DNA of 61,251 nucleotides, counting the filler. It is 6 parts of 6 records of this genome, joined end to end, with 100 filler letters (N's around TTAATTAATTAA, not from the genome) between each part and the next. Parts side by side here need not be neighbours in the genome. Positions count along the whole stretch, not along the records: positions 41,463 to 50,745 come from SRR31156797_8213; 5 more parts are not named here. One strand, 5' to 3'. A program made the translations under genes and the position numbers. How positions within the stretch are numbered: the first letter of the stretch is position 1; each line of letters opens with the position of its first letter. Of this stretch, positions 1 through 61,251 are shown in pieces. The notes beneath the pieces are model-generated. The model did no database searches. It saw only the letters and a list, made by a program, of their open reading frames with translations, and had not been told where the DNA came from.

Positions 1-957
1 CCACATCATCCATCCGCAGGTGGTGAAATAGAAGATTCTGTCTTCACGTTTCAAGTCCGCATGGAGCAGCAGCTCTTTCATGTGATGAATTAGAATGCCT
101 CCCGTGCTTTGGACCATGCATTTTGGAAGCCCCGTTGTGCCGGAGGTAAACATGATATACAGGGGGTGATCTGCGGGAAGTTGTTCAAACTGAATTTCCG
201 TGGGGTTATGGTTGGATTTGATTTCATTGTAGGCGACGGCATTGGGAACATGGCTGATATGGGGGTTTTCCTGCACATAGGGAACAACGATGACCTTTTC
301 GATGGAGGGCAGGTCCTTTAATATATCCGCCACCCGGGCCAGGGAATCCAATTCTTTCCCTTTGAAGAGATACCCATCGGCGGTAAACAGAACTTTGGGC
401 TTGATCTGACCGAAGCGGTCCAGTACGCCCTTGATGCCGAAATCCGGTGAACAGGAGGACCATGCGGCGCCAAGGCTGGTGGCCGCCAGCATGGCAACAA
501 TGGTCTGCGGCATGTTGGGCATAAAGCCCGCCACGCGATCATCGGGGCCAACGCCCAACTCCTTGAGGTACTGGGCCAGTTGAGACACCTCATCATAGAG
601 TTCCGCATAGGTTATTTGAACCGTATCACGGCTTTCGCCTTTGAAGATGAGGGCCGCTTGGTTGTCCCGGTAGCGGAGAAGGTTTTCCGCAAAATTAAGC
701 TTCGCGCCCTGGAACCATTGGGTGCCGGGCATTTTTGTGAGGTCATCCACCACCTGTTCGTAGGGTTGAGAGGCCTTGATTTGGGCAAAATCCCACATGG
801 ATGCCCAGAACTCGGGTATATTTTCAATGGACCATTGGTAGAGCCGGTCATAATCCTCAAAATCTTTGTCGAATCTTTCGTTGATGACCCCCATGAACTT
901 GTAGATGTTGGTACTTTTGACCCGTTCTTCCGATGGTTGCCATAACAATTTGCCCAT
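1..957 (-). CDS. Acetoacetate--CoA ligase (acetoacetyl-CoA synthetase), N-terminal part; runs off the window edge
   Basis: Not in the ORF track. Manual translation from the ATG at 957 gives MGKLLWQPSEERVKSTNIYKF...WSSCSPDFG...YIMFTSGTTGLPKCMVQ...FTTCGWMMW, containing the AMP-binding motif and signatures of this family. GGAG RBS upstream. Confidence 0.9.
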   Translation of the reverse strand, partial: MGKLLWQPSEERVKSTNIYKFMGVINERFDKDFEDYDRLYQWSIENIPEFWASMWDFAQIKASQPYEQVVDDLTKMPGTQWFQGAKLNFAENLLRYRDNQAALIFKGESRDTVQITYAELYDEVSQLAQYLKELGVGPDDRVAGFMPNMPQTIVAMLAATSLGAAWSSCSPDFGIKGVLDRFGQIKPKVLFTADGYLFKGKELDSLARVADILKDLPSIEKVIVVPYVQENPHISHVPNAVAYNEIKSNHNPTEIQFEQLPADHPLYIMFTSGTTGLPKCMVQSTGGILIHHMKELLLHADLKREDRIFYFTTCGWMMW

Positions 958-1052
958 TTTTCACTCCTTCCGCAGTCTAATAATATTAACCGTAAACGAC
1001 TTTATTGTTTTCTATATCACTAACTAAAGCGGTTTTCAAAAGAAACTGTACC

Positions 1053-1943
1053 CTATTTTGAATTTGGCGGTGCGCCACCATTCAGCGATTCCAGTGCAAG
1101 AAAAAGGGCGTGCGTGCCTGAACGGGCATGCCCCTGTGCTTTTACCGCCAGATACAGTTGCTGTACCAGGGCAAGCCCCGGCAAAGACAACCCGATCTTT
1201 TCGGCTTCCTTGAGTGCGATTCCCATGTCTTTGATAAAATGCTCAACGAAAAATCCGGGGCCGAAGTTGCCTTTTACGATCCGAGGTCCCAGATTGCTGA
1301 CGGACCATGACCCGGCGGCGCCTGTTTCGACAATATCGATGACTTGCTGCATATCCAGCCCCTGCCGGTGCGCATACAGAAGTGCTTCGCAGACGCCGAT
1401 CATGGTTCCCGCCACCAGGATCTGGTTGGCCATTTTGGTGTGCTGTCCCTTGCCCGGCGCCCCCATGTATGAAATATTTTGCCCCATGATTTCAAAGAGG
1501 GGCAGTACCGTTTCATAAACATCTTTTTTCCCGCCGACCATGATGGCAAGTTTTGCCTCTTTTGCACCCACATCACCGCCTGAAACGGGCGCATCGAGAC
1601 TTTCGATCCCCAATTCCGCCGCTTTCTCATGGATGGTTCGGGCAAGACTCGGCTGGCTGGTGGTCATATCGACAATGATTTTGCAGGTTGCCTTTGGGTG
1701 AAGAATCCCCCTTCTCCCCATAAAAATGTCACGAACATCTTCAGGATATCCAACAATGGAAAAAACGATTTCTGAATTGGATGCCACTTCAGCGGGGGAA
1801 TCATACCACGTGGCCCCATTGTTCAACAGTGCCTGTGCCCGTTTTTTGGAACGGGTAAAAACAGACATATCATGTTCCGCTTTCTGAAGGTGCCCCGCCA
1901 TGGATGCGCCCATTACGCCTGTTCCGATCCAGCCTATTTTCAT
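1053..1943 (-). CDS. NAD(P)-dependent oxidoreductase, 3-hydroxyisobutyrate dehydrogenase/beta-hydroxyacid dehydrogenase family
   Basis: MKIGWIGTGVMG Rossmann motif, DAPVSGGDVGA, KMANQ and FIKDM motifs. Start moved to 1943, downstream of an AAGGAG RBS. Confidence 0.9.
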   Translation of the reverse strand: MKIGWIGTGVMGASMAGHLQKAEHDMSVFTRSKKRAQALLNNGATWYDSPAEVASNSEIVFSIVGYPEDVRDIFMGRRGILHPKATCKIIVDMTTSQPSLARTIHEKAAELGIESLDAPVSGGDVGAKEAKLAIMVGGKKDVYETVLPLFEIMGQNISYMGAPGKGQHTKMANQILVAGTMIGVCEALLYAHRQGLDMQQVIDIVETGAAGSWSVSNLGPRIVKGNFGPGFFVEHFIKDMGIALKEAEKIGLSLPGLALVQQLYLAVKAQGHARSGTHALFLALESLNGGAPPNSK

Positions 1944-2109
1944 TATCGTCATGCTCCTTATATTTTTTGTGCTTTTCTTAGTACCGCCTAGTGTGTATCC
2001 TGTCATATAAATTCAAGCCTTTAATGTCAAATAAATCTCTTTAAAGATTCTTTATGGGTTGCTCGTTGTAAAGAGAGGGACCCGGTAAGGGTGAAAGGGG
2101 AAAATACCC

Positions 2110-2349
2110 ATGAAAACGGCTACTTTTTTTCTTATGATACTGTTCGCTCTTCCTATTTCAGGGAAAACGGCCATCTTAAACATCGATAGGGGGGGCAAAA
2201 GTCCCGTCACCTATGATAAGGAAATCAGGACACAGCTTTCCGAAAACGGGAAATCCGAGGAGGATCCTTCCACCGATGACGGCGAAGATCTCAGGGATGG
2301 GGACAGTGATTCCAACAGCAATGACGACAGCGATAAAGATGACGGTTGA
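2110..2349 (+). CDS. Small hypothetical secreted protein with acidic tail
   Basis: Signal-peptide-like N-terminus, D/E-rich C-terminus, AGGGG RBS upstream. Confidence 0.45.
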   Translation: MKTATFFLMILFALPISGKTAILNIDRGGKSPVTYDKEIRTQLSENGKSEEDPSTDDGEDLRDGDSDSNSNDDSDKDDG

Positions 2350-2729
2350 TGTGAAACCGCTTCTTAACTAATCGGAATTTAAGGAATAACTTAAAAAAAT
2401 ATGTGTAGTTTATGGTTTAACCGCGATTTACTTGTATTGACATTCTCTTCTGAATCTGCTTTAAATCCTCCATTTTTATCAGCTCTTTCTGAACATTTTG
2501 TAAAAAGGGACGTTTCATAGCCGTATGTCTCAAATCACCTCCTTGAAAATCCAAGTTTTTTAGTGCCTGCAGGCTCCAACAAATTTCAAAAAGCTTAAAT
2601 GTTTTGAACTTTTCAGAAAAGGGCCTAATCGGAGTTGGTAAAAGAATTACCTGGTTTATGGGTTGTGGAGCAATAGATATCAGAGAAAGAAGTCATTTTT
2701 TATCGTTATACTGGGAGAGTATAAACAAA

Positions 2730-5333
2730 ATGCCAATACATATTGTTAATATCGGCACCTCTGATACGAATGGAGGTGCCGCAAGAGCCATGTACCGTTT
2801 GCACCACGGTCTCAATCAATTGGGTTGTGTCAGTAAAATTGTTTCGCGGGATCAAAAAAGAGGAAATGATTACGCCTTTCACATGGTTCCAGACAACCCT
2901 GATCGGGAAGAGAAACAAAACTTTTTGAGTTCTATTATCCAGGCATTCTATGTGGATTCCAATCGAACAGTGCTGAGCAATACACTTTTTTCATTTTATA
3001 AACCGGGTTTTGACTTGGCCCAGTCCGACATAATCCGTTCCGCGGACATTATCCATTTACATTGGATTATAGGGGCTCTCACACCGAAGGCTATTCACGA
3101 GCTGCTTTTACTTGAAAAACCGGTTGTTTGGACGTTACACGATCAATGGGCCTTTACCGGGGGGTGCCACTATTCGGCCGGATGCATGAAATATTATTTG
3201 GATTGCAAAAATTGTCCACAACTGGAAAAGGATCCGTTTAAAATAACAGAAGCGATCCTTAAAGATAAAAAAGAGCTTTTTGAAAGTCCTTTCTTGACCA
3301 TTGTTGCCCCTAGTCGGTGGATAGCTGATTGTGCTGCGAAAAGTAGCGTGTTTAAAAACCATCGGATCGAATTAATCCCAAATTCCATTGAAACCGACAT
3401 CTTTTCCCCATTGCCAAAAATAACCGCAAAAAAAATGTTTGGAATCGAACCGGAATGCAAAACAATTCTAATTTGCGCCTTTCAAAGTAACGAGAAGAGG
3501 AAAGGTTTTTCTGAATTTTCATCAGCGATTAATTATGCCGTGTCAAAGCCGGAATTTCGACGAATGGTTAAAGAACAAGATGTGAAAGTGCTGTTTTTCG
3601 GAGAATTAAATTCCGAATTGGACGGCATGGACCTACCGGTCAAGGCGTTGGGCTTTCTTGATTCAGATGAGAAAATCCGTGCCGCCTATACATCTGCTGA
3701 TCTTTTTGTGCTTCCATCGCTAGAGGATAACTTGCCGAATACGATGCTTGAGGCCATGAGCTGCGGAACACCTATCATTGCATTTTCTACTGGTGGAATA
3801 CCTGAAGCCCTAACGGATGGGGTTAACGGATTACTTGTTCCGGTGGGGGATTTTCGACAATTAGGTGATGCTATTATTTCTCTCTTGAATAACGAAACTC
3901 TTAGAGCAGAAATGGGTGAACGTTGTCGTGAAAAGGCTTTGAAATACTATCCATTAAATGTTCAGGCGGGTCATCATATTTCCCTGTATCAGGATTTGCT
4001 TTCAGTCGACCGACTCTCTTCAGTTGGAAGCAACACGCAGCCAAGAATAACATCCTACTCCGACATTTCTTTTTCCGGTAATTATTCAGTTCCACTGAAC
4101 ACATCCATCGGTTCCCGGTCCGATCTTCTTTTTGATGCCGTATTGCATGAGTCATTAAAGGCTTTAGATACCAACCGGAGCGCATTGATTCAACAGGTCC
4201 GCATTAAGGAAACGGAAATTCAAGAGCTGAAAAAGGTTGCTGACGAGCGACTTCAAATTATGACGGATCTCTCGACAAAACTTGAAAATGTCCATATGGT
4301 TTATGAAAAAGAACTGAATTTATTAGAATCCATAGCAGAAAAAAGAAGACTATGTATTGAGGAATTAGAAAAATATATAAATACCGTAACTTTCGAAAAT
4401 AAGAAAAAAACAAGAAGGAGATTGAAAGATTGGCATAGGTATCAGCGTTTCAGCACTTTTCTTGAACCTCGTTTAGGCGTTTTTAAACAGTATCCACCGA
4501 GACCGCTTCATTTACCCAAAAGTTATTCACATATTACCTGGGACGAAAAATATCCTTCTATCAGTATTGTGACGCCATCATTAAACCAGGGGGCTTTTAT
4601 TGAACGAACAATCAAAAGTGTGATTGATCAGAACTATCCTTACCTGGAATATCAAATAGTTGATGGTGGTTCGGAAGACGGAACCATTGAAATCCTACAA
4701 AAATTTGACAAACCCTTTTTTCTCTGGAAATCCGAAAAGGATAATGGGCAATCAAATGCATTAAATATTGGGTTTAGAAACTCAACTGGAGAAATAATGG
4801 CATATCTGAATTCAGATGACATGCTGCTGCCGGGAAGCCTACATTACATTGCGGCCTTTTTTTTTAATAATCCTGATATTGATGTTGTCTATGGCCATCG
4901 TGTTGTGGTCAATGAGTACGACTTAGAAGTGGGGCGTTGGGTGATTCCGGAACATGATGCATCAATATTAAGCTGGGCTGATTATATCCCCCAGGAGACA
5001 CTCTTTTGGCGAAGAAAGATCTGGGAGAAGGCGGGTGAATTTATAGATGAAGAATTCAAGTTTGCAATGGACTGGGATCTTCTCTTACGGTTCCGGGATG
5101 CAGGGGCAAGATTCAAGCGGGTCCCACGGTTTTTAGGGACTTTCCGTATCCATTCGCAACAGAAAACCTCCAAAGAGATCGAAACAAAAGGGGAGAGGGA
5201 GATGCAACAATTGAGAAAAAGGTGTAACGGTCATCAAGTTACCTATCAGGAAGTAAATAAAAATATCCGCTACTATTTAAACTCACATATTATTTTGAAT
5301 AAACTGTATCGTGCGGGAATTTTGCATTATTGA
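2730..5333 (+). CDS. Fused glycosyltransferase: GT4 domain, coiled-coil linker, GT2 domain
   Basis: GGAARAM..LH, DIIHLHW, VWTLHD and EDNLPNTMLEAMSCG (GT4); ISIVTPSLNQG, VDGGSED, YLNSDD and AMDWDL (GT2). The ATG at 2730 is preferred over the TTG at 2604. Confidence 0.85.
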   Translation: MPIHIVNIGTSDTNGGAARAMYRLHHGLNQLGCVSKIVSRDQKRGNDYAFHMVPDNPDREEKQNFLSSIIQAFYVDSNRTVLSNTLFSFYKPGFDLAQSDIIRSADIIHLHWIIGALTPKAIHELLLLEKPVVWTLHDQWAFTGGCHYSAGCMKYYLDCKNCPQLEKDPFKITEAILKDKKELFESPFLTIVAPSRWIADCAAKSSVFKNHRIELIPNSIETDIFSPLPKITAKKMFGIEPECKTILICAFQSNEKRKGFSEFSSAINYAVSKPEFRRMVKEQDVKVLFFGELNSELDGMDLPVKALGFLDSDEKIRAAYTSADLFVLPSLEDNLPNTMLEAMSCGTPIIAFSTGGIPEALTDGVNGLLVPVGDFRQLGDAIISLLNNETLRAEMGERCREKALKYYPLNVQAGHHISLYQDLLSVDRLSSVGSNTQPRITSYSDISFSGNYSVPLNTSIGSRSDLLFDAVLHESLKALDTNRSALIQQVRIKETEIQELKKVADERLQIMTDLSTKLENVHMVYEKELNLLESIAEKRRLCIEELEKYINTVTFENKKKTRRRLKDWHRYQRFSTFLEPRLGVFKQYPPRPLHLPKSYSHITWDEKYPSISIVTPSLNQGAFIERTIKSVIDQNYPYLEYQIVDGGSEDGTIEILQKFDKPFFLWKSEKDNGQSNALNIGFRNSTGEIMAYLNSDDMLLPGSLHYIAAFFFNNPDIDVVYGHRVVVNEYDLEVGRWVIPEHDASILSWADYIPQETLFWRRKIWEKAGEFIDEEFKFAMDWDLLLRFRDAGARFKRVPRFLGTFRIHSQQKTSKEIETKGEREMQQLRKRCNGHQVTYQEVNKNIRYYLNSHIILNKLYRAGILHY

Positions 5334-5371
5334 ACTGTGAAGAGGAACCGAAAAATCGTATTTGTGCACAA

Positions 5372-5411
5372 GAAAAAAGGGCTACGGTAAATTCCGTAGC
5401 CCCTTGATTTT
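5372..5411. terminator. Bidirectional intrinsic terminator between the GT gene and tRNA-Val
   Basis: GGGCTACGG-taaatt-CCGTAGCCC hairpin flanked by A-rich and T-rich runs, between convergent genes. Confidence 0.7.
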
Positions 5412-5413
5412 GC

Positions 5414-5488
5414 TGGTGGGCGGTCGGGGATTTGAACCCCGGACTTCCACCGTGTGAGGATGGCACTCTCCCACTGAGTTAACCGCCC
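5414..5488 (-). tRNA. tRNA-Val (anticodon CAC)
   Basis: The reverse complement GGGCGGTTAACTCAGTGGGAGAGTGCCATCCTCACACGGTGGAAGTCCGGGGTTCAAATCCCCGACCGCCCACCA folds as a cloverleaf with a GTTCAAATC T-loop and encoded CCA. Confidence 0.95.
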
Positions 5489-5561
5489 GATCTTGTTTCA
5501 GGCTCGTAAGCCCCGAAAACTGGCCCAAGATACATTATTCATTTGAGGCTGTAAATAAAAA

Positions 5562-6449
5562 TCATTCCATCTTCGCCATTTTTTTCAGTTCCAGGAGTTC
5601 CCGTGAATCAAGATATCGGTAATGACCGATTTTCAAGTCCCCGAGACGCAGCGTTCCAAACCCGGTTCGGATCAGATGGATCACCTGGAACCCCACTTCC
5701 TCCAGCATGCGCCGAACCTGCCGGGACTTTCCCTGGGTAATGGTCATCCTCAGGGTGCTCTTTTCGTTGTTTCGGGTGATGAGATCGGTTCTGGCCCGTC
5801 CGGCCGGTCCGTCATTCAGGGTGACGCCCTGTTGCAGTCGTTTCAATGCCTCATCGGTTATGGCCCCCGGAACCGTTACCTTGTAGGTCTTTGGGACGTG
5901 AAATCGCGGATGGGTGAGGCGGTGGGCGAATTCTCCGTCATTGGTGAGAAGCAGAAGACCGAGGGTGTCAAAGTCGAGCCGACCGACGGTGTATACGCGG
6001 ATGTTAATGTCTTTGATCAGGTCCGTGACCAGGGGTCTTCCTTCCGGGTCATTCAGGGAACAGATGTAGCCGAAGGGCTTGTTCAGCATCAGATAATGTT
6101 TCAAAGGGGGCAATGGGATTTTCCGTCCGTCCACACGAATATCATCCTGTCCCCAGAATGCCGTTGCGCCCAGTGCCTTGACCGGTTTTCCGTTAACGAC
6201 GATTCTGCCGCTGAGGATCCATTGATCGGCTTTTCGCCTCGACGTCAATCCCGCTGAAGACAATATACGGTTGAGCCGCCAGGGTTCTTCAGGGCTAAAG
6301 GGTTTTCCGGGAGGCGAAAGGGGGGGGGATACGATTTCCCTTTCAGGACGGGGGTTCCTTGATCTAGGCGTCTGTTTAGCTCTTTTCTTCCGGTACGGTT
6401 GATGCTTCCGGGGTTTTGTTTTCGTGGGTCTGGGTTGCTTGGGCTTCAC
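5562..6449 (-). CDS. rluB: rRNA pseudouridine synthase (RluB/RsuA family) with S4 domain
   Basis: RLNRILSSAG..SRRKAD S4 domain, GRLDFDTLGLLLLTNDG catalytic motif, position after scpAB. Confidence 0.85.
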   Translation of the reverse strand: MKPKQPRPTKTKPRKHQPYRKKRAKQTPRSRNPRPEREIVSPPLSPPGKPFSPEEPWRLNRILSSAGLTSRRKADQWILSGRIVVNGKPVKALGATAFWGQDDIRVDGRKIPLPPLKHYLMLNKPFGYICSLNDPEGRPLVTDLIKDINIRVYTVGRLDFDTLGLLLLTNDGEFAHRLTHPRFHVPKTYKVTVPGAITDEALKRLQQGVTLNDGPAGRARTDLITRNNEKSTLRMTITQGKSRQVRRMLEEVGFQVIHLIRTGFGTLRLGDLKIGHYRYLDSRELLELKKMAKME

Positions 6450-7008
6450 CGATTCCGAACTCCTTTATTTCTTTCAATTTGGGAAGGGATTCAAGATTGT
6501 TGAGATCGAAGACTTCCAGAAACTTCCGGGTGGTTCCGTAAATCAACGGCCGGCCGGGAAGGTGTTTTCGGCCCATGATCCTGATCAGGTTCTTTTCCAG
6601 AAGTGTTCTCAGGATTCCGCCGGTATCCACACCCCTGAATTGTTCGATTTCCTGTCGAATCACCGGTTGTTTGTAGGCGATGATCGCCAGGGTTTCCATG
6701 GCGGCAGGGGATAACCTGGCCGAAGACCGCTTTGTCATCCTGAGCACATAGGGGGCATAATCCGGCTTCGTCCTGATTTGATACCCCTGGGCCACCTCCT
6801 TGAGCGAAAAGCTTCGGTCCATGGCTTCATATTCCTGTCCGAGTATTTCCAGGGTTTCCACAATTTCAGACAATTCCCTGTTGGGCAGGACCCCTTGAAT
6901 GTCACGAACCATCAGCGGTTTTTCAGCGGCGAACAGAAGGGATTCGATAATCAATTTAAGTTGTTTTCCCATCCTCAACCCTGTAAGCGGACGGATTGCC
7001 TTCATCAA
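6376..7008 (-). CDS. scpB: SMC-Scp complex subunit ScpB
   Basis: IIESLLFAA, LSPAAMETLAIIAYKQP, RGVD, GRPLIYGTT..FLEVF. The true start may be slightly downstream (MGKQLK). Confidence 0.92.
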   Translation of the reverse strand: MMKAIRPLTGLRMGKQLKLIIESLLFAAEKPLMVRDIQGVLPNRELSEIVETLEILGQEYEAMDRSFSLKEVAQGYQIRTKPDYAPYVLRMTKRSSARLSPAAMETLAIIAYKQPVIRQEIEQFRGVDTGGILRTLLEKNLIRIMGRKHLPGRPLIYGTTRKFLEVFDLNNLESLPKLKEIKEFGIGEAQATQTHENKTPEASTVPEEKS

Positions 7009-7708
7009 AGCAGGCTGAAAGGTGGATTCGACTTTGTTGCGAAGGCTGAAACACCCTGATCAATCCCATGTGGACCAGTTCCAGAAGGGCGAGAAAGGTG
7101 ACCACCAATTCCGACAACCCCTGGTTTCCCGTGAAGATTTCTTCAAAAAAAATATCGGGCTTTTCCCTCAGCAGGGCAATGATGTTCTCAACTTTATCCT
7201 TCACTGACCATTTTTCCAGCGAAACCGTGATATTCCCATTGGACTTGCCAAGGGCCACCACACGACGGAATGCATCTATCAGTTGAAAAAGAGTTACATC
7301 CGGTTTGGGCGCCATGTCCGGATATTCATCAAAAGAAGTGACATGGCTCCTTTTAAAGACATCTCTGCCCAGAATTTCCCGCTCCGAAAGTTCTTTCGCC
7401 ATGTCCTTGAGTTGCATATACTCCAGAAGCGGTCTGGCAATTTCAAGGCGGGGGTCCTCCTCTTCATCCCCTTCATTCCGGCTCGGCAGCAGCATTCTGG
7501 ATTTAATGTGAATGAGGGTGGCCGCCATTACCAGGAAATCCCCGGCAATGCTCATTTCCAGGGATTTCATCAGCTCCAGGTATTCAAGATACTGCTCCGT
7601 GATGGTTGAAATGGGAATGTCAAAGATATCCACCTCGTTTTTATGAATCAAATGGATCAAAAGGTCCAGGGGACCCTCGAACATTTCCAGTTTGACTTTA
7701 TAGTCCAT
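6956..7708 (-). CDS. scpA: Segregation and condensation protein ScpA
   Basis: FEGPLDLLIHLI, FLVMAATLIHIKSRMLLP, VVTFLALLEL. Confidence 0.93.
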   Translation of the reverse strand: MDYKVKLEMFEGPLDLLIHLIHKNEVDIFDIPISTITEQYLEYLELMKSLEMSIAGDFLVMAATLIHIKSRMLLPSRNEGDEEEDPRLEIARPLLEYMQLKDMAKELSEREILGRDVFKRSHVTSFDEYPDMAPKPDVTLFQLIDAFRRVVALGKSNGNITVSLEKWSVKDKVENIIALLREKPDIFFEEIFTGNQGLSELVVTFLALLELVHMGLIRVFQPSQQSRIHLSACFDEGNPSAYRVEDGKTT

Positions 7709-7737
7709 CTTCCCATTTAGAGAGAACTGTCCAAGGG

Positions 7738-8742
7738 TTAGACTTTCACCGCCTCCCTCACCTGGGCCATGGTTTCTCTGGCAATGGATCGGGCGCGCTC
7801 GTTGCCGTTATGAACGATCTCCCTGACCTTATCCAATCGGGATTCCAGTTCCTTTCTTTTGGCCTTTACGGGAGCGAGCCCCTCTTTGAGGCCTTCGGCC
7901 ATCATTTTTTTGCACTGGACGCATCCTATTTCAGCCGATTTGCACCCGGTGTGAATCTCTTCGCAGGTGTTTTTGTCGGTATAGATTTCATGAAAGGAAA
8001 AAACATTGCAAATGTCCGGATCTCCAGGATCTGTTTTCCTTGCCCGTTGAGGATCCGTAATCATTTGTCCCACCTTGCTGTCGATTTCCTTATCCGTGTC
8101 CGTGAGGAAAATGGCATTGCCGTAGCTCTTGCTCATTTTCCTGCGATCCATGCCCAGGATCTTTGATGTGGGGGCAAGTAAGATTTTGGGGACGGGAAAT
8201 ATCTCTTCATATATGTGGTTGAATCGCCGGGCAATTTCTCGTGTCAGCTCCACATGGGGCGCTTGGTCTTCCCCCACCGGAACCCCGATGGCCTTGTACA
8301 TCAATATATCCGCGGCCTGAAGTACCGGGTAACCCAGGAAACCATAGGTGAAAAGATCCTTATGGCTCAGTTCCTTCAACTGTTCCTTGTAGGTGGGATT
8401 TCGCTCCAGCCAGGGCAGCGGGGTGAGCATGGAAAAGAGCAGATAGAGTTCCGCATGCTCCTTGATATGAGATTGAATGAAAAATGTGGATTGTTCCGGG
8501 TCGAGTCCCACGGAAATCCAATCCATGATAATTTCATAGGTGCTCTCCCTGATGATGTCCGTATGGGCATAATCACTGGTCAGCGCGTGCCAGTCCGCAA
8601 TAAAATAGAAACATTGAAATTCTTCCTGAAGCTTTTTCCAGTTTAGCAGTGCACCGCGCAAATGTCCGAGATGCAGTTTGCCGGTGGGTCTCATGCCGCT
8701 TACGATTTTCCCTTTTGCCATTCCCTCTTGTTCCCCTTTCAT
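7738..8742 (-). CDS. trpS: Tryptophan--tRNA ligase
   Basis: SGMRPTGKLHLGH (HIGH), YPVLQAADIL, KMSKS. Confidence 0.96.
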   Translation of the reverse strand: MKGEQEGMAKGKIVSGMRPTGKLHLGHLRGALLNWKKLQEEFQCFYFIADWHALTSDYAHTDIIRESTYEIIMDWISVGLDPEQSTFFIQSHIKEHAELYLLFSMLTPLPWLERNPTYKEQLKELSHKDLFTYGFLGYPVLQAADILMYKAIGVPVGEDQAPHVELTREIARRFNHIYEEIFPVPKILLAPTSKILGMDRRKMSKSYGNAIFLTDTDKEIDSKVGQMITDPQRARKTDPGDPDICNVFSFHEIYTDKNTCEEIHTGCKSAEIGCVQCKKMMAEGLKEGLAPVKAKRKELESRLDKVREIVHNGNERARSIARETMAQVREAVKV

Positions 8743-8781
8743 ACTGGGCTGTCTAATCCATTTGAGTCATTGAATTTTTCG

Positions 8782-11478
8782 CTACGGGATTTCGCCCTTG
8801 ATGATATCTGGGCCGAGATCCCCAAATTCCCTCTTAACAAGGGCTATTTCATCTTCCTTCGTCCGTGTCAGCTGATTCAGTCGGGCTTCCAGAAGCCTTT
8901 CAAAAATTTTTTTAAAAATGGGGCCCGAATTAAATCCCATTTTTAACAGATCATTACCTTTGATGCGAATCTTTTTTCCTTTTAACTGGGTGAAAAAATG
9001 GGAGATCAATCGTTTCATCCGCTCGTTTTTCGCTTTCGCCATCAAATAGAGGAGCATTTCCGTATCATGGGGCCGGAGCAATGCAAAAAGCGCATAGTCG
9101 GTTCCATCAAACCTGAAAAGGGTATCCATGAGTTTTTGTTCCTCTTTACCCCGGAGGGACAGGCGGCCGGCTCCCATTTGGTGGGTTAATCTCCTGAAGG
9201 TGTTCGCTTCAAGTTCGCTGGTAAGTCCATACCAGTACACCTTCCATGGGGTCATGGGATCCTCCAGAAAAAGGAGGTGATACCAGGCGATGACTTCCTT
9301 GATTTCTTCCAGCAGGTTTTTAACGGCATCGGTCAGGTTCAGATGGTGGGATGCAAATTTCAGAAGATCAAATTCCTTCAGTCGCACGAGGGCGCTGATG
9401 GGATCCTGTTCTTTGAGGATCAGTTTCAGCTCCGATAGAATCCTGCGCGATGCGAGGCTGTCGGTCCAATCCATTTTGGCGGCTGTTTTCATGAGGGCGA
9501 GGGTCAGTTTTCCGATGGTAAAACCGAACCGTTGTTCAAATCGTATGGCCCGGAGCATGCGTGTGGGATCTTCAACAAAGCTTAAGTTATGCAGGACCCG
9601 CAGTGCTTTATCCTTGATATCCTTCTGAGCCCCGAAATAATCGATGAGGGTTCCGAAAGACCGTTTGTTTAAGCTGACGGCCAAGGTGTTCATGGTGAAA
9701 TCCCGGCGATAAAGATCCAGTTTTAATGAGCTTGTTTCAACGATGGGCAGTGCTCCCGGAGATTGATAATATTCAATCCTTGCGGTGGCCACATCCACCT
9801 TGAATCCATCTGGAAAAATAAGCACGGCGGTGCCGAATTTCTGATGGCTTCGCACACGGGCCGGATGATTTTTGGCAAATTCACGGGCAAACTTGATACC
9901 GTTACCCTCAATGACGATGTCCACATCCAGATTTTCAAATTTCAAAAAGATGTCCCTGACCAGCCCGCCCACAAGATAGATGCCGTAGCCTAAAGAATCG
10001 GCGATGTCTCCCAGTTCTTTTAAGAGGATGATCACTTTATTCGGCAGCCGTTCTTTCAGCATCCCGGACAGGTTCCGTTTCCGGACCATTGAACCGCCTT
10101 TTTTGCCGTCGTGGAGCGCATCGGGGACCAGCGGGTTTCCCACCAGGATATTTAAAAGGTCTGTTCGGGTGATGACCCCTTTTACCGATCCGTTTTCAAG
10201 CACCGGAAGGATTCTAAGCCTGCCGCGAATAATCAGTTCCTGGATTTGTTTGAGGGGTGCGTCTGGATGAACGGTGGCGAATTCAATATTCATGTAATCG
10301 CACACTTTCCGGTCACCGAGTCCAAGGTAGGACGCTTTTTCAACGATCTGCCGGGTAACGTAACCGGAGAGGTCGTTATCATCCATTACCAGCAGTACGT
10401 TGATATTGTAGCGGGTCATGTAATTGGCTGCTTTGTCAATGATGTCTTCGGGACGGACTCCGATAACCGGGGAAGACATCATGTCCCGGGCGTTTCTGCG
10501 ACGCCTGATGCGACGGTTCAAAAGGGCATCCAGGGATCGTTCCACCTGGATCAATGTCTGGTCTTTGATGGTTGCCGAGGCCGCCTGGGGATGCCCCCCC
10601 CCGCCGAATGCGGTGGCAATTTCCGCTGCATCCACTGTGTCAACCCGGCTTCGGGCCACCAGGAAAATCCGGTTTTCCATCTGTGCCAGTGCAAAGACAA
10701 CTTTCAGACTTTCCATTTCCATGAAGCGGTGAACCAGAACCGCAAAGTCCGCCACAAATTCATCCGTGATAACCTTGGAGATTACAATTTCCGTCCCGTT
10801 GATCATCCGGGTGGTGGCCGATTGCATCAGGTCATTGAGCAGCCAGAGGTTTTCAGTGGTCAGCTCTCGGGTCAGCATGTCCGAGATAACATTGTGGTCG
10901 GCACCTTTGGCTGCAAGCCATGCCGCCGCTTCATAATCTTCACTGGTGGTGGAAGAAAAGGTAAAGCTCCCGGTGTCCTCATGAATTCCCAGGCACATGA
11001 CAGTGGCTTCTTCCGGGGAAACGGGAATGCGTCTTTCTCGGATAATGTCTATCATCAGTGCCGTATTCGAGCCTATTTTGCGAATGACTTCCACCTGGCC
11101 GCGCACGTCGTCGGAGGCAGCGGGATGGTGGTCGTATATGTGGATTTCCACATCTTCGCGATCCGCCACTCGGGCGAAGTCTCCGATACGGCCCCTTTGC
11201 CGGGTGTCCACCAGAATAAGCCGTTTGACGGCATCAATGTCAATTTTTTTGATTTTGGTGATATTCAGGAGATAGAATGTGGAATTCAGAAAAAAATTCC
11301 TGAGATTTTTTTCTTGGGAGCCGGGAAAGGCCAGTGATGCTTCCGGGTAGAGTTTACTGGCGGCCAACATGGAGGCGAGTGCGTCAAAGTCGGCGTTGAC
11401 ATGGGTCGTAATGACCTCTTCATGGATTTCCCGGAACTTTTTCTTTCTCTTCTGTCGAGTCCTTGTGGTTTTAGACAC
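8782..11478 (-). CDS. DHH/DHHA1 + CBS + tRNA nucleotidyltransferase (CCA/A-adding) multidomain protein
   Basis: THVNADFDA, YDHH and GGGGHPQAASA (DHH/DHHA1); two CBS repeats; VGGLVRD..DVDIV, DLYRRDFTMN and EDPTRMLRAIRF (class II NTase). Confidence 0.9.
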   Translation of the reverse strand: MSKTTRTRQKRKKKFREIHEEVITTHVNADFDALASMLAASKLYPEASLAFPGSQEKNLRNFFLNSTFYLLNITKIKKIDIDAVKRLILVDTRQRGRIGDFARVADREDVEIHIYDHHPAASDDVRGQVEVIRKIGSNTALMIDIIRERRIPVSPEEATVMCLGIHEDTGSFTFSSTTSEDYEAAAWLAAKGADHNVISDMLTRELTTENLWLLNDLMQSATTRMINGTEIVISKVITDEFVADFAVLVHRFMEMESLKVVFALAQMENRIFLVARSRVDTVDAAEIATAFGGGGHPQAASATIKDQTLIQVERSLDALLNRRIRRRRNARDMMSSPVIGVRPEDIIDKAANYMTRYNINVLLVMDDNDLSGYVTRQIVEKASYLGLGDRKVCDYMNIEFATVHPDAPLKQIQELIIRGRLRILPVLENGSVKGVITRTDLLNILVGNPLVPDALHDGKKGGSMVRKRNLSGMLKERLPNKVIILLKELGDIADSLGYGIYLVGGLVRDIFLKFENLDVDIVIEGNGIKFAREFAKNHPARVRSHQKFGTAVLIFPDGFKVDVATARIEYYQSPGALPIVETSSLKLDLYRRDFTMNTLAVSLNKRSFGTLIDYFGAQKDIKDKALRVLHNLSFVEDPTRMLRAIRFEQRFGFTIGKLTLALMKTAAKMDWTDSLASRRILSELKLILKEQDPISALVRLKEFDLLKFASHHLNLTDAVKNLLEEIKEVIAWYHLLFLEDPMTPWKVYWYGLTSELEANTFRRLTHQMGAGRLSLRGKEEQKLMDTLFRFDGTDYALFALLRPHDTEMLLYLMAKAKNERMKRLISHFFTQLKGKKIRIKGNDLLKMGFNSGPIFKKIFERLLEARLNQLTRTKEDEIALVKREFGDLGPDIIKGEIP

Positions 11479-11661
11479 GGAGCCATCCTATAAGGGGCAG
11501 GTTTTACCTTTTACGGTTTGCTGCTTATTTTTAGCAAAACAGGCACATCCCAAGACCTGTTCCAGGCAACCTGTCCGATGCCGCTTTCAACTTGAAAAGG
11601 GCCCCCTGGACTTCCGCACTCTCGTTGTTGTTAAATGAATCGTCTGTTAAGTTTGGAAACG

Positions 11662-12039
11662 CTATAGCCCCTTCAACTTTTCTTCGCTTTCCTGACTTTT
11701 TTTACAGTTGATGCATAAGGTGGTAACCGGGCGTGCGTTCAGTCGTTGCTCCGAGATGTCCTCGCCGCATTCTTCGCAGATGCCGAAAGTTCCGGTTTCA
11801 ATTCTGCTCAGAGCCTCTTTTATCTTTACGATCAGTTTTCTTTCCCTGTCCCTGATCCTCAGTGTGAAATTTCTCTCTGATTCCAGCGTGGCCCTGTCCG
11901 TGGGATCGGCATAGTTATCCCGTTGGTCTGTCATACCGCTGACGGTCTTTGTGGCTTCGTCAAGGAGCCCATCTAACCTTTTTTCGAGCAAATCTTTGAA
12001 ATATTCCAGATCATTTTTGTTTAACATTGTCCTCTCCAT
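11662..12039 (-). CDS. dksA: RNA polymerase-binding protein DksA
   Basis: DPTDRA coiled-coil tip and CEECG...RP...LCINC zinc finger. Confidence 0.92.
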   Translation of the reverse strand: MERTMLNKNDLEYFKDLLEKRLDGLLDEATKTVSGMTDQRDNYADPTDRATLESERNFTLRIRDRERKLIVKIKEALSRIETGTFGICEECGEDISEQRLNARPVTTLCINCKKSQESEEKLKGL

Positions 12040-12206
12040 CCAAAAGACAAGAAATTAGCGATCCTTCCCTATCACCATTTCGTAATAATGTAAACTCCGA
12101 TTTTTTCGTCAGCCATTATGGCGATGTCGTCGAGTTGTAAATATACTGTTAATAGATGTCAAGATTCGCAGCATGATGGTCGCTGAAACGGAGATATTGC
12201 CGATGT

Positions 12207-13322
12207 TCAATGGGCTTTCTTTTTCCAGAAGCCCTTACCTTTGCCTTTTTTCTTTTTCCCGGACAACGTCAGGCCTTCTGTCCGGGCGAATTCCTGCAGT
12301 AATTCCGTTTGTTGTTGATTCAGCTTTTCGGGTATTTTCACCACAATCTTAATGTAAAGATCACCTCTTTTTCGAAATCCCCTCAAACTGGGCATTCCTT
12401 TACCGGGTACTTTTATGATTTCGCCGGGTTGTGTACCTTTTGGAATGTTGAATTCGTGAGATTCCTCTTCACCCAAAAGGGGAATGGACATGGTGTCCCC
12501 CAGGGTTGCCTGAACAAATGATATGGGGATCTGACAAATCAAGTTTTCATCTTCACGGGCAAAAAAGTCGTGCTCTTTTACATGGATGACCACAAAAAGG
12601 TCCCCCGGAGGACCGCCGTTTTCTCCGGATTCGCCTTCTCCCCGCAATCTGAGTTGAGATCCCGTATCCACGCCGGCGGGAATTTTGACCTGAATTTCCC
12701 TTTCAACCCTGGTTTTTCCACCGCCGCCGCACTCCGAACATGGTTGGGAAATGATTTCACCTTGACCATGGCAGGCCGGGCAGGTACTACTGACCTGAAA
12801 AAAGCCTTGGGATCGTATGACCTGACCCCTCCCTTGACAAGTGCCACAGGTTTCGGGCCGGGTCCCCGGTTTTGCGCCTGAACCATGGCATGTGAAACAA
12901 CCCTCCAGTCGATGAAAAGAGATCTCAGCCTCTTTCCCAAGAAACGCATCTTCCAGGGATAATTCCAAGTCATATCGAAGACTTTTCCCTTGTCTGGTTC
13001 GGGTTCCACCCCCGCCGAAACCGAAGATACCTTCAAATATATCTCCGAAGTTTGAGAAGATGTCCTCAAAACCGTTGAAACCGCGAAAGCCCGAGCCGGC
13101 CAGGCCTTCATGACCGAATCGGTCGTAGAGCTGCCGTTTTTCGGCATCCGTTAATACGTCATAAGCCTCGGCGGCTTCCTTGAACATCTCTTCAGCGTCT
13201 TTGTTTCCGGGATTTCGGTCCGGATGATATTTCAGGGCCAGCTTCCGGTAGGCCGCTTTGATTTCCACTTCTTCGGATTCTCTGGAGACTCCCAGAACTT
13301 CATAATAATCGCGTTTGTTCAT
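12207..13322 (-). CDS. dnaJ: Chaperone DnaJ
   Basis: J-domain with HPD, G/F region, four CxxCxGxG repeats. Confidence 0.95.
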
Positions 13323-13636
13323 GATTCACTTTCAACGGGTGCCGCTTTGGCGCTTTCTGCTTCCGTTTGTAGATCTTCAGGTTTGGTTTCTTCCCCCAGG
13401 GTTTCAAGAAGAAGATCCGTCGGGTTTTCCGCCAGGGTCTTTTCCATACCAATTTCCTGTCGAAAGACTTTTCCCGCGGCGATTTCCCTTAAGGCAACAA
13501 CCGTGTCCCTGTTTTTGCAGACAACCAATGGTTCGGCGCCTTTTCTCAGTTGGCGCACGCGATTGGCTGCCAGATGGATCAACCCGAAGCGATTATCCAC
13601 CCGATCCAGACAGTCTTCCACTGTGATTCGTGCCAT
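13319..13636 (-). CDS. rpoZ: RNA polymerase omega subunit with acidic C-terminal extension
   Basis: [25 protein letters not shown]...[10 protein letters not shown]. Confidence 0.93.
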
Positions 13637-13899
13637 CCTGTTCTCCTAAAATTTGGTTGACCCAAAAACATCCCGTGGGCCACGGATAGATTTTCATTAT
13701 GAAAATAAACTTTACAATATATAACCTATTATGTTAAATGTAAAGAAAAAATTTTCTGAGTCTTATAACTTCAAAATCCCGTACGATAACCGCTGTTTGC
13801 CTACTCGTTTATAACATTTTCAGACCAAACCGTTTATGTGCTGTTATATCGGTTTGGAATATCCGGCTGCCATTTTTCTAATGAGGAGGCTGTTCATAT

Positions 13900-15423
13900 A
13901 TGCTGGCCAAAATTCTCAGTAGCGCCGTTATCGGCATTGATGCCTATGTGGTGGAGGTTGAAGTGGATATTGCCCGGGGGCTTCCCTCTTTTTCCACCGT
14001 GGGTTTGCCGGAAGGGGCCGTCAGAGAAAGCAAAGAGCGGGTCAAGGCCGCCATAAAAAACTCAGGTTACCATTTTCCATCTGATCGGATTACGGTGAAC
14101 CTGGCGCCGGCAAATATCAAAAAAGAAGGTTCCGCTTTTGATCTCCCCATGGCCCTGGGTATTCTCGCCGCAACGGGCTTGATAGAAAATACGGATTATG
14201 CGGAACATATTTTTCTGGGCGAAATGGCCCTGGACGGCATGCTCCGACCGGTGAGGGGCGTTTTGTCCATGGCCATCGCCGCCAGGGACTTGGGCCTCAA
14301 GGGTATTTTCCTGCCCGTGGAAAACGCCGGTGAGGCGGCGGTTGTGGACGGCATCCCCATCTTTCCCGTCAAAACCCTGTCCCAGGTCATCAGTGCCTTA
14401 AATGGTGCAGTTAAGGTAAGTCCGGTCCGGGCTGAAATCAACCACCTCTTTGAACCGACTGCTTTTCAGGTGGATTTTATGGATGTAAGGGGGCAGGAGC
14501 ACGCTAAACGGGCACTGGAAATTGCGGCTGCGGGAAGTCACAATGTCATCATGGTCGGCCCTCCGGGGTCCGGGAAGACCATGTTGGCCAAGCGCATCCC
14601 CACCATACTGCCGCCCCTGCGTTTTGAAGAATCCCTTGAAACGTCAAAAGTTTACAGTGTGATGGGGATGATGCCCAATGGAGCAGGGCTGATCACCGTT
14701 AGACCTTTTCAATCACCCCATCATACCATCAGCGATGCCGGGCTCATCGGTGGCGGACAGCATCCCAAGCCGGGACAGGTGAGCCTGGCCCATCATGGTG
14801 TGCTCTTCCTGGATGAATTGCCGGAGTTCAGACGGAATGTGCTGGAGGTTCTGCGCCAACCCATGGAAGAGGGGCAGGTGATTATTTCACGGGCCACGGC
14901 CACCGTGAGCTATCCTGCGGATTTCATGCTGGTGGCCGCCATGAATCCGTGCCCCTGCGGATTTTTGGGAGATGCCAAGAGGGAATGCACCTGCTCGCCC
15001 CTCCAGATTCAGCGATATCGGTCCAAAATCTCCGGGCCGCTTCTGGACCGCATCGACCTCCACCTGGAGGTGCCCGCTGTGCCATACAGGGAACTGGCGG
15101 GGATTTCAGAGGGGGAATCTTCCCATGCCATTCTGGGAAGGGTGATGAATGCCAGGGAAATCCAGGAGGAGCGCTTTTCCAGGAGCAAGATCTTTCATAA
15201 CGCCGGCATGAACAGCCGCCACATTAAGAAATTCTGCTCAATTGATTCGGAATCCTGCCTTTTGCTGGAACGGGCCATGGACCGATTCGGCTTGAGTGCC
15301 CGTGCCCACGCCCGTATATTGAAAATCGCCCGCACCATTGCGGATCTGGAAGGGAGCGAACAATTGCGAGCGGCCCATGTGGGGGAGGCCATTCAATACC
15401 GGACCCTGGATCGAAAATCGTAA
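13900..15423 (+). CDS. comM: YifB/ComM family Mg-chelatase-like AAA+ ATPase
   Basis: ITVNLAPA..KKEGS.FDLP, GPPGSGKT, LAHHGVLFLDELPEF, AAMNPCPCG. Confidence 0.92.
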   Translation: MLAKILSSAVIGIDAYVVEVEVDIARGLPSFSTVGLPEGAVRESKERVKAAIKNSGYHFPSDRITVNLAPANIKKEGSAFDLPMALGILAATGLIENTDYAEHIFLGEMALDGMLRPVRGVLSMAIAARDLGLKGIFLPVENAGEAAVVDGIPIFPVKTLSQVISALNGAVKVSPVRAEINHLFEPTAFQVDFMDVRGQEHAKRALEIAAAGSHNVIMVGPPGSGKTMLAKRIPTILPPLRFEESLETSKVYSVMGMMPNGAGLITVRPFQSPHHTISDAGLIGGGQHPKPGQVSLAHHGVLFLDELPEFRRNVLEVLRQPMEEGQVIISRATATVSYPADFMLVAAMNPCPCGFLGDAKRECTCSPLQIQRYRSKISGPLLDRIDLHLEVPAVPYRELAGISEGESSHAILGRVMNAREIQEERFSRSKIFHNAGMNSRHIKKFCSIDSESCLLLERAMDRFGLSARAHARILKIARTIADLEGSEQLRAAHVGEAIQYRTLDRKS

Positions 15424-15636
15424 GACTTCAAATTGCGTAACGTTGCATATCAGTGCAGCCCTTGACGCATTTTTAGGGACGATGGATAACCGCCAGAGAG
15501 TCGGAAACTTCCAAAATGCCATGGGATCACTCACATAAACCCATGATAAGCAAGGAGTTGAAACATAGATCATTTTTCAAGGGCAGTGGTTCAGGAAAAA
15601 TTCAGTTGCTGATTATTTTTTAACAGGGAGAGCATT

Positions 15637-16251
15637 ATGGGAGGAATCAATAGAAGGGATTTTATCAAGAATGTGGCCATCGGCGGCGCTGTACTGGGAT
15701 TCGGAAACGCTGTTTTTAACAAACCCTCAAGGGCCTTGGCTAGCGGGCAGCATGATAAGGAAGAAAGTATGCGCAACGAAAGAAAGCCCGAGATTATTTC
15801 ATCATGTCATTGCAAAAAGGTAGTACTTAAACTGATCAACCTGGATCCCAGGTTTACTGTCTGCCATTGTGGCACTTGTCAATTAATACATAATGGCCCA
15901 TGGTACGGGGCAAGCTGTAGTGACATTAAAATTATCGATGGCAAAGAATATATATCTGAATTTCCTAAAGAACATGGGGAAGGAGATAGGAACTGTAATT
16001 TGCCAACAGGCTGTACAGTATGGCATTTCTGTTCAAATTGCGGCTCCAGACTTTACTATAGCTTCAATGACAAAATGTTAAAAAATGTCAATGACGGATA
16101 CAATGTTTCCATAGGATTACTACATCAAATTTGCGAAAAAGATTTGATAATGGAAAACGAAGTTTTCTTTGATATGAAACCAGATTATTATGGTTTCCAT
16201 GAAACAAAAAAGTTTTCATCAGATGACATTATAAAAAACTATAAGATGTAA
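15637..16251 (+). CDS. GFA (glutathione-dependent formaldehyde-activating)/CENP-V family Zn protein with an N-terminal Tat-type leader
   Basis: CHC...CHCGTCQ...HFCSNCGSRLY zinc motifs; N-terminal NRRDFIK twin-arginine peptide ending in ALA. An internal start at MRNERK has its own AAGGAAG RBS. Confidence 0.75.
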   Translation: MGGINRRDFIKNVAIGGAVLGFGNAVFNKPSRALASGQHDKEESMRNERKPEIISSCHCKKVVLKLINLDPRFTVCHCGTCQLIHNGPWYGASCSDIKIIDGKEYISEFPKEHGEGDRNCNLPTGCTVWHFCSNCGSRLYYSFNDKMLKNVNDGYNVSIGLLHQICEKDLIMENEVFFDMKPDYYGFHETKKFSSDDIIKNYKM

Positions 16252-16282
16252 ACAGTTCCTTTAAATTCAAAAGGGGTGTAAT

Positions 16283-16731
16283 ATGTCCAGCGGAAGAATA
16301 CCTAAAGTTACTGCAAAATGTTCTTGTAATAAAGTAGTACTTGAAATTTCTGAAATAGACCCCGGATTCACAGCCTGCCATTGCAGCACATGCCAGTTCA
16401 TACATAGCGGTCCCGGTTTCGGGGCAAGATGTAATGATGTGAAAATTGTTCAAGGAGCAGAACTGGTAAAAGGGTATAAGCCCGCGGCCTGGGCAACATG
16501 GCATTTTTGCGGTAAATGCGGAACAAGACTTCATTATAAGTTTGAGGATGAATTATGGAAAAGCAAACAGGACAGGTACGTTGTATCCGTAGGATTGTTA
16601 TATAAAGCCGGCGTCAAAAATTTTAAAATGATTAATGAAGTTTCTTATGAAATGAAACCACGCTACTACTGTTTTGAAGGGCATAGAGAAAAGTTGTCTA
16701 CCAGTGAAACATATGCGCTATATGCATTGGA
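16283..16731 (+). CDS. GFA family protein (second paralog), cut at contig end
   Basis: CSC...CHCSTCQ...WHFCGKCGTRL; clearly similar to the upstream gene. Confidence 0.8.
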
Positions 16732-16831
16732 NNNNNNNNNNNNNNNNNNNNNNNNNNNNNNNNNNNNNNNNNNNNTTAATTAATTAANNNNNNNNNNNNN
16801 NNNNNNNNNNNNNNNNNNNNNNNNNNNNNNN
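16732..16831. other. Artificial contig spacer (also at 27399-27498, 41363-41462, 50746-50845, 56065-56164)
   Basis: Identical 100-nt N-run/TTAATTAATTAA/N-run units. Genes are cut at these points, and base composition changes sharply at some of them. Confidence 0.98.
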
Positions 16832-17553
16832 ATCCGTTTATCGGCATGGCTGGCTTTGCCCCTTCGTTTCGAAGCTTCACGTTTGAGTTTTTTCAACTCA
16901 TCACTGATACCGGCCCTTTGCTTCTTCCGGCTCCGCTCCTCCAGTTTCAACTGGGCTTTCCCGTTGGCGTAATTGCCGTTTCGGATCTCGGCAAAGGGAG
17001 GATCAAGAAAAAGCGTTTTCCCGGACAGATTGTCCAGCAGGTATCTGTCGTGACTGACAATAAGTCCGATCCCCTTGAAGGATTTCAGTGCGTTAAAAAG
17101 CAGTTGTCTCCCATGTTCATCCAGGTGATTGGTCGGTTCATCCACAGCCAGCAGATATGGCTGAATCCATAGGGCGGTTCCGATCTGGGCCCGTTTACGT
17201 TCACCATGGCTTAATGTGTTCCACCTTGCGGGCCAGTCATAATCCATCTTCAGCATGGACCGAATCCTGCCGGCGCTTTTGTCCCGGGAATAAAGCATCT
17301 CTTCAAACTGATCCGGGATTTCGTCTGTTTCCTGGCGGCAATAGATGCCGTCAACCGGGTGATTGATAACGCCTGCCACCGGTCTTAAAATACCTGTAAC
17401 AAGCTTCAGGAGCGTTGACTTTCCGGCACCGTTGGCACCGACAACTCCGGTCCAGCCTTCTGAAAACACCAACGAGAAATCCTGAAAAAGAGCTGATTCC
17501 GAAGATTCGTATGAAAATGAAATGTTATCCATGATAAGAGAAAATTTACCCAA
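16832..17553 (-). CDS. ABC-F family ATPase, N-terminal half (cut by contig end)
   Basis: GANGAGKSTLL, LSHGERKR, DEPTNHLD and IVSHDR, followed by a charged helical linker; no TM segments. TTG start after GGAGG. Confidence 0.85.
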
Positions 17554-18146
17554 GATTACCTCCATAACCACATAAAACATGAAAAAACAAAAATCCGGTA
17601 TCAAAATGAACCCTTCAGATCTTGATGGACCAGACAATTATCGTGTGTTTAAGGATTAGGTTTCGTTACGGAAGGCAATACGGAAAGATAAGGATAAGAA
17701 ATACTTCGAAAAAAAAGCCACATCAACAGTTGCACATTCAGAAACGAAACACAGAAACAATAGTAAATCGCATGCCTGCCGGCATTAGATTTTATGTTAC
17801 CTTTTTTCTGTATTTTTCGTTCTCTATCTGTGCACAGCCTGGGACTCCTGTTGTTCATATGAGATAAATAACTAACAATTATTTTTATTAACGTGGAATG
17901 AACAACAAAGTCAATAATTATCAGAATTAATACTGTTTTTTGGGGATAAAACGCACCTGTTCTCCCCCAAAGCATAGAATCCCCTTGACCCCCAGTCAAT
18001 GTGAAACAAAAAGCTCCAGTAAATACGTGTTGCAAAAAAAAAATTTTCGAGCAATAGTGGTAATCGGATGAACAATTGACCTGGAGGCCCAATCCAAGCC
18101 ACTACCTTTTGCAAACATATGCGGAAGCGAAGAGAGATCGCCCATT

Positions 18147-18908
18147 ATGAAAAACACTGTGTTTTTCTGGTATTTATCATTTGTAATACTGCTGCCCCAA
18201 AACATCTATGCGGAGAACCTTGTTTTTTCAGGAGTAGAGTATCCGCCTTTCTTTATTTCCCCCCCTTCGTCAAAGGATTCGATCCAGAACGACAGGGGAA
18301 TCCTGATCGACTTGCTGATGCTGTTTTCAAAGGAGCATCCGGAATATCAAATTATCTATAAACAACACCCGGCGGCAAGAGCGAACAAATACCTGGCAAA
18401 AGGAGAAGGAATAGATATCAGTTTTGACAGTCCGATATTTGTGGAAAAAAACCTGCTGAATCACTATGATTTTACCGAGACGGTGGCGCAGACCAAAGAT
18501 GTTGTCATAACCAAAAAAGATAATCCGTTCACCTATGAAGAACCCGAAGATTTATATGGTATGCGGATAGCGGTCATAAGGGGCTACGAATACGGCGAAT
18601 TTGACGAACTTGAAAAAACAAAAAAAATACAATACCATGTGGTGAATACTCATAGACAGACCTTGCAACTCCTTAAGATCGGGAGGGTTGACGCATCTTT
18701 TGGAAACATTCACGTATCACCGTATATTATGAAACTGAACAAGCTCGACATTTCTGATTATAAATTTTCCGATAAAAGCATATTTCAATTCGAGCTGTCC
18801 CTGATGGTAAACAAAAAGACCGATTTACTGCTTCCCCTGAATATCTTTATCAAGAAAATAAAAAATAGCGGCACGTTAAAAACAATCACCGAAAAGTACA
18901 TAAAATAG
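18147..18908 (+). CDS. Periplasmic substrate-binding protein (polar amino acid/PBPb type), orphan
   Basis: Signal peptide, EYPPF, GILIDL, RIAVIRGYEY, LLKIGRVDA, IKNSGTLK.I.EKY. Confidence 0.8.
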   Translation: MKNTVFFWYLSFVILLPQNIYAENLVFSGVEYPPFFISPPSSKDSIQNDRGILIDLLMLFSKEHPEYQIIYKQHPAARANKYLAKGEGIDISFDSPIFVEKNLLNHYDFTETVAQTKDVVITKKDNPFTYEEPEDLYGMRIAVIRGYEYGEFDELEKTKKIQYHVVNTHRQTLQLLKIGRVDASFGNIHVSPYIMKLNKLDISDYKFSDKSIFQFELSLMVNKKTDLLLPLNIFIKKIKNSGTLKTITEKYIK

Positions 18909-19109
18909 GGGCTCTGTAAAATTCCCCTGGTCTAAGGTCATTTCCCTGTGAATCAAATTCGAATTGCGCTTTCCAGACTGTAAAAGTGTGGGGAGGGACT
19001 GGCGGAACGCATCTACTCCCGAAACACCAAAGAACTGTCATCGTTATAAGGATTCTCTAAACGGCGGAACTGGATTCCTGGCTCCCGGAAGCAGATGCGA
19101 TCATTTAGT

Positions 19110-19682
19110 TTACAGGCCGAGGTAGCCGTCCCTCAGGGAGCTGTCCGCCTTCTCACCCAGGCTGTACCGGTAGTACATCTGGGCAAATTCGGCGCCTTCG
19201 ATGGTGCCCTTTTCAACGCCGTTTACGATAAGGGTAAGGCCTTTGCCAGGCACATAGATGGATTCCGAGGTAAAGCCGGGTTCCATGTCCACGTCGAGCC
19301 AGGAGGCGTACTGTTTGATCTTGGCATCGTGTTTTGCCACAAGATCAGCCGGATTGGTCTCCACCATGGTATCGATGAACCCTTCCTGGAGTTTTTCCGC
19401 CGTGGCCAGGTCTGTGAGGTAGTGAAGATAGAAATACTTGACCTGCTCCGTCTCGATGGCCTGCTTGGCATTGGAGGTCGGATTTTCCAGGTAAAGACCG
19501 CCGGCGAAAATCTTAATGAAGCCGAGGGCCTTTCTCAAGGCAACCCCGTTGAGCTTGAGCTCTTTTCCGGCAATGGTCTTGGCTTCGGGAAAGGTGACCC
19601 CCTTGAGTTCGGCCGCAGAAACCATGGCTGAAGACAGGACAAAAAGAGATGCTAACAAGGACAAAACTGTTTTTCTGAACAT
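19110..19682 (-). CDS. Chalcone isomerase-like secreted protein
   Basis: Signal peptide, AELKGVTFPE, LKLNGVALR, GLYL, C-terminal G.I.G.EFA...LG pattern. Confidence 0.75.
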   Translation of the reverse strand: MFRKTVLSLLASLFVLSSAMVSAAELKGVTFPEAKTIAGKELKLNGVALRKALGFIKIFAGGLYLENPTSNAKQAIETEQVKYFYLHYLTDLATAEKLQEGFIDTMVETNPADLVAKHDAKIKQYASWLDVDMEPGFTSESIYVPGKGLTLIVNGVEKGTIEGAEFAQMYYRYSLGEKADSSLRDGYLGL

Positions 19683-19791
19683 GACATACCCCCTCTCGTT
19701 ACTGGTAAAGGTTTAACTACGCGAACAACGTTCATAAAAATTTATAACATTGTTTACATCCAAGATCCAGTACTATTTCCCCCCTGCCCGG

Positions 19792-20286
19792 CTAATCCAG
19801 GCGAACCCGTTTCATGAGCCGCTCCCGGCATTTCTCTCCCCTGTGGGAAAGCACCGGCACGGGGGAGCGCTTGAACACCTGTTTTGCCACATCCCCGACA
19901 AAGGAGTTCCTGAAACCGGACCGTCCCCGGGTCCCCATGACTACGAGATCCGGGGATTCCCTGACAATGGTTTCCAGGATCTCATCCACTGGATGACCTA
20001 GCTTGAACAGGATTTTCACCCTTTCGTCCGGAAAACCGTTTGTTTCGACAATGGTGTCCATCATCGCCTTTCTGGCCTTCTTGATCTCGGCCACATAGTG
20101 CTCTCCATCCACATCATAACCCATGGAGACAACACTCTCCACCGATTGGATATCCCTTGAGTTGATGACGCTGACCACCAGGATATCCGCCCCGTATTTT
20201 TCGGCAACGGCTGCGGCCGAATCGAACACCCCCTGGCAATTATCGGTCATTGCCAGGGGAACCAGAACTATTTTTATGGTCTCCAT
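19792..20286 (-). CDS. Universal stress protein
   Basis: IVLVP..., GHPVDEIL, DLVVMGTRGRSG..FVGDVA.QV..RSPVPVL. Confidence 0.88.
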   Translation of the reverse strand: METIKIVLVPLAMTDNCQGVFDSAAAVAEKYGADILVVSVINSRDIQSVESVVSMGYDVDGEHYVAEIKKARKAMMDTIVETNGFPDERVKILFKLGHPVDEILETIVRESPDLVVMGTRGRSGFRNSFVGDVAKQVFKRSPVPVLSHRGEKCRERLMKRVRLD

Positions 20287-20300
20287 CTTACCCTCCCCGC

Positions 20301-22409
20301 TTAAGCTTGATAGTCTTCAAACGCCTGATCGGCGGTCATTTCATCCCCGACCGGAATCCTGGGACGCTGCATGAGATAGATCACTCCCAGCAGGGCCAGG
20401 CCCATGGGGTAGACCCAGTAGCGCTGGTCATGGGCGATTCCCAGGAGGGCGGCCACGGCGTCGGGCCGCATGAGCATGAAGGTCACCCCGAGGAAAAGAG
20501 GCACCTCGTAGAAGCGGTTCTTTGCGACAAACCATCCCTGGGTGGCAGATGCAAAGGCAAAGTTGCCCAGACAGGCCATAAGGAATATCAGGAGACCCTG
20601 GGACCAGGATGTGACATTGTGGAGGATCAGGTCGGCGTTGAAGATAAACATGAACGGCAGGATCGCGGTCCGGATGTCGTACATGAACCCCTGGATCCCA
20701 GTGGGGATGGGCGGGGATTTTGCGATGGCCGCGGCCGCATAGGCCGCAAGTCCCACGGGGGGGGTGTCATCGGCCAGGATGCCAAAGTAGAAGCAGAAGA
20801 GATGGGCGGACATCAAGGGCACGATGAAGTCGTTGGCGCCGCCGATCATGACGATGGCAGGGGCGGTCAGGGAGGCCATCACGATATAGGTGGCCGTGGT
20901 GGGCAGTCCCATGCCGATGATGAGGCTTGCCAGGGCCGTGATCAGCAGCATCAGAAAGATATTGCCCATGGAGAGCACATCGATGATCTGGGTGATGAGT
21001 CCGCCAAGCCCCAGGGCCACCACCCCGACGATGATGCCGGCGGCTGCCGTTGCCAGGGCCACGGATACCATGTTGCGTCCCCCCGCGGCCAGGGCGGCGA
21101 AAATGTTGACAACGCTCTGTTTAAAGGCGGGCAGGATCGGTTCCTTATTTCTCCACGCCTTGAAGGGCTCCTGGAAGATCATGATCAGGGCCATGACCCA
21201 GATGGCGTTGAAGGCCGACAGTTCCGGGGAGTGCCGCTTGACAATGAGCTCGTAGAGCAGCATGAAAAGGGGCACCAGAAAATGGATACCGCTCATAAGG
21301 GTTGCAAGGAAAGGCGGTAGCTCACGCCTGGGAAGTCCTTGGATACCGAGCTTGGACGCCTCGATGTGGGAGATGTAAAACAGGGCCGCATAGGAGGCAA
21401 AGGCGGGTACGGCAGCGGCCTTGACCACCTCGATGTAGGGCACGTTGACATACTCCGCGATGATAAAGGCGGCGGCCCCCATGATGGGCGGAGCCAGCTG
21501 GCCGTCGGTACTGGCGGCAACCTCCACGGCCGCGGCCTTGGTGGGCGGATACCCCACCTTTTTCATCATGGGGATGGTGAAGGTGCCGGTGGTGACGATG
21601 TTGGCAATGCTGGAACCGGACACCATGCCGGTGAGTCCGCTGCCCATGATGGCCGCCTTGGCCGGCCCGCCCTTGAAACCGCCAAGGAGGCTCAGGGCAA
21701 GCTTGATAAAGTATTGGCCCGCACCGGCCTTGTCCAGCATGGCGCCGAAGAGCACAAAAAGGAACACAATGGTGGCGGAGACATCCAGGGGAATGCCGTA
21801 GATCCCCTCCGAGGACATGGTCATCTGCCCCACGAACCGGCTCATGGAGGTTCCCTTGAACGCGATGAGATCGGGCATGTAGGGACCCAGGAAGGAATAA
21901 CCGATAAAGGCGATGGCAATGACAGGAAGGGCCGGCCCGATCACCCGTCTTGCCCCCTCCAGAAGCAGGAGGGTCAAGGTCATTCCAAGGAGGATATCCC
22001 GGCCGATGGGAAGGCCGTAGCGCTGGGTGATGCCGTCGTAATCGAGCATGATGTACAGGGCCGATAAACAGGCGATGACGGCGACCAGGATATCGATTAT
22101 CGGAATGCGGTTCTTGGCCGACAAAAAGGCTGGGCCGAACCGTCTCTCCTTGAGAACGGGGTAGTTGAGAAACACGATCAACAGGGCAAACCCGAGATGG
22201 ATCGCCCGGATAAAAATGGTATCCAGAATCAGCCAGCTGGCGATGGAAAGCTGGAACAGGCTCCAGATCACGGCAATGCCCGGGATAAGATAACGCAAGG
22301 GGCCACTGACCCGCCGGCCGATGCCGGCCTCCTCATCCGCAAGCCTCTGGGCCAGTTGTCGGCCCGCCTCGTCCTGGTGGTACTCCTCCACAGTGGTCAT
22401 ATGATTCAC
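20301..22409 (-). CDS. TRAP transporter fused permease (4TM/12TM, TAXI type)
   Basis: GGPAK, SGSSIANIVTTGTFTIPMMKK.G, GQLAPPIMGAAAF, GMGLPTTATY, TPPV; downstream of the TAXI binding protein. Confidence 0.92.
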   Translation of the reverse strand: MNHMTTVEEYHQDEAGRQLAQRLADEEAGIGRRVSGPLRYLIPGIAVIWSLFQLSIASWLILDTIFIRAIHLGFALLIVFLNYPVLKERRFGPAFLSAKNRIPIIDILVAVIACLSALYIMLDYDGITQRYGLPIGRDILLGMTLTLLLLEGARRVIGPALPVIAIAFIGYSFLGPYMPDLIAFKGTSMSRFVGQMTMSSEGIYGIPLDVSATIVFLFVLFGAMLDKAGAGQYFIKLALSLLGGFKGGPAKAAIMGSGLTGMVSGSSIANIVTTGTFTIPMMKKVGYPPTKAAAVEVAASTDGQLAPPIMGAAAFIIAEYVNVPYIEVVKAAAVPAFASYAALFYISHIEASKLGIQGLPRRELPPFLATLMSGIHFLVPLFMLLYELIVKRHSPELSAFNAIWVMALIMIFQEPFKAWRNKEPILPAFKQSVVNIFAALAAGGRNMVSVALATAAAGIIVGVVALGLGGLITQIIDVLSMGNIFLMLLITALASLIIGMGLPTTATYIVMASLTAPAIVMIGGANDFIVPLMSAHLFCFYFGILADDTPPVGLAAYAAAAIAKSPPIPTGIQGFMYDIRTAILPFMFIFNADLILHNVTSWSQGLLIFLMACLGNFAFASATQGWFVAKNRFYEVPLFLGVTFMLMRPDAVAALLGIAHDQRYWVYPMGLALLGVIYLMQRPRIPVGDEMTADQAFEDYQA

Positions 22410-22480
22410 CTGCCATGTTTGAAACAGGGCCTAAGAGAGATCAGGCCCCATGCAGATTACGAGTGATGAAACAAAACACG

Positions 22481-22526
22481 GGGTGAACCGGGCGGCAGAC
22501 ACCCGTTACAGCTGCCCGGTTCACTG
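22481..22526. terminator. Intergenic hairpin between the TAXI SBP and permease genes (mRNA stabiliser/attenuator)
   Basis: GTGAACCGGGCGGC...GCTGCCCGGTTCAC inverted repeat. Confidence 0.45.
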
Positions 22527-22589
22527 GCGGATTACAGCGTTTCGCATCTGAATCCCATGGATTCCCATGCAATCAGCCATAAGTGAGGA

Positions 22590-23573
22590 CTACTTGAGTC
22601 CGGCTTCCTTGTAGTAACGCATGGCGCCGGGATGAATCTGGGCGGAAAGTCCTTCGAGCATGTTCTGTTTTGTCAGGACCTTGTAGGCAGGGTGGAGTTT
22701 CTTAAAATCATCGAAGTTTTCAAAAACTTCCTTGGTGATGGCATAGACCACGTCATCGGGCACCTTGGCGGAGGTGACAAAGGTGGCTTTGACGCCAAAG
22801 GTGGTGACGTCCTCTTTATTGACCGCGCCGGGATAAAATTCGATGGGCACGACGGCCTTGGCGTAATAGGGATATTTATCAAGCAGGGCGTCGATGCCGG
22901 TGATGGGAACGATCCTCACCTTTACCTTACCGGCGGTGGCCTCCTTGATGGCGCCGCTGGGATGTCCGACTGTGTAGAAAAAGGCGTCGATCCGCTCATC
23001 CTGGAGAAGGCCCGGGGCCTCTGCCGCCTTGATCCCTTCGGCATTGAGATCCTTTTTCAGGTCAAACCCCACTGCGGTGAGGGCATCGATGGAGTTCTGG
23101 CGCTGTCCGGAACCGGGGTTGCCGATATTCACGTTTTTCCCATTGAGATCCCGGATGGTTTTGATCCCGGAATCCACTGAAGCGCAAAGGGTGATGGATT
23201 CAGGATGGATGCTGAAGACCGAGCGAAGGTCTTTCTGGGGACGTCCGTCCCACTCGGAGTTCTTGGAGCCGTGGACGGCCTGGTACTGACGGTCTGACTG
23301 CACCACGCCGAATTCAAGATCCCCTGCCATGATGGCGTTGACATTGAACACGGACCCGCCGGTGGACTCCACCGTGCACCGGATGCCGTACTCTTTTCGC
23401 TTCTTATTGACGATCTTGGAGATCGCGCCGCCTGTGGGGTAGTAAACACCGGTGATGCCGCCGGTTCCGATGGTGACGAAGGTGGTTTTGGCTTCAGCTT
23501 GCGGGGGGATGAACCCAAGGGAAAAAACAACTGTAATAGCCAGAGATAGACCGATAATTAACGTTCGCTTCAT
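22590..23573 (-). CDS. TAXI family TRAP transporter solute-binding protein
   Basis: IGTGGITGVYYPTGG, STGGSVFN, GNPGSGQ, IHPGAMRYYKE. Confidence 0.93.
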   Translation of the reverse strand: MKRTLIIGLSLAITVVFSLGFIPPQAEAKTTFVTIGTGGITGVYYPTGGAISKIVNKKRKEYGIRCTVESTGGSVFNVNAIMAGDLEFGVVQSDRQYQAVHGSKNSEWDGRPQKDLRSVFSIHPESITLCASVDSGIKTIRDLNGKNVNIGNPGSGQRQNSIDALTAVGFDLKKDLNAEGIKAAEAPGLLQDERIDAFFYTVGHPSGAIKEATAGKVKVRIVPITGIDALLDKYPYYAKAVVPIEFYPGAVNKEDVTTFGVKATFVTSAKVPDDVVYAITKEVFENFDDFKKLHPAYKVLTKQNMLEGLSAQIHPGAMRYYKEAGLK

Positions 23574-23799
23574 TCAGAAACCTCCTTAAGGAAATGATTT
23601 ACTGCCTACGAATACCTAACATCTGATGACTAATTGTTGTTCAACTACTGCTGCTTGATAAGGGACCGGGGATGCCCCATTTTATCGCCCCTGAACAGGA
23701 AGTTCAGGGGCGTCTGGATCAGCTGTTAAATTAGCTTAATGATAAATATTTGTCAATGACAACCATTTTGTCAAGGGATTTCATTTTTTTTTGCGAACC

Positions 23800-25620
23800 C
23801 TATTTACCGGATTTAAGCACGGACAGGAACGCGGACTGGGGAATTTCAACCGATCCCACCATCTTCATCCGCTTCTTTCCCTTTTTCTGCTTTTCAAGGA
23901 GTTTCCGCTTTCTGGAAATATCTCCGCCGTAACATTTGGCGGTAACATCCTTCCGGTAGGCGGACACCGTCTCCCTGGAGATGATCTTGCCGCCGATGGC
24001 GCCCTGGATGGCGATCTTGAACATCTGCCTGGGGATCTCCTCCCTGAGTTTCTTGCAGGCGTGCCGTGCCCGTTCAATGGACTTGTCCCGGTGCACCAGC
24101 TGGGATAGGGCATCCACCCGTTCGCCGTTGACCAGGAAATCGAGTTTGACAAGGTCGGTCTCCTGATATCCCGCGATCTCGTAATCAAAGGAGCCGTATC
24201 CCTGGGTGACGCTCTTGAGACGGTCGTAGAACTCGTACACCACCTCGGCCAGGGGAAGGGTGAATTTCATCTCGATCCGGTTGCTGGTCAGGTACTGGTA
24301 GTTGGTGCTCACACCCCGGTGCTCGAGGCAGACCTGCATCACGGCGCCCATGTACTTGTCCGGAACAATGATCGCGGCATTGATATAGGGTTCCCTTGTC
24401 ATCTCGATCTCGGCGGGATCGGGATAAAGGGCGGGGTTGTCAATGATCTCCACGGTTCCGTCTGTCCGGGTGATCTCATACCGCACCGACGGGGATGTCA
24501 GGATGAGTGAGAGATCATACTCCCGCTCCAGGCGTTCCTGGACCACCTCAAGATGGAGCAGGCCGAGGAATCCGCACCTGTAACCAAATCCAAGGGCCGC
24601 GGACGAATCCTTTTCATAGATCAGGGAAGCATCGTTGAGCTTCAGCTTTTCCAGGGCTTCGGTAAGCTCCGGGTACTCGTCGGACGCCACGGGATACATG
24701 GATGAGAACACCACCGGGTTGGGATCCCGGAAGCCGTCCATGGGGGCTTCGCACGGGTTGTCGGCAAGGGTGACGGTATCACCGATCTTGACATCGCTGA
24801 TCATCTTGATGCCGGCGATCACGTACCCCACCTGCCCTGCCGTGAGGCGTTTCACCGGCTCACGCTTGATCTGGAACAGGCCCACCTCTTCCACCTTGTA
24901 GGATGAGCCTGAGGAGAGAAAGCTGATTTTGTCACCGGGAGCGACACTTCCCTCAAACACCCGGAAATGGACGATAACACCCCGGTAGGGATCGTAATGG
25001 GAATCAAACACCAGCGCCTTGAGGGGCCCCTCGGGATCCCCCTCTGGTGGGGGAATCATGTTAACGGCCGCCTCGAACACGCTTGCCACGCCAACCCCTG
25101 TCTTTGCCGACACAAGAAGGGCCGACTCACTGTCAAGGCCCAGGTCCTCGTCGATCTGGTCCTTGACCCAGTCGATCTCGGCCGACGGGAGGTCAATCTT
25201 GTTTACAACCGGAACAATCTCGAGATCGTGCTCCATGGCAAGGTAGATATTGGCCAGGGTCTGGGCCTCCACCCCCTGGCTTGCGTCCACAAGGAGAAAG
25301 GCGCCTTCACAGGAGGCAAGGGCCCTGGAAACCTCGTAGGAAAAATCCACGTGGCCCGGTGTGTCGATGAGGTTGAGAAGATACTCCTCACCATCTTCGG
25401 CTTTATAGGGAAGCGACACCGTCTGGCTCTTGATGGTGATTCCCCTCTCCCGTTCGATGTCCATGGAGTCCAGTATCTGATCCTTGAAATCCCGGTCCTC
25501 AACAATGCCGGCAAGCTGGATGAGCCTGTCGGACAGGGTTGATTTGCCGTGATCAATATGGGCAATTATACTGAAATTTCTAATATTTTTCCGCTTTATA
25601 TTCAAATTAACCTCAAACAA
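23800..25620 (-). CDS. lepA: Translation elongation factor 4
   Basis: IRNFSIIAHIDHGKSTL, DTPGHVDF, GFLGLLHLE, KCYGGDISRKRKLLEKQK. Exact start uncertain. Confidence 0.96.
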   Translation of the reverse strand: MFEVNLNIKRKNIRNFSIIAHIDHGKSTLSDRLIQLAGIVEDRDFKDQILDSMDIERERGITIKSQTVSLPYKAEDGEEYLLNLIDTPGHVDFSYEVSRALASCEGAFLLVDASQGVEAQTLANIYLAMEHDLEIVPVVNKIDLPSAEIDWVKDQIDEDLGLDSESALLVSAKTGVGVASVFEAAVNMIPPPEGDPEGPLKALVFDSHYDPYRGVIVHFRVFEGSVAPGDKISFLSSGSSYKVEEVGLFQIKREPVKRLTAGQVGYVIAGIKMISDVKIGDTVTLADNPCEAPMDGFRDPNPVVFSSMYPVASDEYPELTEALEKLKLNDASLIYEKDSSAALGFGYRCGFLGLLHLEVVQERLEREYDLSLILTSPSVRYEITRTDGTVEIIDNPALYPDPAEIEMTREPYINAAIIVPDKYMGAVMQVCLEHRGVSTNYQYLTSNRIEMKFTLPLAEVVYEFYDRLKSVTQGYGSFDYEIAGYQETDLVKLDFLVNGERVDALSQLVHRDKSIERARHACKKLREEIPRQMFKIAIQGAIGGKIISRETVSAYRKDVTAKCYGGDISRKRKLLEKQKKGKKRMKMVGSVEIPQSAFLSVLKSGK

Positions 25621-25758
25621 AGAGTTGACATTTTTTATTGATATATATAGTTCTTTTTTATGATACTATGATTTGTTTCATTTTTTATCAGGTGGCATCA
25701 AAAGTGTCAAGGATGACGCAGACCACAAACCACAACCGATAGTTTTCAGGATCTTTCC

Positions 25759-26664
25759 ATGACAATTTCAGTTCTCCTTGTTGACGATGATATAGCGGTC
25801 AAATCCTCCACCGAAGAATTCCTTGAGCTGTCCGGTTTCAACGTGACTTCAGCTTCCAACGCCGAAGAGGCCCTTGATCTTCTCGACTCGGTCACTCCGG
25901 ATATCGTTATCACGGATATCATGATGGAGGAAATGGACGGTCTTGAACTGACCCAGCATATCAAGGAAAACCACGATGCGGCCGTCATTGTCATGACCGG
26001 CTACAGTGCGGACTACTCCTATGAGGAGGCCGTCAATGCCGGTGCCAGCGACTTTATCTTCAAGCCCTTCCGGTTCGAGGAGCTGGATCTTCGCATCAAG
26101 CGGGTGCTGCAGGAGATGCGGCTTCAAAGGGAGCACGCAAAGATGGTGAAAAAGCTGGAGGAGCTGGCCATCACGGACGGGCTGACGAGCCTGTACAACT
26201 CCCGCCACTTTTTCACCCAGGTCAAGACCGAAATGGAACGGTACAGCCGGTATCTCCACCCCCTCTCCCTCCTGATCCTGGATATCGATCTGTTCAAGAA
26301 CTTCAACGACACCTGGGGGCATCTCGAGGGAGACAAGGTGCTCATCGCCATGGGGGAAATCATCACCTGCTGCCTGAGAACCAATGACACGGCCTACCGG
26401 TACGGCGGAGAGGAGTTCACCGTGATTCTGCCCGAAACCCGGTTGGAGGAAGCCTGCCTTGTCGGCGAAAGGATCATGGGCATCCTGGCCCAGAGGCGGT
26501 TCACCCCGGTTAAGGGAGAGAGCGTTCAGGTCACCATCAGCATCGGTGTCACCGAATTTTCCACGGAAGACGACCTGGAATCCTTTATCAAGCGGGCCGA
26601 CGAGGCCATGTACCGCTCAAAAAAGGCAGGCAGGAATCGGTTGACCTGCCTGCCCTTACCCTAA
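25759..26664 (+). CDS. Response regulator diguanylate cyclase (REC-GGDEF)
   Basis: LLVDDD, ITDIMM and KPF receiver motifs; RTND (RxxD I-site) and RYGGEEF. Confidence 0.92.
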   Translation: MTISVLLVDDDIAVKSSTEEFLELSGFNVTSASNAEEALDLLDSVTPDIVITDIMMEEMDGLELTQHIKENHDAAVIVMTGYSADYSYEEAVNAGASDFIFKPFRFEELDLRIKRVLQEMRLQREHAKMVKKLEELAITDGLTSLYNSRHFFTQVKTEMERYSRYLHPLSLLILDIDLFKNFNDTWGHLEGDKVLIAMGEIITCCLRTNDTAYRYGGEEFTVILPETRLEEACLVGERIMGILAQRRFTPVKGESVQVTISIGVTEFSTEDDLESFIKRADEAMYRSKKAGRNRLTCLPLP

Positions 26665-26668
26665 AGCC

Positions 26669-27398
26669 TTAAGCTTTCATCTTCTGAATTCGTTCCAGAT
26701 TGCTTCTCAGCTTGTCGTTCTTGGTCTTGAGTTCGGCCTGCTGCTCGTTCACCTTTCGAACGACCTCCTCGGGAGCCTTTTCAAGGAAGCTCTCGTTGTT
26801 GAGCCGTTTGGATATGGAGAGGAGCTCTTTGGTCACCTTTTCAATATCCTTTTCCAGGCGCTGCTCTTCCTTTTCGAAATCGATCACCCCTTCCAGCAGT
26901 ACATGAACCGTGGTGGAACCGACAACGGCGGTGGCGGAGGAAACGTTGTTCACCCCCGGCAGCATGACCTCAAGGCTTTCCAGACGTGAGAGATTCTCGA
27001 TCATGGCGCGGTTCTCCTCGATCAAGGCGGTCTCCTGCTCGTCCTGGGTCTGCATCATCACCTTGAGCTTCATGGAGGGCACGATGTTCATCTCGCCCCG
27101 GATATTTCTAATGCCTGAAATCAAGCCGAATATAAAGCCCATGTCCGCTTCGATGCCGGCGTCCTCAAGGTCCGCGGCGGGGAAGCCCGCATGCATGATA
27201 CTGCCCTCGACCGTGGGCAGCCTGTCCCAGATTTCCTCGGTCACAAAGGGCATGAAGGGATGGAGCATGATAAGGCTCTCCTCCAGTACCTTTGCGAGGA
27301 CGGCCCTTGCGGTGTCCCGGCGCTCCGCGCCCTCTTTCTCATACAGGGCGGGTTTTGCCGCCTCCAGGTACCAGTCGCAGAACTCATGCCATACAAAC
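26669..27398 (-). CDS. valS: Valine--tRNA ligase, C-terminal part
   Basis: FVWHEFCDWYLE, LHPFMPFVTEEIW, and C-terminal coiled coil RLNNESFLEKAPEEVV. Confidence 0.93.
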
Positions 27399-27581
27399 NN
27401 NNNNNNNNNNNNNNNNNNNNNNNNNNNNNNNNNNNNNNNNNNTTAATTAATTAANNNNNNNNNNNNNNNNNNNNNNNNNNNNNNNNNNNNNNNNNNNNTG
27501 TAGCAGTGATTTTCTGCTACACCATACCACGTCTGCTTGCAGCGATGTGGTTGATTTTTTTAAAATATAAACAGAAGGGAG

Positions 27582-28703
27582 TTGAACCCCGTGAAAGTAA
27601 GATATAAATTAGAATTTACATTTTTTATTCTCTTAATTGCACTTATTCCAATATTTCTTTATACGATAATTCTTAATTTTGAGTATAAGAAAAATATAAA
27701 GAGTAGAAACTACTCCTATCTAGAGACTGTAAGAGATACAAATCTCAAAATGCTGGATCAGAACTATGCTCTCTTGATAAATAGTGTGGATTTCCAGATA
27801 AAATCTAGTGAGAATAAAAAAAACATCAGAAAACTCAATTTGGACGGGATAAAAAACAGCTCGGAATATATTGATGCAGTTTATACTTTTAGCCCGAATT
27901 TTAAGATAGAAAGATTCGTGAGTAATATGAAAGATGAGATTTTTTCGCATGAACAGATACTTAATACTGTGAGAAATGCTAATTTTTCAAGGAAATATTA
28001 TATGGAAAATGTTGATAGTGAGCAAGGGTATAATATTCTTGTGTTTAATTACTTTAATGCAGGTTATGTAGCACTTATATTAAACTATAAAATGTTTGAT
28101 ATAGTTGATATTGATAAGGGCTTCAAAGTCGATATTTACAATGATAAATACAGACTTATTAAGAGTACGTATAAGAGAAAAATGAATATTAAGGAGATAG
28201 ATGACTTTACCAAGAAAGTAACAGATGGAATAGTTAATAGTGAAATGATAGATGGGAAAGTTCACTCATACTCTATGCTGCCTATGAACGGTGCGGAGTT
28301 TTATATAGTTGTGCAAAATGAAACTGCTATTCTGCAAAGGTTCAGAAAGGAACTATTGCATTATACTGTTTTTATTATTTTGTTTTCACTGTGTGTCAGT
28401 TTCCTGATATCATGGAAATTTTTAGATTTCATTAATACTCATGTTACGAAGAAACAAATATCATATGATTATGATGATTATCAGATAAAAAAAGTAAGTG
28501 GAAGAATATCTGAAAATTTAGTTAGTCTGGATAGAATTTTAAGTTATTACAATGATTTTTTGGTTTTGAAAAATGACATGGAAGAGGTAAAAAAAGGTCT
28601 CGCGCATAGAAGAGAACGCATAGAAAGAGATGAGAAAGATGAAGATAAAACTAATAAGCCAAAAGATATTGAAGATGATAAAGAAACCGATAGTTTATCT
28701 TGA
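27582..28703 (+). CDS. Membrane protein with TM-extracytoplasmic (Cache-like)-TM layout and no recognisable output domain
   Basis: Two hydrophobic segments flank a roughly 230-aa region with Cache-like elements (GYVALILNY, VHSYS...FYIVVQ); short charged cytoplasmic tail. The Cache call is by eye. Confidence 0.55.
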   Translation: MNPVKVRYKLEFTFFILLIALIPIFLYTIILNFEYKKNIKSRNYSYLETVRDTNLKMLDQNYALLINSVDFQIKSSENKKNIRKLNLDGIKNSSEYIDAVYTFSPNFKIERFVSNMKDEIFSHEQILNTVRNANFSRKYYMENVDSEQGYNILVFNYFNAGYVALILNYKMFDIVDIDKGFKVDIYNDKYRLIKSTYKRKMNIKEIDDFTKKVTDGIVNSEMIDGKVHSYSMLPMNGAEFYIVVQNETAILQRFRKELLHYTVFIILFSLCVSFLISWKFLDFINTHVTKKQISYDYDDYQIKKVSGRISENLVSLDRILSYYNDFLVLKNDMEEVKKGLAHRRERIERDEKDEDKTNKPKDIEDDKETDSLS

Positions 28704-31700
28704 AAAATCAATAGATAGTATAATTACAAAGCAAAAGTTCGAGTTGTTTTCTATTATTATGATGTTTCTGTTGATATTGATCTTTTTAGAGCCACTCTTT
28801 AAGAGTGGTCATATTGTATTTAGTGATTTAGACTTCCCAAAAGAAGCACAAAGCTATCTTGATCAGATATTTGGATTGTGGAATGGCAGATGGAGCACAG
28901 GAACAATGTTTAATCTGCCTAGACTGCTTTATATAGTTATTCCTTATGCAATCTCGTCTTTATTTGGTTTTGACGGAGAAATATTACTTGAGACATTTTT
29001 AGTTTTGCTTATTTTTAACTCTGCACTTAGCATGTATATATTTAGTGAGAATATAATTGCAGTTTATTTCAAAGAGAAATTTGATTTTTACAGAGTATTT
29101 ATTGTTGTTACAGCAGGATTATTTTATGCTTTGAATCCCTGGGTAATTTTTAGGATTCAACATATTTATCTCCTATGCGGTTACTCTTTTTTCCCAATTG
29201 TTATAAACTATTTCCTATATATATTTCACCCTAAATTTATTATATATAGAAATCCTGATGATTATATCTTTGGAAAAAAGTTAATTAAACAAAACTATAG
29301 AGATATAGCAACACTGTGCTTTTTTATAAGTATAAGCGCCGGGGCTATCCACTATTTTTTTTATATTTTCTTTTACTTAGGGATAATATTTGGCTTGATT
29401 ATGCTTAAATACCCGTTATATTTTTTATTTAAATATGGAAAAGATAAAGCTAAGCGATATATTATAAGTAATATTAAAAAAGTAGTTGTAGCAGCTATAT
29501 TTTTTGGACTTTTTAATTTTTATTGGCTTTCAATTTATTTGGGAAGTATAGTTCTGGATTTAGGAGTATCACAGCATAATATAAATGTAATAGATACATT
29601 AGTAATGTTTAGTAAAAACAGCTCACCTGTTAAAGTTATTTATTTGATAAGTTACTGGTGGCCAATGTTTAATTTAAATGACCTTCCGCTATCATTTTAT
29701 CTTGGTGGAGGGGTAATTTTGTTTTTTGTAATTGCCGGAGTATTTTTCAGATTTCTAAAAGACAATATTGTAGTTTGGTTTACACTTACTTCTTTGATAT
29801 TTATTTTCATGTCAACAGGTGTAGAACTTACGAATTTCGCAAAAATATTTGTTGGAATAACTAAATTACCTGTATTTGGTAATATCTTTCGTGATCCTAA
29901 TAAAACAATAGGGATATTAGCATTAAACTATTCGGTTTTATTAATCTTTGGCTTGGAGCATATATATAATTATATTAATGATACTACCAGAGGTAGATTG
30001 CTGAAATTATCGATAATGGCTTTGATTGTTCTTGGTTTTACATATTATATAAAACCTCTGAGAGATAACTTTATAGAAGGTTTCTATTTTCCTATAGAGA
30101 TTCCAAAAGAGTTTGCAGAACTTAATGAAGAGCTAAATAAACAAGACAAAGTACTCTATATGCCAAATGCGGAAAATATGCTGCGAAGTGTCGAAGGAAC
30201 AGCTACTCCGTTTTGGAATAAAAACCCCTACTCACAAGGAATAGCTAAATCTACAGCTGACTTTCATGTATATAATTCAAAGGCTGATACAGTATTTCAT
30301 CATGAGGGAAGTACTTTGAGTATTACATACTACTTGAATTATTTACAGCACCTGTTAGATAACGGAATTACAAAAGATTTTAGACTCTATCTACAGCCTT
30401 TTGGGCTCAATAAATATATCTATCATAATGAATATACTGAACAGGAAGATCGGCAGAATTTTAATGAGAAAATATTAAGTTTACAAGACAATATGAATAT
30501 ATCTTATAAAAATGATATTTTTAAAGTATATGATATCGGAAAAAGAGAGAGAATAAGAGCAATATATAAAAAAGTTCTAACACCATATTCATACACTCAT
30601 TTAGCAGGTTATAGAGAAATAGGTGATTTTAACTTAAAAGATTATGGAGTTCTACACTCAACTCTTAATTTTCAGAATAATTTGAAACTAATGGAGCAGG
30701 ATGACTATGTAGAAATTATAGAAAAAAATGATCTGCTTCTGTCAAATTTAGATGAAAAATATTATATAGCACCATTTGATTATATAAATGATGGAAATGT
30801 ATTTCTTAGATGGAGTAAGACTTTCCTGAAAAATAGCGATTGGGAATGGTTTATGCGAATAAACGAGATAGATAATTTTAAATTTGAGCATGATTTCGCT
30901 AAAGGAGTAGCTGTGACTTTCTCCGGAGCGGGCCTAAAAGCTCCGGCATATGAAGAAGATGAACTGGAGGGAAGAGTAGTACTTGATTTTGATTCTATAT
31001 TAAAACTTGATAAATTTTTTATAGCTGATAATCCTGATATATTTGAAGTATATGCCAATCCTGTATCAGCATATAGTAAATTCCCAGTTATATTTGGTGA
31101 AATTGCAAAAGATTATCCTCGTAGATTATGGCAGGTTGCCAAGTCGGAACTTTTACCTATTAGGGAAAATATGTTTTATAGATTTAACCTTAAATTATCA
31201 GGTCGTGGAACTAATAAAATGCATTTCAAAGTACGTTTTTATGATGTTCATATGAACGAACTGTCAATAAACTATATAGTTGCACCATCAGAAGAAGTGA
31301 ATTTTAACGGAGTGAATTTCTTTGGAGAGTGTATCTCGCCAAAAGAGAGTAAATATATGAGAATAGATCTATTGTCATATCAAAGACCATCACAAAAAGT
31401 ATATTGGTGGATTCATGATATGAAAATATATGAATATGAAGGAGAAACTAAAAGAAATATAGTTGAGATGAAAAAAAGTTTTGAAAAAGAAACAAAAGCC
31501 GAGTTATACGCGAGAGTATTTTTCTCACGAAAAGGCGGAGAACTAAAATTTATAATAAATAAAAAAGAAATTGCGCTAAATACATATAGCAAATATAGAA
31601 ACGAGTTTAGATGGATAAAGATAGATGAGATAGAATTTAACAAAGGTGAAAATAAAATAGAGTTGGAAAATATAACAGGATTTAATGCTGTAAATATTTT

Positions 31701-33093
31701 GGCTTATATACCTGAGAATAAAAAAGATCATTTAAATAATAAGTTGAGAGAAGTTACAAATAAAACAAAACTATTTTTTGCACTGGAAGCTGAGCAGGAT
31801 TTTGATTATCAAGGGAATATTCAGAGTGAAAGACAGTATCCGGATTTTAATAACGGAAAAGGAGTGTCGCTAAATAACGGAGTACTGAGCAGAGAGTTTG
31901 ATATATTAAAAACAGCTGATTATTCTATGCTTCTGCGCCTGAATAATAATCTATATGAGAGTGGTTATGTAGATGTAGAGATATTAGATATAACTGGTGA
32001 GGGAGTTTATGAAACTGAGTTCGGAATCTATAATGACAGTACCTCTACAGTAAGAAATACTGTGATTGACACTGATTATTTCAAGACATTTATCAGAGAG
32101 TACAAAGAGATCGATAATCAGGTAAAAAATATCAAAGAGATCGAGCTTAATAAAATTAATTTAAAACAGGGACGATATACTTTAAAAATAAAATTAAATA
32201 GTAATATTCGACCACAAAGCAGTATCTATGATCTCAAGAAATTTGACCCAAGCAGAATTAAAGAGAGCAATGAATTTATAGCGAAGAAGAAAAATGCTGA
32301 CGGCTGTGACTGTATTAGAATAACTGATGACATGTATAGGCATTATATTAGAAACGGTACTTTTTACGCGGAGTTTGATAAAACATGCTCATCTGATTGG
32401 TACGAATATGGAAGTAATACTATCTGGGTAAGTGAAGAGAACGAGTATCTTTTTACGGCTGATATTATATCAGAAGGAGGAAGAAACAGACATATAAAAT
32501 TAGAGATGTTGGATAGAAATGATAGAGTTATAAAAGCAGTTCAAATCCCCGATGTACCGGAAGAGGATAAAAGTAAATGGAATCATTATGAGAAGATAGT
32601 ACAAATTCCAAAAGGAGTAAAAAAAATTATAGTAAAATTCTCAATTAAAGGAGAAGAGGAGCGAGATGGCTTAATGAGAGTTAAGAATTTCCAATTTCTT
32701 AAATACTCAAATTTGATTACCCTTGATAATGTGGTAATGTTTGAAGGTGATAATAAAGATAAGTTTTTTCAGCATGATAAATTTTATCAAGTTAAAAATA
32801 TAAATAGGCTAAATGAGATGCATACTGATTTTGAACTTGATATCGCAAATGGTGAGAATAAAAATATGTTGATAAATTATATGGAGAGTTACCATCCTAT
32901 TTGGCAAATAAAAAATATAAAAAATCAGAGACCATATTTAATTAATGGATTGACAAATTCTTATTTATTTGAAAAGGAAACTGATGATGTTTCTGGTAAA
33001 TATAGTATTAAGACTGTAATGAAAAATGTATATTATGCAGGCCTATTTTTTCTACTAATAGGACTTGCTTTATTACTTTATCTTAGACTATAA
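28630..33093 (+). CDS. Large GT-C-type membrane glycosyltransferase (AftD/YfhO-like) with extracytoplasmic carbohydrate-binding-like domains
   Basis: Multi-TM N-terminal roughly 480 aa with FSDLDFP, GLFYALNPW and FRDPNK motifs; long beta-rich soluble region; ESYHPIW...INGLTNSY segment followed by a terminal TM helix. Confidence 0.6.
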   Translation: MRKMKIKLISQKILKMIKKPIVYLEKSIDSIITKQKFELFSIIMMFLLILIFLEPLFKSGHIVFSDLDFPKEAQSYLDQIFGLWNGRWSTGTMFNLPRLLYIVIPYAISSLFGFDGEILLETFLVLLIFNSALSMYIFSENIIAVYFKEKFDFYRVFIVVTAGLFYALNPWVIFRIQHIYLLCGYSFFPIVINYFLYIFHPKFIIYRNPDDYIFGKKLIKQNYRDIATLCFFISISAGAIHYFFYIFFYLGIIFGLIMLKYPLYFLFKYGKDKAKRYIISNIKKVVVAAIFFGLFNFYWLSIYLGSIVLDLGVSQHNINVIDTLVMFSKNSSPVKVIYLISYWWPMFNLNDLPLSFYLGGGVILFFVIAGVFFRFLKDNIVVWFTLTSLIFIFMSTGVELTNFAKIFVGITKLPVFGNIFRDPNKTIGILALNYSVLLIFGLEHIYNYINDTTRGRLLKLSIMALIVLGFTYYIKPLRDNFIEGFYFPIEIPKEFAELNEELNKQDKVLYMPNAENMLRSVEGTATPFWNKNPYSQGIAKSTADFHVYNSKADTVFHHEGSTLSITYYLNYLQHLLDNGITKDFRLYLQPFGLNKYIYHNEYTEQEDRQNFNEKILSLQDNMNISYKNDIFKVYDIGKRERIRAIYKKVLTPYSYTHLAGYREIGDFNLKDYGVLHSTLNFQNNLKLMEQDDYVEIIEKNDLLLSNLDEKYYIAPFDYINDGNVFLRWSKTFLKNSDWEWFMRINEIDNFKFEHDFAKGVAVTFSGAGLKAPAYEEDELEGRVVLDFDSILKLDKFFIADNPDIFEVYANPVSAYSKFPVIFGEIAKDYPRRLWQVAKSELLPIRENMFYRFNLKLSGRGTNKMHFKVRFYDVHMNELSINYIVAPSEEVNFNGVNFFGECISPKESKYMRIDLLSYQRPSQKVYWWIHDMKIYEYEGETKRNIVEMKKSFEKETKAELYARVFFSRKGGELKFIINKKEIALNTYSKYRNEFRWIKIDEIEFNKGENKIELENITGFNAVNILAYIPENKKDHLNNKLREVTNKTKLFFALEAEQDFDYQGNIQSERQYPDFNNGKGVSLNNGVLSREFDILKTADYSMLLRLNNNLYESGYVDVEILDITGEGVYETEFGIYNDSTSTVRNTVIDTDYFKTFIREYKEIDNQVKNIKEIELNKINLKQGRYTLKIKLNSNIRPQSSIYDLKKFDPSRIKESNEFIAKKKNADGCDCIRITDDMYRHYIRNGTFYAEFDKTCSSDWYEYGSNTIWVSEENEYLFTADIISEGGRNRHIKLEMLDRNDRVIKAVQIPDVPEEDKSKWNHYEKIVQIPKGVKKIIVKFSIKGEEERDGLMRVKNFQFLKYSNLITLDNVVMFEGDNKDKFFQHDKFYQVKNINRLNEMHTDFELDIANGENKNMLINYMESYHPIWQIKNIKNQRPYLINGLTNSYLFEKETDDVSGKYSIKTVMKNVYYAGLFFLLIGLALLLYLRL

Positions 33094-33111
33094 CAAAGGC
33101 AGGGGTTAAAA

Positions 33112-34245
33112 ATGGCTGGAATAATATATTTGTATGAAAATGAAGAAGATTTGAGACTTCGCAGAATTCTCAATCTATATGAGTTTAGAACTATCAGGTC
33201 AGGAGCGGATTATAAATTTGATGATACGGAGATGCATTATGAGCTTGTAATTATTAGACTAAAGGAGAGAAGTGAAATAATAAAAAAAGCAAATGCACTG
33301 CGTGCAAAACGAGCAGACATTCCTATTATGATAATTAGTGATTATTATCATTCTTTTGATTTTAATTTAATCAAAGAGATAAAGGGTTATGGACAGGTTA
33401 AGATATTTCCGCTAGTCAGAGAGGATAGCCTGAAACTAATAGAAGCAGTCAATTCAATGATAACACCTCATTATCCCAGTAAAACAGAGAATATTGCAAT
33501 TGTTTTACCAGTATTTAATGAAGAAGAAAGATTCCACAATGTGATTAATTTTCTAAAGAAACTTGAACTGTTTCTGGAACATGGTTTTCTTAATGCAAGA
33601 GTGCATTTTATAAACGACGGAAGTAGTGATAAAACCAATGAACTGCTTATAAGAACTATAGAAGAATCGAAAGAGTTATCTGATTTTATAAGTGATAGGG
33701 GATTTATATCCATAAAAGAGCTGAAAGAAAATACCAGAAAAGCAGGGACATATATAGAGGGAATAAAGAGTATAGAGTGCGATATAATGGTCTTCGTAGA
33801 TGCAGATGATTCATTTGAAGTAGAGGATATAGCTAAAATGATAAATATACTAAAAGAGGGCTACTATGACATGGTTGTTGGTTCAAAAGATTTTACAGCT
33901 GAAAAAAGAAGTCCTGTCAGAAAATTAATGAGTTTTGCTAAAAGAAGCCTGACGAAAGGTCTATTACCTAAAGGAGTGTATGACGCACAAACTGGTCTTA
34001 AAGCAATGAAGTTTGATACTGTAAAATATATATTCCCATATCTTCAAGTAGAACAAGGGCTTGCAATTGATCTGGAGATGCTGTATCTTGCTAAAAAGTT
34101 TCGATTTAGAGTTATGCAGATGCCCGTTAGATGTATCGACAGAGAAGGCTCACATGTGGATATAGTTAGGGATTCGATTAAATATATTCAGAGTATAATT
34201 AAGATAGCTTTTGGAAGTTATAACTTAAACAGGCAGGATTTTTAG
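33112..34245 (+). CDS. GT2 polyprenol-phosphate glycosyltransferase (DPM1/Alg5-like) with an N-terminal degenerate receiver domain
   Basis: IVLPVFNEEER, INDGSSDKT, FVDADDS, DAQTGLK and DLEMLYLAKK; the N-terminal roughly 120 aa include REC-like ELVII and DIPIMIIS. Confidence 0.75.
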   Translation: MAGIIYLYENEEDLRLRRILNLYEFRTIRSGADYKFDDTEMHYELVIIRLKERSEIIKKANALRAKRADIPIMIISDYYHSFDFNLIKEIKGYGQVKIFPLVREDSLKLIEAVNSMITPHYPSKTENIAIVLPVFNEEERFHNVINFLKKLELFLEHGFLNARVHFINDGSSDKTNELLIRTIEESKELSDFISDRGFISIKELKENTRKAGTYIEGIKSIECDIMVFVDADDSFEVEDIAKMINILKEGYYDMVVGSKDFTAEKRSPVRKLMSFAKRSLTKGLLPKGVYDAQTGLKAMKFDTVKYIFPYLQVEQGLAIDLEMLYLAKKFRFRVMQMPVRCIDREGSHVDIVRDSIKYIQSIIKIAFGSYNLNRQDF

Positions 34246-34262
34246 ATACAGAAATAAGGGAG

Positions 34263-35468
34263 ATGATCATAATGAAGATAATGCAACTCATCAAGAAAAA
34301 TCAGATGATCATATTTCCCGTTTTTGATATAGCCTTAAATGGTGTTAACTACTTTTTTCATATCTTTTGTAGTTGGTATCTGCTTGCAAAAGATTATGGT
34401 GTACTTAATTCACTGCTAAGTATAGTAGCGATACTTTTTGTTAGTGGTATATCATTTCAGATATATACTGCCAAAGAGGTCTCGGCCAGGCAAAGCACCT
34501 TATTTATCGGTGATCTGCTTAGAATAGTAGTTTTTTTTTCCTTGAGTGCTTTTGTTATTTTCACTTTATCTATAAAGTTTATTATTAATTTAACCCATTC
34601 AAATAGCTTAAATGTAATTATCTTAATAACAATCTTTATGATAAACATATATTTAAGTGTTCTTCGTGGGGTTATTCAGGGTAAAAAAGAGTTTATGAAC
34701 TTAAATATTAATTTTTATATAGAAGTTTTATCAAAGATGCTGATACTAATACTCTTTCTGCCTTATTTCAAAAACATATTAATTGTACTTTTAAGTATTT
34801 TGATTGGAATGAGTTTAGCTTTGATTCACCTTTTATATATTTTGCGAGAGGAGCTTAATATACATAAATCAGGTGAGATTATATCGCTTAGTGAAATAAG
34901 CGGAGTATTTATCTCAAACTTTTTTATATATTATTTTACTTCTGTAGATATGATTATAGTTAATTATTTCATACAAGAGATAGCGGGAGTGTTTGCAGTA
35001 ATCCTGCGATATAGTCAGATCTTAATGTTCGTTTCATTTAGTTTATTTACAGTATTTCTTCCCAGCTTAAGTGAAGTGAGTGCAGATAAAGAAAAATTTA
35101 AAGAGAAGGCACTTAAGTTTTTAATGATTTTTACCGGAATAAATATGCTCTTAATGATTTTCTATTATTATCTGGCACCATTCACTATTGAGATTTTATT
35201 TGGTGAAAACTATATTCAGGCGGGAAAATACCTGATATTCGGTGCTTTAGCATATTTTATGCTTGTAGCATGTTTTTATATAGTCAATCTGAATATTGTG
35301 CTTAAACGACGAAATTATTTGTATTATTTAGCATTATCAGCATTTGTCTTAACTTTTGCTTTGATAGTTTTTCATAAAGATATTCAAATGATACTAATAA
35401 TAGAAATTCTAGTTTATTTGTCATTATTTATAATGCTTGTATTTGATTTAAGAAAGAAATATAGGTGA
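34263..35468 (+). CDS. Oligosaccharide flippase (Wzx/MOP family)
   Basis: About 12 hydrophobic segments; LLAKDYGVLNSL, RGVIQG, DMIIVNYF, LFGENY. Confidence 0.75.
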   Translation: MIIMKIMQLIKKNQMIIFPVFDIALNGVNYFFHIFCSWYLLAKDYGVLNSLLSIVAILFVSGISFQIYTAKEVSARQSTLFIGDLLRIVVFFSLSAFVIFTLSIKFIINLTHSNSLNVIILITIFMINIYLSVLRGVIQGKKEFMNLNINFYIEVLSKMLILILFLPYFKNILIVLLSILIGMSLALIHLLYILREELNIHKSGEIISLSEISGVFISNFFIYYFTSVDMIIVNYFIQEIAGVFAVILRYSQILMFVSFSLFTVFLPSLSEVSADKEKFKEKALKFLMIFTGINMLLMIFYYYLAPFTIEILFGENYIQAGKYLIFGALAYFMLVACFYIVNLNIVLKRRNYLYYLALSAFVLTFALIVFHKDIQMILIIEILVYLSLFIMLVFDLRKKYR

Positions 35469-35472
35469 GGTT

Positions 35473-36621
35473 ATGGAGAGAGCAAAAATAACAATTCTTT
35501 TTCTGTCATGGCGGGATATTAAGGCACCCAAACGCGGTGGCGCCGAAGTATTCACTCATGAGATGCTAAAAAGAGTTGATAAAGAGAGATACAACTTAAT
35601 TCACTTTTCCCCTGAATATATAGACAAACAGGGAATCCCTTCTCCACTTGAAGAGGAGATAAACGGAATCAAATATCTTAGAAAGGGAAATCCAATCTCT
35701 GTAATATTGGAAGCCAGAAAATATTATCATAGAAATAAAAGAGAGATTGATTTTGTAGTTGATCAGTGTAATACACACAGGTTTTTTAGTAAGTTGTGGG
35801 TTAATAAAAAGAAGAGAATATTTTTTATTCATCAATTAACCAGAGAAATTTGGTTTATGAATATGAAATTTCCATTTAATTATATAGGTTATTTCAGCGA
35901 AACACCTTTTTTACGTTTATCAAGGAAAGATTACGCAATTACAGTATCTGATTCAACCAGAAAAGATCTTTTAAGAATAGGTTTTAAGAAAGAAAAAACT
36001 TATATTTTACCTGAAGGTCTTGATTTTATTCCCTGGGATAAAGAAAAATTTCTTGAAAAAGAAAAGGAACCGACCTTTATATACGTTGGCAGGTACTCTA
36101 ACTATAAAGGAATAGATAAAACAATAGAAGCTTTTGCCAGAGTTAAACATTTACAAACTAATGCTAAGTTATGGATAGTCGGCAAAAGAAATGATCAATA
36201 TATAGAAGAAGTTATCAGACCGATATTAGCTAAATATCAAACAGATGAAAACAGTATCATGTTTTGGGGCTTTGTAACAGATGAGAAAAAACTTGAGCTT
36301 ATGAGTAGAGCCCATGCTTTGCTTTTTCCGTCAAGCCGAGAGGGTTGGGGCCTCATAATAACAGAGGCTGGAGCAGTGGGAACTCCGAGTATAGGTTATA
36401 ATTCACCCGGTATAAGAGATGCTCTTGATATGGGAAAATCAGGATATTTATGTGCTGAAAATACAATTGATGAATTAGTTGATAAAATGGAGGAAGTTAT
36501 AAAAGATAAAGAAAAATATACTGAAATGAGAGAGAAATCTTATGAGTTTTCTAAAAGATTTCATTGGGATTACACAGCAGAAGCATTTGATAAATTTATA
36601 AATAGTATAGTCGAAAAATAA
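35473..36621 (+). CDS. Glycosyltransferase family 4
   Basis: LFLSWRDIKAPKRGGAE, YVGR..YKG, REGWGLIITEA..VGTPSIGY. Confidence 0.9.
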   Translation: MERAKITILFLSWRDIKAPKRGGAEVFTHEMLKRVDKERYNLIHFSPEYIDKQGIPSPLEEEINGIKYLRKGNPISVILEARKYYHRNKREIDFVVDQCNTHRFFSKLWVNKKKRIFFIHQLTREIWFMNMKFPFNYIGYFSETPFLRLSRKDYAITVSDSTRKDLLRIGFKKEKTYILPEGLDFIPWDKEKFLEKEKEPTFIYVGRYSNYKGIDKTIEAFARVKHLQTNAKLWIVGKRNDQYIEEVIRPILAKYQTDENSIMFWGFVTDEKKLELMSRAHALLFPSSREGWGLIITEAGAVGTPSIGYNSPGIRDALDMGKSGYLCAENTIDELVDKMEEVIKDKEKYTEMREKSYEFSKRFHWDYTAEAFDKFINSIVEK

Positions 36622-36654
36622 TAAATTATTCAACTGGAAAGAGCAGGTGTTGCT

Positions 36655-37533
36655 ATGGAAACAGTAACTATTGTAATGTCAACGTATAATAATGAAGATA
36701 TAATAGAGAAATGTATCATGAGTTGCTTAAATCAATATTATAAAAATCTGAATATATTGATAGCAGATGATGGTTCAACAGATTCTACTCTGGAGATAGA
36801 GCAACGTTTAGAGCAGGAATATGATAGGCTAAAAGTATTTGCGCTGCCTCATGGTGAAAGAGGAGTTGCGAGAAAAACAGTTATTGATGAAGCCAAAAAA
36901 CTAAAGAGTGATTATCTATATATTATAGATTCGGATATGATACTAAAAGAGGGCCTGATCAATGAATGTCTGGATTATTTCGAAGAAAATTCAAAAGTAG
37001 GAGCGCTTATAATTCCTGAAATTGCATTTTCAGAATATGATAATTTTATGAGTAAAGTGAAAGTATTTGAACGAAATATTATCAATAATGCCGGTATTAA
37101 TATAGGTGAAAACTCAATAGAAGCAGCGAGATTTTGGAAAATGAGTGAATATGAAAAAACTGGAGGAATTAATCCTAAGCAAATCTCTTTTGAAGAAACT
37201 CAGCCGACTATTCGTTATGTAGAGATGAATGGTGTGATAAAAAGAGCTGTTTTTACAGGAGTTATGCATAATGAAAAAAGAGTAACTCTGGAAAATATCC
37301 TGAAAAAGAAAAAATACTATTTTTCAAAAATGCCTACTACTTTAAATAGTGAAGAATCAGGATTTATGAAAGCCTTAAAAAGATGGTATTTCTTCCGACC
37401 TGTGCTATACAGATATGATAATATCCAAGAATATTTCAAACATCCGGTATTAACATTTGGGATGTTATATATGTATTTACGACTTACTTTGATAGGTGTA
37501 GGTGAAATAATAAAATCAAAAAATAATTCCTAA
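36655..37533 (+). CDS. Glycosyltransferase family 2
   Basis: TIVMSTYNNE, ADDGSTDST, IIDSDM. Confidence 0.88.
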   Translation: METVTIVMSTYNNEDIIEKCIMSCLNQYYKNLNILIADDGSTDSTLEIEQRLEQEYDRLKVFALPHGERGVARKTVIDEAKKLKSDYLYIIDSDMILKEGLINECLDYFEENSKVGALIIPEIAFSEYDNFMSKVKVFERNIINNAGINIGENSIEAARFWKMSEYEKTGGINPKQISFEETQPTIRYVEMNGVIKRAVFTGVMHNEKRVTLENILKKKKYYFSKMPTTLNSEESGFMKALKRWYFFRPVLYRYDNIQEYFKHPVLTFGMLYMYLRLTLIGVGEIIKSKNNS

Positions 37534-37574
37534 AAAATTACTGGAAATAATATTAAAAAAATAGATATAAAACT

Positions 37575-37606
37575 CGGGTTCTTAATTATAAGAACTCGTT
37601 TTTTTA
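37575..37606 (+). terminator. Intrinsic terminator closing the glycosylation operon
   Basis: CGGGTTCTTA-atta-TAAGAACTCG hairpin followed by a T-run. Confidence 0.7.
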
Positions 37607-37812
37607 TTTTATAGAAGTTTAGAAGCTATAGAATTAAAGTATTTCTGCAACTTTTTTTAGTTAAACAAAGTAATAATTTTAAAGAAGTGACATAAAGGTA
37701 TAAGGATGAAAAACTGTTTGCTTTGTATGAAATGATTGTGATACAATTTAAAAAAAGAATAAAAAAATTAAGTTAATGTAAATATTAAAAAAATATAAAT
37801 AGAGGAGCGGGA

Positions 37813-40704
37813 ATGAAAAAAGTTAAATTAAAAACATTATTATTATTTATTTATATAATTGTATCGACTGTTTTATTTGCGTTTGATTATAATATAAGTT
37901 TAAGTGGGATAGAAAAAAATTATTTGAGTAGAAATACTAATAAAATATATGTCGGATATTCCAATGATGAACCTTATGCCTTTAATGATGATGGGAATGC
38001 ACGAGGTTTCACTATAGATGTTATGAAGAAAATTGCAGAAAGAATTGGTGTTGAAATCGAATTTAATTATTATGATAACATTTCAACGAGATTAGAAAAA
38101 TTAAGGAAAAATGAAATTCAAATATTAACTAATATAATTTATTCGAAAGAGAGAGAAAAATTATTTAACTTTGGAGAGCTGAATATTGAGGCAAGATTTG
38201 CCATATATGTAAGAGAAGGTGATTCAGAAAAAAACTCTCTTGAAAAACTTAAAGGGAAAAAAATTGCTGTACTTGATAGTTATGGTTTGAATTCATTAAT
38301 AAAAAAATACTGTCCAAATGCAGATTTAGTTTACGTTGATTCACCGGATGAAATGTTAACTAAAGTATCTAAAGGAGAAGCTGATGCAACGATAATTGGT
38401 GAAAATGTAGGGAACTATAAAGTTCTAAAATTAGGCCTACATAATTTAATGATTGGAGCTTATGCTGATTTTGATGAACTAAAGGATACAAAAGTTTATG
38501 CTTATGTAGTTGATAAAGATAATGAAGTTCTTAGTTCTATTTTAGAAAAAGCTTATGAAACTTTAACTAAAAGTGAGATTTTAAATATTTGGAGAAAATG
38601 GACAAAACCACAAAGTTTTCCTTCTGAGAATAATTTGCTGAAATTATCAGCAGAAGAGATTGCCTATCTTGAAGCTAGAGACTATCTATCAGTTATGAGT
38701 TTGGATCAGTTTCAACCCTTTAATTTTGTCAGAGATGGAGAGGTAACGGGTTACTCAGTTGATTATATGAGATTGATAGCTAATCTATTGAATAAGGATT
38801 TGAAATTTATTCAAAAACCTTGGAGTAATCAGCTTGATATGCTCAAAAAAGGTGATTTGGATATTATTCCACATATTGCAAAAAATTCAGTTAGAGATAA
38901 ATTTGTTGATTATACTGATTTTATGCACTTGACATATTTAACGGGTTTTATTGTACAACAAAGTAGTGAAATAGATAAAATGGAAGATCTGGCTAAAAGA
39001 AAACTTGCCGTGGTGAATAAAACATATATTCATGATTATTTGGTAGCGAATTTTCCAAATACAGACTTATTACTTTTGGAGTCCACTGAAAAGGTAACTG
39101 AAGCTGTTGCACAAGGAAAAGCTTATGCAGGAGTGGGAAGTTTACCGACATTTAATTACTTTATTCAGGAAAAATGGCTTGGAAATTTAAAAATAGCAGA
39201 TGTTAGTAATTTTGGTTTAGCATTGGAAACCAAAATGCCAATGGGAGTAAAAAAAGGTAATAGAGTACTAAAATCAATACTGGAAAAAGCGCACGCAGCT
39301 GTACCGGAAGAAGAGATTAACAAACTAAAACATAAATGGCTAAATATGGAATTAAATACTTATAATCCAAATAAACTATCAGTTAGAGAAGAGACTTTTG
39401 TAAAAAATAATTCTATAATTAGATTTAGAATTAGAAATAACAGACCGCCTTTTGAATTTGAAAAAGATGGAAAACCTGCCGGTCTGACAGTTGATTACTT
39501 GACTGTTATTGCAAAAAAAATCGGACTAAATATTGAATTCATTTTAGATGATAGCAGTTCTAAAGAAGCGCTTAAAATAATGAATAAGCGAGATAAATTT
39601 GATACTCTTGCATATTTAGTAAAAAGTGAAGAAAGAGAAAAAAGATTTGCATTTGGAGATTCATATCTATCATATCCAATGATGATAATAAGTCATAAGA
39701 AATCTTCATATATAGGAAAAACAGCAGATTTAAGAGGAAGAAAAGTAGCTGTTGAAAAAGGTTTTTTAACTAAAGAATGGCTCAATAGAGATTATTCGGG
39801 TATAAATATAGTTGATGCTAAAGATACAAAGGAAGCATTGCAAATGGTTAATGATGGAGAAGTGGATGCATATGTGGGAAATCTGGCTATAGCAAACTAT
39901 ATGATGACACATGGAGGTATGAATAACTTAAAAGTTCAAGCTCCGTCTGGCTATGGCGATATCAATTATCATTTCGTTGCTCCGAAAGAGTGGCCTGAGC
40001 TGGTATCTCTTTTAAACAAAGGTCATAATATGCTTACGGCAAATGATCATACTTTGATACAGCAGAGATGGTTCTCTCTACAAGTAATGGAAACTTTTAA
40101 TTACAGACTATTAATACAGATTATAGTTTTATCTTTTATTTTTATAGTTACTATATTGTATTGGAATCGTCAATTATCACTGGAGAAATCTAAAACTAAA
40201 AAAGCATTAAAAGAATTAAAAGAAGTATCGGTAAGAGATAAACTAACTTCACTGTTTAATCGAATTAAACTAGATGAAGTTTTAGAAGATGAATTTGAAA
40301 GAGCAAAAAAATTAGATAAAACTTTTGCATTGATTATTATAGATATTGATTTCTTTAAGCGAGTTAATGATACTTACGGTCATAATGTAGGAGATAAGGT
40401 ACTGATAGAGTTCTCCAATCTTTTAAAAGAAAATTTTAGAGATGTTGATACGATAGGTAGATGGGGAGGGGAGGAATTTTTAATAATTTGTCCCGAAACC
40501 AATAAAGATGAAATTATAGTAGTTGCTGAAAAAATTAGGCAGATTATAGAGAAAAATCAATTTGAGCAGGTAGGTCGTGTAACTGCAAGTTTAGGTTGTA
40601 GTGTTTATGGACAAGATGAGTTCATTGATGACGTTATAGTTAGAGCTGATAATGCTCTCTATTTGTCGAAAAATAGCGGAAGAAATCAAGTTAATTATGA
40701 GTAA
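37813..40704 (+). CDS. Diguanylate cyclase with three periplasmic PBPb domains
   Basis: Signal peptide; three repeats beginning EPYAF, QPFNF and PPFEF; one TM helix; RDKLTSLFNR, DIDFFK.VND.YGH..GD, RDVD I-site and RWGGEEF. Confidence 0.9.
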   Translation: MKKVKLKTLLLFIYIIVSTVLFAFDYNISLSGIEKNYLSRNTNKIYVGYSNDEPYAFNDDGNARGFTIDVMKKIAERIGVEIEFNYYDNISTRLEKLRKNEIQILTNIIYSKEREKLFNFGELNIEARFAIYVREGDSEKNSLEKLKGKKIAVLDSYGLNSLIKKYCPNADLVYVDSPDEMLTKVSKGEADATIIGENVGNYKVLKLGLHNLMIGAYADFDELKDTKVYAYVVDKDNEVLSSILEKAYETLTKSEILNIWRKWTKPQSFPSENNLLKLSAEEIAYLEARDYLSVMSLDQFQPFNFVRDGEVTGYSVDYMRLIANLLNKDLKFIQKPWSNQLDMLKKGDLDIIPHIAKNSVRDKFVDYTDFMHLTYLTGFIVQQSSEIDKMEDLAKRKLAVVNKTYIHDYLVANFPNTDLLLLESTEKVTEAVAQGKAYAGVGSLPTFNYFIQEKWLGNLKIADVSNFGLALETKMPMGVKKGNRVLKSILEKAHAAVPEEEINKLKHKWLNMELNTYNPNKLSVREETFVKNNSIIRFRIRNNRPPFEFEKDGKPAGLTVDYLTVIAKKIGLNIEFILDDSSSKEALKIMNKRDKFDTLAYLVKSEEREKRFAFGDSYLSYPMMIISHKKSSYIGKTADLRGRKVAVEKGFLTKEWLNRDYSGINIVDAKDTKEALQMVNDGEVDAYVGNLAIANYMMTHGGMNNLKVQAPSGYGDINYHFVAPKEWPELVSLLNKGHNMLTANDHTLIQQRWFSLQVMETFNYRLLIQIIVLSFIFIVTILYWNRQLSLEKSKTKKALKELKEVSVRDKLTSLFNRIKLDEVLEDEFERAKKLDKTFALIIIDIDFFKRVNDTYGHNVGDKVLIEFSNLLKENFRDVDTIGRWGGEEFLIICPETNKDEIIVVAEKIRQIIEKNQFEQVGRVTASLGCSVYGQDEFIDDVIVRADNALYLSKNSGRNQVNYE

Positions 40705-40760
40705 AGTGGCTTAAGCAGTTATTACTTTCTAGTATAATTAAAATTCAACTCAACTTTTAT

Positions 40761-40793
40761 AAAAAACGTGTAGAGCTAATCTACACGTTTTTT
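40761..40793. terminator. Bidirectional terminator
   Basis: AAAAAACGTGTAGA-gctaa-TCTACACGTTTTTT between convergent genes. Confidence 0.75.
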
Positions 40794-41052
40794 ATTTATT
40801 GTAATAGTTATCTAAATCATCATTAGTTAAATAACTCGCCATTTTAAATAATATTATTGGATTTATTTCTAGTATTTTGCTGATTTTGACTAAATCTTCT
40901 AAGCTAGGAATTGATTCTAGTTTTCCGTCTTCAATTTTTAACCAATATGAATAGCTAAAATCATATTTTTCTTTTAGTTGATATAAGTCAATTTTCTTAG
41001 ATTTTCTAATTGATTTTATATACATTCCAAATGAAATTAAATCTATACACAT
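40792..41052 (-). CDS. XRE-family helix-turn-helix protein
   Basis: FGMYIKSIRKSK...SYSYWLKIEDGK..IPSLEDLVKISKILEI; AGGAGG RBS. Confidence 0.75.
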   Translation of the reverse strand: MCIDLISFGMYIKSIRKSKKIDLYQLKEKYDFSYSYWLKIEDGKLESIPSLEDLVKISKILEINPIILFKMASYLTNDDLDNYYNK

Positions 41053-41225
41053 AACATTTCCTCCTAAATAAACTTCTTTTTATTTAACATGTTAACATGA
41101 TTTTGATTTAATTGTAACGGTAATTAATTACCGTAAAGTGAATTAAGGTGTTGAATGTAGTAAAAATGAATTGAAGTCTTCAAAAGGTTTTTACTCGAGA
41201 TTTTACAATAGGTTGCCCTTACTAA

Positions 41226-41362
41226 GGGAAACCGTCAACAAGGGAAGGGTGGTTTAAATTTTAAGGGAGCAGAAAAAAGCCAAGATCAAATGATCTCGGC
41301 TTTTTTCAGGTGTGTTTGGAAGACGTGCTCCCGTTTAATCGTGATTGAGTTTAATTCTCCGC
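41226..41362. mobile_element. Possible end of an insertion sequence at the contig break
   Basis: Abruptly GC-richer stretch starting GGGAAACCGTCAACAA after CTAA (IS5-subgroup-like target), with an internal hairpin; ends at the contig edge. No transposase is visible. Confidence 0.25.
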
Positions 41363-41462
41363 NNNNNNNNNNNNNNNNNNNNNNNNNNNNNNNNNNNNNN
41401 NNNNNNTTAATTAATTAANNNNNNNNNNNNNNNNNNNNNNNNNNNNNNNNNNNNNNNNNNNN

Positions 41463-41517
41463 AAGCTTGTAGAAGCTCATAGCGTCTCTATTTTTGGACA
41501 CGGGTTCAATTCCACCA
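41463..41517 (+). ncRNA. ssrA: tmRNA 3' end, partial and apparently missing about 10 nt of the T-arm/acceptor 3' strand
   Basis: AAGCTTGTAGAAG...TTTTTGGACACGGGTTCAATTCC-ACCA matches the tmRNA 3' pattern (..GTAG..GGACGCGGGTTCRAYTCCCGCCAKCTCCACCA) except for the gap. Confidence 0.7.
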
Positions 41518-41577
41518 ATGAAATCCACGACTGTGACTTTTCTAGAGAGTTACAGGGCGTTAACGAATAGATGAAGT

Positions 41578-41614
41578 AGAGATTAAGACTGTAGAGGTCT
41601 TAATCTCTTTTTTT
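41578..41614 (+). repeat. Hairpin repeat family B, copy 1 (terminator-like); other copies at 49747-49785 and 50608-50646
   Basis: AGAGATTAAGAC-tgtagag-GTCTTAATCTCT plus T-run. Confidence 0.75.
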
Positions 41615-41625
41615 ATTAGGTTAAC

Positions 41626-41654
41626 TTGAAATAATAATGTTAAAGAAGTATAAT
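41626..41654 (+). promoter_or_regulatory. sigma70 promoter (copy 1 of a shared motif)
   Basis: TTGAAA-17 nt-TATAAT, with the spacer ending in AGAAG. Confidence 0.75.
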
Positions 41655-41685
41655 GTTAAATAATGCAAATAAAAAGGGGAATATA

Positions 41686-43446
41686 ATGACATTAAAAGAA
41701 ATAATTGAAGAAGATGAAAAATATCAAAAACTTTTAAAAAGCTTTGGAAACCTCAGAGCAGATACAGAAATTACTTTAGATTCATCAAAAAGAAAATTAG
41801 AAAACCTTAAAGATATTTATGTCGATATAGATGGGAGGTTAGATAATTTAATTTCTACTTCAACAGTTTCTAGTGGAGTAGTAACAGGTTTAAGAGGAAC
41901 AGGGAAAACACATTTATTTTTATTAGCAAAAAATGAAATTAATAAAAATATTATCGAAGGAAAAACAATATGTGTTTATATTAACTTGAAAAGATTTGAT
42001 TTACCAGGTTCTTCCGATAAAGAGATTTTAAATAGAGCATTTAGTTTGTTTTTATATTCAGAAGTTTCTAATCAGTTATTAAAAATCATTAATGATAATA
42101 AAGATAAGGGGTTAATGAGTTCATTTAGAGATTTTTTTAATAATGATAAGAAAAAAATGTTCAAAAATTTAGAAATAGCATTAGATAAAATTTTAGAATT
42201 TAAAAGAATAGCAAAGATTGGAAATCAAGAGCTTACGTATTTAACTAAATCTGATATAGGTTTTGAAGATTTTCAAAAAGAAGTATTAGATTTAAGATTG
42301 AAGCTTAAAAGTGATTGGGATATTAAAAACGCTTCATTAGGAACTGAGTTAGAAACTAAAATTTCCGAAAGTTTGGAAGAAAGTATAAAAAGAAAAGCCG
42401 ATTATTTAAGGTATTTAAATTTAAATGAAATAAGAAATCAATTAGTAGAAATAGTTTCTATTTTAAAAATTGACTCTTTCACTTTTTACTTAGATGAATG
42501 GGAAAAATTATATAATTATCAAAATGCTCAGAAATATATGTCAGAATATATAAATAAAATAATAGAAACACCATTACATTTTTGGCTGGGAATAGTTCCA
42601 CATAGAGGTGGAACATATGGTTTAGTTAGAAGTGCAGATTTAGTCCACACAATTAATCTTGATGAAGGTCTTATATATGAAAACTCAAAAGAAGATAAAC
42701 AGAAGTGTTTGAGCTATTTTAAAAATTTTATCAATAGAAGGTTGAAGTACTATTTAGAGGAAGAATATAACTATAGAGATTTACTAGGAGAGGATAAGAA
42801 ATTAAGTAAATTAGTTATAGCCTCTATGGGAAATAGTAGAGATTTTGGTGTCATGCTTCACCAGTCACTAACAGAATTTAAAAGCAGCGGCAATAATAGA
42901 TTAAAATATATAAGCCTGTCTATGATAAGGAAAGCTATAAAAAAATTAGGAAATGATAAAGTAAGTAATATTTCAAATGATGATAATATTTTAAGAGTTT
43001 GGAATGATCTTGAAAGTTACTGTAAAGATAAAAAAAGTAGCCACTTTGTAATCTTAGATAATTCTGAAAATAAAAGAATTTTGAATGATATTTTATTTTC
43101 AGAATTAATTTATCAAAGAATGCTTCACTTTAGAAAAGAGGGATTATCAGGGAAAGATAAGACAGTAGAAGGTAGGTTATCTTTATATGCCTTGAATTAC
43201 TCTTCGACATATGAATTACATGAAAAAGATAAAAAAATGGAGTTTATGGTTGAATATAATGAAATACATGATAAAGTGAGGAGATATATCTATAATCCTG
43301 TAGAGATTTACAGAAAGATAAAAATCAAAGAGGGAGAGGTTGTTGCTTGTCCTAGTTGTAATGAAGAGATCAACATAATAAAAATGAAAGCAATGTGGGA
43401 TATGAATCTATGCCCGTTTTGTGGTAAGAAACTAAGAGAAGAGTAA
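41686..43446 (+). CDS. P-loop NTPase (ORC/Cdc6- or STAND-like) with C-terminal zinc ribbon
   Basis: Walker A GLRGTGKT, Walker B FYLDEWE, sensor-like GNSRDF, C-terminal CPSC...CPFC. Start moved to 41686 (AAGGGGA RBS; the 41653 start overlaps the -10 box). Confidence 0.75.
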   Translation: MTLKEIIEEDEKYQKLLKSFGNLRADTEITLDSSKRKLENLKDIYVDIDGRLDNLISTSTVSSGVVTGLRGTGKTHLFLLAKNEINKNIIEGKTICVYINLKRFDLPGSSDKEILNRAFSLFLYSEVSNQLLKIINDNKDKGLMSSFRDFFNNDKKKMFKNLEIALDKILEFKRIAKIGNQELTYLTKSDIGFEDFQKEVLDLRLKLKSDWDIKNASLGTELETKISESLEESIKRKADYLRYLNLNEIRNQLVEIVSILKIDSFTFYLDEWEKLYNYQNAQKYMSEYINKIIETPLHFWLGIVPHRGGTYGLVRSADLVHTINLDEGLIYENSKEDKQKCLSYFKNFINRRLKYYLEEEYNYRDLLGEDKKLSKLVIASMGNSRDFGVMLHQSLTEFKSSGNNRLKYISLSMIRKAIKKLGNDKVSNISNDDNILRVWNDLESYCKDKKSSHFVILDNSENKRILNDILFSELIYQRMLHFRKEGLSGKDKTVEGRLSLYALNYSSTYELHEKDKKMEFMVEYNEIHDKVRRYIYNPVEIYRKIKIKEGEVVACPSCNEEINIIKMKAMWDMNLCPFCGKKLREE

Positions 43447-43457
43447 TTTAAAATTAG

Positions 43458-43552
43458 TAGCACATGAGAAAATTAATTCTCATGTGCATTTTTTTCATCT
43501 AACAATTTCTAAATTTTCTTAAACAGCCATAATTGCCCTTCTACCAATTAGC
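43458..43552 (-). repeat. Repeat family A, copy 1: hairpin plus 3' remnant of an antirepressor gene
   Basis: GCACATGAGAA/TTCTCATGTGC hairpin; the minus strand reads QLWLFKKI*KLLDEKNAHEN*. Confidence 0.85.
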
Positions 43553-43582
43553 TTACATATTCATTTTCTTTTGTTTGTTAAC

Positions 43583-43611
43583 TTGAAATAATGATACAAA
43601 AGAAGTATACT
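43583..43611 (+). promoter_or_regulatory. sigma70 promoter (copy 2)
   Basis: TTAACTTGAAATAAT...AAAGAAGTATACT, 17-nt spacer; near-identical to copy 1. Confidence 0.75.
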
Positions 43612-43651
43612 GTTTTAGAGTTAATTAATTATTCTGAGGAGAATTTGTAGA

Positions 43652-46078
43652 ATGCTAAGAAAACAAAAAAATGAAAAGAAATTAATAATAGTTTTAACAA
43701 TAATTTTTGGAATAAGTTTTATTTCAGATATTATTCCTTCGATGGTAGTATCTGGATTATCTTCAAAATTATCAGAGGATGATTTTTATTCTACTGTGTT
43801 AGCTTTATTCCAGATTCAAGCTACTGTTTCAGCATTTGGAATTGCCGTAATCTCTTTAATAGCATCACTACATAATGAGACAGTTTTGGGGATATTTATT
43901 CCTAAATATTTTTTACAATTAAAGAATAAATATTTAAAGCTTAGTTATGTTATTTTGATAAGTTTGTTTTCTTTAATGATATCGTATATATGTATATCTT
44001 TCAAGTTTTATAATTCTGTAATAGCCATTTTTTTTATAGTTATTATTTTGATTATGTATCTTTCAAATGAAGTTTTTTCAATTTTTACTACTAGAAAATC
44101 AAATTTAAAAAAGGAAATTAAAGATTTTATATTAAAACTACCTAATAGAAAGAGATTTAATCTTGTTTTTGATATTGATGATGACATGACTCAACAATAT
44201 GAAAATAACGAGGATTCAAAGTTTAAAGAAAATTTTGAAATGTTAATTGAGATATTTAAGAATGACTATAACGAAATAATAACTATCAAAACAGAAATAG
44301 AATTATGGAGTGATTTATTTAGAAAGAATATTCAAAATTTATATAAAAGAGAGAGTTCTTTACCCGGGGATTTTTCTTCGTATAAATATATATTTGAGTT
44401 AGTTAAAATAGATATCTCAAACAAAGCAAATATTTGGAGTAGTCAAGTTTTGCCTTTTTATACATCATTTAGAGAAAAAGAAGTAATTAAGTATGATGAT
44501 TATTGTATTATAAAAAAAATTAGGAGACAGCTTTATGATAATCTAAATGATTTGGATGAAGCTTATTATTTGTTACCTCATTTTAGTTCCACAATTTACC
44601 ATCATATCTTATTAAATGAATCTGTTGATTTTACTGAGAATTATGAAAAAGTTAATTGTTACAATACAATTAAAAATAATATTAAATATGGATTTAGAAG
44701 TGAGCTTCAGCAAAATATATTATATGATGAGTTACTTAGATATATAATCGCATTAATTCAAAAATATGACTATAAAACTCTAAATAATACGATTATAGAT
44801 GAAATTGAATCTAATAGAACTCTTAATGTTGAAGAATTGGAAATTTTTTATTCAATGTTGATATATCTATATTATTTAATTGAGAAAGAAGAGTTGGTTA
44901 AGAAAGAAATAAAGGAGAAGCATCGACAGTTTATAAATGAAAATAGTTCTTCATTGTATTTTTATTTATTAGCTGTAACTTTTTCTCCAGTAAAAACTAC
45001 TATGGAAAAAATCTTAAAGAATCTTTCAGTATGGGAAATTTATCCTGAAAAAGAAGCTAAGTTTGTAATGATGGAGTCTGTGATTAGAAACTTTTTCATA
45101 TTCAATTCGCTATACTTATCCAAAAATAAAGATGAACTTTATTCAAGGTTGAATAACTTTATTAAAGAAAATGCTTTTTCTACTTATGAAAATTATAATA
45201 TAAAAAAATCTGAAATGTTAGCTAAAGAATATGAGAAGTTTGTAAAACTATTTTATCAACATGCAAGGGAATTTAACTATGAGAAGGCAAAAGAGGAGAT
45301 AATATTATTAGATACTGTAATATCAGAAATATATAAAGTACAAGAATTAAAGGAAAGTTTCAATAATGATTATTCTGAAAGTAAAAAGAATGAATTAATA
45401 AGAAACCTAATGGATAAACTTTCTTTTGAAATTCGAAGAGTATCAAATTTATTTTTAGGAAATAGCAAAGACTATAAGATGATTAAGGTAAAAAAAATAA
45501 TACCTATTGAGTTTCCAATTACATTTGATGCGAATAATGCTGAACTTTATAAAATGTTTATGAATACTTTTATCATATATGTGATACGTTCGATTAATGA
45601 AAAAATTAAAGTGAATAAACTTGATTTTCAAAAGGATGATATATTAGCTAAATTTTTTGGAGAACTGTCAAAACAAGATGTAGTTGTTGATTTATTAATT
45701 GGATATAGAGATTGGTTTTACGATAGTAAAGAGGCTGATCGATTTAATGAATTTCAGAAAGGAATGAAGAAAATTGTAGCACCGTTTAAGTTATCAAATA
45801 TTTTGTTGGCGGTAAATAGTCATTACGTGGCTCTTCAAGTAAACAATATTTCGATTAAGATAGAAAAACTAAACATTGATGAAGTAAAGAAAAAGCTAAA
45901 AAGAGATAAAGAAGGAAAATATTTATTCAATGTAACAAATGAAATATTTTTACCATTTGATGAGAATGAGTTAAAAAATTATATTGATAATACTGAAAGA
46001 GAAATAAAATTGGAAATAGATTATGAAATTGGATTTGCTTCTAATAAAATTGGAGTTTCAATAGTAAATAAAAATTGA
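43652..46078 (+). CDS. Hypothetical protein with about 4 N-terminal TM helices and a large soluble domain
   Basis: 808-aa ORF with GAGGAG RBS and hydrophobic segments in the first roughly 145 aa; no motif recognised. Confidence 0.7.
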   Translation: MLRKQKNEKKLIIVLTIIFGISFISDIIPSMVVSGLSSKLSEDDFYSTVLALFQIQATVSAFGIAVISLIASLHNETVLGIFIPKYFLQLKNKYLKLSYVILISLFSLMISYICISFKFYNSVIAIFFIVIILIMYLSNEVFSIFTTRKSNLKKEIKDFILKLPNRKRFNLVFDIDDDMTQQYENNEDSKFKENFEMLIEIFKNDYNEIITIKTEIELWSDLFRKNIQNLYKRESSLPGDFSSYKYIFELVKIDISNKANIWSSQVLPFYTSFREKEVIKYDDYCIIKKIRRQLYDNLNDLDEAYYLLPHFSSTIYHHILLNESVDFTENYEKVNCYNTIKNNIKYGFRSELQQNILYDELLRYIIALIQKYDYKTLNNTIIDEIESNRTLNVEELEIFYSMLIYLYYLIEKEELVKKEIKEKHRQFINENSSSLYFYLLAVTFSPVKTTMEKILKNLSVWEIYPEKEAKFVMMESVIRNFFIFNSLYLSKNKDELYSRLNNFIKENAFSTYENYNIKKSEMLAKEYEKFVKLFYQHAREFNYEKAKEEIILLDTVISEIYKVQELKESFNNDYSESKKNELIRNLMDKLSFEIRRVSNLFLGNSKDYKMIKVKKIIPIEFPITFDANNAELYKMFMNTFIIYVIRSINEKIKVNKLDFQKDDILAKFFGELSKQDVVVDLLIGYRDWFYDSKEADRFNEFQKGMKKIVAPFKLSNILLAVNSHYVALQVNNISIKIEKLNIDEVKKKLKRDKEGKYLFNVTNEIFLPFDENELKNYIDNTEREIKLEIDYEIGFASNKIGVSIVNKN

Positions 46079-46085
46079 TTAAGAA

Positions 46086-46372
46086 TAGCACATGAAGGAT
46101 TAATTTACTTCATGTGCATTTTTTTCTTCTAGTAACTTCTAAATCTTCTTAAACAACCATAATTGCCCTTTACCAGTCAGCATAGGTTGAAATAACACCT
46201 TCCCTTGAATAGTTCTAGGAACAACAACAAAGTAACCTCTCTTAATAAACTCCTGATAAGGTTTGTTTCTTGTCTTTTTAGAGCTAATTAAAATCTTAGC
46301 ATCTCTCAATAAGTTAAACATTTGATTCCTGCCAAGCTTAAACTCATCATAGCAAACACTAGAAAATTGATT
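46086..46372 (-). pseudogene. Repeat family A, copy 2: phage antirepressor KilAC-domain gene remnant plus hairpin
   Basis: Reads ...DEFKLGRNQMFNLLRDAKILISSKKTRNKPYQEFIKRGYF...LTGKGQLWLFKKI*; paralogous to 47395-47905; 5' part absent. Confidence 0.8.
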
Positions 46373-46382
46373 TTATAAATGG

Positions 46383-46411
46383 TTGAAAAAATTACTGAAT
46401 AGAAGTATACT
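46383..46411 (+). promoter_or_regulatory. sigma70 promoter (copy 3)
   Basis: TTGAAA-17 nt-TATACT, with the spacer ending in AGAAG. Confidence 0.7.
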
Positions 46412-46442
46412 TAAAGACCAAATATAAAAAAGGGGATTAGTC

Positions 46443-46985
46443 ATGATAAAAGAGCAAAAAGAAATTCAAAGTAAGTTTAAAGAAGAAATTATAAAAATTT
46501 GGGAAACAAAAGTATTGCGAGACTATAAGAGAGGTTTTCTTTTAAGGGAAGACACTTTAAAAATAAGGTTTTGTAAGCATATCTTTGATGTGTTTAAGGA
46601 TAAATTTTTTCTTGATAATGAAGTAAGATTATATTCAGAATATACATTCTCTAATACAGGGATGAGAGCTGACTTGGCGTTATTGGATATAGAAAATGAT
46701 GACCCGCTAGTAATTATAGAGCTAAAATACAAAGACCTTAATAATAGAACTGAGTCAAAAATTAAAGAGGATTATGATAAGATGTTAAGATATAAAGATT
46801 TATATAAAAACTGTGACTTGTTTATGGCTGTAGTGAGTGGCAATGTTGATGAAAAAGCTTGTTGTAAATCTTGGATAAAAGATTTTAAAATGAAGACAGA
46901 CTTTAGAAGAGTACGAATAACTGAATTATTGATAGATGAAACGGATGATGGAAAAGTAGAAACAGCAGTTTTTGAATACAGATAA
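46443..46985 (+). CDS. Putative PD-(D/E)XK nuclease-fold protein
   Basis: LREDTL...SEY...RADLALLD...IIELKY...DYDKM arrangement typical of restriction-endonuclease-like folds. Confidence 0.6.
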   Translation: MIKEQKEIQSKFKEEIIKIWETKVLRDYKRGFLLREDTLKIRFCKHIFDVFKDKFFLDNEVRLYSEYTFSNTGMRADLALLDIENDDPLVIIELKYKDLNNRTESKIKEDYDKMLRYKDLYKNCDLFMAVVSGNVDEKACCKSWIKDFKMKTDFRRVRITELLIDETDDGKVETAVFEYR

Positions 46986-47087
46986 TATTTAGAATGATTT
47001 GTGATAGCTTAATTAATTTCTTTACAAACTAAAAATTTTATATTACCATATAGAGCTAGAAAAACAACTCAGGAGGATTTTAATACA

Positions 47088-47364
47088 ATGACAAAGAAAG
47101 AATTCATTGAAAAATATGCAGAAAAAACAGGATTAACTAAATAAAGAAGCAACGGACTATATCGAAGGATTTTTAACTACAGTAGAAGATGTTCTTTCAG
47201 AAGGGGATAAAGTTCCGTTTATTGGATGGGGAACTTTTGAAACTAAAGAAACTAAAGAGAAATTAGGGAGAAATTCTAAAACAGGGGAAAAAGTAATGAT
47301 TTCTGCAAGAAAAGTAGTTAAATTTAAAGCAGGTAAGAAGTTAGCTGAAAAAGTTGATAGATAA
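47088..47364 (+). pseudogene. hup: HU family DNA-binding protein, frameshifted
   Basis: MTKKEFIEKYAEKTGLTK, then an extra T at 47142 creates TAA. The shifted frame continues KEATDYIEGF...IGWGTFE...GRNSKTGE...VVKFKAGKKLAEKVDR*. AGGAGG RBS. Confidence 0.85.
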
Positions 47365-47380
47365 TAAATTTAAATTAATA

Positions 47381-47905
47381 GCACATGAAGGAAATTAATC
47401 CTCATGTGCATTTTTTTCATCTAACAACTTCCTAACCTTTTGAAACAACCAGAGCATTCCCTTGCTACTTAAAAGAGGTTGAAATAACATTCTACCATTG
47501 ATAATTCTAGTAGTAACAACAAAATAACCTCTCTTAATGTACTCTTGATATGGCTTGTTTCTTGTACTCTTTGAACTAATCAATATTTTACTATCTCTTA
47601 ATAGGTCAAATAAACTATTTCGCCCCAATTTAAACTCATCATAAAACACACTTGCAAATTGATTCAAAGAAATAACATTCTCACATGTACTAATATTTTC
47701 AGCAAACTCAACTTTAGGCTGTGCTTCTAAAAGCTTCACACGTAACTCATTAAGCTCGTCATGTAATCCCTCAACTTCAATCTTAGCTTGCTTTGCAATT
47801 GCTTCTATAGCATTTACAGCACCGTTAACCCTAACATCTACATCACTATTACTTTCAACTTCAATCAAATAATTAACAACTGCTTTTGCTACATCAGATT
47901 TCCTG
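47381..47905 (-). pseudogene. Repeat family A, copy 3 (longest): 5'-truncated phage antirepressor with KilAC (ANT) domain plus hairpin
   Basis: AQPKVEFAE, ISLNQFA, LGRNSLFDLLRD, NKPYQEYIKRGYF, LLSSKGMLWL. The N-terminus given in the ORF track (47905-47985) looks spurious. Confidence 0.8.
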
Positions 47906-48139
47906 AATAATAAACAAGCAAAGAAAAGTAAGTGTGAAAAGAGAAGACCTGTACATAAAGTACAGTTATGCACACTATGAGACATTCACGAGGGAGAAAA
48001 AGATGTTATCGTGATCAATGGAGAAAATGTCAGGTAAATAAATGACTATTAAAAAAGTAAAGGAATGGATGTTTCTTGGCGAATATAATAATATGAGAAG
48101 ATAAAGAGAAGTTAATATACTAATTGAAGGAGGTAATGT

Positions 48140-48319
48140 ATGGTCAAATTAAGAGAAGCGATGATTGATGAGGAAATAGAAATAATTTGTGAGAAAAGAG
48201 AAGATAAAGTAGATAAAATGATATCTAGATTTAGATCTAGTCAGAATACAAACAGTAATCTTTTTACTAAGATTCTAAAAAATATAAATATGAAATTAAA
48301 TTCAAAAAATAGATGTTAA
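48140..48319 (+). CDS. Short hypothetical ORF (59 aa), possibly a fragment
   Basis: GGAGGT RBS, MVKLREAMIDEEIEIICEK...; no motif recognised. Confidence 0.3.
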   Translation: MVKLREAMIDEEIEIICEKREDKVDKMISRFRSSQNTNSNLFTKILKNINMKLNSKNRC

Positions 48320-48329
48320 TAAAAGAAAT

Positions 48330-48545
48330 GATTAACTTGAGAAATTTTCACGAGGAGAACTAAGAACTTCGTTAATGATTAAATCTAAAGATGAATTTGG
48401 AGAGCTTTCTAATAGGTTTAATGCTTTTGTTAGTAAATTAAAAATACTATATGAAATTTTAAATCATTAGCATCTACGGTTGAAGAAGACAATATTGAAT
48501 TGTTCAAGTCAATAGATAATGTTATTAATGGAAATAATTCTAAAT
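48330..48545 (+). pseudogene. HAMP-domain/chemoreceptor gene fragment
   Basis: EKFSRGELRTSLMIKSKDEFGELSNRFNAFVSKLK matches the HAMP consensus; a frameshift follows and there is no intact gene. Confidence 0.55.
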
Positions 48546-48650
48546 ATTCAATTGAAGATCTAAAATTTTTTAAATTAGATAATAAATTTGAAATGATTGC
48601 AGAAAAAGAAAGTATATTTGAAAAACGTCATTTTGCTTAAAAAAAATGAT

Positions 48651-48733
48651 AATGCACATGAGGAACTTAACCCTCATGTGCATTTTTTTCATCTAATAAC
48701 TTCTGAATCCTCTTAAATAGCCACAATTGCCTT
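48651..48733 (-). repeat. Repeat family A, copy 4: hairpin plus short antirepressor remnant, cut off at a REP
   Basis: AATGCACATGAGG/CCTCATGTGCATT; the minus strand reads QLWLFKRIQKLLDEKNAHEG*. Confidence 0.85.
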
Positions 48734-48836
48734 GGGCGTTATAAATAACGCCCGTACGGGATGAAGTTTTATGTGTTTAAGGAAACAGCACGGAATGCCA
48801 TGGATTTAACCTGTACGGATGTTATTTATAACATCC
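48734..48836. repeat. Pair of REP-like palindromes in opposite orientation upstream of the transposase
   Basis: 48734-48757 is the reverse complement of GTACGGGCGTTATTTATAACGCCC; 48813-48836 is GTACGGATGTTATTTATAACATCC. Confidence 0.75.
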
Positions 48837-48984
48837 AACTTCCAAGATAGCAACCTGAAAAAAAGTAATTAAAACAACCGATTAGATGATATATAATGAA
48901 AAGAGTTGCGTAGAAGCTCATTTACTATTTGCTATCTGAATGTATATACAGTAAAATAGATTAATTTATTTTAGGCGGTGGGGC

Positions 48985-49527
48985 ATGAGATACAATCCAG
49001 ATTATCATAAAAGAAATTCTCAAAGATTAAAAGGACATGATTACTCAAAAGCAGGATTATACTTTATCACAATTTGCACTTTTGAAGGAGAGCGATGTTT
49101 CGGAGAAATAATAGATGGGGAAATGAATCTTAATTTTGCTGGCAAAATTGCTAATGATGAATGGTATAAATTAGCTGAAAGATTTGAAAATATTAAACTT
49201 CATGAATTTATCGTTATGCCGAATCATATTCACGGAATAATTGAAATTATAGATGACTTAAAATCAAATGATATTGAGAGAAATAATGAAAACTATTACT
49301 CGCAAATCTCACCTAAATCAAACACACTATCAATTTTAATCCGAAGCTATAAATCATGTGTATCAAAAACCATCCGTACGGGTGTTATTAATAACACCCA
49401 ACGTTATTTCAGGTGGCATAGAAATTATTATGATAATATTATTAGGGATAAGGAAACATTTGAAAAGGTATCAAACTATATTAGGAATAACCCTAAAAAT
49501 TGGAAAGAGGATAAATTTTTTGAGTAA
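48985..49527 (+). mobile_element. REP-associated tyrosine (Y1/HUH, IS200-like) transposase
   Basis: RLKGHDYSKAGLYFITICT, FIVMPNHIHGII (HUH), WHRNYYDNIIR, YIRNNPKNW (catalytic Tyr). Confidence 0.88.
49376..49399 (+). repeat. Third REP-like palindrome, inside the transposase CDS
   Basis: GTACGGGTGTTATTAATAACACCC, read through in frame as RTGVINNTQ. Confidence 0.75.
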
Positions 49528-49611
49528 ATAGTATTATTCGTAGCAATAGCTAACTAAATTCAGTTACGGTATAATGATAATAATTAAATTATTGCTATTT
49601 ATGGAGGGGTT

Positions 49612-49770
49612 ATGGAAAATTTAAAAGAAAGAGATATAAAATATTTAAGAGAAACTTTTGATATGTTTCCTGAGATAGATAAATTTATAATATTCGGAAG
49701 TCGAGCAATGGGAAACTACAAACAAGGGTCAGATATTGATTTAGTTAAAGAGAGATTAGGTCTTAGATGA
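49612..49770 (+). pseudogene. Truncated minimal nucleotidyltransferase (MNT/MntA-like antitoxin)
   Basis: MENLKERDIKYL...IIFGSRAMGNYKQGSDIDLV runs into hairpin B and stops at 52 aa; GGAGG RBS. Confidence 0.7.
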
Positions 49771-49859
49771 TTAATCTCTCTTTTTAGTTTAGAAAATTAT
49801 ATGATACAATAATACAAAAGCAAGAAATATTAAAGCCTTTAAATTATAATTAAGGAGAA

Positions 49860-50600
49860 ATGATCATGGATTTCAAAAAAATAGATGAATTAAAAGAAAA
49901 ATTAGATGAACATAGACCGCTTCCAAAAGAATCTTTGCGTAGTCTTCATGAAGATCTTGTGTTGAGATGGATATATAACTCAAATGCAATTGAAGGAAAT
50001 ACGCTGACTTTAATAGAAACTAAAGTAGCCCTAGAAGGTATTACTATTGGTGGAAAAACATTGAGAGAACATTTTGAAGTAATTAATCATAGAGAAGCTA
50101 TCCTGTATGTTGAAGAACTAGTTAAGAAAAATGAACTTCTTACAGAATGGGATATTAAGTCTATACATAGACTAGTTCTAAAGAATATAAATGATGAGAA
50201 CAGTGGAAAATATAGAAATGTAAATGTAATTATATCGGGAGCCGAGCATGAACCACCACATTTTCTAAAGCTTGATGAAGAAATGAGAAATTTAATAACT
50301 TGGTATGAAAACGAAGCAGTAAATATGCATCCTGTAGAAAGAGCAGCTAGAGTACATAGTGATTTTGTAAAGATTCATCCATTTGTTGATGGTAATGGAA
50401 GAACCTCACGGCTATTAATGAATTTAGAGTTGATGAAAAGTGGATATCCAGCAGCAATTATTAAAGTAGAAGATAGACTTGATTACTACAAAGCATTAGA
50501 TTTAGCTAATACTAAAGGAGATTATCAACCATTTTTAGAGTTAATATCAAAAGTGGTAGAAGATAGTTTTGATAAGTATTTTTATATAATAGGAGAATAA
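49860..50600 (+). CDS. Fic family protein (class II, autoinhibitory motif N-terminal)
   Basis: HPFVDGNGRTSR catalytic motif; SNAIEGN inhibitory motif. Confidence 0.92.
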   Translation: MIMDFKKIDELKEKLDEHRPLPKESLRSLHEDLVLRWIYNSNAIEGNTLTLIETKVALEGITIGGKTLREHFEVINHREAILYVEELVKKNELLTEWDIKSIHRLVLKNINDENSGKYRNVNVIISGAEHEPPHFLKLDEEMRNLITWYENEAVNMHPVERAARVHSDFVKIHPFVDGNGRTSRLLMNLELMKSGYPAAIIKVEDRLDYYKALDLANTKGDYQPFLELISKVVEDSFDKYFYIIGE

Positions 50601-50607
50601 ATTAGTG

Positions 50608-50646
50608 AGAGCTTAAGACTGTAAATGGTCTTAAGCTCTTTTTTTC
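50608..50646 (+). terminator. Hairpin family B, copy 3; terminator of the Fic gene
   Basis: AGAGCTTAAGAC-tgtaaatg-GTCTTAAGCTCT plus T-run. Confidence 0.75.
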
Positions 50647-50845
50647 AATTATCCTATATTTAAGTTATAATTTGACTATAGAACTTAACCTTTTATAAAA
50701 ACATAAACATTCTCTTTTGAGTTCTCAGAAGAAAATTTATATCCANNNNNNNNNNNNNNNNNNNNNNNNNNNNNNNNNNNNNNNNNNNNTTAATTAATTA
50801 ANNNNNNNNNNNNNNNNNNNNNNNNNNNNNNNNNNNNNNNNNNNN

Positions 50846-50947
50846 TCTACAAGGTCCACACCATGGAGCCCAGAAGTCTACTAAAGATACACCTTCGTTT
50901 ACTGTTGCTTCAAAATTATCATTTGTTAATTCAATATATTTACCCAT
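50846..50947 (-). CDS. trxA: Thioredoxin, N-terminal part
   Basis: [34 protein letters not shown]. Confidence 0.93.
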
Positions 50948-51071
50948 TTAATTATCCTTTTTTTTATTTTAATTGTTGTATATTAACTTATTAGTTGACA
51001 ATTGTCAAGTATATACCGAATAGTAATATAGGCACTTTTTGGTAACTATAAACACTATAAAAGGCTTGATT

Positions 51072-51428
51072 ATGGAAGCAAAAAACTACAACTGTTTTTT
51101 TCAATTAGCAACAGATATGATTGGTGGAAAATGGAAAGCGATGGTTCTTTGGGCACTAAAAAAAGGTGTAAAAAGAAATGGTGAATTAAAAAAGCTAATT
51201 CCACAAATTAGCCAAAAGATGCTAACTCAACAACTAAGAGAACTGGAAGAAGTTGGTATTGTTGAAAGAATAGCATATCCAGTTATTCCCCCAAAAGTTG
51301 AATATAAACTAACTAAAAATGGAGAAAAACTTATTCCTATTTTACAAGAGTTACATGATTGGGGAAAAGAGTATGCAAAAGAGCATGATATAGCTATTAC
51401 AAAAGATGCAAATTGTGTGATTGAATAA
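51072..51428 (+). CDS. HxlR-family winged-helix regulator
   Basis: C...ATDMIGGKWK, ISQKMLTQQLRELE, PPKVEYKLT. Confidence 0.9.
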   Translation: MEAKNYNCFFQLATDMIGGKWKAMVLWALKKGVKRNGELKKLIPQISQKMLTQQLRELEEVGIVERIAYPVIPPKVEYKLTKNGEKLIPILQELHDWGKEYAKEHDIAITKDANCVIE

Positions 51429-51443
51429 CCACACAATTTAATA

Positions 51444-52418
51444 TTAAATCTTAACTAAGTATCTTCCCACTGCTTTTCCAGCTAATAGTTTTTCATATGC
51501 TTCTTTTACTTCATCTAAAGAGATTTGTGTAGTTAACTCTTCTAAAGTATCAATTGCAAAATCAGAAGCTAACTTTTCCCAAGCAGCTCTTTTCTTCTCA
51601 ACTTTACACTCAACAGAATCAATACCAACTAATCTTACACCTCTTAAAATAAATGGAAATACATTTGTTGGTAATTCATGAGATGAAGTTAATCCACAAC
51701 AAGTTGCTACTCCATCATATTTTACTACTTTTAATGCTTCCGCTAAGATATTTCCACCAACAGTATCTATTACACCATCATACTTTTCACTTCCCATTGG
51801 TCTTTTATTTTCAATATCAAAATCAGCTCTTAAGATAACCTCTTTAGCCCCTAAATCTTTTAAGAAAGGAATCTTATCTTCTTTTCCAGAAATAGCAGTT
51901 ACGCAAAATCCAAGCTTACTTAAAATAGCAACAGCAATACTTCCAACTCCACCTGTTGCTCCTGTAACAAGTACTTCTCCACTTGTAATACCATTGTTTA
52001 AAAGCTCATTTACACTTAAAGCAGCTGTTAAACCTGCTGTTCCATAAGTCATAATTTCTCTATCAGAAATACCCTCTGGAATAGTAACCACCCATGAAGC
52101 TGGTACCCTTACATATTCACTATGTCCACCATCTGTATTCATACCTAAATCATATCCTGTCACAAGAACTTTTTGCCCTACTTCAAAATCTGAACTTGTT
52201 GACTTTTCTACAGTTCCAGCCACATCTATTCCAGTTACATGAGGAAATACTCTTGTAACTCCAGGATTGCCAACTGAACTTAGGGCATCTTTATAGTTTA
52301 AAGATGAGTACGTTGCTTTAATTAATACTTCATTCTCTTCTAATGTTGGAACTTCAATATCTTGAACTCCACAATAAAATTTTTTGTCTTCTATTTTTTC
52401 TACTACGAATGCTTTCAT
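51444..52418 (-). CDS. YhdH/AcuI family quinone oxidoreductase (acryloyl-CoA reductase-like)
   Basis: YSSLNYKDAL, GIDVAG, VTGATGGVGS, FPFILRGVRLVGIDSV. Confidence 0.9.
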   Translation of the reverse strand: MKAFVVEKIEDKKFYCGVQDIEVPTLEENEVLIKATYSSLNYKDALSSVGNPGVTRVFPHVTGIDVAGTVEKSTSSDFEVGQKVLVTGYDLGMNTDGGHSEYVRVPASWVVTIPEGISDREIMTYGTAGLTAALSVNELLNNGITSGEVLVTGATGGVGSIAVAILSKLGFCVTAISGKEDKIPFLKDLGAKEVILRADFDIENKRPMGSEKYDGVIDTVGGNILAEALKVVKYDGVATCCGLTSSHELPTNVFPFILRGVRLVGIDSVECKVEKKRAAWEKLASDFAIDTLEELTTQISLDEVKEAYEKLLAGKAVGRYLVKI

Positions 52419-52551
52419 GAATTATCCTTTGCTATTCTTGTATATTTGTTTTATATTAAAACTTTAGCTAAAATTAGACAAAGAGACAAGAACTAACTAA
52501 AAAGAAATGTACTATCTAAAAAGATAGTTAAGTGAAATAAAGGTATCTACA

Positions 52552-52896
52552 ATGAATAAAAAAATTAAAGAATTAGAAGAAGATATTGAAAAGTGTCCAG
52601 TAGAAACTGCACTTGATGTACTTGCTGGTAAATGGAAAATATTGATTTTATGGTATTTAAGACGAGATACCCTAAGATTTAGTGAGCTTCAAAAGATGCT
52701 TCCAAGAACAACAGAAAAGATGTTAATACAAAAACTAAGAGAACTAGAAAAAGATAATATTGTCCATAGAGAAGTATATCCTGTAGTTCCACCAAAAGTA
52801 GAATATAGTTTAACACCTTATGGGGAGAGCTTAAAGCCTATATTAAAACAGCTATACCTTTGGGGTGAAGTTCATAAAGAGAAGTTTGATAAATAA
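52552..52896 (+). CDS. HxlR-family winged-helix regulator, divergent from the reductase
   Basis: [30 protein letters not shown]. Confidence 0.9.
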
Positions 52897-53721
52897 ATGA
52901 AATCTTTCTTTCTATTTTTATTTGTAGTTTTATTTTTTTCTGCTTGTTCTTCTATTCCAACAGTACAAGAAAGAATAACTACTTCAAATGAACTTATAAA
53001 AAAAAGGTACATCAAAAAAGAGGTACTTCATACAAAAGCCTTCTCTTTATACTCTTTACAAAAAGTTTCTTCATGCAATACTTTAAGAGTATATATTGAA
53101 GGAGATGGTTTATCATGGGTAAGTAGAACAAGAGTTTCTAATAACCCTACTCCTATAAACCCTCTAGCTATGAAGCTATTTTTAAAAGATAAAAGCTCTT
53201 GTAAAATCTACTTAGCACGACCTTGTCAATATACAAATGATAATAACTGTGAGAAAAAATACTGGACTTCACATAGATACTCAAAGGAAGTGTTAAGTTC
53301 TTATTTAAATGCCTTAGATTTATTAAAAGAAAAGTTTGCAAATAAAGATTTTGAGGTTATAGGATATTCTGGTGGAGGAGCAGTTGCATCTTTACTAAGT
53401 GCAAAAAGAGATGACATAAGTTTTTTAGTAACAGTTGCTGGAAACTTAGACCACAAATACTGGACTCAAAGACACAATATAAGCTCTTTATATGGTTCTT
53501 TAAATCCACCAAGCTTTGCTAAAGAGTTACAGAATATAAAGCAAGTTCATTTAATAGGAGAGAAAGATAGAGTTATTGATAAATCAATTTTTAATTCTTA
53601 TAACTCTTATTTTAAAGATACTTCAAATATTAGATATGTTGTTTTAGAAGAGTTTACTCATCAAAAAGGATGGGAAGAGAATTGGACAGAGATAATAGAT
53701 AAATATTATCATATGAAATAG
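52897..53721 (+). CDS. Alpha/beta hydrolase lipoprotein
   Basis: Lipobox FSAC, VYIEGDG, LARPCQY, GYSGGG nucleophile elbow, TVAGNLD. Confidence 0.8.
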   Translation: MKSFFLFLFVVLFFSACSSIPTVQERITTSNELIKKRYIKKEVLHTKAFSLYSLQKVSSCNTLRVYIEGDGLSWVSRTRVSNNPTPINPLAMKLFLKDKSSCKIYLARPCQYTNDNNCEKKYWTSHRYSKEVLSSYLNALDLLKEKFANKDFEVIGYSGGGAVASLLSAKRDDISFLVTVAGNLDHKYWTQRHNISSLYGSLNPPSFAKELQNIKQVHLIGEKDRVIDKSIFNSYNSYFKDTSNIRYVVLEEFTHQKGWEENWTEIIDKYYHMK

Positions 53722-53897
53722 AACTTATTTTAAAAAAAGTTATCAATGAAGAGACTCTACTTTCTCTAATCAAACTGTTTCAGTAAAACTTTCTTGGCAA
53801 TTTTAATATAAAAACTAAAATAATTATTTAATTATGACTTTCATTTGACTTTCACTTGTTAGAATATTTGAACATTCAATTAACAAGGGAAAGAATA

Positions 53898-56064
53898 ATG
53901 AAACGACTATGTGATTTTAGCTCACGATTTAGAATCCTAAAAGGTGGGAAGATAAGTTTAGTAGTAAGTGCTTTGCTTGGAACTACAACTTTATCTTTTG
54001 CAGCTCCATCGGGAGGTGTTGTAACTTCTGGTAGTGCAAATATCTCTTCGAGTGGTAATACTACAAATATCATTCAAAATACAAATAAAGTAACTATAAA
54101 CTGGGATAAGTTTAATATTGCTAAAGATGAAATAGTAAACTTCAAACAACCAAATGTAAATAGTATTGCTTTAAACAGAGTAGTAGGAAATGAAAAATCT
54201 ATTATCAATGGAGCACTAAATGCTAATGGTCAAGTTTGGATATTAAATTCAAATGGTGTTTTATTTGGTAAGAATGCTAAGATTAATACAGCTGGTCTTC
54301 TAGCAACTACAAAAAATCTTTCTGATAATGACTTTAATAGTGGTAACTATAACTTCAAAGGTTCTTCAACTGAATCTGTAATTAACCTTGGAGAAATAGA
54401 TATTTCTGATAGTGGATATGCAACTCTTTTAGCAAATACAGTTTCAAATGAAGGAACAATAAAAGCTGTACGTGGAAGTGTTAGACTAATTGGTGCAGAT
54501 GAAGTAAGTATTAATCTGAATGGTAACTCAATAGTAGACCTAACAGTAAATAAAGGAGTACTTAATTCACTAGTTGAAAATAAAGGAGCTATATATGCTG
54601 ATGGTGGAGAAATCTATTTAACAACAAATGCAGTAGATGAACTACTAAAAGGTGTTGTAAATAATGAAGGTATTATAGAAGCGAACTCTATTGATGGTGT
54701 AACTGGATTTGTTGAATTATTTGCCCATGGTGGTGAAGCTAAGATTGGTGGAACAATTACTGCTAAAGAAGGGTTTGTTGAAACTAGTGGAGATAAGGTA
54801 AAAATAAATGAGAACTTTAAAATAAATACAAATCAATGGCTAATTGATCCTGTAGACTTTACAATAGCATCTAGTGGTGGAGATATGACAGGAGCAACTC
54901 TTTCTTCAAATCTAGAATCTTCAAATATTGAAATCAAAAGTACTAATGGTACAACAGGAACAGATGGAAATATATATGTAAATGATACTATAACTTGGAC
55001 TGCAAATAATACTTTAACTTTAAATGCTTTAAATGATATTCAAATAAATGAAGATATTACTCATAATGGTACTTCTGCAGGAGGAATAATATTCCTATAT
55101 GGTCAAAAGGAAGAATACGGGGGTACTAGTTCTTATAGTATTTCGTCAGGGAAAAAAGTTTCTGCAAACTCTATTCAATGGAGAAAAGGGAGTAAAGAAA
55201 ATGCATTAAGATATGCAATTGTAGATAATAATATTTTTCTAGGTAATGAATATATTGAACTTGGAATTAATTATAGTGCAGGAGGAAAACTAGGGGCAAC
55301 TATTAAACCAAGTCTATTCTTTGGAAGACAAGGCTCACATAATGGAATTGGTATGATAGGTGATGCAGATGGTTTTGGAGACGGAAAAGATTTAAGAATT
55401 GATTACTTCTTACCAGGAACTCCAGCTGAATCTTTTGCTGCAAAATATGAAGAAAATGGTATTACAACTACTGGGCATAACTATGCAACAGCTGCAAATA
55501 ATTCACTATATGAAATCCTAGGAATAAATAGTAATGGTAAAATTGAAGCAAAAGTAACAACTACGCTAAATAATACTTTAAAAACAGAACAAACAATAAC
55601 ATTAGGACTAAATGAAATTTTCTTTGATAATAATATTACTCTTACAAACACGGGTTCTGCAAGCATTGATAATATAATATTCACAAGAAGTTTTGATCCA
55701 GATAATACTGCAGATATAGGTGGTTCTACTTCTACAAAACAAACTATAGATAGAACGATATTAGCAGGAGATAATGAAAATATAGTTAGTGCAAGTAGTT
55801 TAGCAAATGATGCATATGAAAACCTTGCTGGAAAACCTGCACAAATTTTTTACTCAAGTAGTGATAATAAATCAAAAGTAGGATTTGATGAAACTTCAAA
55901 TTATTTTTTTACTGGTTCAGATATAAATAATATGCTTTCTTTAGCGAATGGACAATCTAAAGGAGATACGATAACAAAAGATGGAGGTATTGGTATTATT
56001 TTTGAAGTAGGAACACTAAATGCTTCACAATCTAGTAGTTTCAATTATAAAACTTATTTATCAA
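53898..56064 (+). CDS. Filamentous haemagglutinin-type (TPS domain) exoprotein, cut at contig end
   Basis: FRILKGGKISLVVS extended leader, INWDKFNI, FKQPN, LNRVVG, NGQVWILNSNGVLFG, WLIDP. Confidence 0.88.
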
Positions 56065-56164
56065 NNNNNNNNNNNNNNNNNNNNNNNNNNNNNNNNNNNN
56101 NNNNNNNNTTAATTAATTAANNNNNNNNNNNNNNNNNNNNNNNNNNNNNNNNNNNNNNNNNNNN

Positions 56165-56242
56165 GCCGATACCAAAGATATAGGTCAGGGCTATTTCCAT
56201 TCTCTTTTTTCTTGGAATGTCAACTCCTGCTATACGAACCAA
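56165..56242 (-). CDS. rpsM: 30S ribosomal protein S13, N-terminal part
   Basis: TTG start; (M)VRIAGVDIPRKKRMEIALTYIFGIG. Confidence 0.92.
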
Positions 56243-56271
56243 TTGTCACCTCCTGGTCTTAGAAATATTTA

Positions 56272-56385
56272 TTATCCTTGTCTCTGTTTGTGTTTCGGGT
56301 TCTCACAGATAACTCTGACGATACCCTTTCTTCTGATTATTTTGCACTTTGGGCATATTTTCTTAACAGAAGCTCTTACTTTCAT
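56272..56385 (-). CDS. rpmJ: 50S ribosomal protein L36 (Zn-binding type)
   Basis: [37 protein letters not shown]; not in the ORF track. Confidence 0.96.
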
Positions 56386-56394
56386 CTCTCTCTC

Positions 56395-56622
56395 CTATTT
56401 TTTTGCCTTCATTCTATGAACTATTCTACCTCTGGTAAGGTCGTATGGTGAAAGTTCAACCTGAACCGTATCACCTGGAAGTATTCTAATAAAATACTTT
56501 CTCATCTTACCTGAGATATGAGCCAAAACCTGATGTCCGTTCTCAAGTTCAACGCGGAACATTGCATTGGGCAACGTTTCACTTATTGTTCCTTCAACAA
56601 CAATTCCTTCTTCTTTCGCCAT
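56395..56622 (-). CDS. infA: Translation initiation factor IF-1
   Basis: [23 protein letters not shown]...[10 protein letters not shown]. Confidence 0.96.
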
Positions 56623-56801
56623 ATTACCTATCCTAAAACAAAAAAAACATTATGAATCTACACTCATAGCATAAAAATTCAAATAATTTCTCGATTTCAA
56701 ACCTAAGCCACTGTTTCTATTTGCATTTTCAAAACAGGCAACTTCTCTAAAAGTTAATGAAATATCATTTCCTACAGGTCTGACATCAAAAAACATTCCG
56801 A

Positions 56802-58118
56802 TCAACCTCTTCTGCTCTTAATCAATGAGCCCTTTCCGCCAATCGAAAAGCCTTCGTAGTTGTTGCTGATAAGGTAACTCTCGATCTGTGATGCCATATC
56901 CATAGCAACACCGACAACGATAAGTATGGAAGTACCACCCATATAGAATGGAAGTCCCATTTTGTTCCTTAAAAGATCCGGAAGCATACACACGGCGGAA
57001 AGATAGATCGCACCACCAAATGTAATTCTTGAAAGAACTGTGTTGATATAACCTACAGTTTCTTTTCCAGGTCTTATTCCCGGCACATAACCGCCCTGCT
57101 TGTTAAGATTCTCTGCAACATCTTCAGTCTTGAACTGAACAAAAGTATAGAAGTATGCAAAGAATATGATAAGCGCAAGATAAAGCATGTTATAAAGCCA
57201 GCCACCAGGTCTTAACCAAGCTTGCAAAGGTCCCATATCAAACTGAAAAAAGCTTGAGATCGTAGCTGGGAAAATAAGCAGAGCACTAGCAAAGATCGGA
57301 GGAATAACTCCAGCAGTATTTATCTTCAGAGGCAAATGAGAATTCTGTATCTTTCTTCCACCTGCAACTCTTCTAGCATATTGAATAGGGATCCTTCTTT
57401 GAGAGCTTTCAACGAAAACGATCAGTGCAAACGCTCCAACCATTACAACGAGAAAGATAATAAACTGGTGAGGCTGTATCATCTGCTCTTTAAGATATTT
57501 ACCCATCTGGAAAAACATTGTTGGAAAACGTGCAACAATAGAAGCAAAGATTATAAGGGAGATCCCGTTTCCAATGCCTCTTTCTGTTATCTGCTCTCCA
57601 AGCCACATAAGGAAAAGTGTTCCCGACATGAGCGTAACAACAGTCATAACCTTGAAGAATAGCCCAGGGTTATTTACGACAACTTCACCTGATGGTCCTG
57701 TAAGACTTTCAAGGAAGTTTGCCATCATAAGCCCCTGGAAAAGACAAAGAACAACAGTACCGTATCTGGTATACTGTGTTATTTTTCTCATTCCCTGGTC
57801 GCCTTCTTTTTGAAGCGCTCCTACTTGAGGAACAACAACAGCAAGCAATGACATTATGATCGACGCACTAATGTAGGGCATGATACCAAGAGCAAAGATC
57901 GAAAGTCTTTCAATAGCTCCACCTGCAAACATGTTAAAAAGACCAAGCAATGTGCCTGAACCTTTTGTTGACATGATCTTTTCCATTACAACTCTGTTTA
58001 CGCCGGGAGCTGTAACATAAATACCAAGTCTGTATACTGCAAGCATTAAGAGTGTAAAGACAACTCTCTCTCTAAGATCCGGAATCTTAAAAATATTTTT
58101 TATAACCTTACTTATCAA
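56802..58118 (-). CDS. secY: Preprotein translocase SecY
   Basis: SIFALGIMPYISASII, WLGEQITERGIGNGISL, GVIPPIFA, PGIRPG. Confidence 0.97.
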   Translation of the reverse strand: MISKVIKNIFKIPDLRERVVFTLLMLAVYRLGIYVTAPGVNRVVMEKIMSTKGSGTLLGLFNMFAGGAIERLSIFALGIMPYISASIIMSLLAVVVPQVGALQKEGDQGMRKITQYTRYGTVVLCLFQGLMMANFLESLTGPSGEVVVNNPGLFFKVMTVVTLMSGTLFLMWLGEQITERGIGNGISLIIFASIVARFPTMFFQMGKYLKEQMIQPHQFIIFLVVMVGAFALIVFVESSQRRIPIQYARRVAGGRKIQNSHLPLKINTAGVIPPIFASALLIFPATISSFFQFDMGPLQAWLRPGGWLYNMLYLALIIFFAYFYTFVQFKTEDVAENLNKQGGYVPGIRPGKETVGYINTVLSRITFGGAIYLSAVCMLPDLLRNKMGLPFYMGGTSILIVVGVAMDMASQIESYLISNNYEGFSIGGKGSLIKSRRG

Positions 58119-58557
58119 GACTAATCTCCTCTACCTTTCCACCGGATTTCTCTATGGATTCCTTAGCGCCGGCAGTAAACTTGTGTACTTTAACTGTAAG
58201 TGCTTTTGAAAGTTCGAACTTGCCAATGATCTTAACTGTTGGCTCGTTGCCTGAGTAAAGACCAACCTGTACAAGTTTATCAAGATCAACTACTGAATCT
58301 GCTTCGAATCTCTCCAGATAACGAATATTGATCTCACAAACGGCCTTTGCCCATTTATTAAAGAATCCTCTTTTAGGAATTCTTCTGTTGTAAGGCATTG
58401 TTCCACCTTCAAATCCTCTTCTAACACCACCGCCAGAACGGGATTTCTGTCCTTTATGTCCTTTAGCTGAGGTCTTTCCCCATCCACTGGCATCTCCTCT
58501 GCCGACTCTCTTTCTACCCTTTTGACCTTCGGGCTTTTTAAGCTTGTGAAGCTGCAT
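58108..58557 (-). CDS. rplO: 50S ribosomal protein L15
   Basis: RVGRG..SG.GKT...GHKGQKSRSG, GFEGG, PKRGF. Confidence 0.96.
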   Translation of the reverse strand: MQLHKLKKPEGQKGRKRVGRGDASGWGKTSAKGHKGQKSRSGGGVRRGFEGGTMPYNRRIPKRGFFNKWAKAVCEINIRYLERFEADSVVDLDKLVQVGLYSGNEPTVKIIGKFELSKALTVKVHKFTAGAKESIEKSGGKVEEISLDK

Positions 58558-58560
58558 ATC

Positions 58561-59085
58561 TTACTCCTTTTCACTCAACTGATAGTCTTTAACACCGACA
58601 TTTCTCTTGGCTTCCACATCACTAAGATCTTCTACTGAAAGAAGTCCGTTAAGTGTTGCTTTTGCCATGTTGTGCGGATTGTTGGATCCAATCGATTTTG
58701 AAAGGATATCTGTTATTCCCGCAGCTTCAAGTACGGCTCTTACAGCTGAACCGGCAATAACACCAGTACCGGCTGAAGCAGGTCTGAGAACAACTCTTCC
58801 AGCACCATAAACACCGATGATCTCATGAGGAACAGTTCCTCTGAGAAGTTTAACTTTTTGAACATTCTTTCTTGCTCTTGCAACGCCTTTTCTAATGGCT
58901 TCTGGAACTTCTCTTGCCTTACCAAGTCCGATTCCTACCTGACCTTTACCGTCGCCTACTACCATCAAAGCTGCAAAGCTGAAGTTTTTACCACCTTTAA
59001 CAACTTTTGCAACTCTGTTAACGTATATAAGTTTTTCCTGAAATTCCATCATTTCCGGATCAACTGTTTTATTGTTTTCTCTCAT
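58561..59085 (-). CDS. rpsE: 30S ribosomal protein S5
   Basis: [34 protein letters not shown]. Confidence 0.96.
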
Positions 59086-59104
59086 CAGAAACTCCTAAGT
59101 TGTT

Positions 59105-59464
59105 CTAGAATTTAAGTCCACTCTTTCTGGCTGAATCTGCCAATGCCTTTAATCTGCCATGAAAAGGATAACCGTTTCTATCAAAACAAACAGTTTCAAC
59201 TCCCTTTTCCTTGCATTTCATTGCGATGGCTTCGCCAACTTTACCAGCAACGGCTTTCTTGTCACCTTCCGGCTTCTCAAAACCTTTGATCTTGGAAGAC
59301 GCTGATGCAAGAGTAACGCCAGCAACATCATCAATTACCTGTACATAGATGTGCTTGTTGCTTTTAAACACAGTCATTCTAGGACGTTCCTGATTTCCTG
59401 AAACATTCTTTCTGATGCTTCTTTTTCTTTTCAGACGTCTCTTTATCTTAATATCTGGTCTCAT
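59105..59464 (-). CDS. rplR: 50S ribosomal protein L18
   Basis: [30 protein letters not shown]. Confidence 0.96.
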
Positions 59465-59478
59465 TTCAACTCCTCCGA

Positions 59479-60021
59479 TTATTTACCAGCAGCCTTTCCT
59501 GCCTTTCTTCTAATACGCTCACCTTTGTAGAAAATTCCCTTTCCTTTATAAGGCTCAACCGGACGAAGCTTCTTGATCTTAGCAGCAAAGTCGCCTAAAA
59601 CTTCTTTGTCTGCAGATGTAAGGGTCAACTCATTATTAGTTTTGTTGACTTCAGCAGAAATCCCCTTAGGTAACTCCATCTCACACGGATGTGAAAAACC
59701 TAAAGAAAATCCAAGTTTGTTGCCCTTAAGCTCAAATTTATAACCGGTTCCCTTAACTTCGAGAATCTTGGTGAAACCCACTTCAACACCAACAACCATA
59801 TTGTTGATGAGCATTCTGAAAAGTCCGTGAAGACTTTTGCTTTCCTTGGTCTCATCCTGTCTTTTAACGTTGATAACTTTATCGTTGATCTCTACGTCAA
59901 TTTTAGGATGGATCGTTCTTTCCAATGTAGCCTTTGGACCTACAACAGTGATAACGCCATCTTTCAATGATATTTTCACTTTGTCTCCAAAAACAATTGG
60001 GGTATTTCCTATTCTAGACAC
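59479..60021 (-). CDS. rplF: 50S ribosomal protein L6
   Basis: [21 protein letters not shown]. Confidence 0.96.
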
Positions 60022-60033
60022 AATTTTCCTCCA

Positions 60034-60432
60034 TTACCATACTTTACAGATAATTTCGCCGCCTACATTCATCTCTCTTGCTTTAGCGTCAGTCATAACA
60101 CCACGAGATGTAGACACAATAGAAACACCCAGTCCTCTACGGATGTATGGAATTTCCTTGGCCTGCGAATAAACTCTTCTGCCTGGCTTACTTACTTTCT
60201 CGATCTTTGTAATAACACTTTTTCCGTTGAAATATTTAATATCAACAGAAACTGTTTTCTTTCCTTCGATCTCATTTATTCTGAAATCTTTAATGTAACC
60301 TTCTTCCTTAAGCACTCTTGATACTTCCTCAATGATTTTTGATGAGGGAATACCAGATACGTTTTCCTTTGCCGCAAGGATACCATTTCTGATCCTTGTA
60401 AGGTAGTTGGAAACCAAATCACTCATTGTCAT
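60034..60432 (-). CDS. rpsH: 30S ribosomal protein S8
   Basis: LTRIRNG, LKEEGYI, SKPGRRVY, STSRGVMTD. Confidence 0.96.
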   Translation of the reverse strand: MTMSDLVSNYLTRIRNGILAAKENVSGIPSSKIIEEVSRVLKEEGYIKDFRINEIEGKKTVSVDIKYFNGKSVITKIEKVSKPGRRVYSQAKEIPYIRRGLGVSIVSTSRGVMTDAKAREMNVGGEIICKVW

Positions 60433-60449
60433 AGTTCACCTCGTTTATT

Positions 60450-60635
60450 TTACCAACTTGACTTGGTAACTCCGGGAATCATTCCCTCGTTTGCAAGTTT
60501 TCTGAAACATATTCTACACATGTTGAATCTTCTAAGAAACGCTCTTGGTCTTCCACAGACAGGGCATCTATTATAAGATCTTACCTTGAACTTAGGCTTT
60601 CTTTCTGCCTTAATTCTAATACTTTTTTTAGCCAA
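60450..60635 (-). CDS. rpsN: 30S ribosomal protein S14 (type Z, Zn-binding)
   Basis: 61 aa with RCPVCGRPR...CRICFR. Confidence 0.96.
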
Positions 60636-60657
60636 TTCGACCTCCTCTTATTACGAT

Positions 60658-61209
60658 CTAACTGTTAAAAGGCATCTTGAACTTAGAAAGAAGCAGCTTT
60701 GCATCTTTATCGTTCGTAGCAGTTGTAACTATTGTCACGTTAAAACCCTTTGATTTTTCAACTTTGTTGAAATCAACTTCTGGGAAGATGAAGAAATCTT
60801 TAATACCTAAAGTATAGTTACCTCTTCCATCAAAACCTTTACCGGAAATACCTCTGAAATCCTTGACTCTTGGAAGCGCAATGTTCACAAGATGATCAAA
60901 GAAGTCATACATCCTTGTTTTGCGAAGAATAACTGAAGTACCTATAGGCATTCCTTCTCTAAGCTTAAACGTAGCAATTGACTTTTTAGCCTTATTTACA
61001 ACAGGCTTTTGTCCAACGATAGTCATGAGCTCCTTCTGAGCATCTTCAAGAACTTTCTTGTTAGCGATAGCTTCACCTACACCCATGTTCACAACGATCT
61101 TTTCGATCTTTGGAACGGCCATAGTGTTAACGCCGAGCTCCTTCTGAAGAGCAGGCTTAATTTCTTTTTCGTACTGTTCTTCAAGTCTATTTTTGTACTT
61201 TTCGCTCAT
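60658..61209 (-). CDS. rplE: 50S ribosomal protein L5
   Basis: [36 protein letters not shown]. Confidence 0.96.
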
Positions 61210-61220
61210 TTACTTCTCCG

Positions 61221-61251
61221 TTAATCCACAATTTCGCCGGTCTTTTTACAG
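61221..61251 (-). CDS. rplX: 50S ribosomal protein L24, last codons
   Basis: CKKTGEIVD* immediately upstream of rplE, the canonical position. Confidence 0.7.
   Translation of the reverse strand, partial: CKKTGEIVD

Follow-up and report, generated by a model that had tools for sequence, protein, structure and literature searches.

tmRNA genes are the integration targets most enriched for genomic islands, and tandem arrays of islands at them are on record (PMC4383910, PMC3146451); the Islander survey counts 125 tandems of at least two among 3919 islands (PMC4383910). Known cargo hotspots offer a fixed slot beside conserved element genes, where the cargo varies among relatives and much of it is anti-phage. 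Integrons, and the integrase-less attC clusters known as CALIN, are built of one-way, single-gene units that are each closed by an imperfect palindrome; integrons also carry intI and one common promoter, Pc. Here we describe a metagenome contig that shares features with each of these systems: a plus-strand row of unrelated genes behind tmRNA 3' sequence, closed block by block by the same antirepressor gene end.

Layout and assembly of the contig

The window (the whole stretch of DNA that was analysed, 61,251 nucleotides) consists of six unrelated contigs separated by linkers of the form N44-TTAATTAATTAA-N44, and positions 41463-50745 are one whole 9.3-kb contig. Because the window is made of joined contigs, the neighbours of this contig in the window are not its genomic neighbours. 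Its features are:

41463-41517, plus strand: tmRNA 3' fragment, 5' side cut by the contig end, ACCA at its end
41578-41615, plus: terminator hairpin T2 with T run (terminator scan and fold)
41626-41654, plus: promoter P1, TTGAAA-17-TATAAT, top promoter match of the contig with 11 of 12 consensus positions (repeat families, scan and motif search)
41686-43446, plus: cargo 1, ORC/Cdc6-like AAA+ ATPase with C-terminal zinc ribbon
43460-43495, plus: hairpin H1 with T7, predicted intrinsic terminator for cargo 1
43476-43555, minus: antirepressor remnant 1, last ~25 codons
43583-43611, plus: promoter P2, TTGAAA-17-TATACT (repeat family, scan and motif search)
43652-46078, plus: cargo 2, 808-aa protein with membrane-spanning N-terminus
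46088-46125, plus: hairpin H2 with T7
46109-46372, minus: antirepressor remnant 2, 88 KilAC-domain codons with one in-frame TAG
46383-46411, plus: promoter P3, TTGAAA-17-TATACT (repeat family, scan and motif search)
46443-46985, plus: cargo 3, 180-aa PD-(D/E)XK-fold protein
47088-47364, plus: HU/IHF-family gene, frameshift near 47137-47144 (sequence read directly)
47381-47417, plus: hairpin H3 with T7
47395-47985, minus: antirepressor copy 3, KilAC domain and linker whole, N-terminal domain missing
47986-48640, plus: debris (weak promoter look-alike at 48093-48121, 59-aa ORF, HAMP fragment)
48651-48691, plus: hairpin H4 with T7
48673-48734, minus: antirepressor remnant 4, ~20 codons, cut by a REP hairpin
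48732-48839, no strand assigned: REP hairpin pair (third copy at 49374-49402)
48985-49527, plus: REP-associated tyrosine transposase, RAYT (NF047646, E 2.6e-13; PF01797, Y1 transposase)
49612-49770, plus: MntA-type nucleotidyltransferase fragment, ending at a hairpin (PF18765, PF01909, NF047752; fold)
49860-50600, plus: Fic-domain protein (PF02661, E 1e-24)
50607-50647, plus: second T2 copy, after the Fic gene (terminator scan and fold)

REP-type joints are found many times across the sequencing run.

The assembly of the array is sound. A second assembler (k=31), applied to the same sequencing run and hence no second sample, reproduced the array as a single 7980-nt contig with all four repeats and 0 differences, at a flat depth of 42.5; the adjoining piece has a depth of 40.2. 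The longest exact internal repeat of the contig is 27 nt. The earlier note had named misassembly of several strains as one outcome that would undo its reading, and a chimera fused at the repeats could arise in a metagenome sample that holds related strains: pieces of the tmRNA, of the RAYT gene and of the right end also occur in other contigs, at depths of 25-67, and the assembly graph branches at both contig ends. Such a chimera is nevertheless hardly credible, given that no 31-mer recurs in the contig and that the independent assembly crosses all four repeats at even depth.

At the left end, tmRNA 3' sequence does precede the array, as the earlier note had stated, but it is a damaged fragment that scores below the gathering threshold. 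It corresponds to positions 310-374 of the Rfam model RF00023 (24.3 bits, E 2e-8, against a gathering score of 47) and was detected only when the stretch was searched alone; ARAGORN and the gathering-threshold Rfam scan did not detect it. The 3' strands of the T stem and the acceptor stem, 10 nt in all, are missing from the fragment, and the CGT-N5-CCAC continuation seen in 28 of 32 viral-contig loci with the same 18-nt T arm is absent here. Other contigs of the same run match 41463-41513 and then diverge. This defective copy runs off the contig and may be a piece moved from elsewhere, with a further island out of view on its left. A search of the contig found no tmRNA-derived direct repeats between the units.

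Cargo genes and their promoters

The first three cargo genes are preceded by one promoter type, TTGAAA-17-TATAMT, in three copies (at 41626, 43583 and 46383), each lying 30-45 nt upstream of an unrelated plus-strand cargo start and directly before the ribosome-binding site. P1-P3 match the consensus at 10-11 of 12 positions, have 17-nt spacers and are mutually homologous; the pattern occurred 0 times in shuffles, a count to be read with the pattern's derivation from these same three sites. The related promoters that the earlier note had assigned to these genes are thus present as predicted sites.

We found the cargo to be as previously listed, all on the plus strand: a zinc-ribbon ATPase, an 808-aa membrane protein, a PD-(D/E)XK protein with a broken HU gene, and debris. 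Cargo 1 is a protein of ~590 aa (586 aa from the ATG after the ribosome-binding site, with the longest ORF beginning at 41653) with 113 homologues of about 600 aa, none of which bears a functional name. Its AlphaFold model (pLDDT 83) matched archaeal Orc1/Cdc6 best in Foldseek (E 1e-5), followed by RdrA, TnsC and BrxC. Cargo 2 belongs to no known family: it had no match in Pfam, PADLOC or PHROGs, its sole NCBIfam match was sub-threshold (XopAE, 15.9 bits where the cutoff is 600), and it has only 3 homologues, at 26-27% identity, with only unnamed Bacillota clusters in the atlas. Cargo 3 has 81 representatives at E up to 1e-3; E66, D77, E93 and K95 are invariant across 35 aligned sequences, and its model (pLDDT 95) gave weak matches to restriction-endonuclease-like folds (YaeQ, BstEII, SfsA, DrdV). 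The broken HU gene matches PF00216 on its second frame (E 2.3e-22). The fourth block is debris with no gene; its promoter is only a weak look-alike, and it includes a HAMP fragment at 48336-48467 (E 1.4e-5).

These genes do not bear out the suggestion that the array is a defence library. PADLOC matches below 1e-3 were confined to the Fic protein (PDC-S04, E 1e-37; SoFic, E 6e-35) and the nucleotidyltransferase fragment (PDC-S09, E 1e-5), both outside the antirepressor array. Cargo 1 gave a borderline match on its zinc ribbon (E 0.0018), cargo 2 and cargo 3 gave none in PADLOC, and the HU and chemoreceptor debris are not defence genes.

Antirepressor ends and the origin of the array

The minus strand carries four copies of an antirepressor 3' end with its hairpin, at 43444-43555, 46070-46372, 47365-47985 and 48641-48734. 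The earlier note's fourfold gene end, opposite in orientation to the cargo, is upheld by Pfam and by tblastn, in which copy 3 as query recovers all four. Copy 3 matches PF03374 (E 1e-18) and covers positions 208-357 of 431 in phrog_63; remnant 2 matches the same ANT/KilAC family (E 2.9e-13) and shares 75% amino acid identity with copy 3. Remnant 1 is 73% identical to copy 3 over 22 aa (tblastn) and 83% identical to copy 2 over 101 nt (blastn), and the four shared 78-nt blocks at the antirepressor ends are 77-86% identical. The 5' cut points are all different, leaving ~25, 88, 196 and ~20 codons in copies 1-4, and the resulting stumps, ~60 to 590 nt long, adjoin the next promoter directly. No relatives of the hairpin or the antirepressor were found in any collection searched.

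Over 88 gapless codons, copies 2 and 3 differ with pS 0.735, pN 0.146 and dN/dS 0.056. Their differences by codon position number 21, 11 and 37, a pattern absent in out-of-frame controls. The low dN/dS and the saturated synonymous sites indicate that these copies were still functional while they diverged and that truncation came later. This divergence fits separate acquisitions from related elements better than copying in place, with the proviso that orthologues of different elements and long-standing paralogues of a single element would look alike by dN/dS.

The same hairpin closes each block, as previously noted: the 17-mer GAAAAAAATGCACATGA was counted 4 times in the window, whereas shuffles predict 0.06. 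On the plus strand, H1-H4 each consist of a hairpin followed by U7, with fold z-scores of -3.9 to -6.6, and are predicted to act as intrinsic terminators of the cargo genes. Among the four copies, eight stem pairs do not vary and two show compensatory change; despite the saturated synonymous sites, all four agree in 17 + 8 nt of hairpin and A-run. In copies 1 and 2 a TAG stands 12 codons ahead of the copy 3 stop, and the nucleotides past it are still conserved, which indicates a constraint there on DNA or RNA and not on protein. The terminator scan found 12 terminator-like sites in the contig, against 1.7 expected. The two T2 regions (41565-41614 and 50595-50645) match at 82% with one compensatory stem change. 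Sequence just ahead of P2 weakly resembles the 3' half of T2; this possible T2 vestige hints that P2 once had the element-end context of P1.

We propose, with slightly better than even confidence, that at least four diverged, related integrative elements were stacked head to tail and that deletion trimmed each of them down to a unit resembling a moron. These elements, either prophages or satellites in kind, would have come to lie beside the tmRNA 3' sequence; as integrase and element backbone are absent, integration at tmRNA is something we infer. In each, a slot at the end closest to the attachment site would have combined a sigma-70 promoter with a single variable gene and with a terminator hairpin overlapping the last codons of a convergent antirepressor. 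Deletions of most of each element, starting within its antirepressor gene and stopping shortly before the promoter of the following unit, would have removed integrase and attachment repeats, and selection would have retained promoter, gene and terminator as an expressed unit. The last antirepressor codons would persist because their A-run and hairpin form, on the other strand, the cargo terminator. The outcome would be a set of accessory genes fixed in a row, each transcribed on its own, with nothing resembling an active capture machine. Four gene ends in one orientation with four different 5' cuts argue for this reading, as do stumps that abut the next promoter as deletion would leave them, a promoter match and terminator belonging to each unit, and the tmRNA 3' sequence ahead of the array. 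Against it count the lack of tmRNA-derived repeats between units, the missing integrase and element backbone, the defective state of the tmRNA copy and the position of the most intact unit, which is not the one beside the tmRNA sequence. Moreover, three separate deletions ending within about 45 nt of a promoter need selection or repeated trimming, and such ends are equally expected from a recombination-prone boundary.

In a rather unlikely alternative, the array was always local and no elements were stacked: one element or hotspot held several complete promoter-cargo-hairpin-antirepressor paralogue units, built by recombination between related phages at short conserved ends, and only the antirepressor 5' parts, a few hundred bases each, were deleted later. 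Stumps directly adjoining the next promoter and the missing attachment repeats suit this history, the conserved promoter and terminator ends could have served as recombination linkers, and the dN/dS accommodates old paralogues and orthologues equally. The retrieved loci offer it no precedent, however, no relatives having been found at all; the T2-like sequence before P2 also speaks against it, and a working module would hardly be expected to end up with four truncated antirepressors and zero intact. Tandem duplication of one unit in place, followed by drift and cargo replacement, would explain direct repeats in a single orientation; we disfavour it as most improbable, because the cargo genes are mutually unrelated and because purifying selection, not the drift of dead copies, shaped the divergence between copies 2 and 3.

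The earlier note had also likened the array to an integron in function. An active platform, with a recombinase encoded elsewhere that acts at the hairpin or at the terminator-promoter boundary and serially adds self-expressed cassettes, could account for the regular layout, the single orientation and the conserved imperfect palindrome closing each unit. As the earlier note had stated, the contig has no integrase: we found no tyrosine or serine recombinase in 10 ORFs and 29 of 98 stop-to-stop frames (minimum 30 aa), the remaining frames lying inside or antisense to large ORFs. The sole recombinase in the scanned frames is the RAYT, which has REP hairpins of its own with a different sequence. 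The varying stumps leave no precise, cassette-like unit boundary, the hairpin is accounted for as gene end and terminator, and no other copies of it were found in three public collections, so that we regard such a platform as very unlikely. What holds of the proposed serial capture and decay of related elements is the diverged, once-functional antirepressors, the tmRNA-side array and the self-contained units; the integron likeness and the defence library are not supported.

Comparison with known systems

Under the stacked-element reading, the array would be a tidy case of known island stacking and decay and no new capture system. As in the tandem islands on record (Dehalococcoides ssrA, PMC3146451; Islander, PMC4383910), accessory genes would have accreted serially, directly downstream of tmRNA and in one orientation, and some members there also lost their integration module and became fixed in place. 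A tmRNA-derived direct repeat delimits every one of those islands, and many keep an integrase module, whereas here neither survives, each unit is a single gene long and what recurs as a landmark is the end of an antirepressor gene. Each unit also resembles a phage moron (PMC3594210): a gene unrelated to its neighbours, beside a phage gene, with what appear to be its own promoter and terminator. Morons sit inside intact phage genomes and are usually single; here four stand in a row and the phage is gone.

Cargo hotspots have been defined across thousands of intact elements, with many cargos tested, whereas our slot is deduced from four remnants on one contig and no cargo within the array has a PADLOC match below 1e-3. 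The array shares with integrons and CALIN the one-way, palindrome-closed single-gene units, but it has no intI, a promoter for each unit and ragged unit boundaries, and its palindrome is a protein-gene end that probably doubles as terminator. The grounded or domesticated defective prophages of Bobay et al. 2014 reportedly erode by deletion but retain the genes that benefit their host, much as we envisage here. The usual picture of such prophages is a single eroded element; here several would lie side by side, eroded to the same minimal unit.

Architecture of the array and soundness of the contig

The array occupies 41463-50745, which is exactly one contig (9283 nt, G+C 0.27) of the six in the window; therefore, what flanks it in the window is not what flanks it in a genome. 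The six contigs range in G+C from 0.27 to 0.53 and are joined by linkers (N44-TTAATTAATTAA-N44) at about 16732, 27399, 41363, 50746 and 56065. The earlier note had described a tmRNA end followed by repeated antirepressor ends with hairpins, promoters and unrelated plus-strand cargo genes, and our repeat, domain, terminator and promoter analyses confirmed this arrangement.

Repeated elements of the array
41578-41615, plus strand: left copy of T2, a second terminator family, after the tmRNA end and before P1
41626, plus strand: predicted promoter P1, TTGAAA-17-TATAAT, the best consensus match in the contig
43444-43555, minus strand: antirepressor 3' end and hairpin, copy 1, about 25 codons; found by tblastn/blastn, too short for the Pfam model
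43583, plus strand: predicted promoter P2, TTGAAA-17-TATACT
46070-46372, minus strand: antirepressor 3' end and hairpin, copy 2, 88 codons; PF03374 E 2.9e-13, 50.5 bits
46383, plus strand: predicted promoter P3, TTGAAA-17-TATACT
47365-47985, minus strand: antirepressor 3' end and hairpin, copy 3, a 196-aa ORF with the whole KilAC domain; PF03374 E 1e-18, 68.1 bits
48641-48734, minus strand: antirepressor 3' end and hairpin, copy 4, about 20 codons; found by tblastn/blastn, too short for the Pfam model
50607-50647, plus strand: right copy of T2, after the Fic gene

Misassembly, which the earlier note had named as a danger to its own reading, found no support. In the Logan assembly of the run, a 7980-nt contig covers 41463-49442 without differences (depth 42.5) and a 1330-nt contig covers 49416-50745 (depth 40.2); both end where the window's contig ends. 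A single public run carries the contig and may be where it came from; this check thus applies another assembler to one set of reads and does not amount to another sample. The longest exact repeat in the contig is 27 nt and no 31-mer recurs; therefore, the repeats could not have misled a de Bruijn assembler. Given these results, an assembly chimera is scarcely credible. Skip joints with sides of 21-25 nt were also found in the run, and we took these to be repeats or other organisms rather than cassette loss.

We found that the stop codon of the antirepressor gene is located in the loop of the hairpin. All four copies have the same 17-mer, GAAAAAAATGCACATGA, and the same opposite arm, TCATGTGC; the 17-mer occurs four times where 0.06 occurrences would be expected. 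Read on the plus strand, every hairpin precedes a U7 tract and folds at -15.8 to -21.5 kcal/mol (z-scores -3.9 to -6.6); on the minus strand, a good U tract follows in copy 4 only. The consensus stem contains eight invariant pairs and two pairs with a compensatory change in one of the four copies. A terminator scan of the contig returned 12 sites against 1.7 expected, including the hairpins of copies 1 and 4 and both T2 copies; a hairpin look-alike at 49747-49783 was weak and not significant. From the plus-strand U tracts, the folding, the stem pairs and the scan, we therefore propose that the hairpin would serve best as a terminator for the plus-strand cargo gene. In copies 1 and 2, a TAG lies 12 codons ahead of the stop of copy 3, and the nucleotides past this TAG are still conserved, a pattern that points to a probable constraint on DNA or RNA, not on protein. 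The two T2 copies share 82% identity across 51 nt, one pair of the stem having changed in a compensatory way (A-T to C-G), and each is preceded by GAATAR, which in the right-hand copy contains the Fic stop codon. Weak similarity suggests that the T-rich stretch directly before P2 may be a vestige of the T2 3' half.

The predicted promoters P1-P3, which precede cargo genes 1-3, match 10-11 of the 12 sigma-70 consensus positions; downstream of each come a ribosome-binding site and then a start codon. They are mutually homologous over 29-57 nt. A motif derived from these same three sites occurred three times in the window and not at all in shuffles. Promoter-like sites overall were no more frequent than chance in this A+T-rich contig (59 versus 61 expected), and the case for the promoters therefore rests on their homology and position. 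The fourth block contains only a weak promoter look-alike (48093-48121).

Both copies 2 and 3 of the antirepressor exceed the PF03374 cutoff of 25.3 bits. Copy 3 spans only positions 208-357 of 431 in phrog_63, so the N-terminal domain is gone; no domain of the Bro-N, AntA or KilA-N type was found in it, and it is not a full-length antirepressor. The common 78-nt blocks of the four copies share 77-86% identity, and copy 4 is cut off by a REP hairpin that belongs to the adjacent RAYT gene. Over 88 codons, copies 2 and 3 can be aligned without a gap. Their differences affect 36.0 of 49.0 synonymous and 31.0 of 212.0 non-synonymous sites (pS 0.735, pN 0.146, dN/dS 0.056) and fall on the three codon positions as 21, 11 and 37, a pattern that was lost in both out-of-frame controls. 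Based on the low dN/dS and the codon-position pattern, we therefore conclude that the separation of these copies is old and that both went on evolving as functional genes.

The tmRNA end, cargo genes and flanking genes

ARAGORN and an Rfam scan at the gathering threshold detected no tmRNA in the contig. When 41463-41514 was searched alone, it matched positions 310-374 of RF00023 (24.3 bits against a gathering score of 47, E 2e-8). The match is truncated at its 5' side by the contig end, with the 5' part of the tmRNA lying beyond the contig, and it skips from the T loop directly to the final A. We compared this end with 32 loci from viral contigs that carry an identical 18-nt T arm. In 29 of the 32, the T arm is followed by CGT; 28 continue as CGT-N5-CCAC, and 18 have CGT, seven nucleotides and ACCA. 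The contig reads ...GGGTTCAATTCC and then ACCA; just the 10 nt that would form the T-stem and acceptor-stem 3' strands are therefore missing. It is not a whole tmRNA gene with T arm, acceptor stem and CCA end and, judged by its sequence, could not fold as a tmRNA end. The 10 nt are missing at 41502-41517, between ...TTCC and ACCA, in what looks like a short deletion between TCC repeats; such a loss would abolish the tmRNA acceptor stem. We see two possibilities for this copy: a gene that has been damaged, or a duplicate fragment displaced to the far end of an island lying outside the contig. Two other contigs of the run share 41463-41513, one with a single difference (depth 66.8) and one with four (depth 24.8), and both diverge directly after 41513, so intact or variant tmRNA ends are present in the same sample. 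A further contig matches 41522-41585 with five differences (depth 37.3).

Cargo 1 (41686-43446) belongs to a family of roughly 600-aa proteins (113 matches, none functionally named) with a patchy distribution across Clostridium, Bacillus and other genera; the closest match is 84% identical and lies on a 1.9-kb contig. Its model (pLDDT 83) resembles archaeal Orc1/Cdc6 (E 1e-5) and, more weakly, RdrA, TnsC and BrxC (TM scores 0.3-0.5), and its C-terminus is a zinc ribbon. Among 401 sampled genomes of one phylum, we found two weak partial matches and no full-length one, and viral contigs contained no relatives. PADLOC 2.0 matched cargo 1 only on the zinc ribbon (E 0.0018). We regard this family, whose members are ORC/Cdc6-like AAA+ proteins ending in a zinc ribbon, as a candidate single-gene conflict system. 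The start region of cargo 1 (41680-41716) is 78% alike over 37 nt to that of the broken HU gene (47082-47118; E 0.02), which could reflect chance or a shared translation-start context.

Cargo 2, of 808 aa, has three homologues at 26-27% identity and no named family. Cargo 3 (180 aa, 46443-46985) belongs to a small unnamed PD-(D/E)XK family with 81 representatives at E up to 1e-3 that is covered by no Pfam model. In an alignment of 35 members, residues E66, D77, E93 and K95 do not vary, and W20 is invariant in the family as well. The cargo 3 model (pLDDT 95) gave weak, restriction-endonuclease-like fold matches. PADLOC 2.0 returned no match for cargo 2 or cargo 3. The HU gene is frameshifted, and the fourth block contains a HAMP fragment.

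Outside the array lie a RAYT gene with REPs, a fragment of an MntA-type nucleotidyltransferase gene and a Fic gene. PADLOC 2.0 matched Fic to PDC-S04 (E 1e-37) and SoFic (E 6e-35), and the nucleotidyltransferase fragment to PDC-S09 (E 1e-5). Comparison with plasmids showed Fic to be a widely transferred family that is uninformative on taxonomy. The nucleotidyltransferase gene (49612-49786) ends after about 52 codons at a hairpin, and no HEPN partner is present. The RAYT gene (48985-49527) is flanked by REP hairpins (48732-48839), each beside a GTACGG word, and a third REP copy (49374-49402) lies within the 3' part of its ORF. The many REP-type joints in the run suggest that this REP family is spread through the host genome, and such a spread points to chromosomal DNA.

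Two separate contigs of the window carry further genes. One encodes a 1487-aa ORF (28630-33093) with no Pfam match at E 1e-5, which adjoins both a glycosyltransferase and polysaccharide-synthesis cluster (33112-37533) and a protein (37813-40704) in which a GGDEF domain accompanies three SBP_bac_3 stretches. The other (50846-56064) carries two HxlR regulators, a zinc alcohol dehydrogenase and the start of a large two-partner-secretion exoprotein (TPS domain) that runs off the contig end.

Origin of the array

Exact hairpin patterns found one match in genome contigs, an unrelated Bacillus efflux-pump terminator; none in viral contigs; and 10 loci in metagenome contigs that had nothing in common with our contig except the hairpin words. 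These patterns required 22-25 exact bases, such that diverged relatives would escape them. The antirepressor protein had four matches among 5.8 billion proteins (30-36% identity), one distant match in viral contigs, and 396 records among named phages, all below 60% identity. A megablast search of the whole contig against phages and plasmids gave no match.

We lean, by a modest degree, towards a history in which related integrative elements, four or more, became stacked next to the tmRNA 3' sequence and each was eroded by deletion to a promoter, a gene and a terminator. Related elements would accumulate next to the tmRNA 3' sequence, and deletion would then reduce each to this remainder; on the best reading, the antirepressor stump would be retained because it is the terminator. 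The 5' cut point differs in every antirepressor gene, and each gene runs directly into the next promoter region, a pattern that would be expected from deletion. We found no tmRNA-derived repeats between the units; the single tmRNA-derived stretch lies in a contig whose ends may hide others. The divergence of copies 2 and 3 would fit their separate arrival from diverged relatives, and would equally fit old paralogues inside one element. A rather unlikely alternative is that the units had been local neighbours all along, within a single element or hotspot, and lost nothing but the 5' parts of their antirepressor genes. That same divergence between working genes rejects recent duplication in place followed by drift, and we give in-place duplication hardly any credence.

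Of the interpretation in the earlier note, accretion and decay are supported and the integron-like defence library is not. An active integron-like capture system is very improbable: the unit boundaries are ragged and, apart from a Y1 RAYT, no recombinase appeared in the ORFs scanned; no integrase domain was found in the frames scanned (10 ORFs and 29 of 98 stop-to-stop frames). It is likewise improbable, if a shade less so, that the promoter end and the hairpin/antirepressor end act as docking homologies, with integrase-free recombination leaving the cargo of phage-like relatives in tandem, as a one-way collector of accessory, perhaps anti-phage, genes beside tmRNA.

If stacking and erosion of at least four elements is the true history, the contig illustrates the extent of decay that mobile elements can undergo once stacked at tmRNA. 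All that would persist of each is a single gene together with the minimal sequence required for initiating and terminating its transcription, and a neighbouring phage gene would have left a stump solely because that stump doubles as a terminator. Annotation could benefit, since a short KilAC stump accompanied by a hairpin can mark what was once the end of an element, or an accessory unit of a single gene. Such units include two uncharacterised candidates, the ORC/Cdc6-like ATPase with a zinc ribbon and the small PD-(D/E)XK protein family. There is no new mechanism here unless relatives show continuing gain of units.

Comparison with known systems

An integron requires an adjacent IntI tyrosine recombinase, whereas the ORFs scanned in these 9.3 kb contain only the Y1 RAYT, a distant gene being possible. 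Integrons and CALINs have attC sites of the R''-L''...L'-R' type with fixed cassette boundaries; here, each palindrome is the end of an antirepressor gene, and the stumps after them measure ~60-590 nt, which argues against precise cassettes. Integron cassettes are promoterless and share one common promoter, whereas three units here have their own promoter match and terminator. Among the papers retrieved from an open-access library, none dealt with such an array as far as titles and the opening of abstracts showed.

Stacking at tmRNA has precedents. According to the Islander paper (PMC4383910), tmRNA is the most enriched island target, and 125 tandems of two or more occur among 3919 islands. 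Islands of the Islander type, as described there, have the target gene and its displaced fragment at opposite ends and an internal integrase gene; our contig contains a single tmRNA-derived stretch and, in the frames scanned, no integrase. The Dehalococcoides report (PMC3146451) describes ssrA islands that follow one another in rows, with the T loop as insertion site and a 20-bp repeat bounding every island; some are without integration modules and may be fixed in place. P2 and P4 hotspots carry variable defence cargo at fixed slots, according to PMC13586616. Morons are defined in PMC3594210 as transcription units that are independent, each with a promoter and a terminator of its own; by sequence consensus and folding, the units here have a predicted promoter and terminator around a foreign gene. 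Morons are set in a phage genome; the phage-type sequence remaining here consists of the antirepressor stumps. The contig unites known themes and is unusual only in how cleanly four elements have been trimmed to the same minimal unit.
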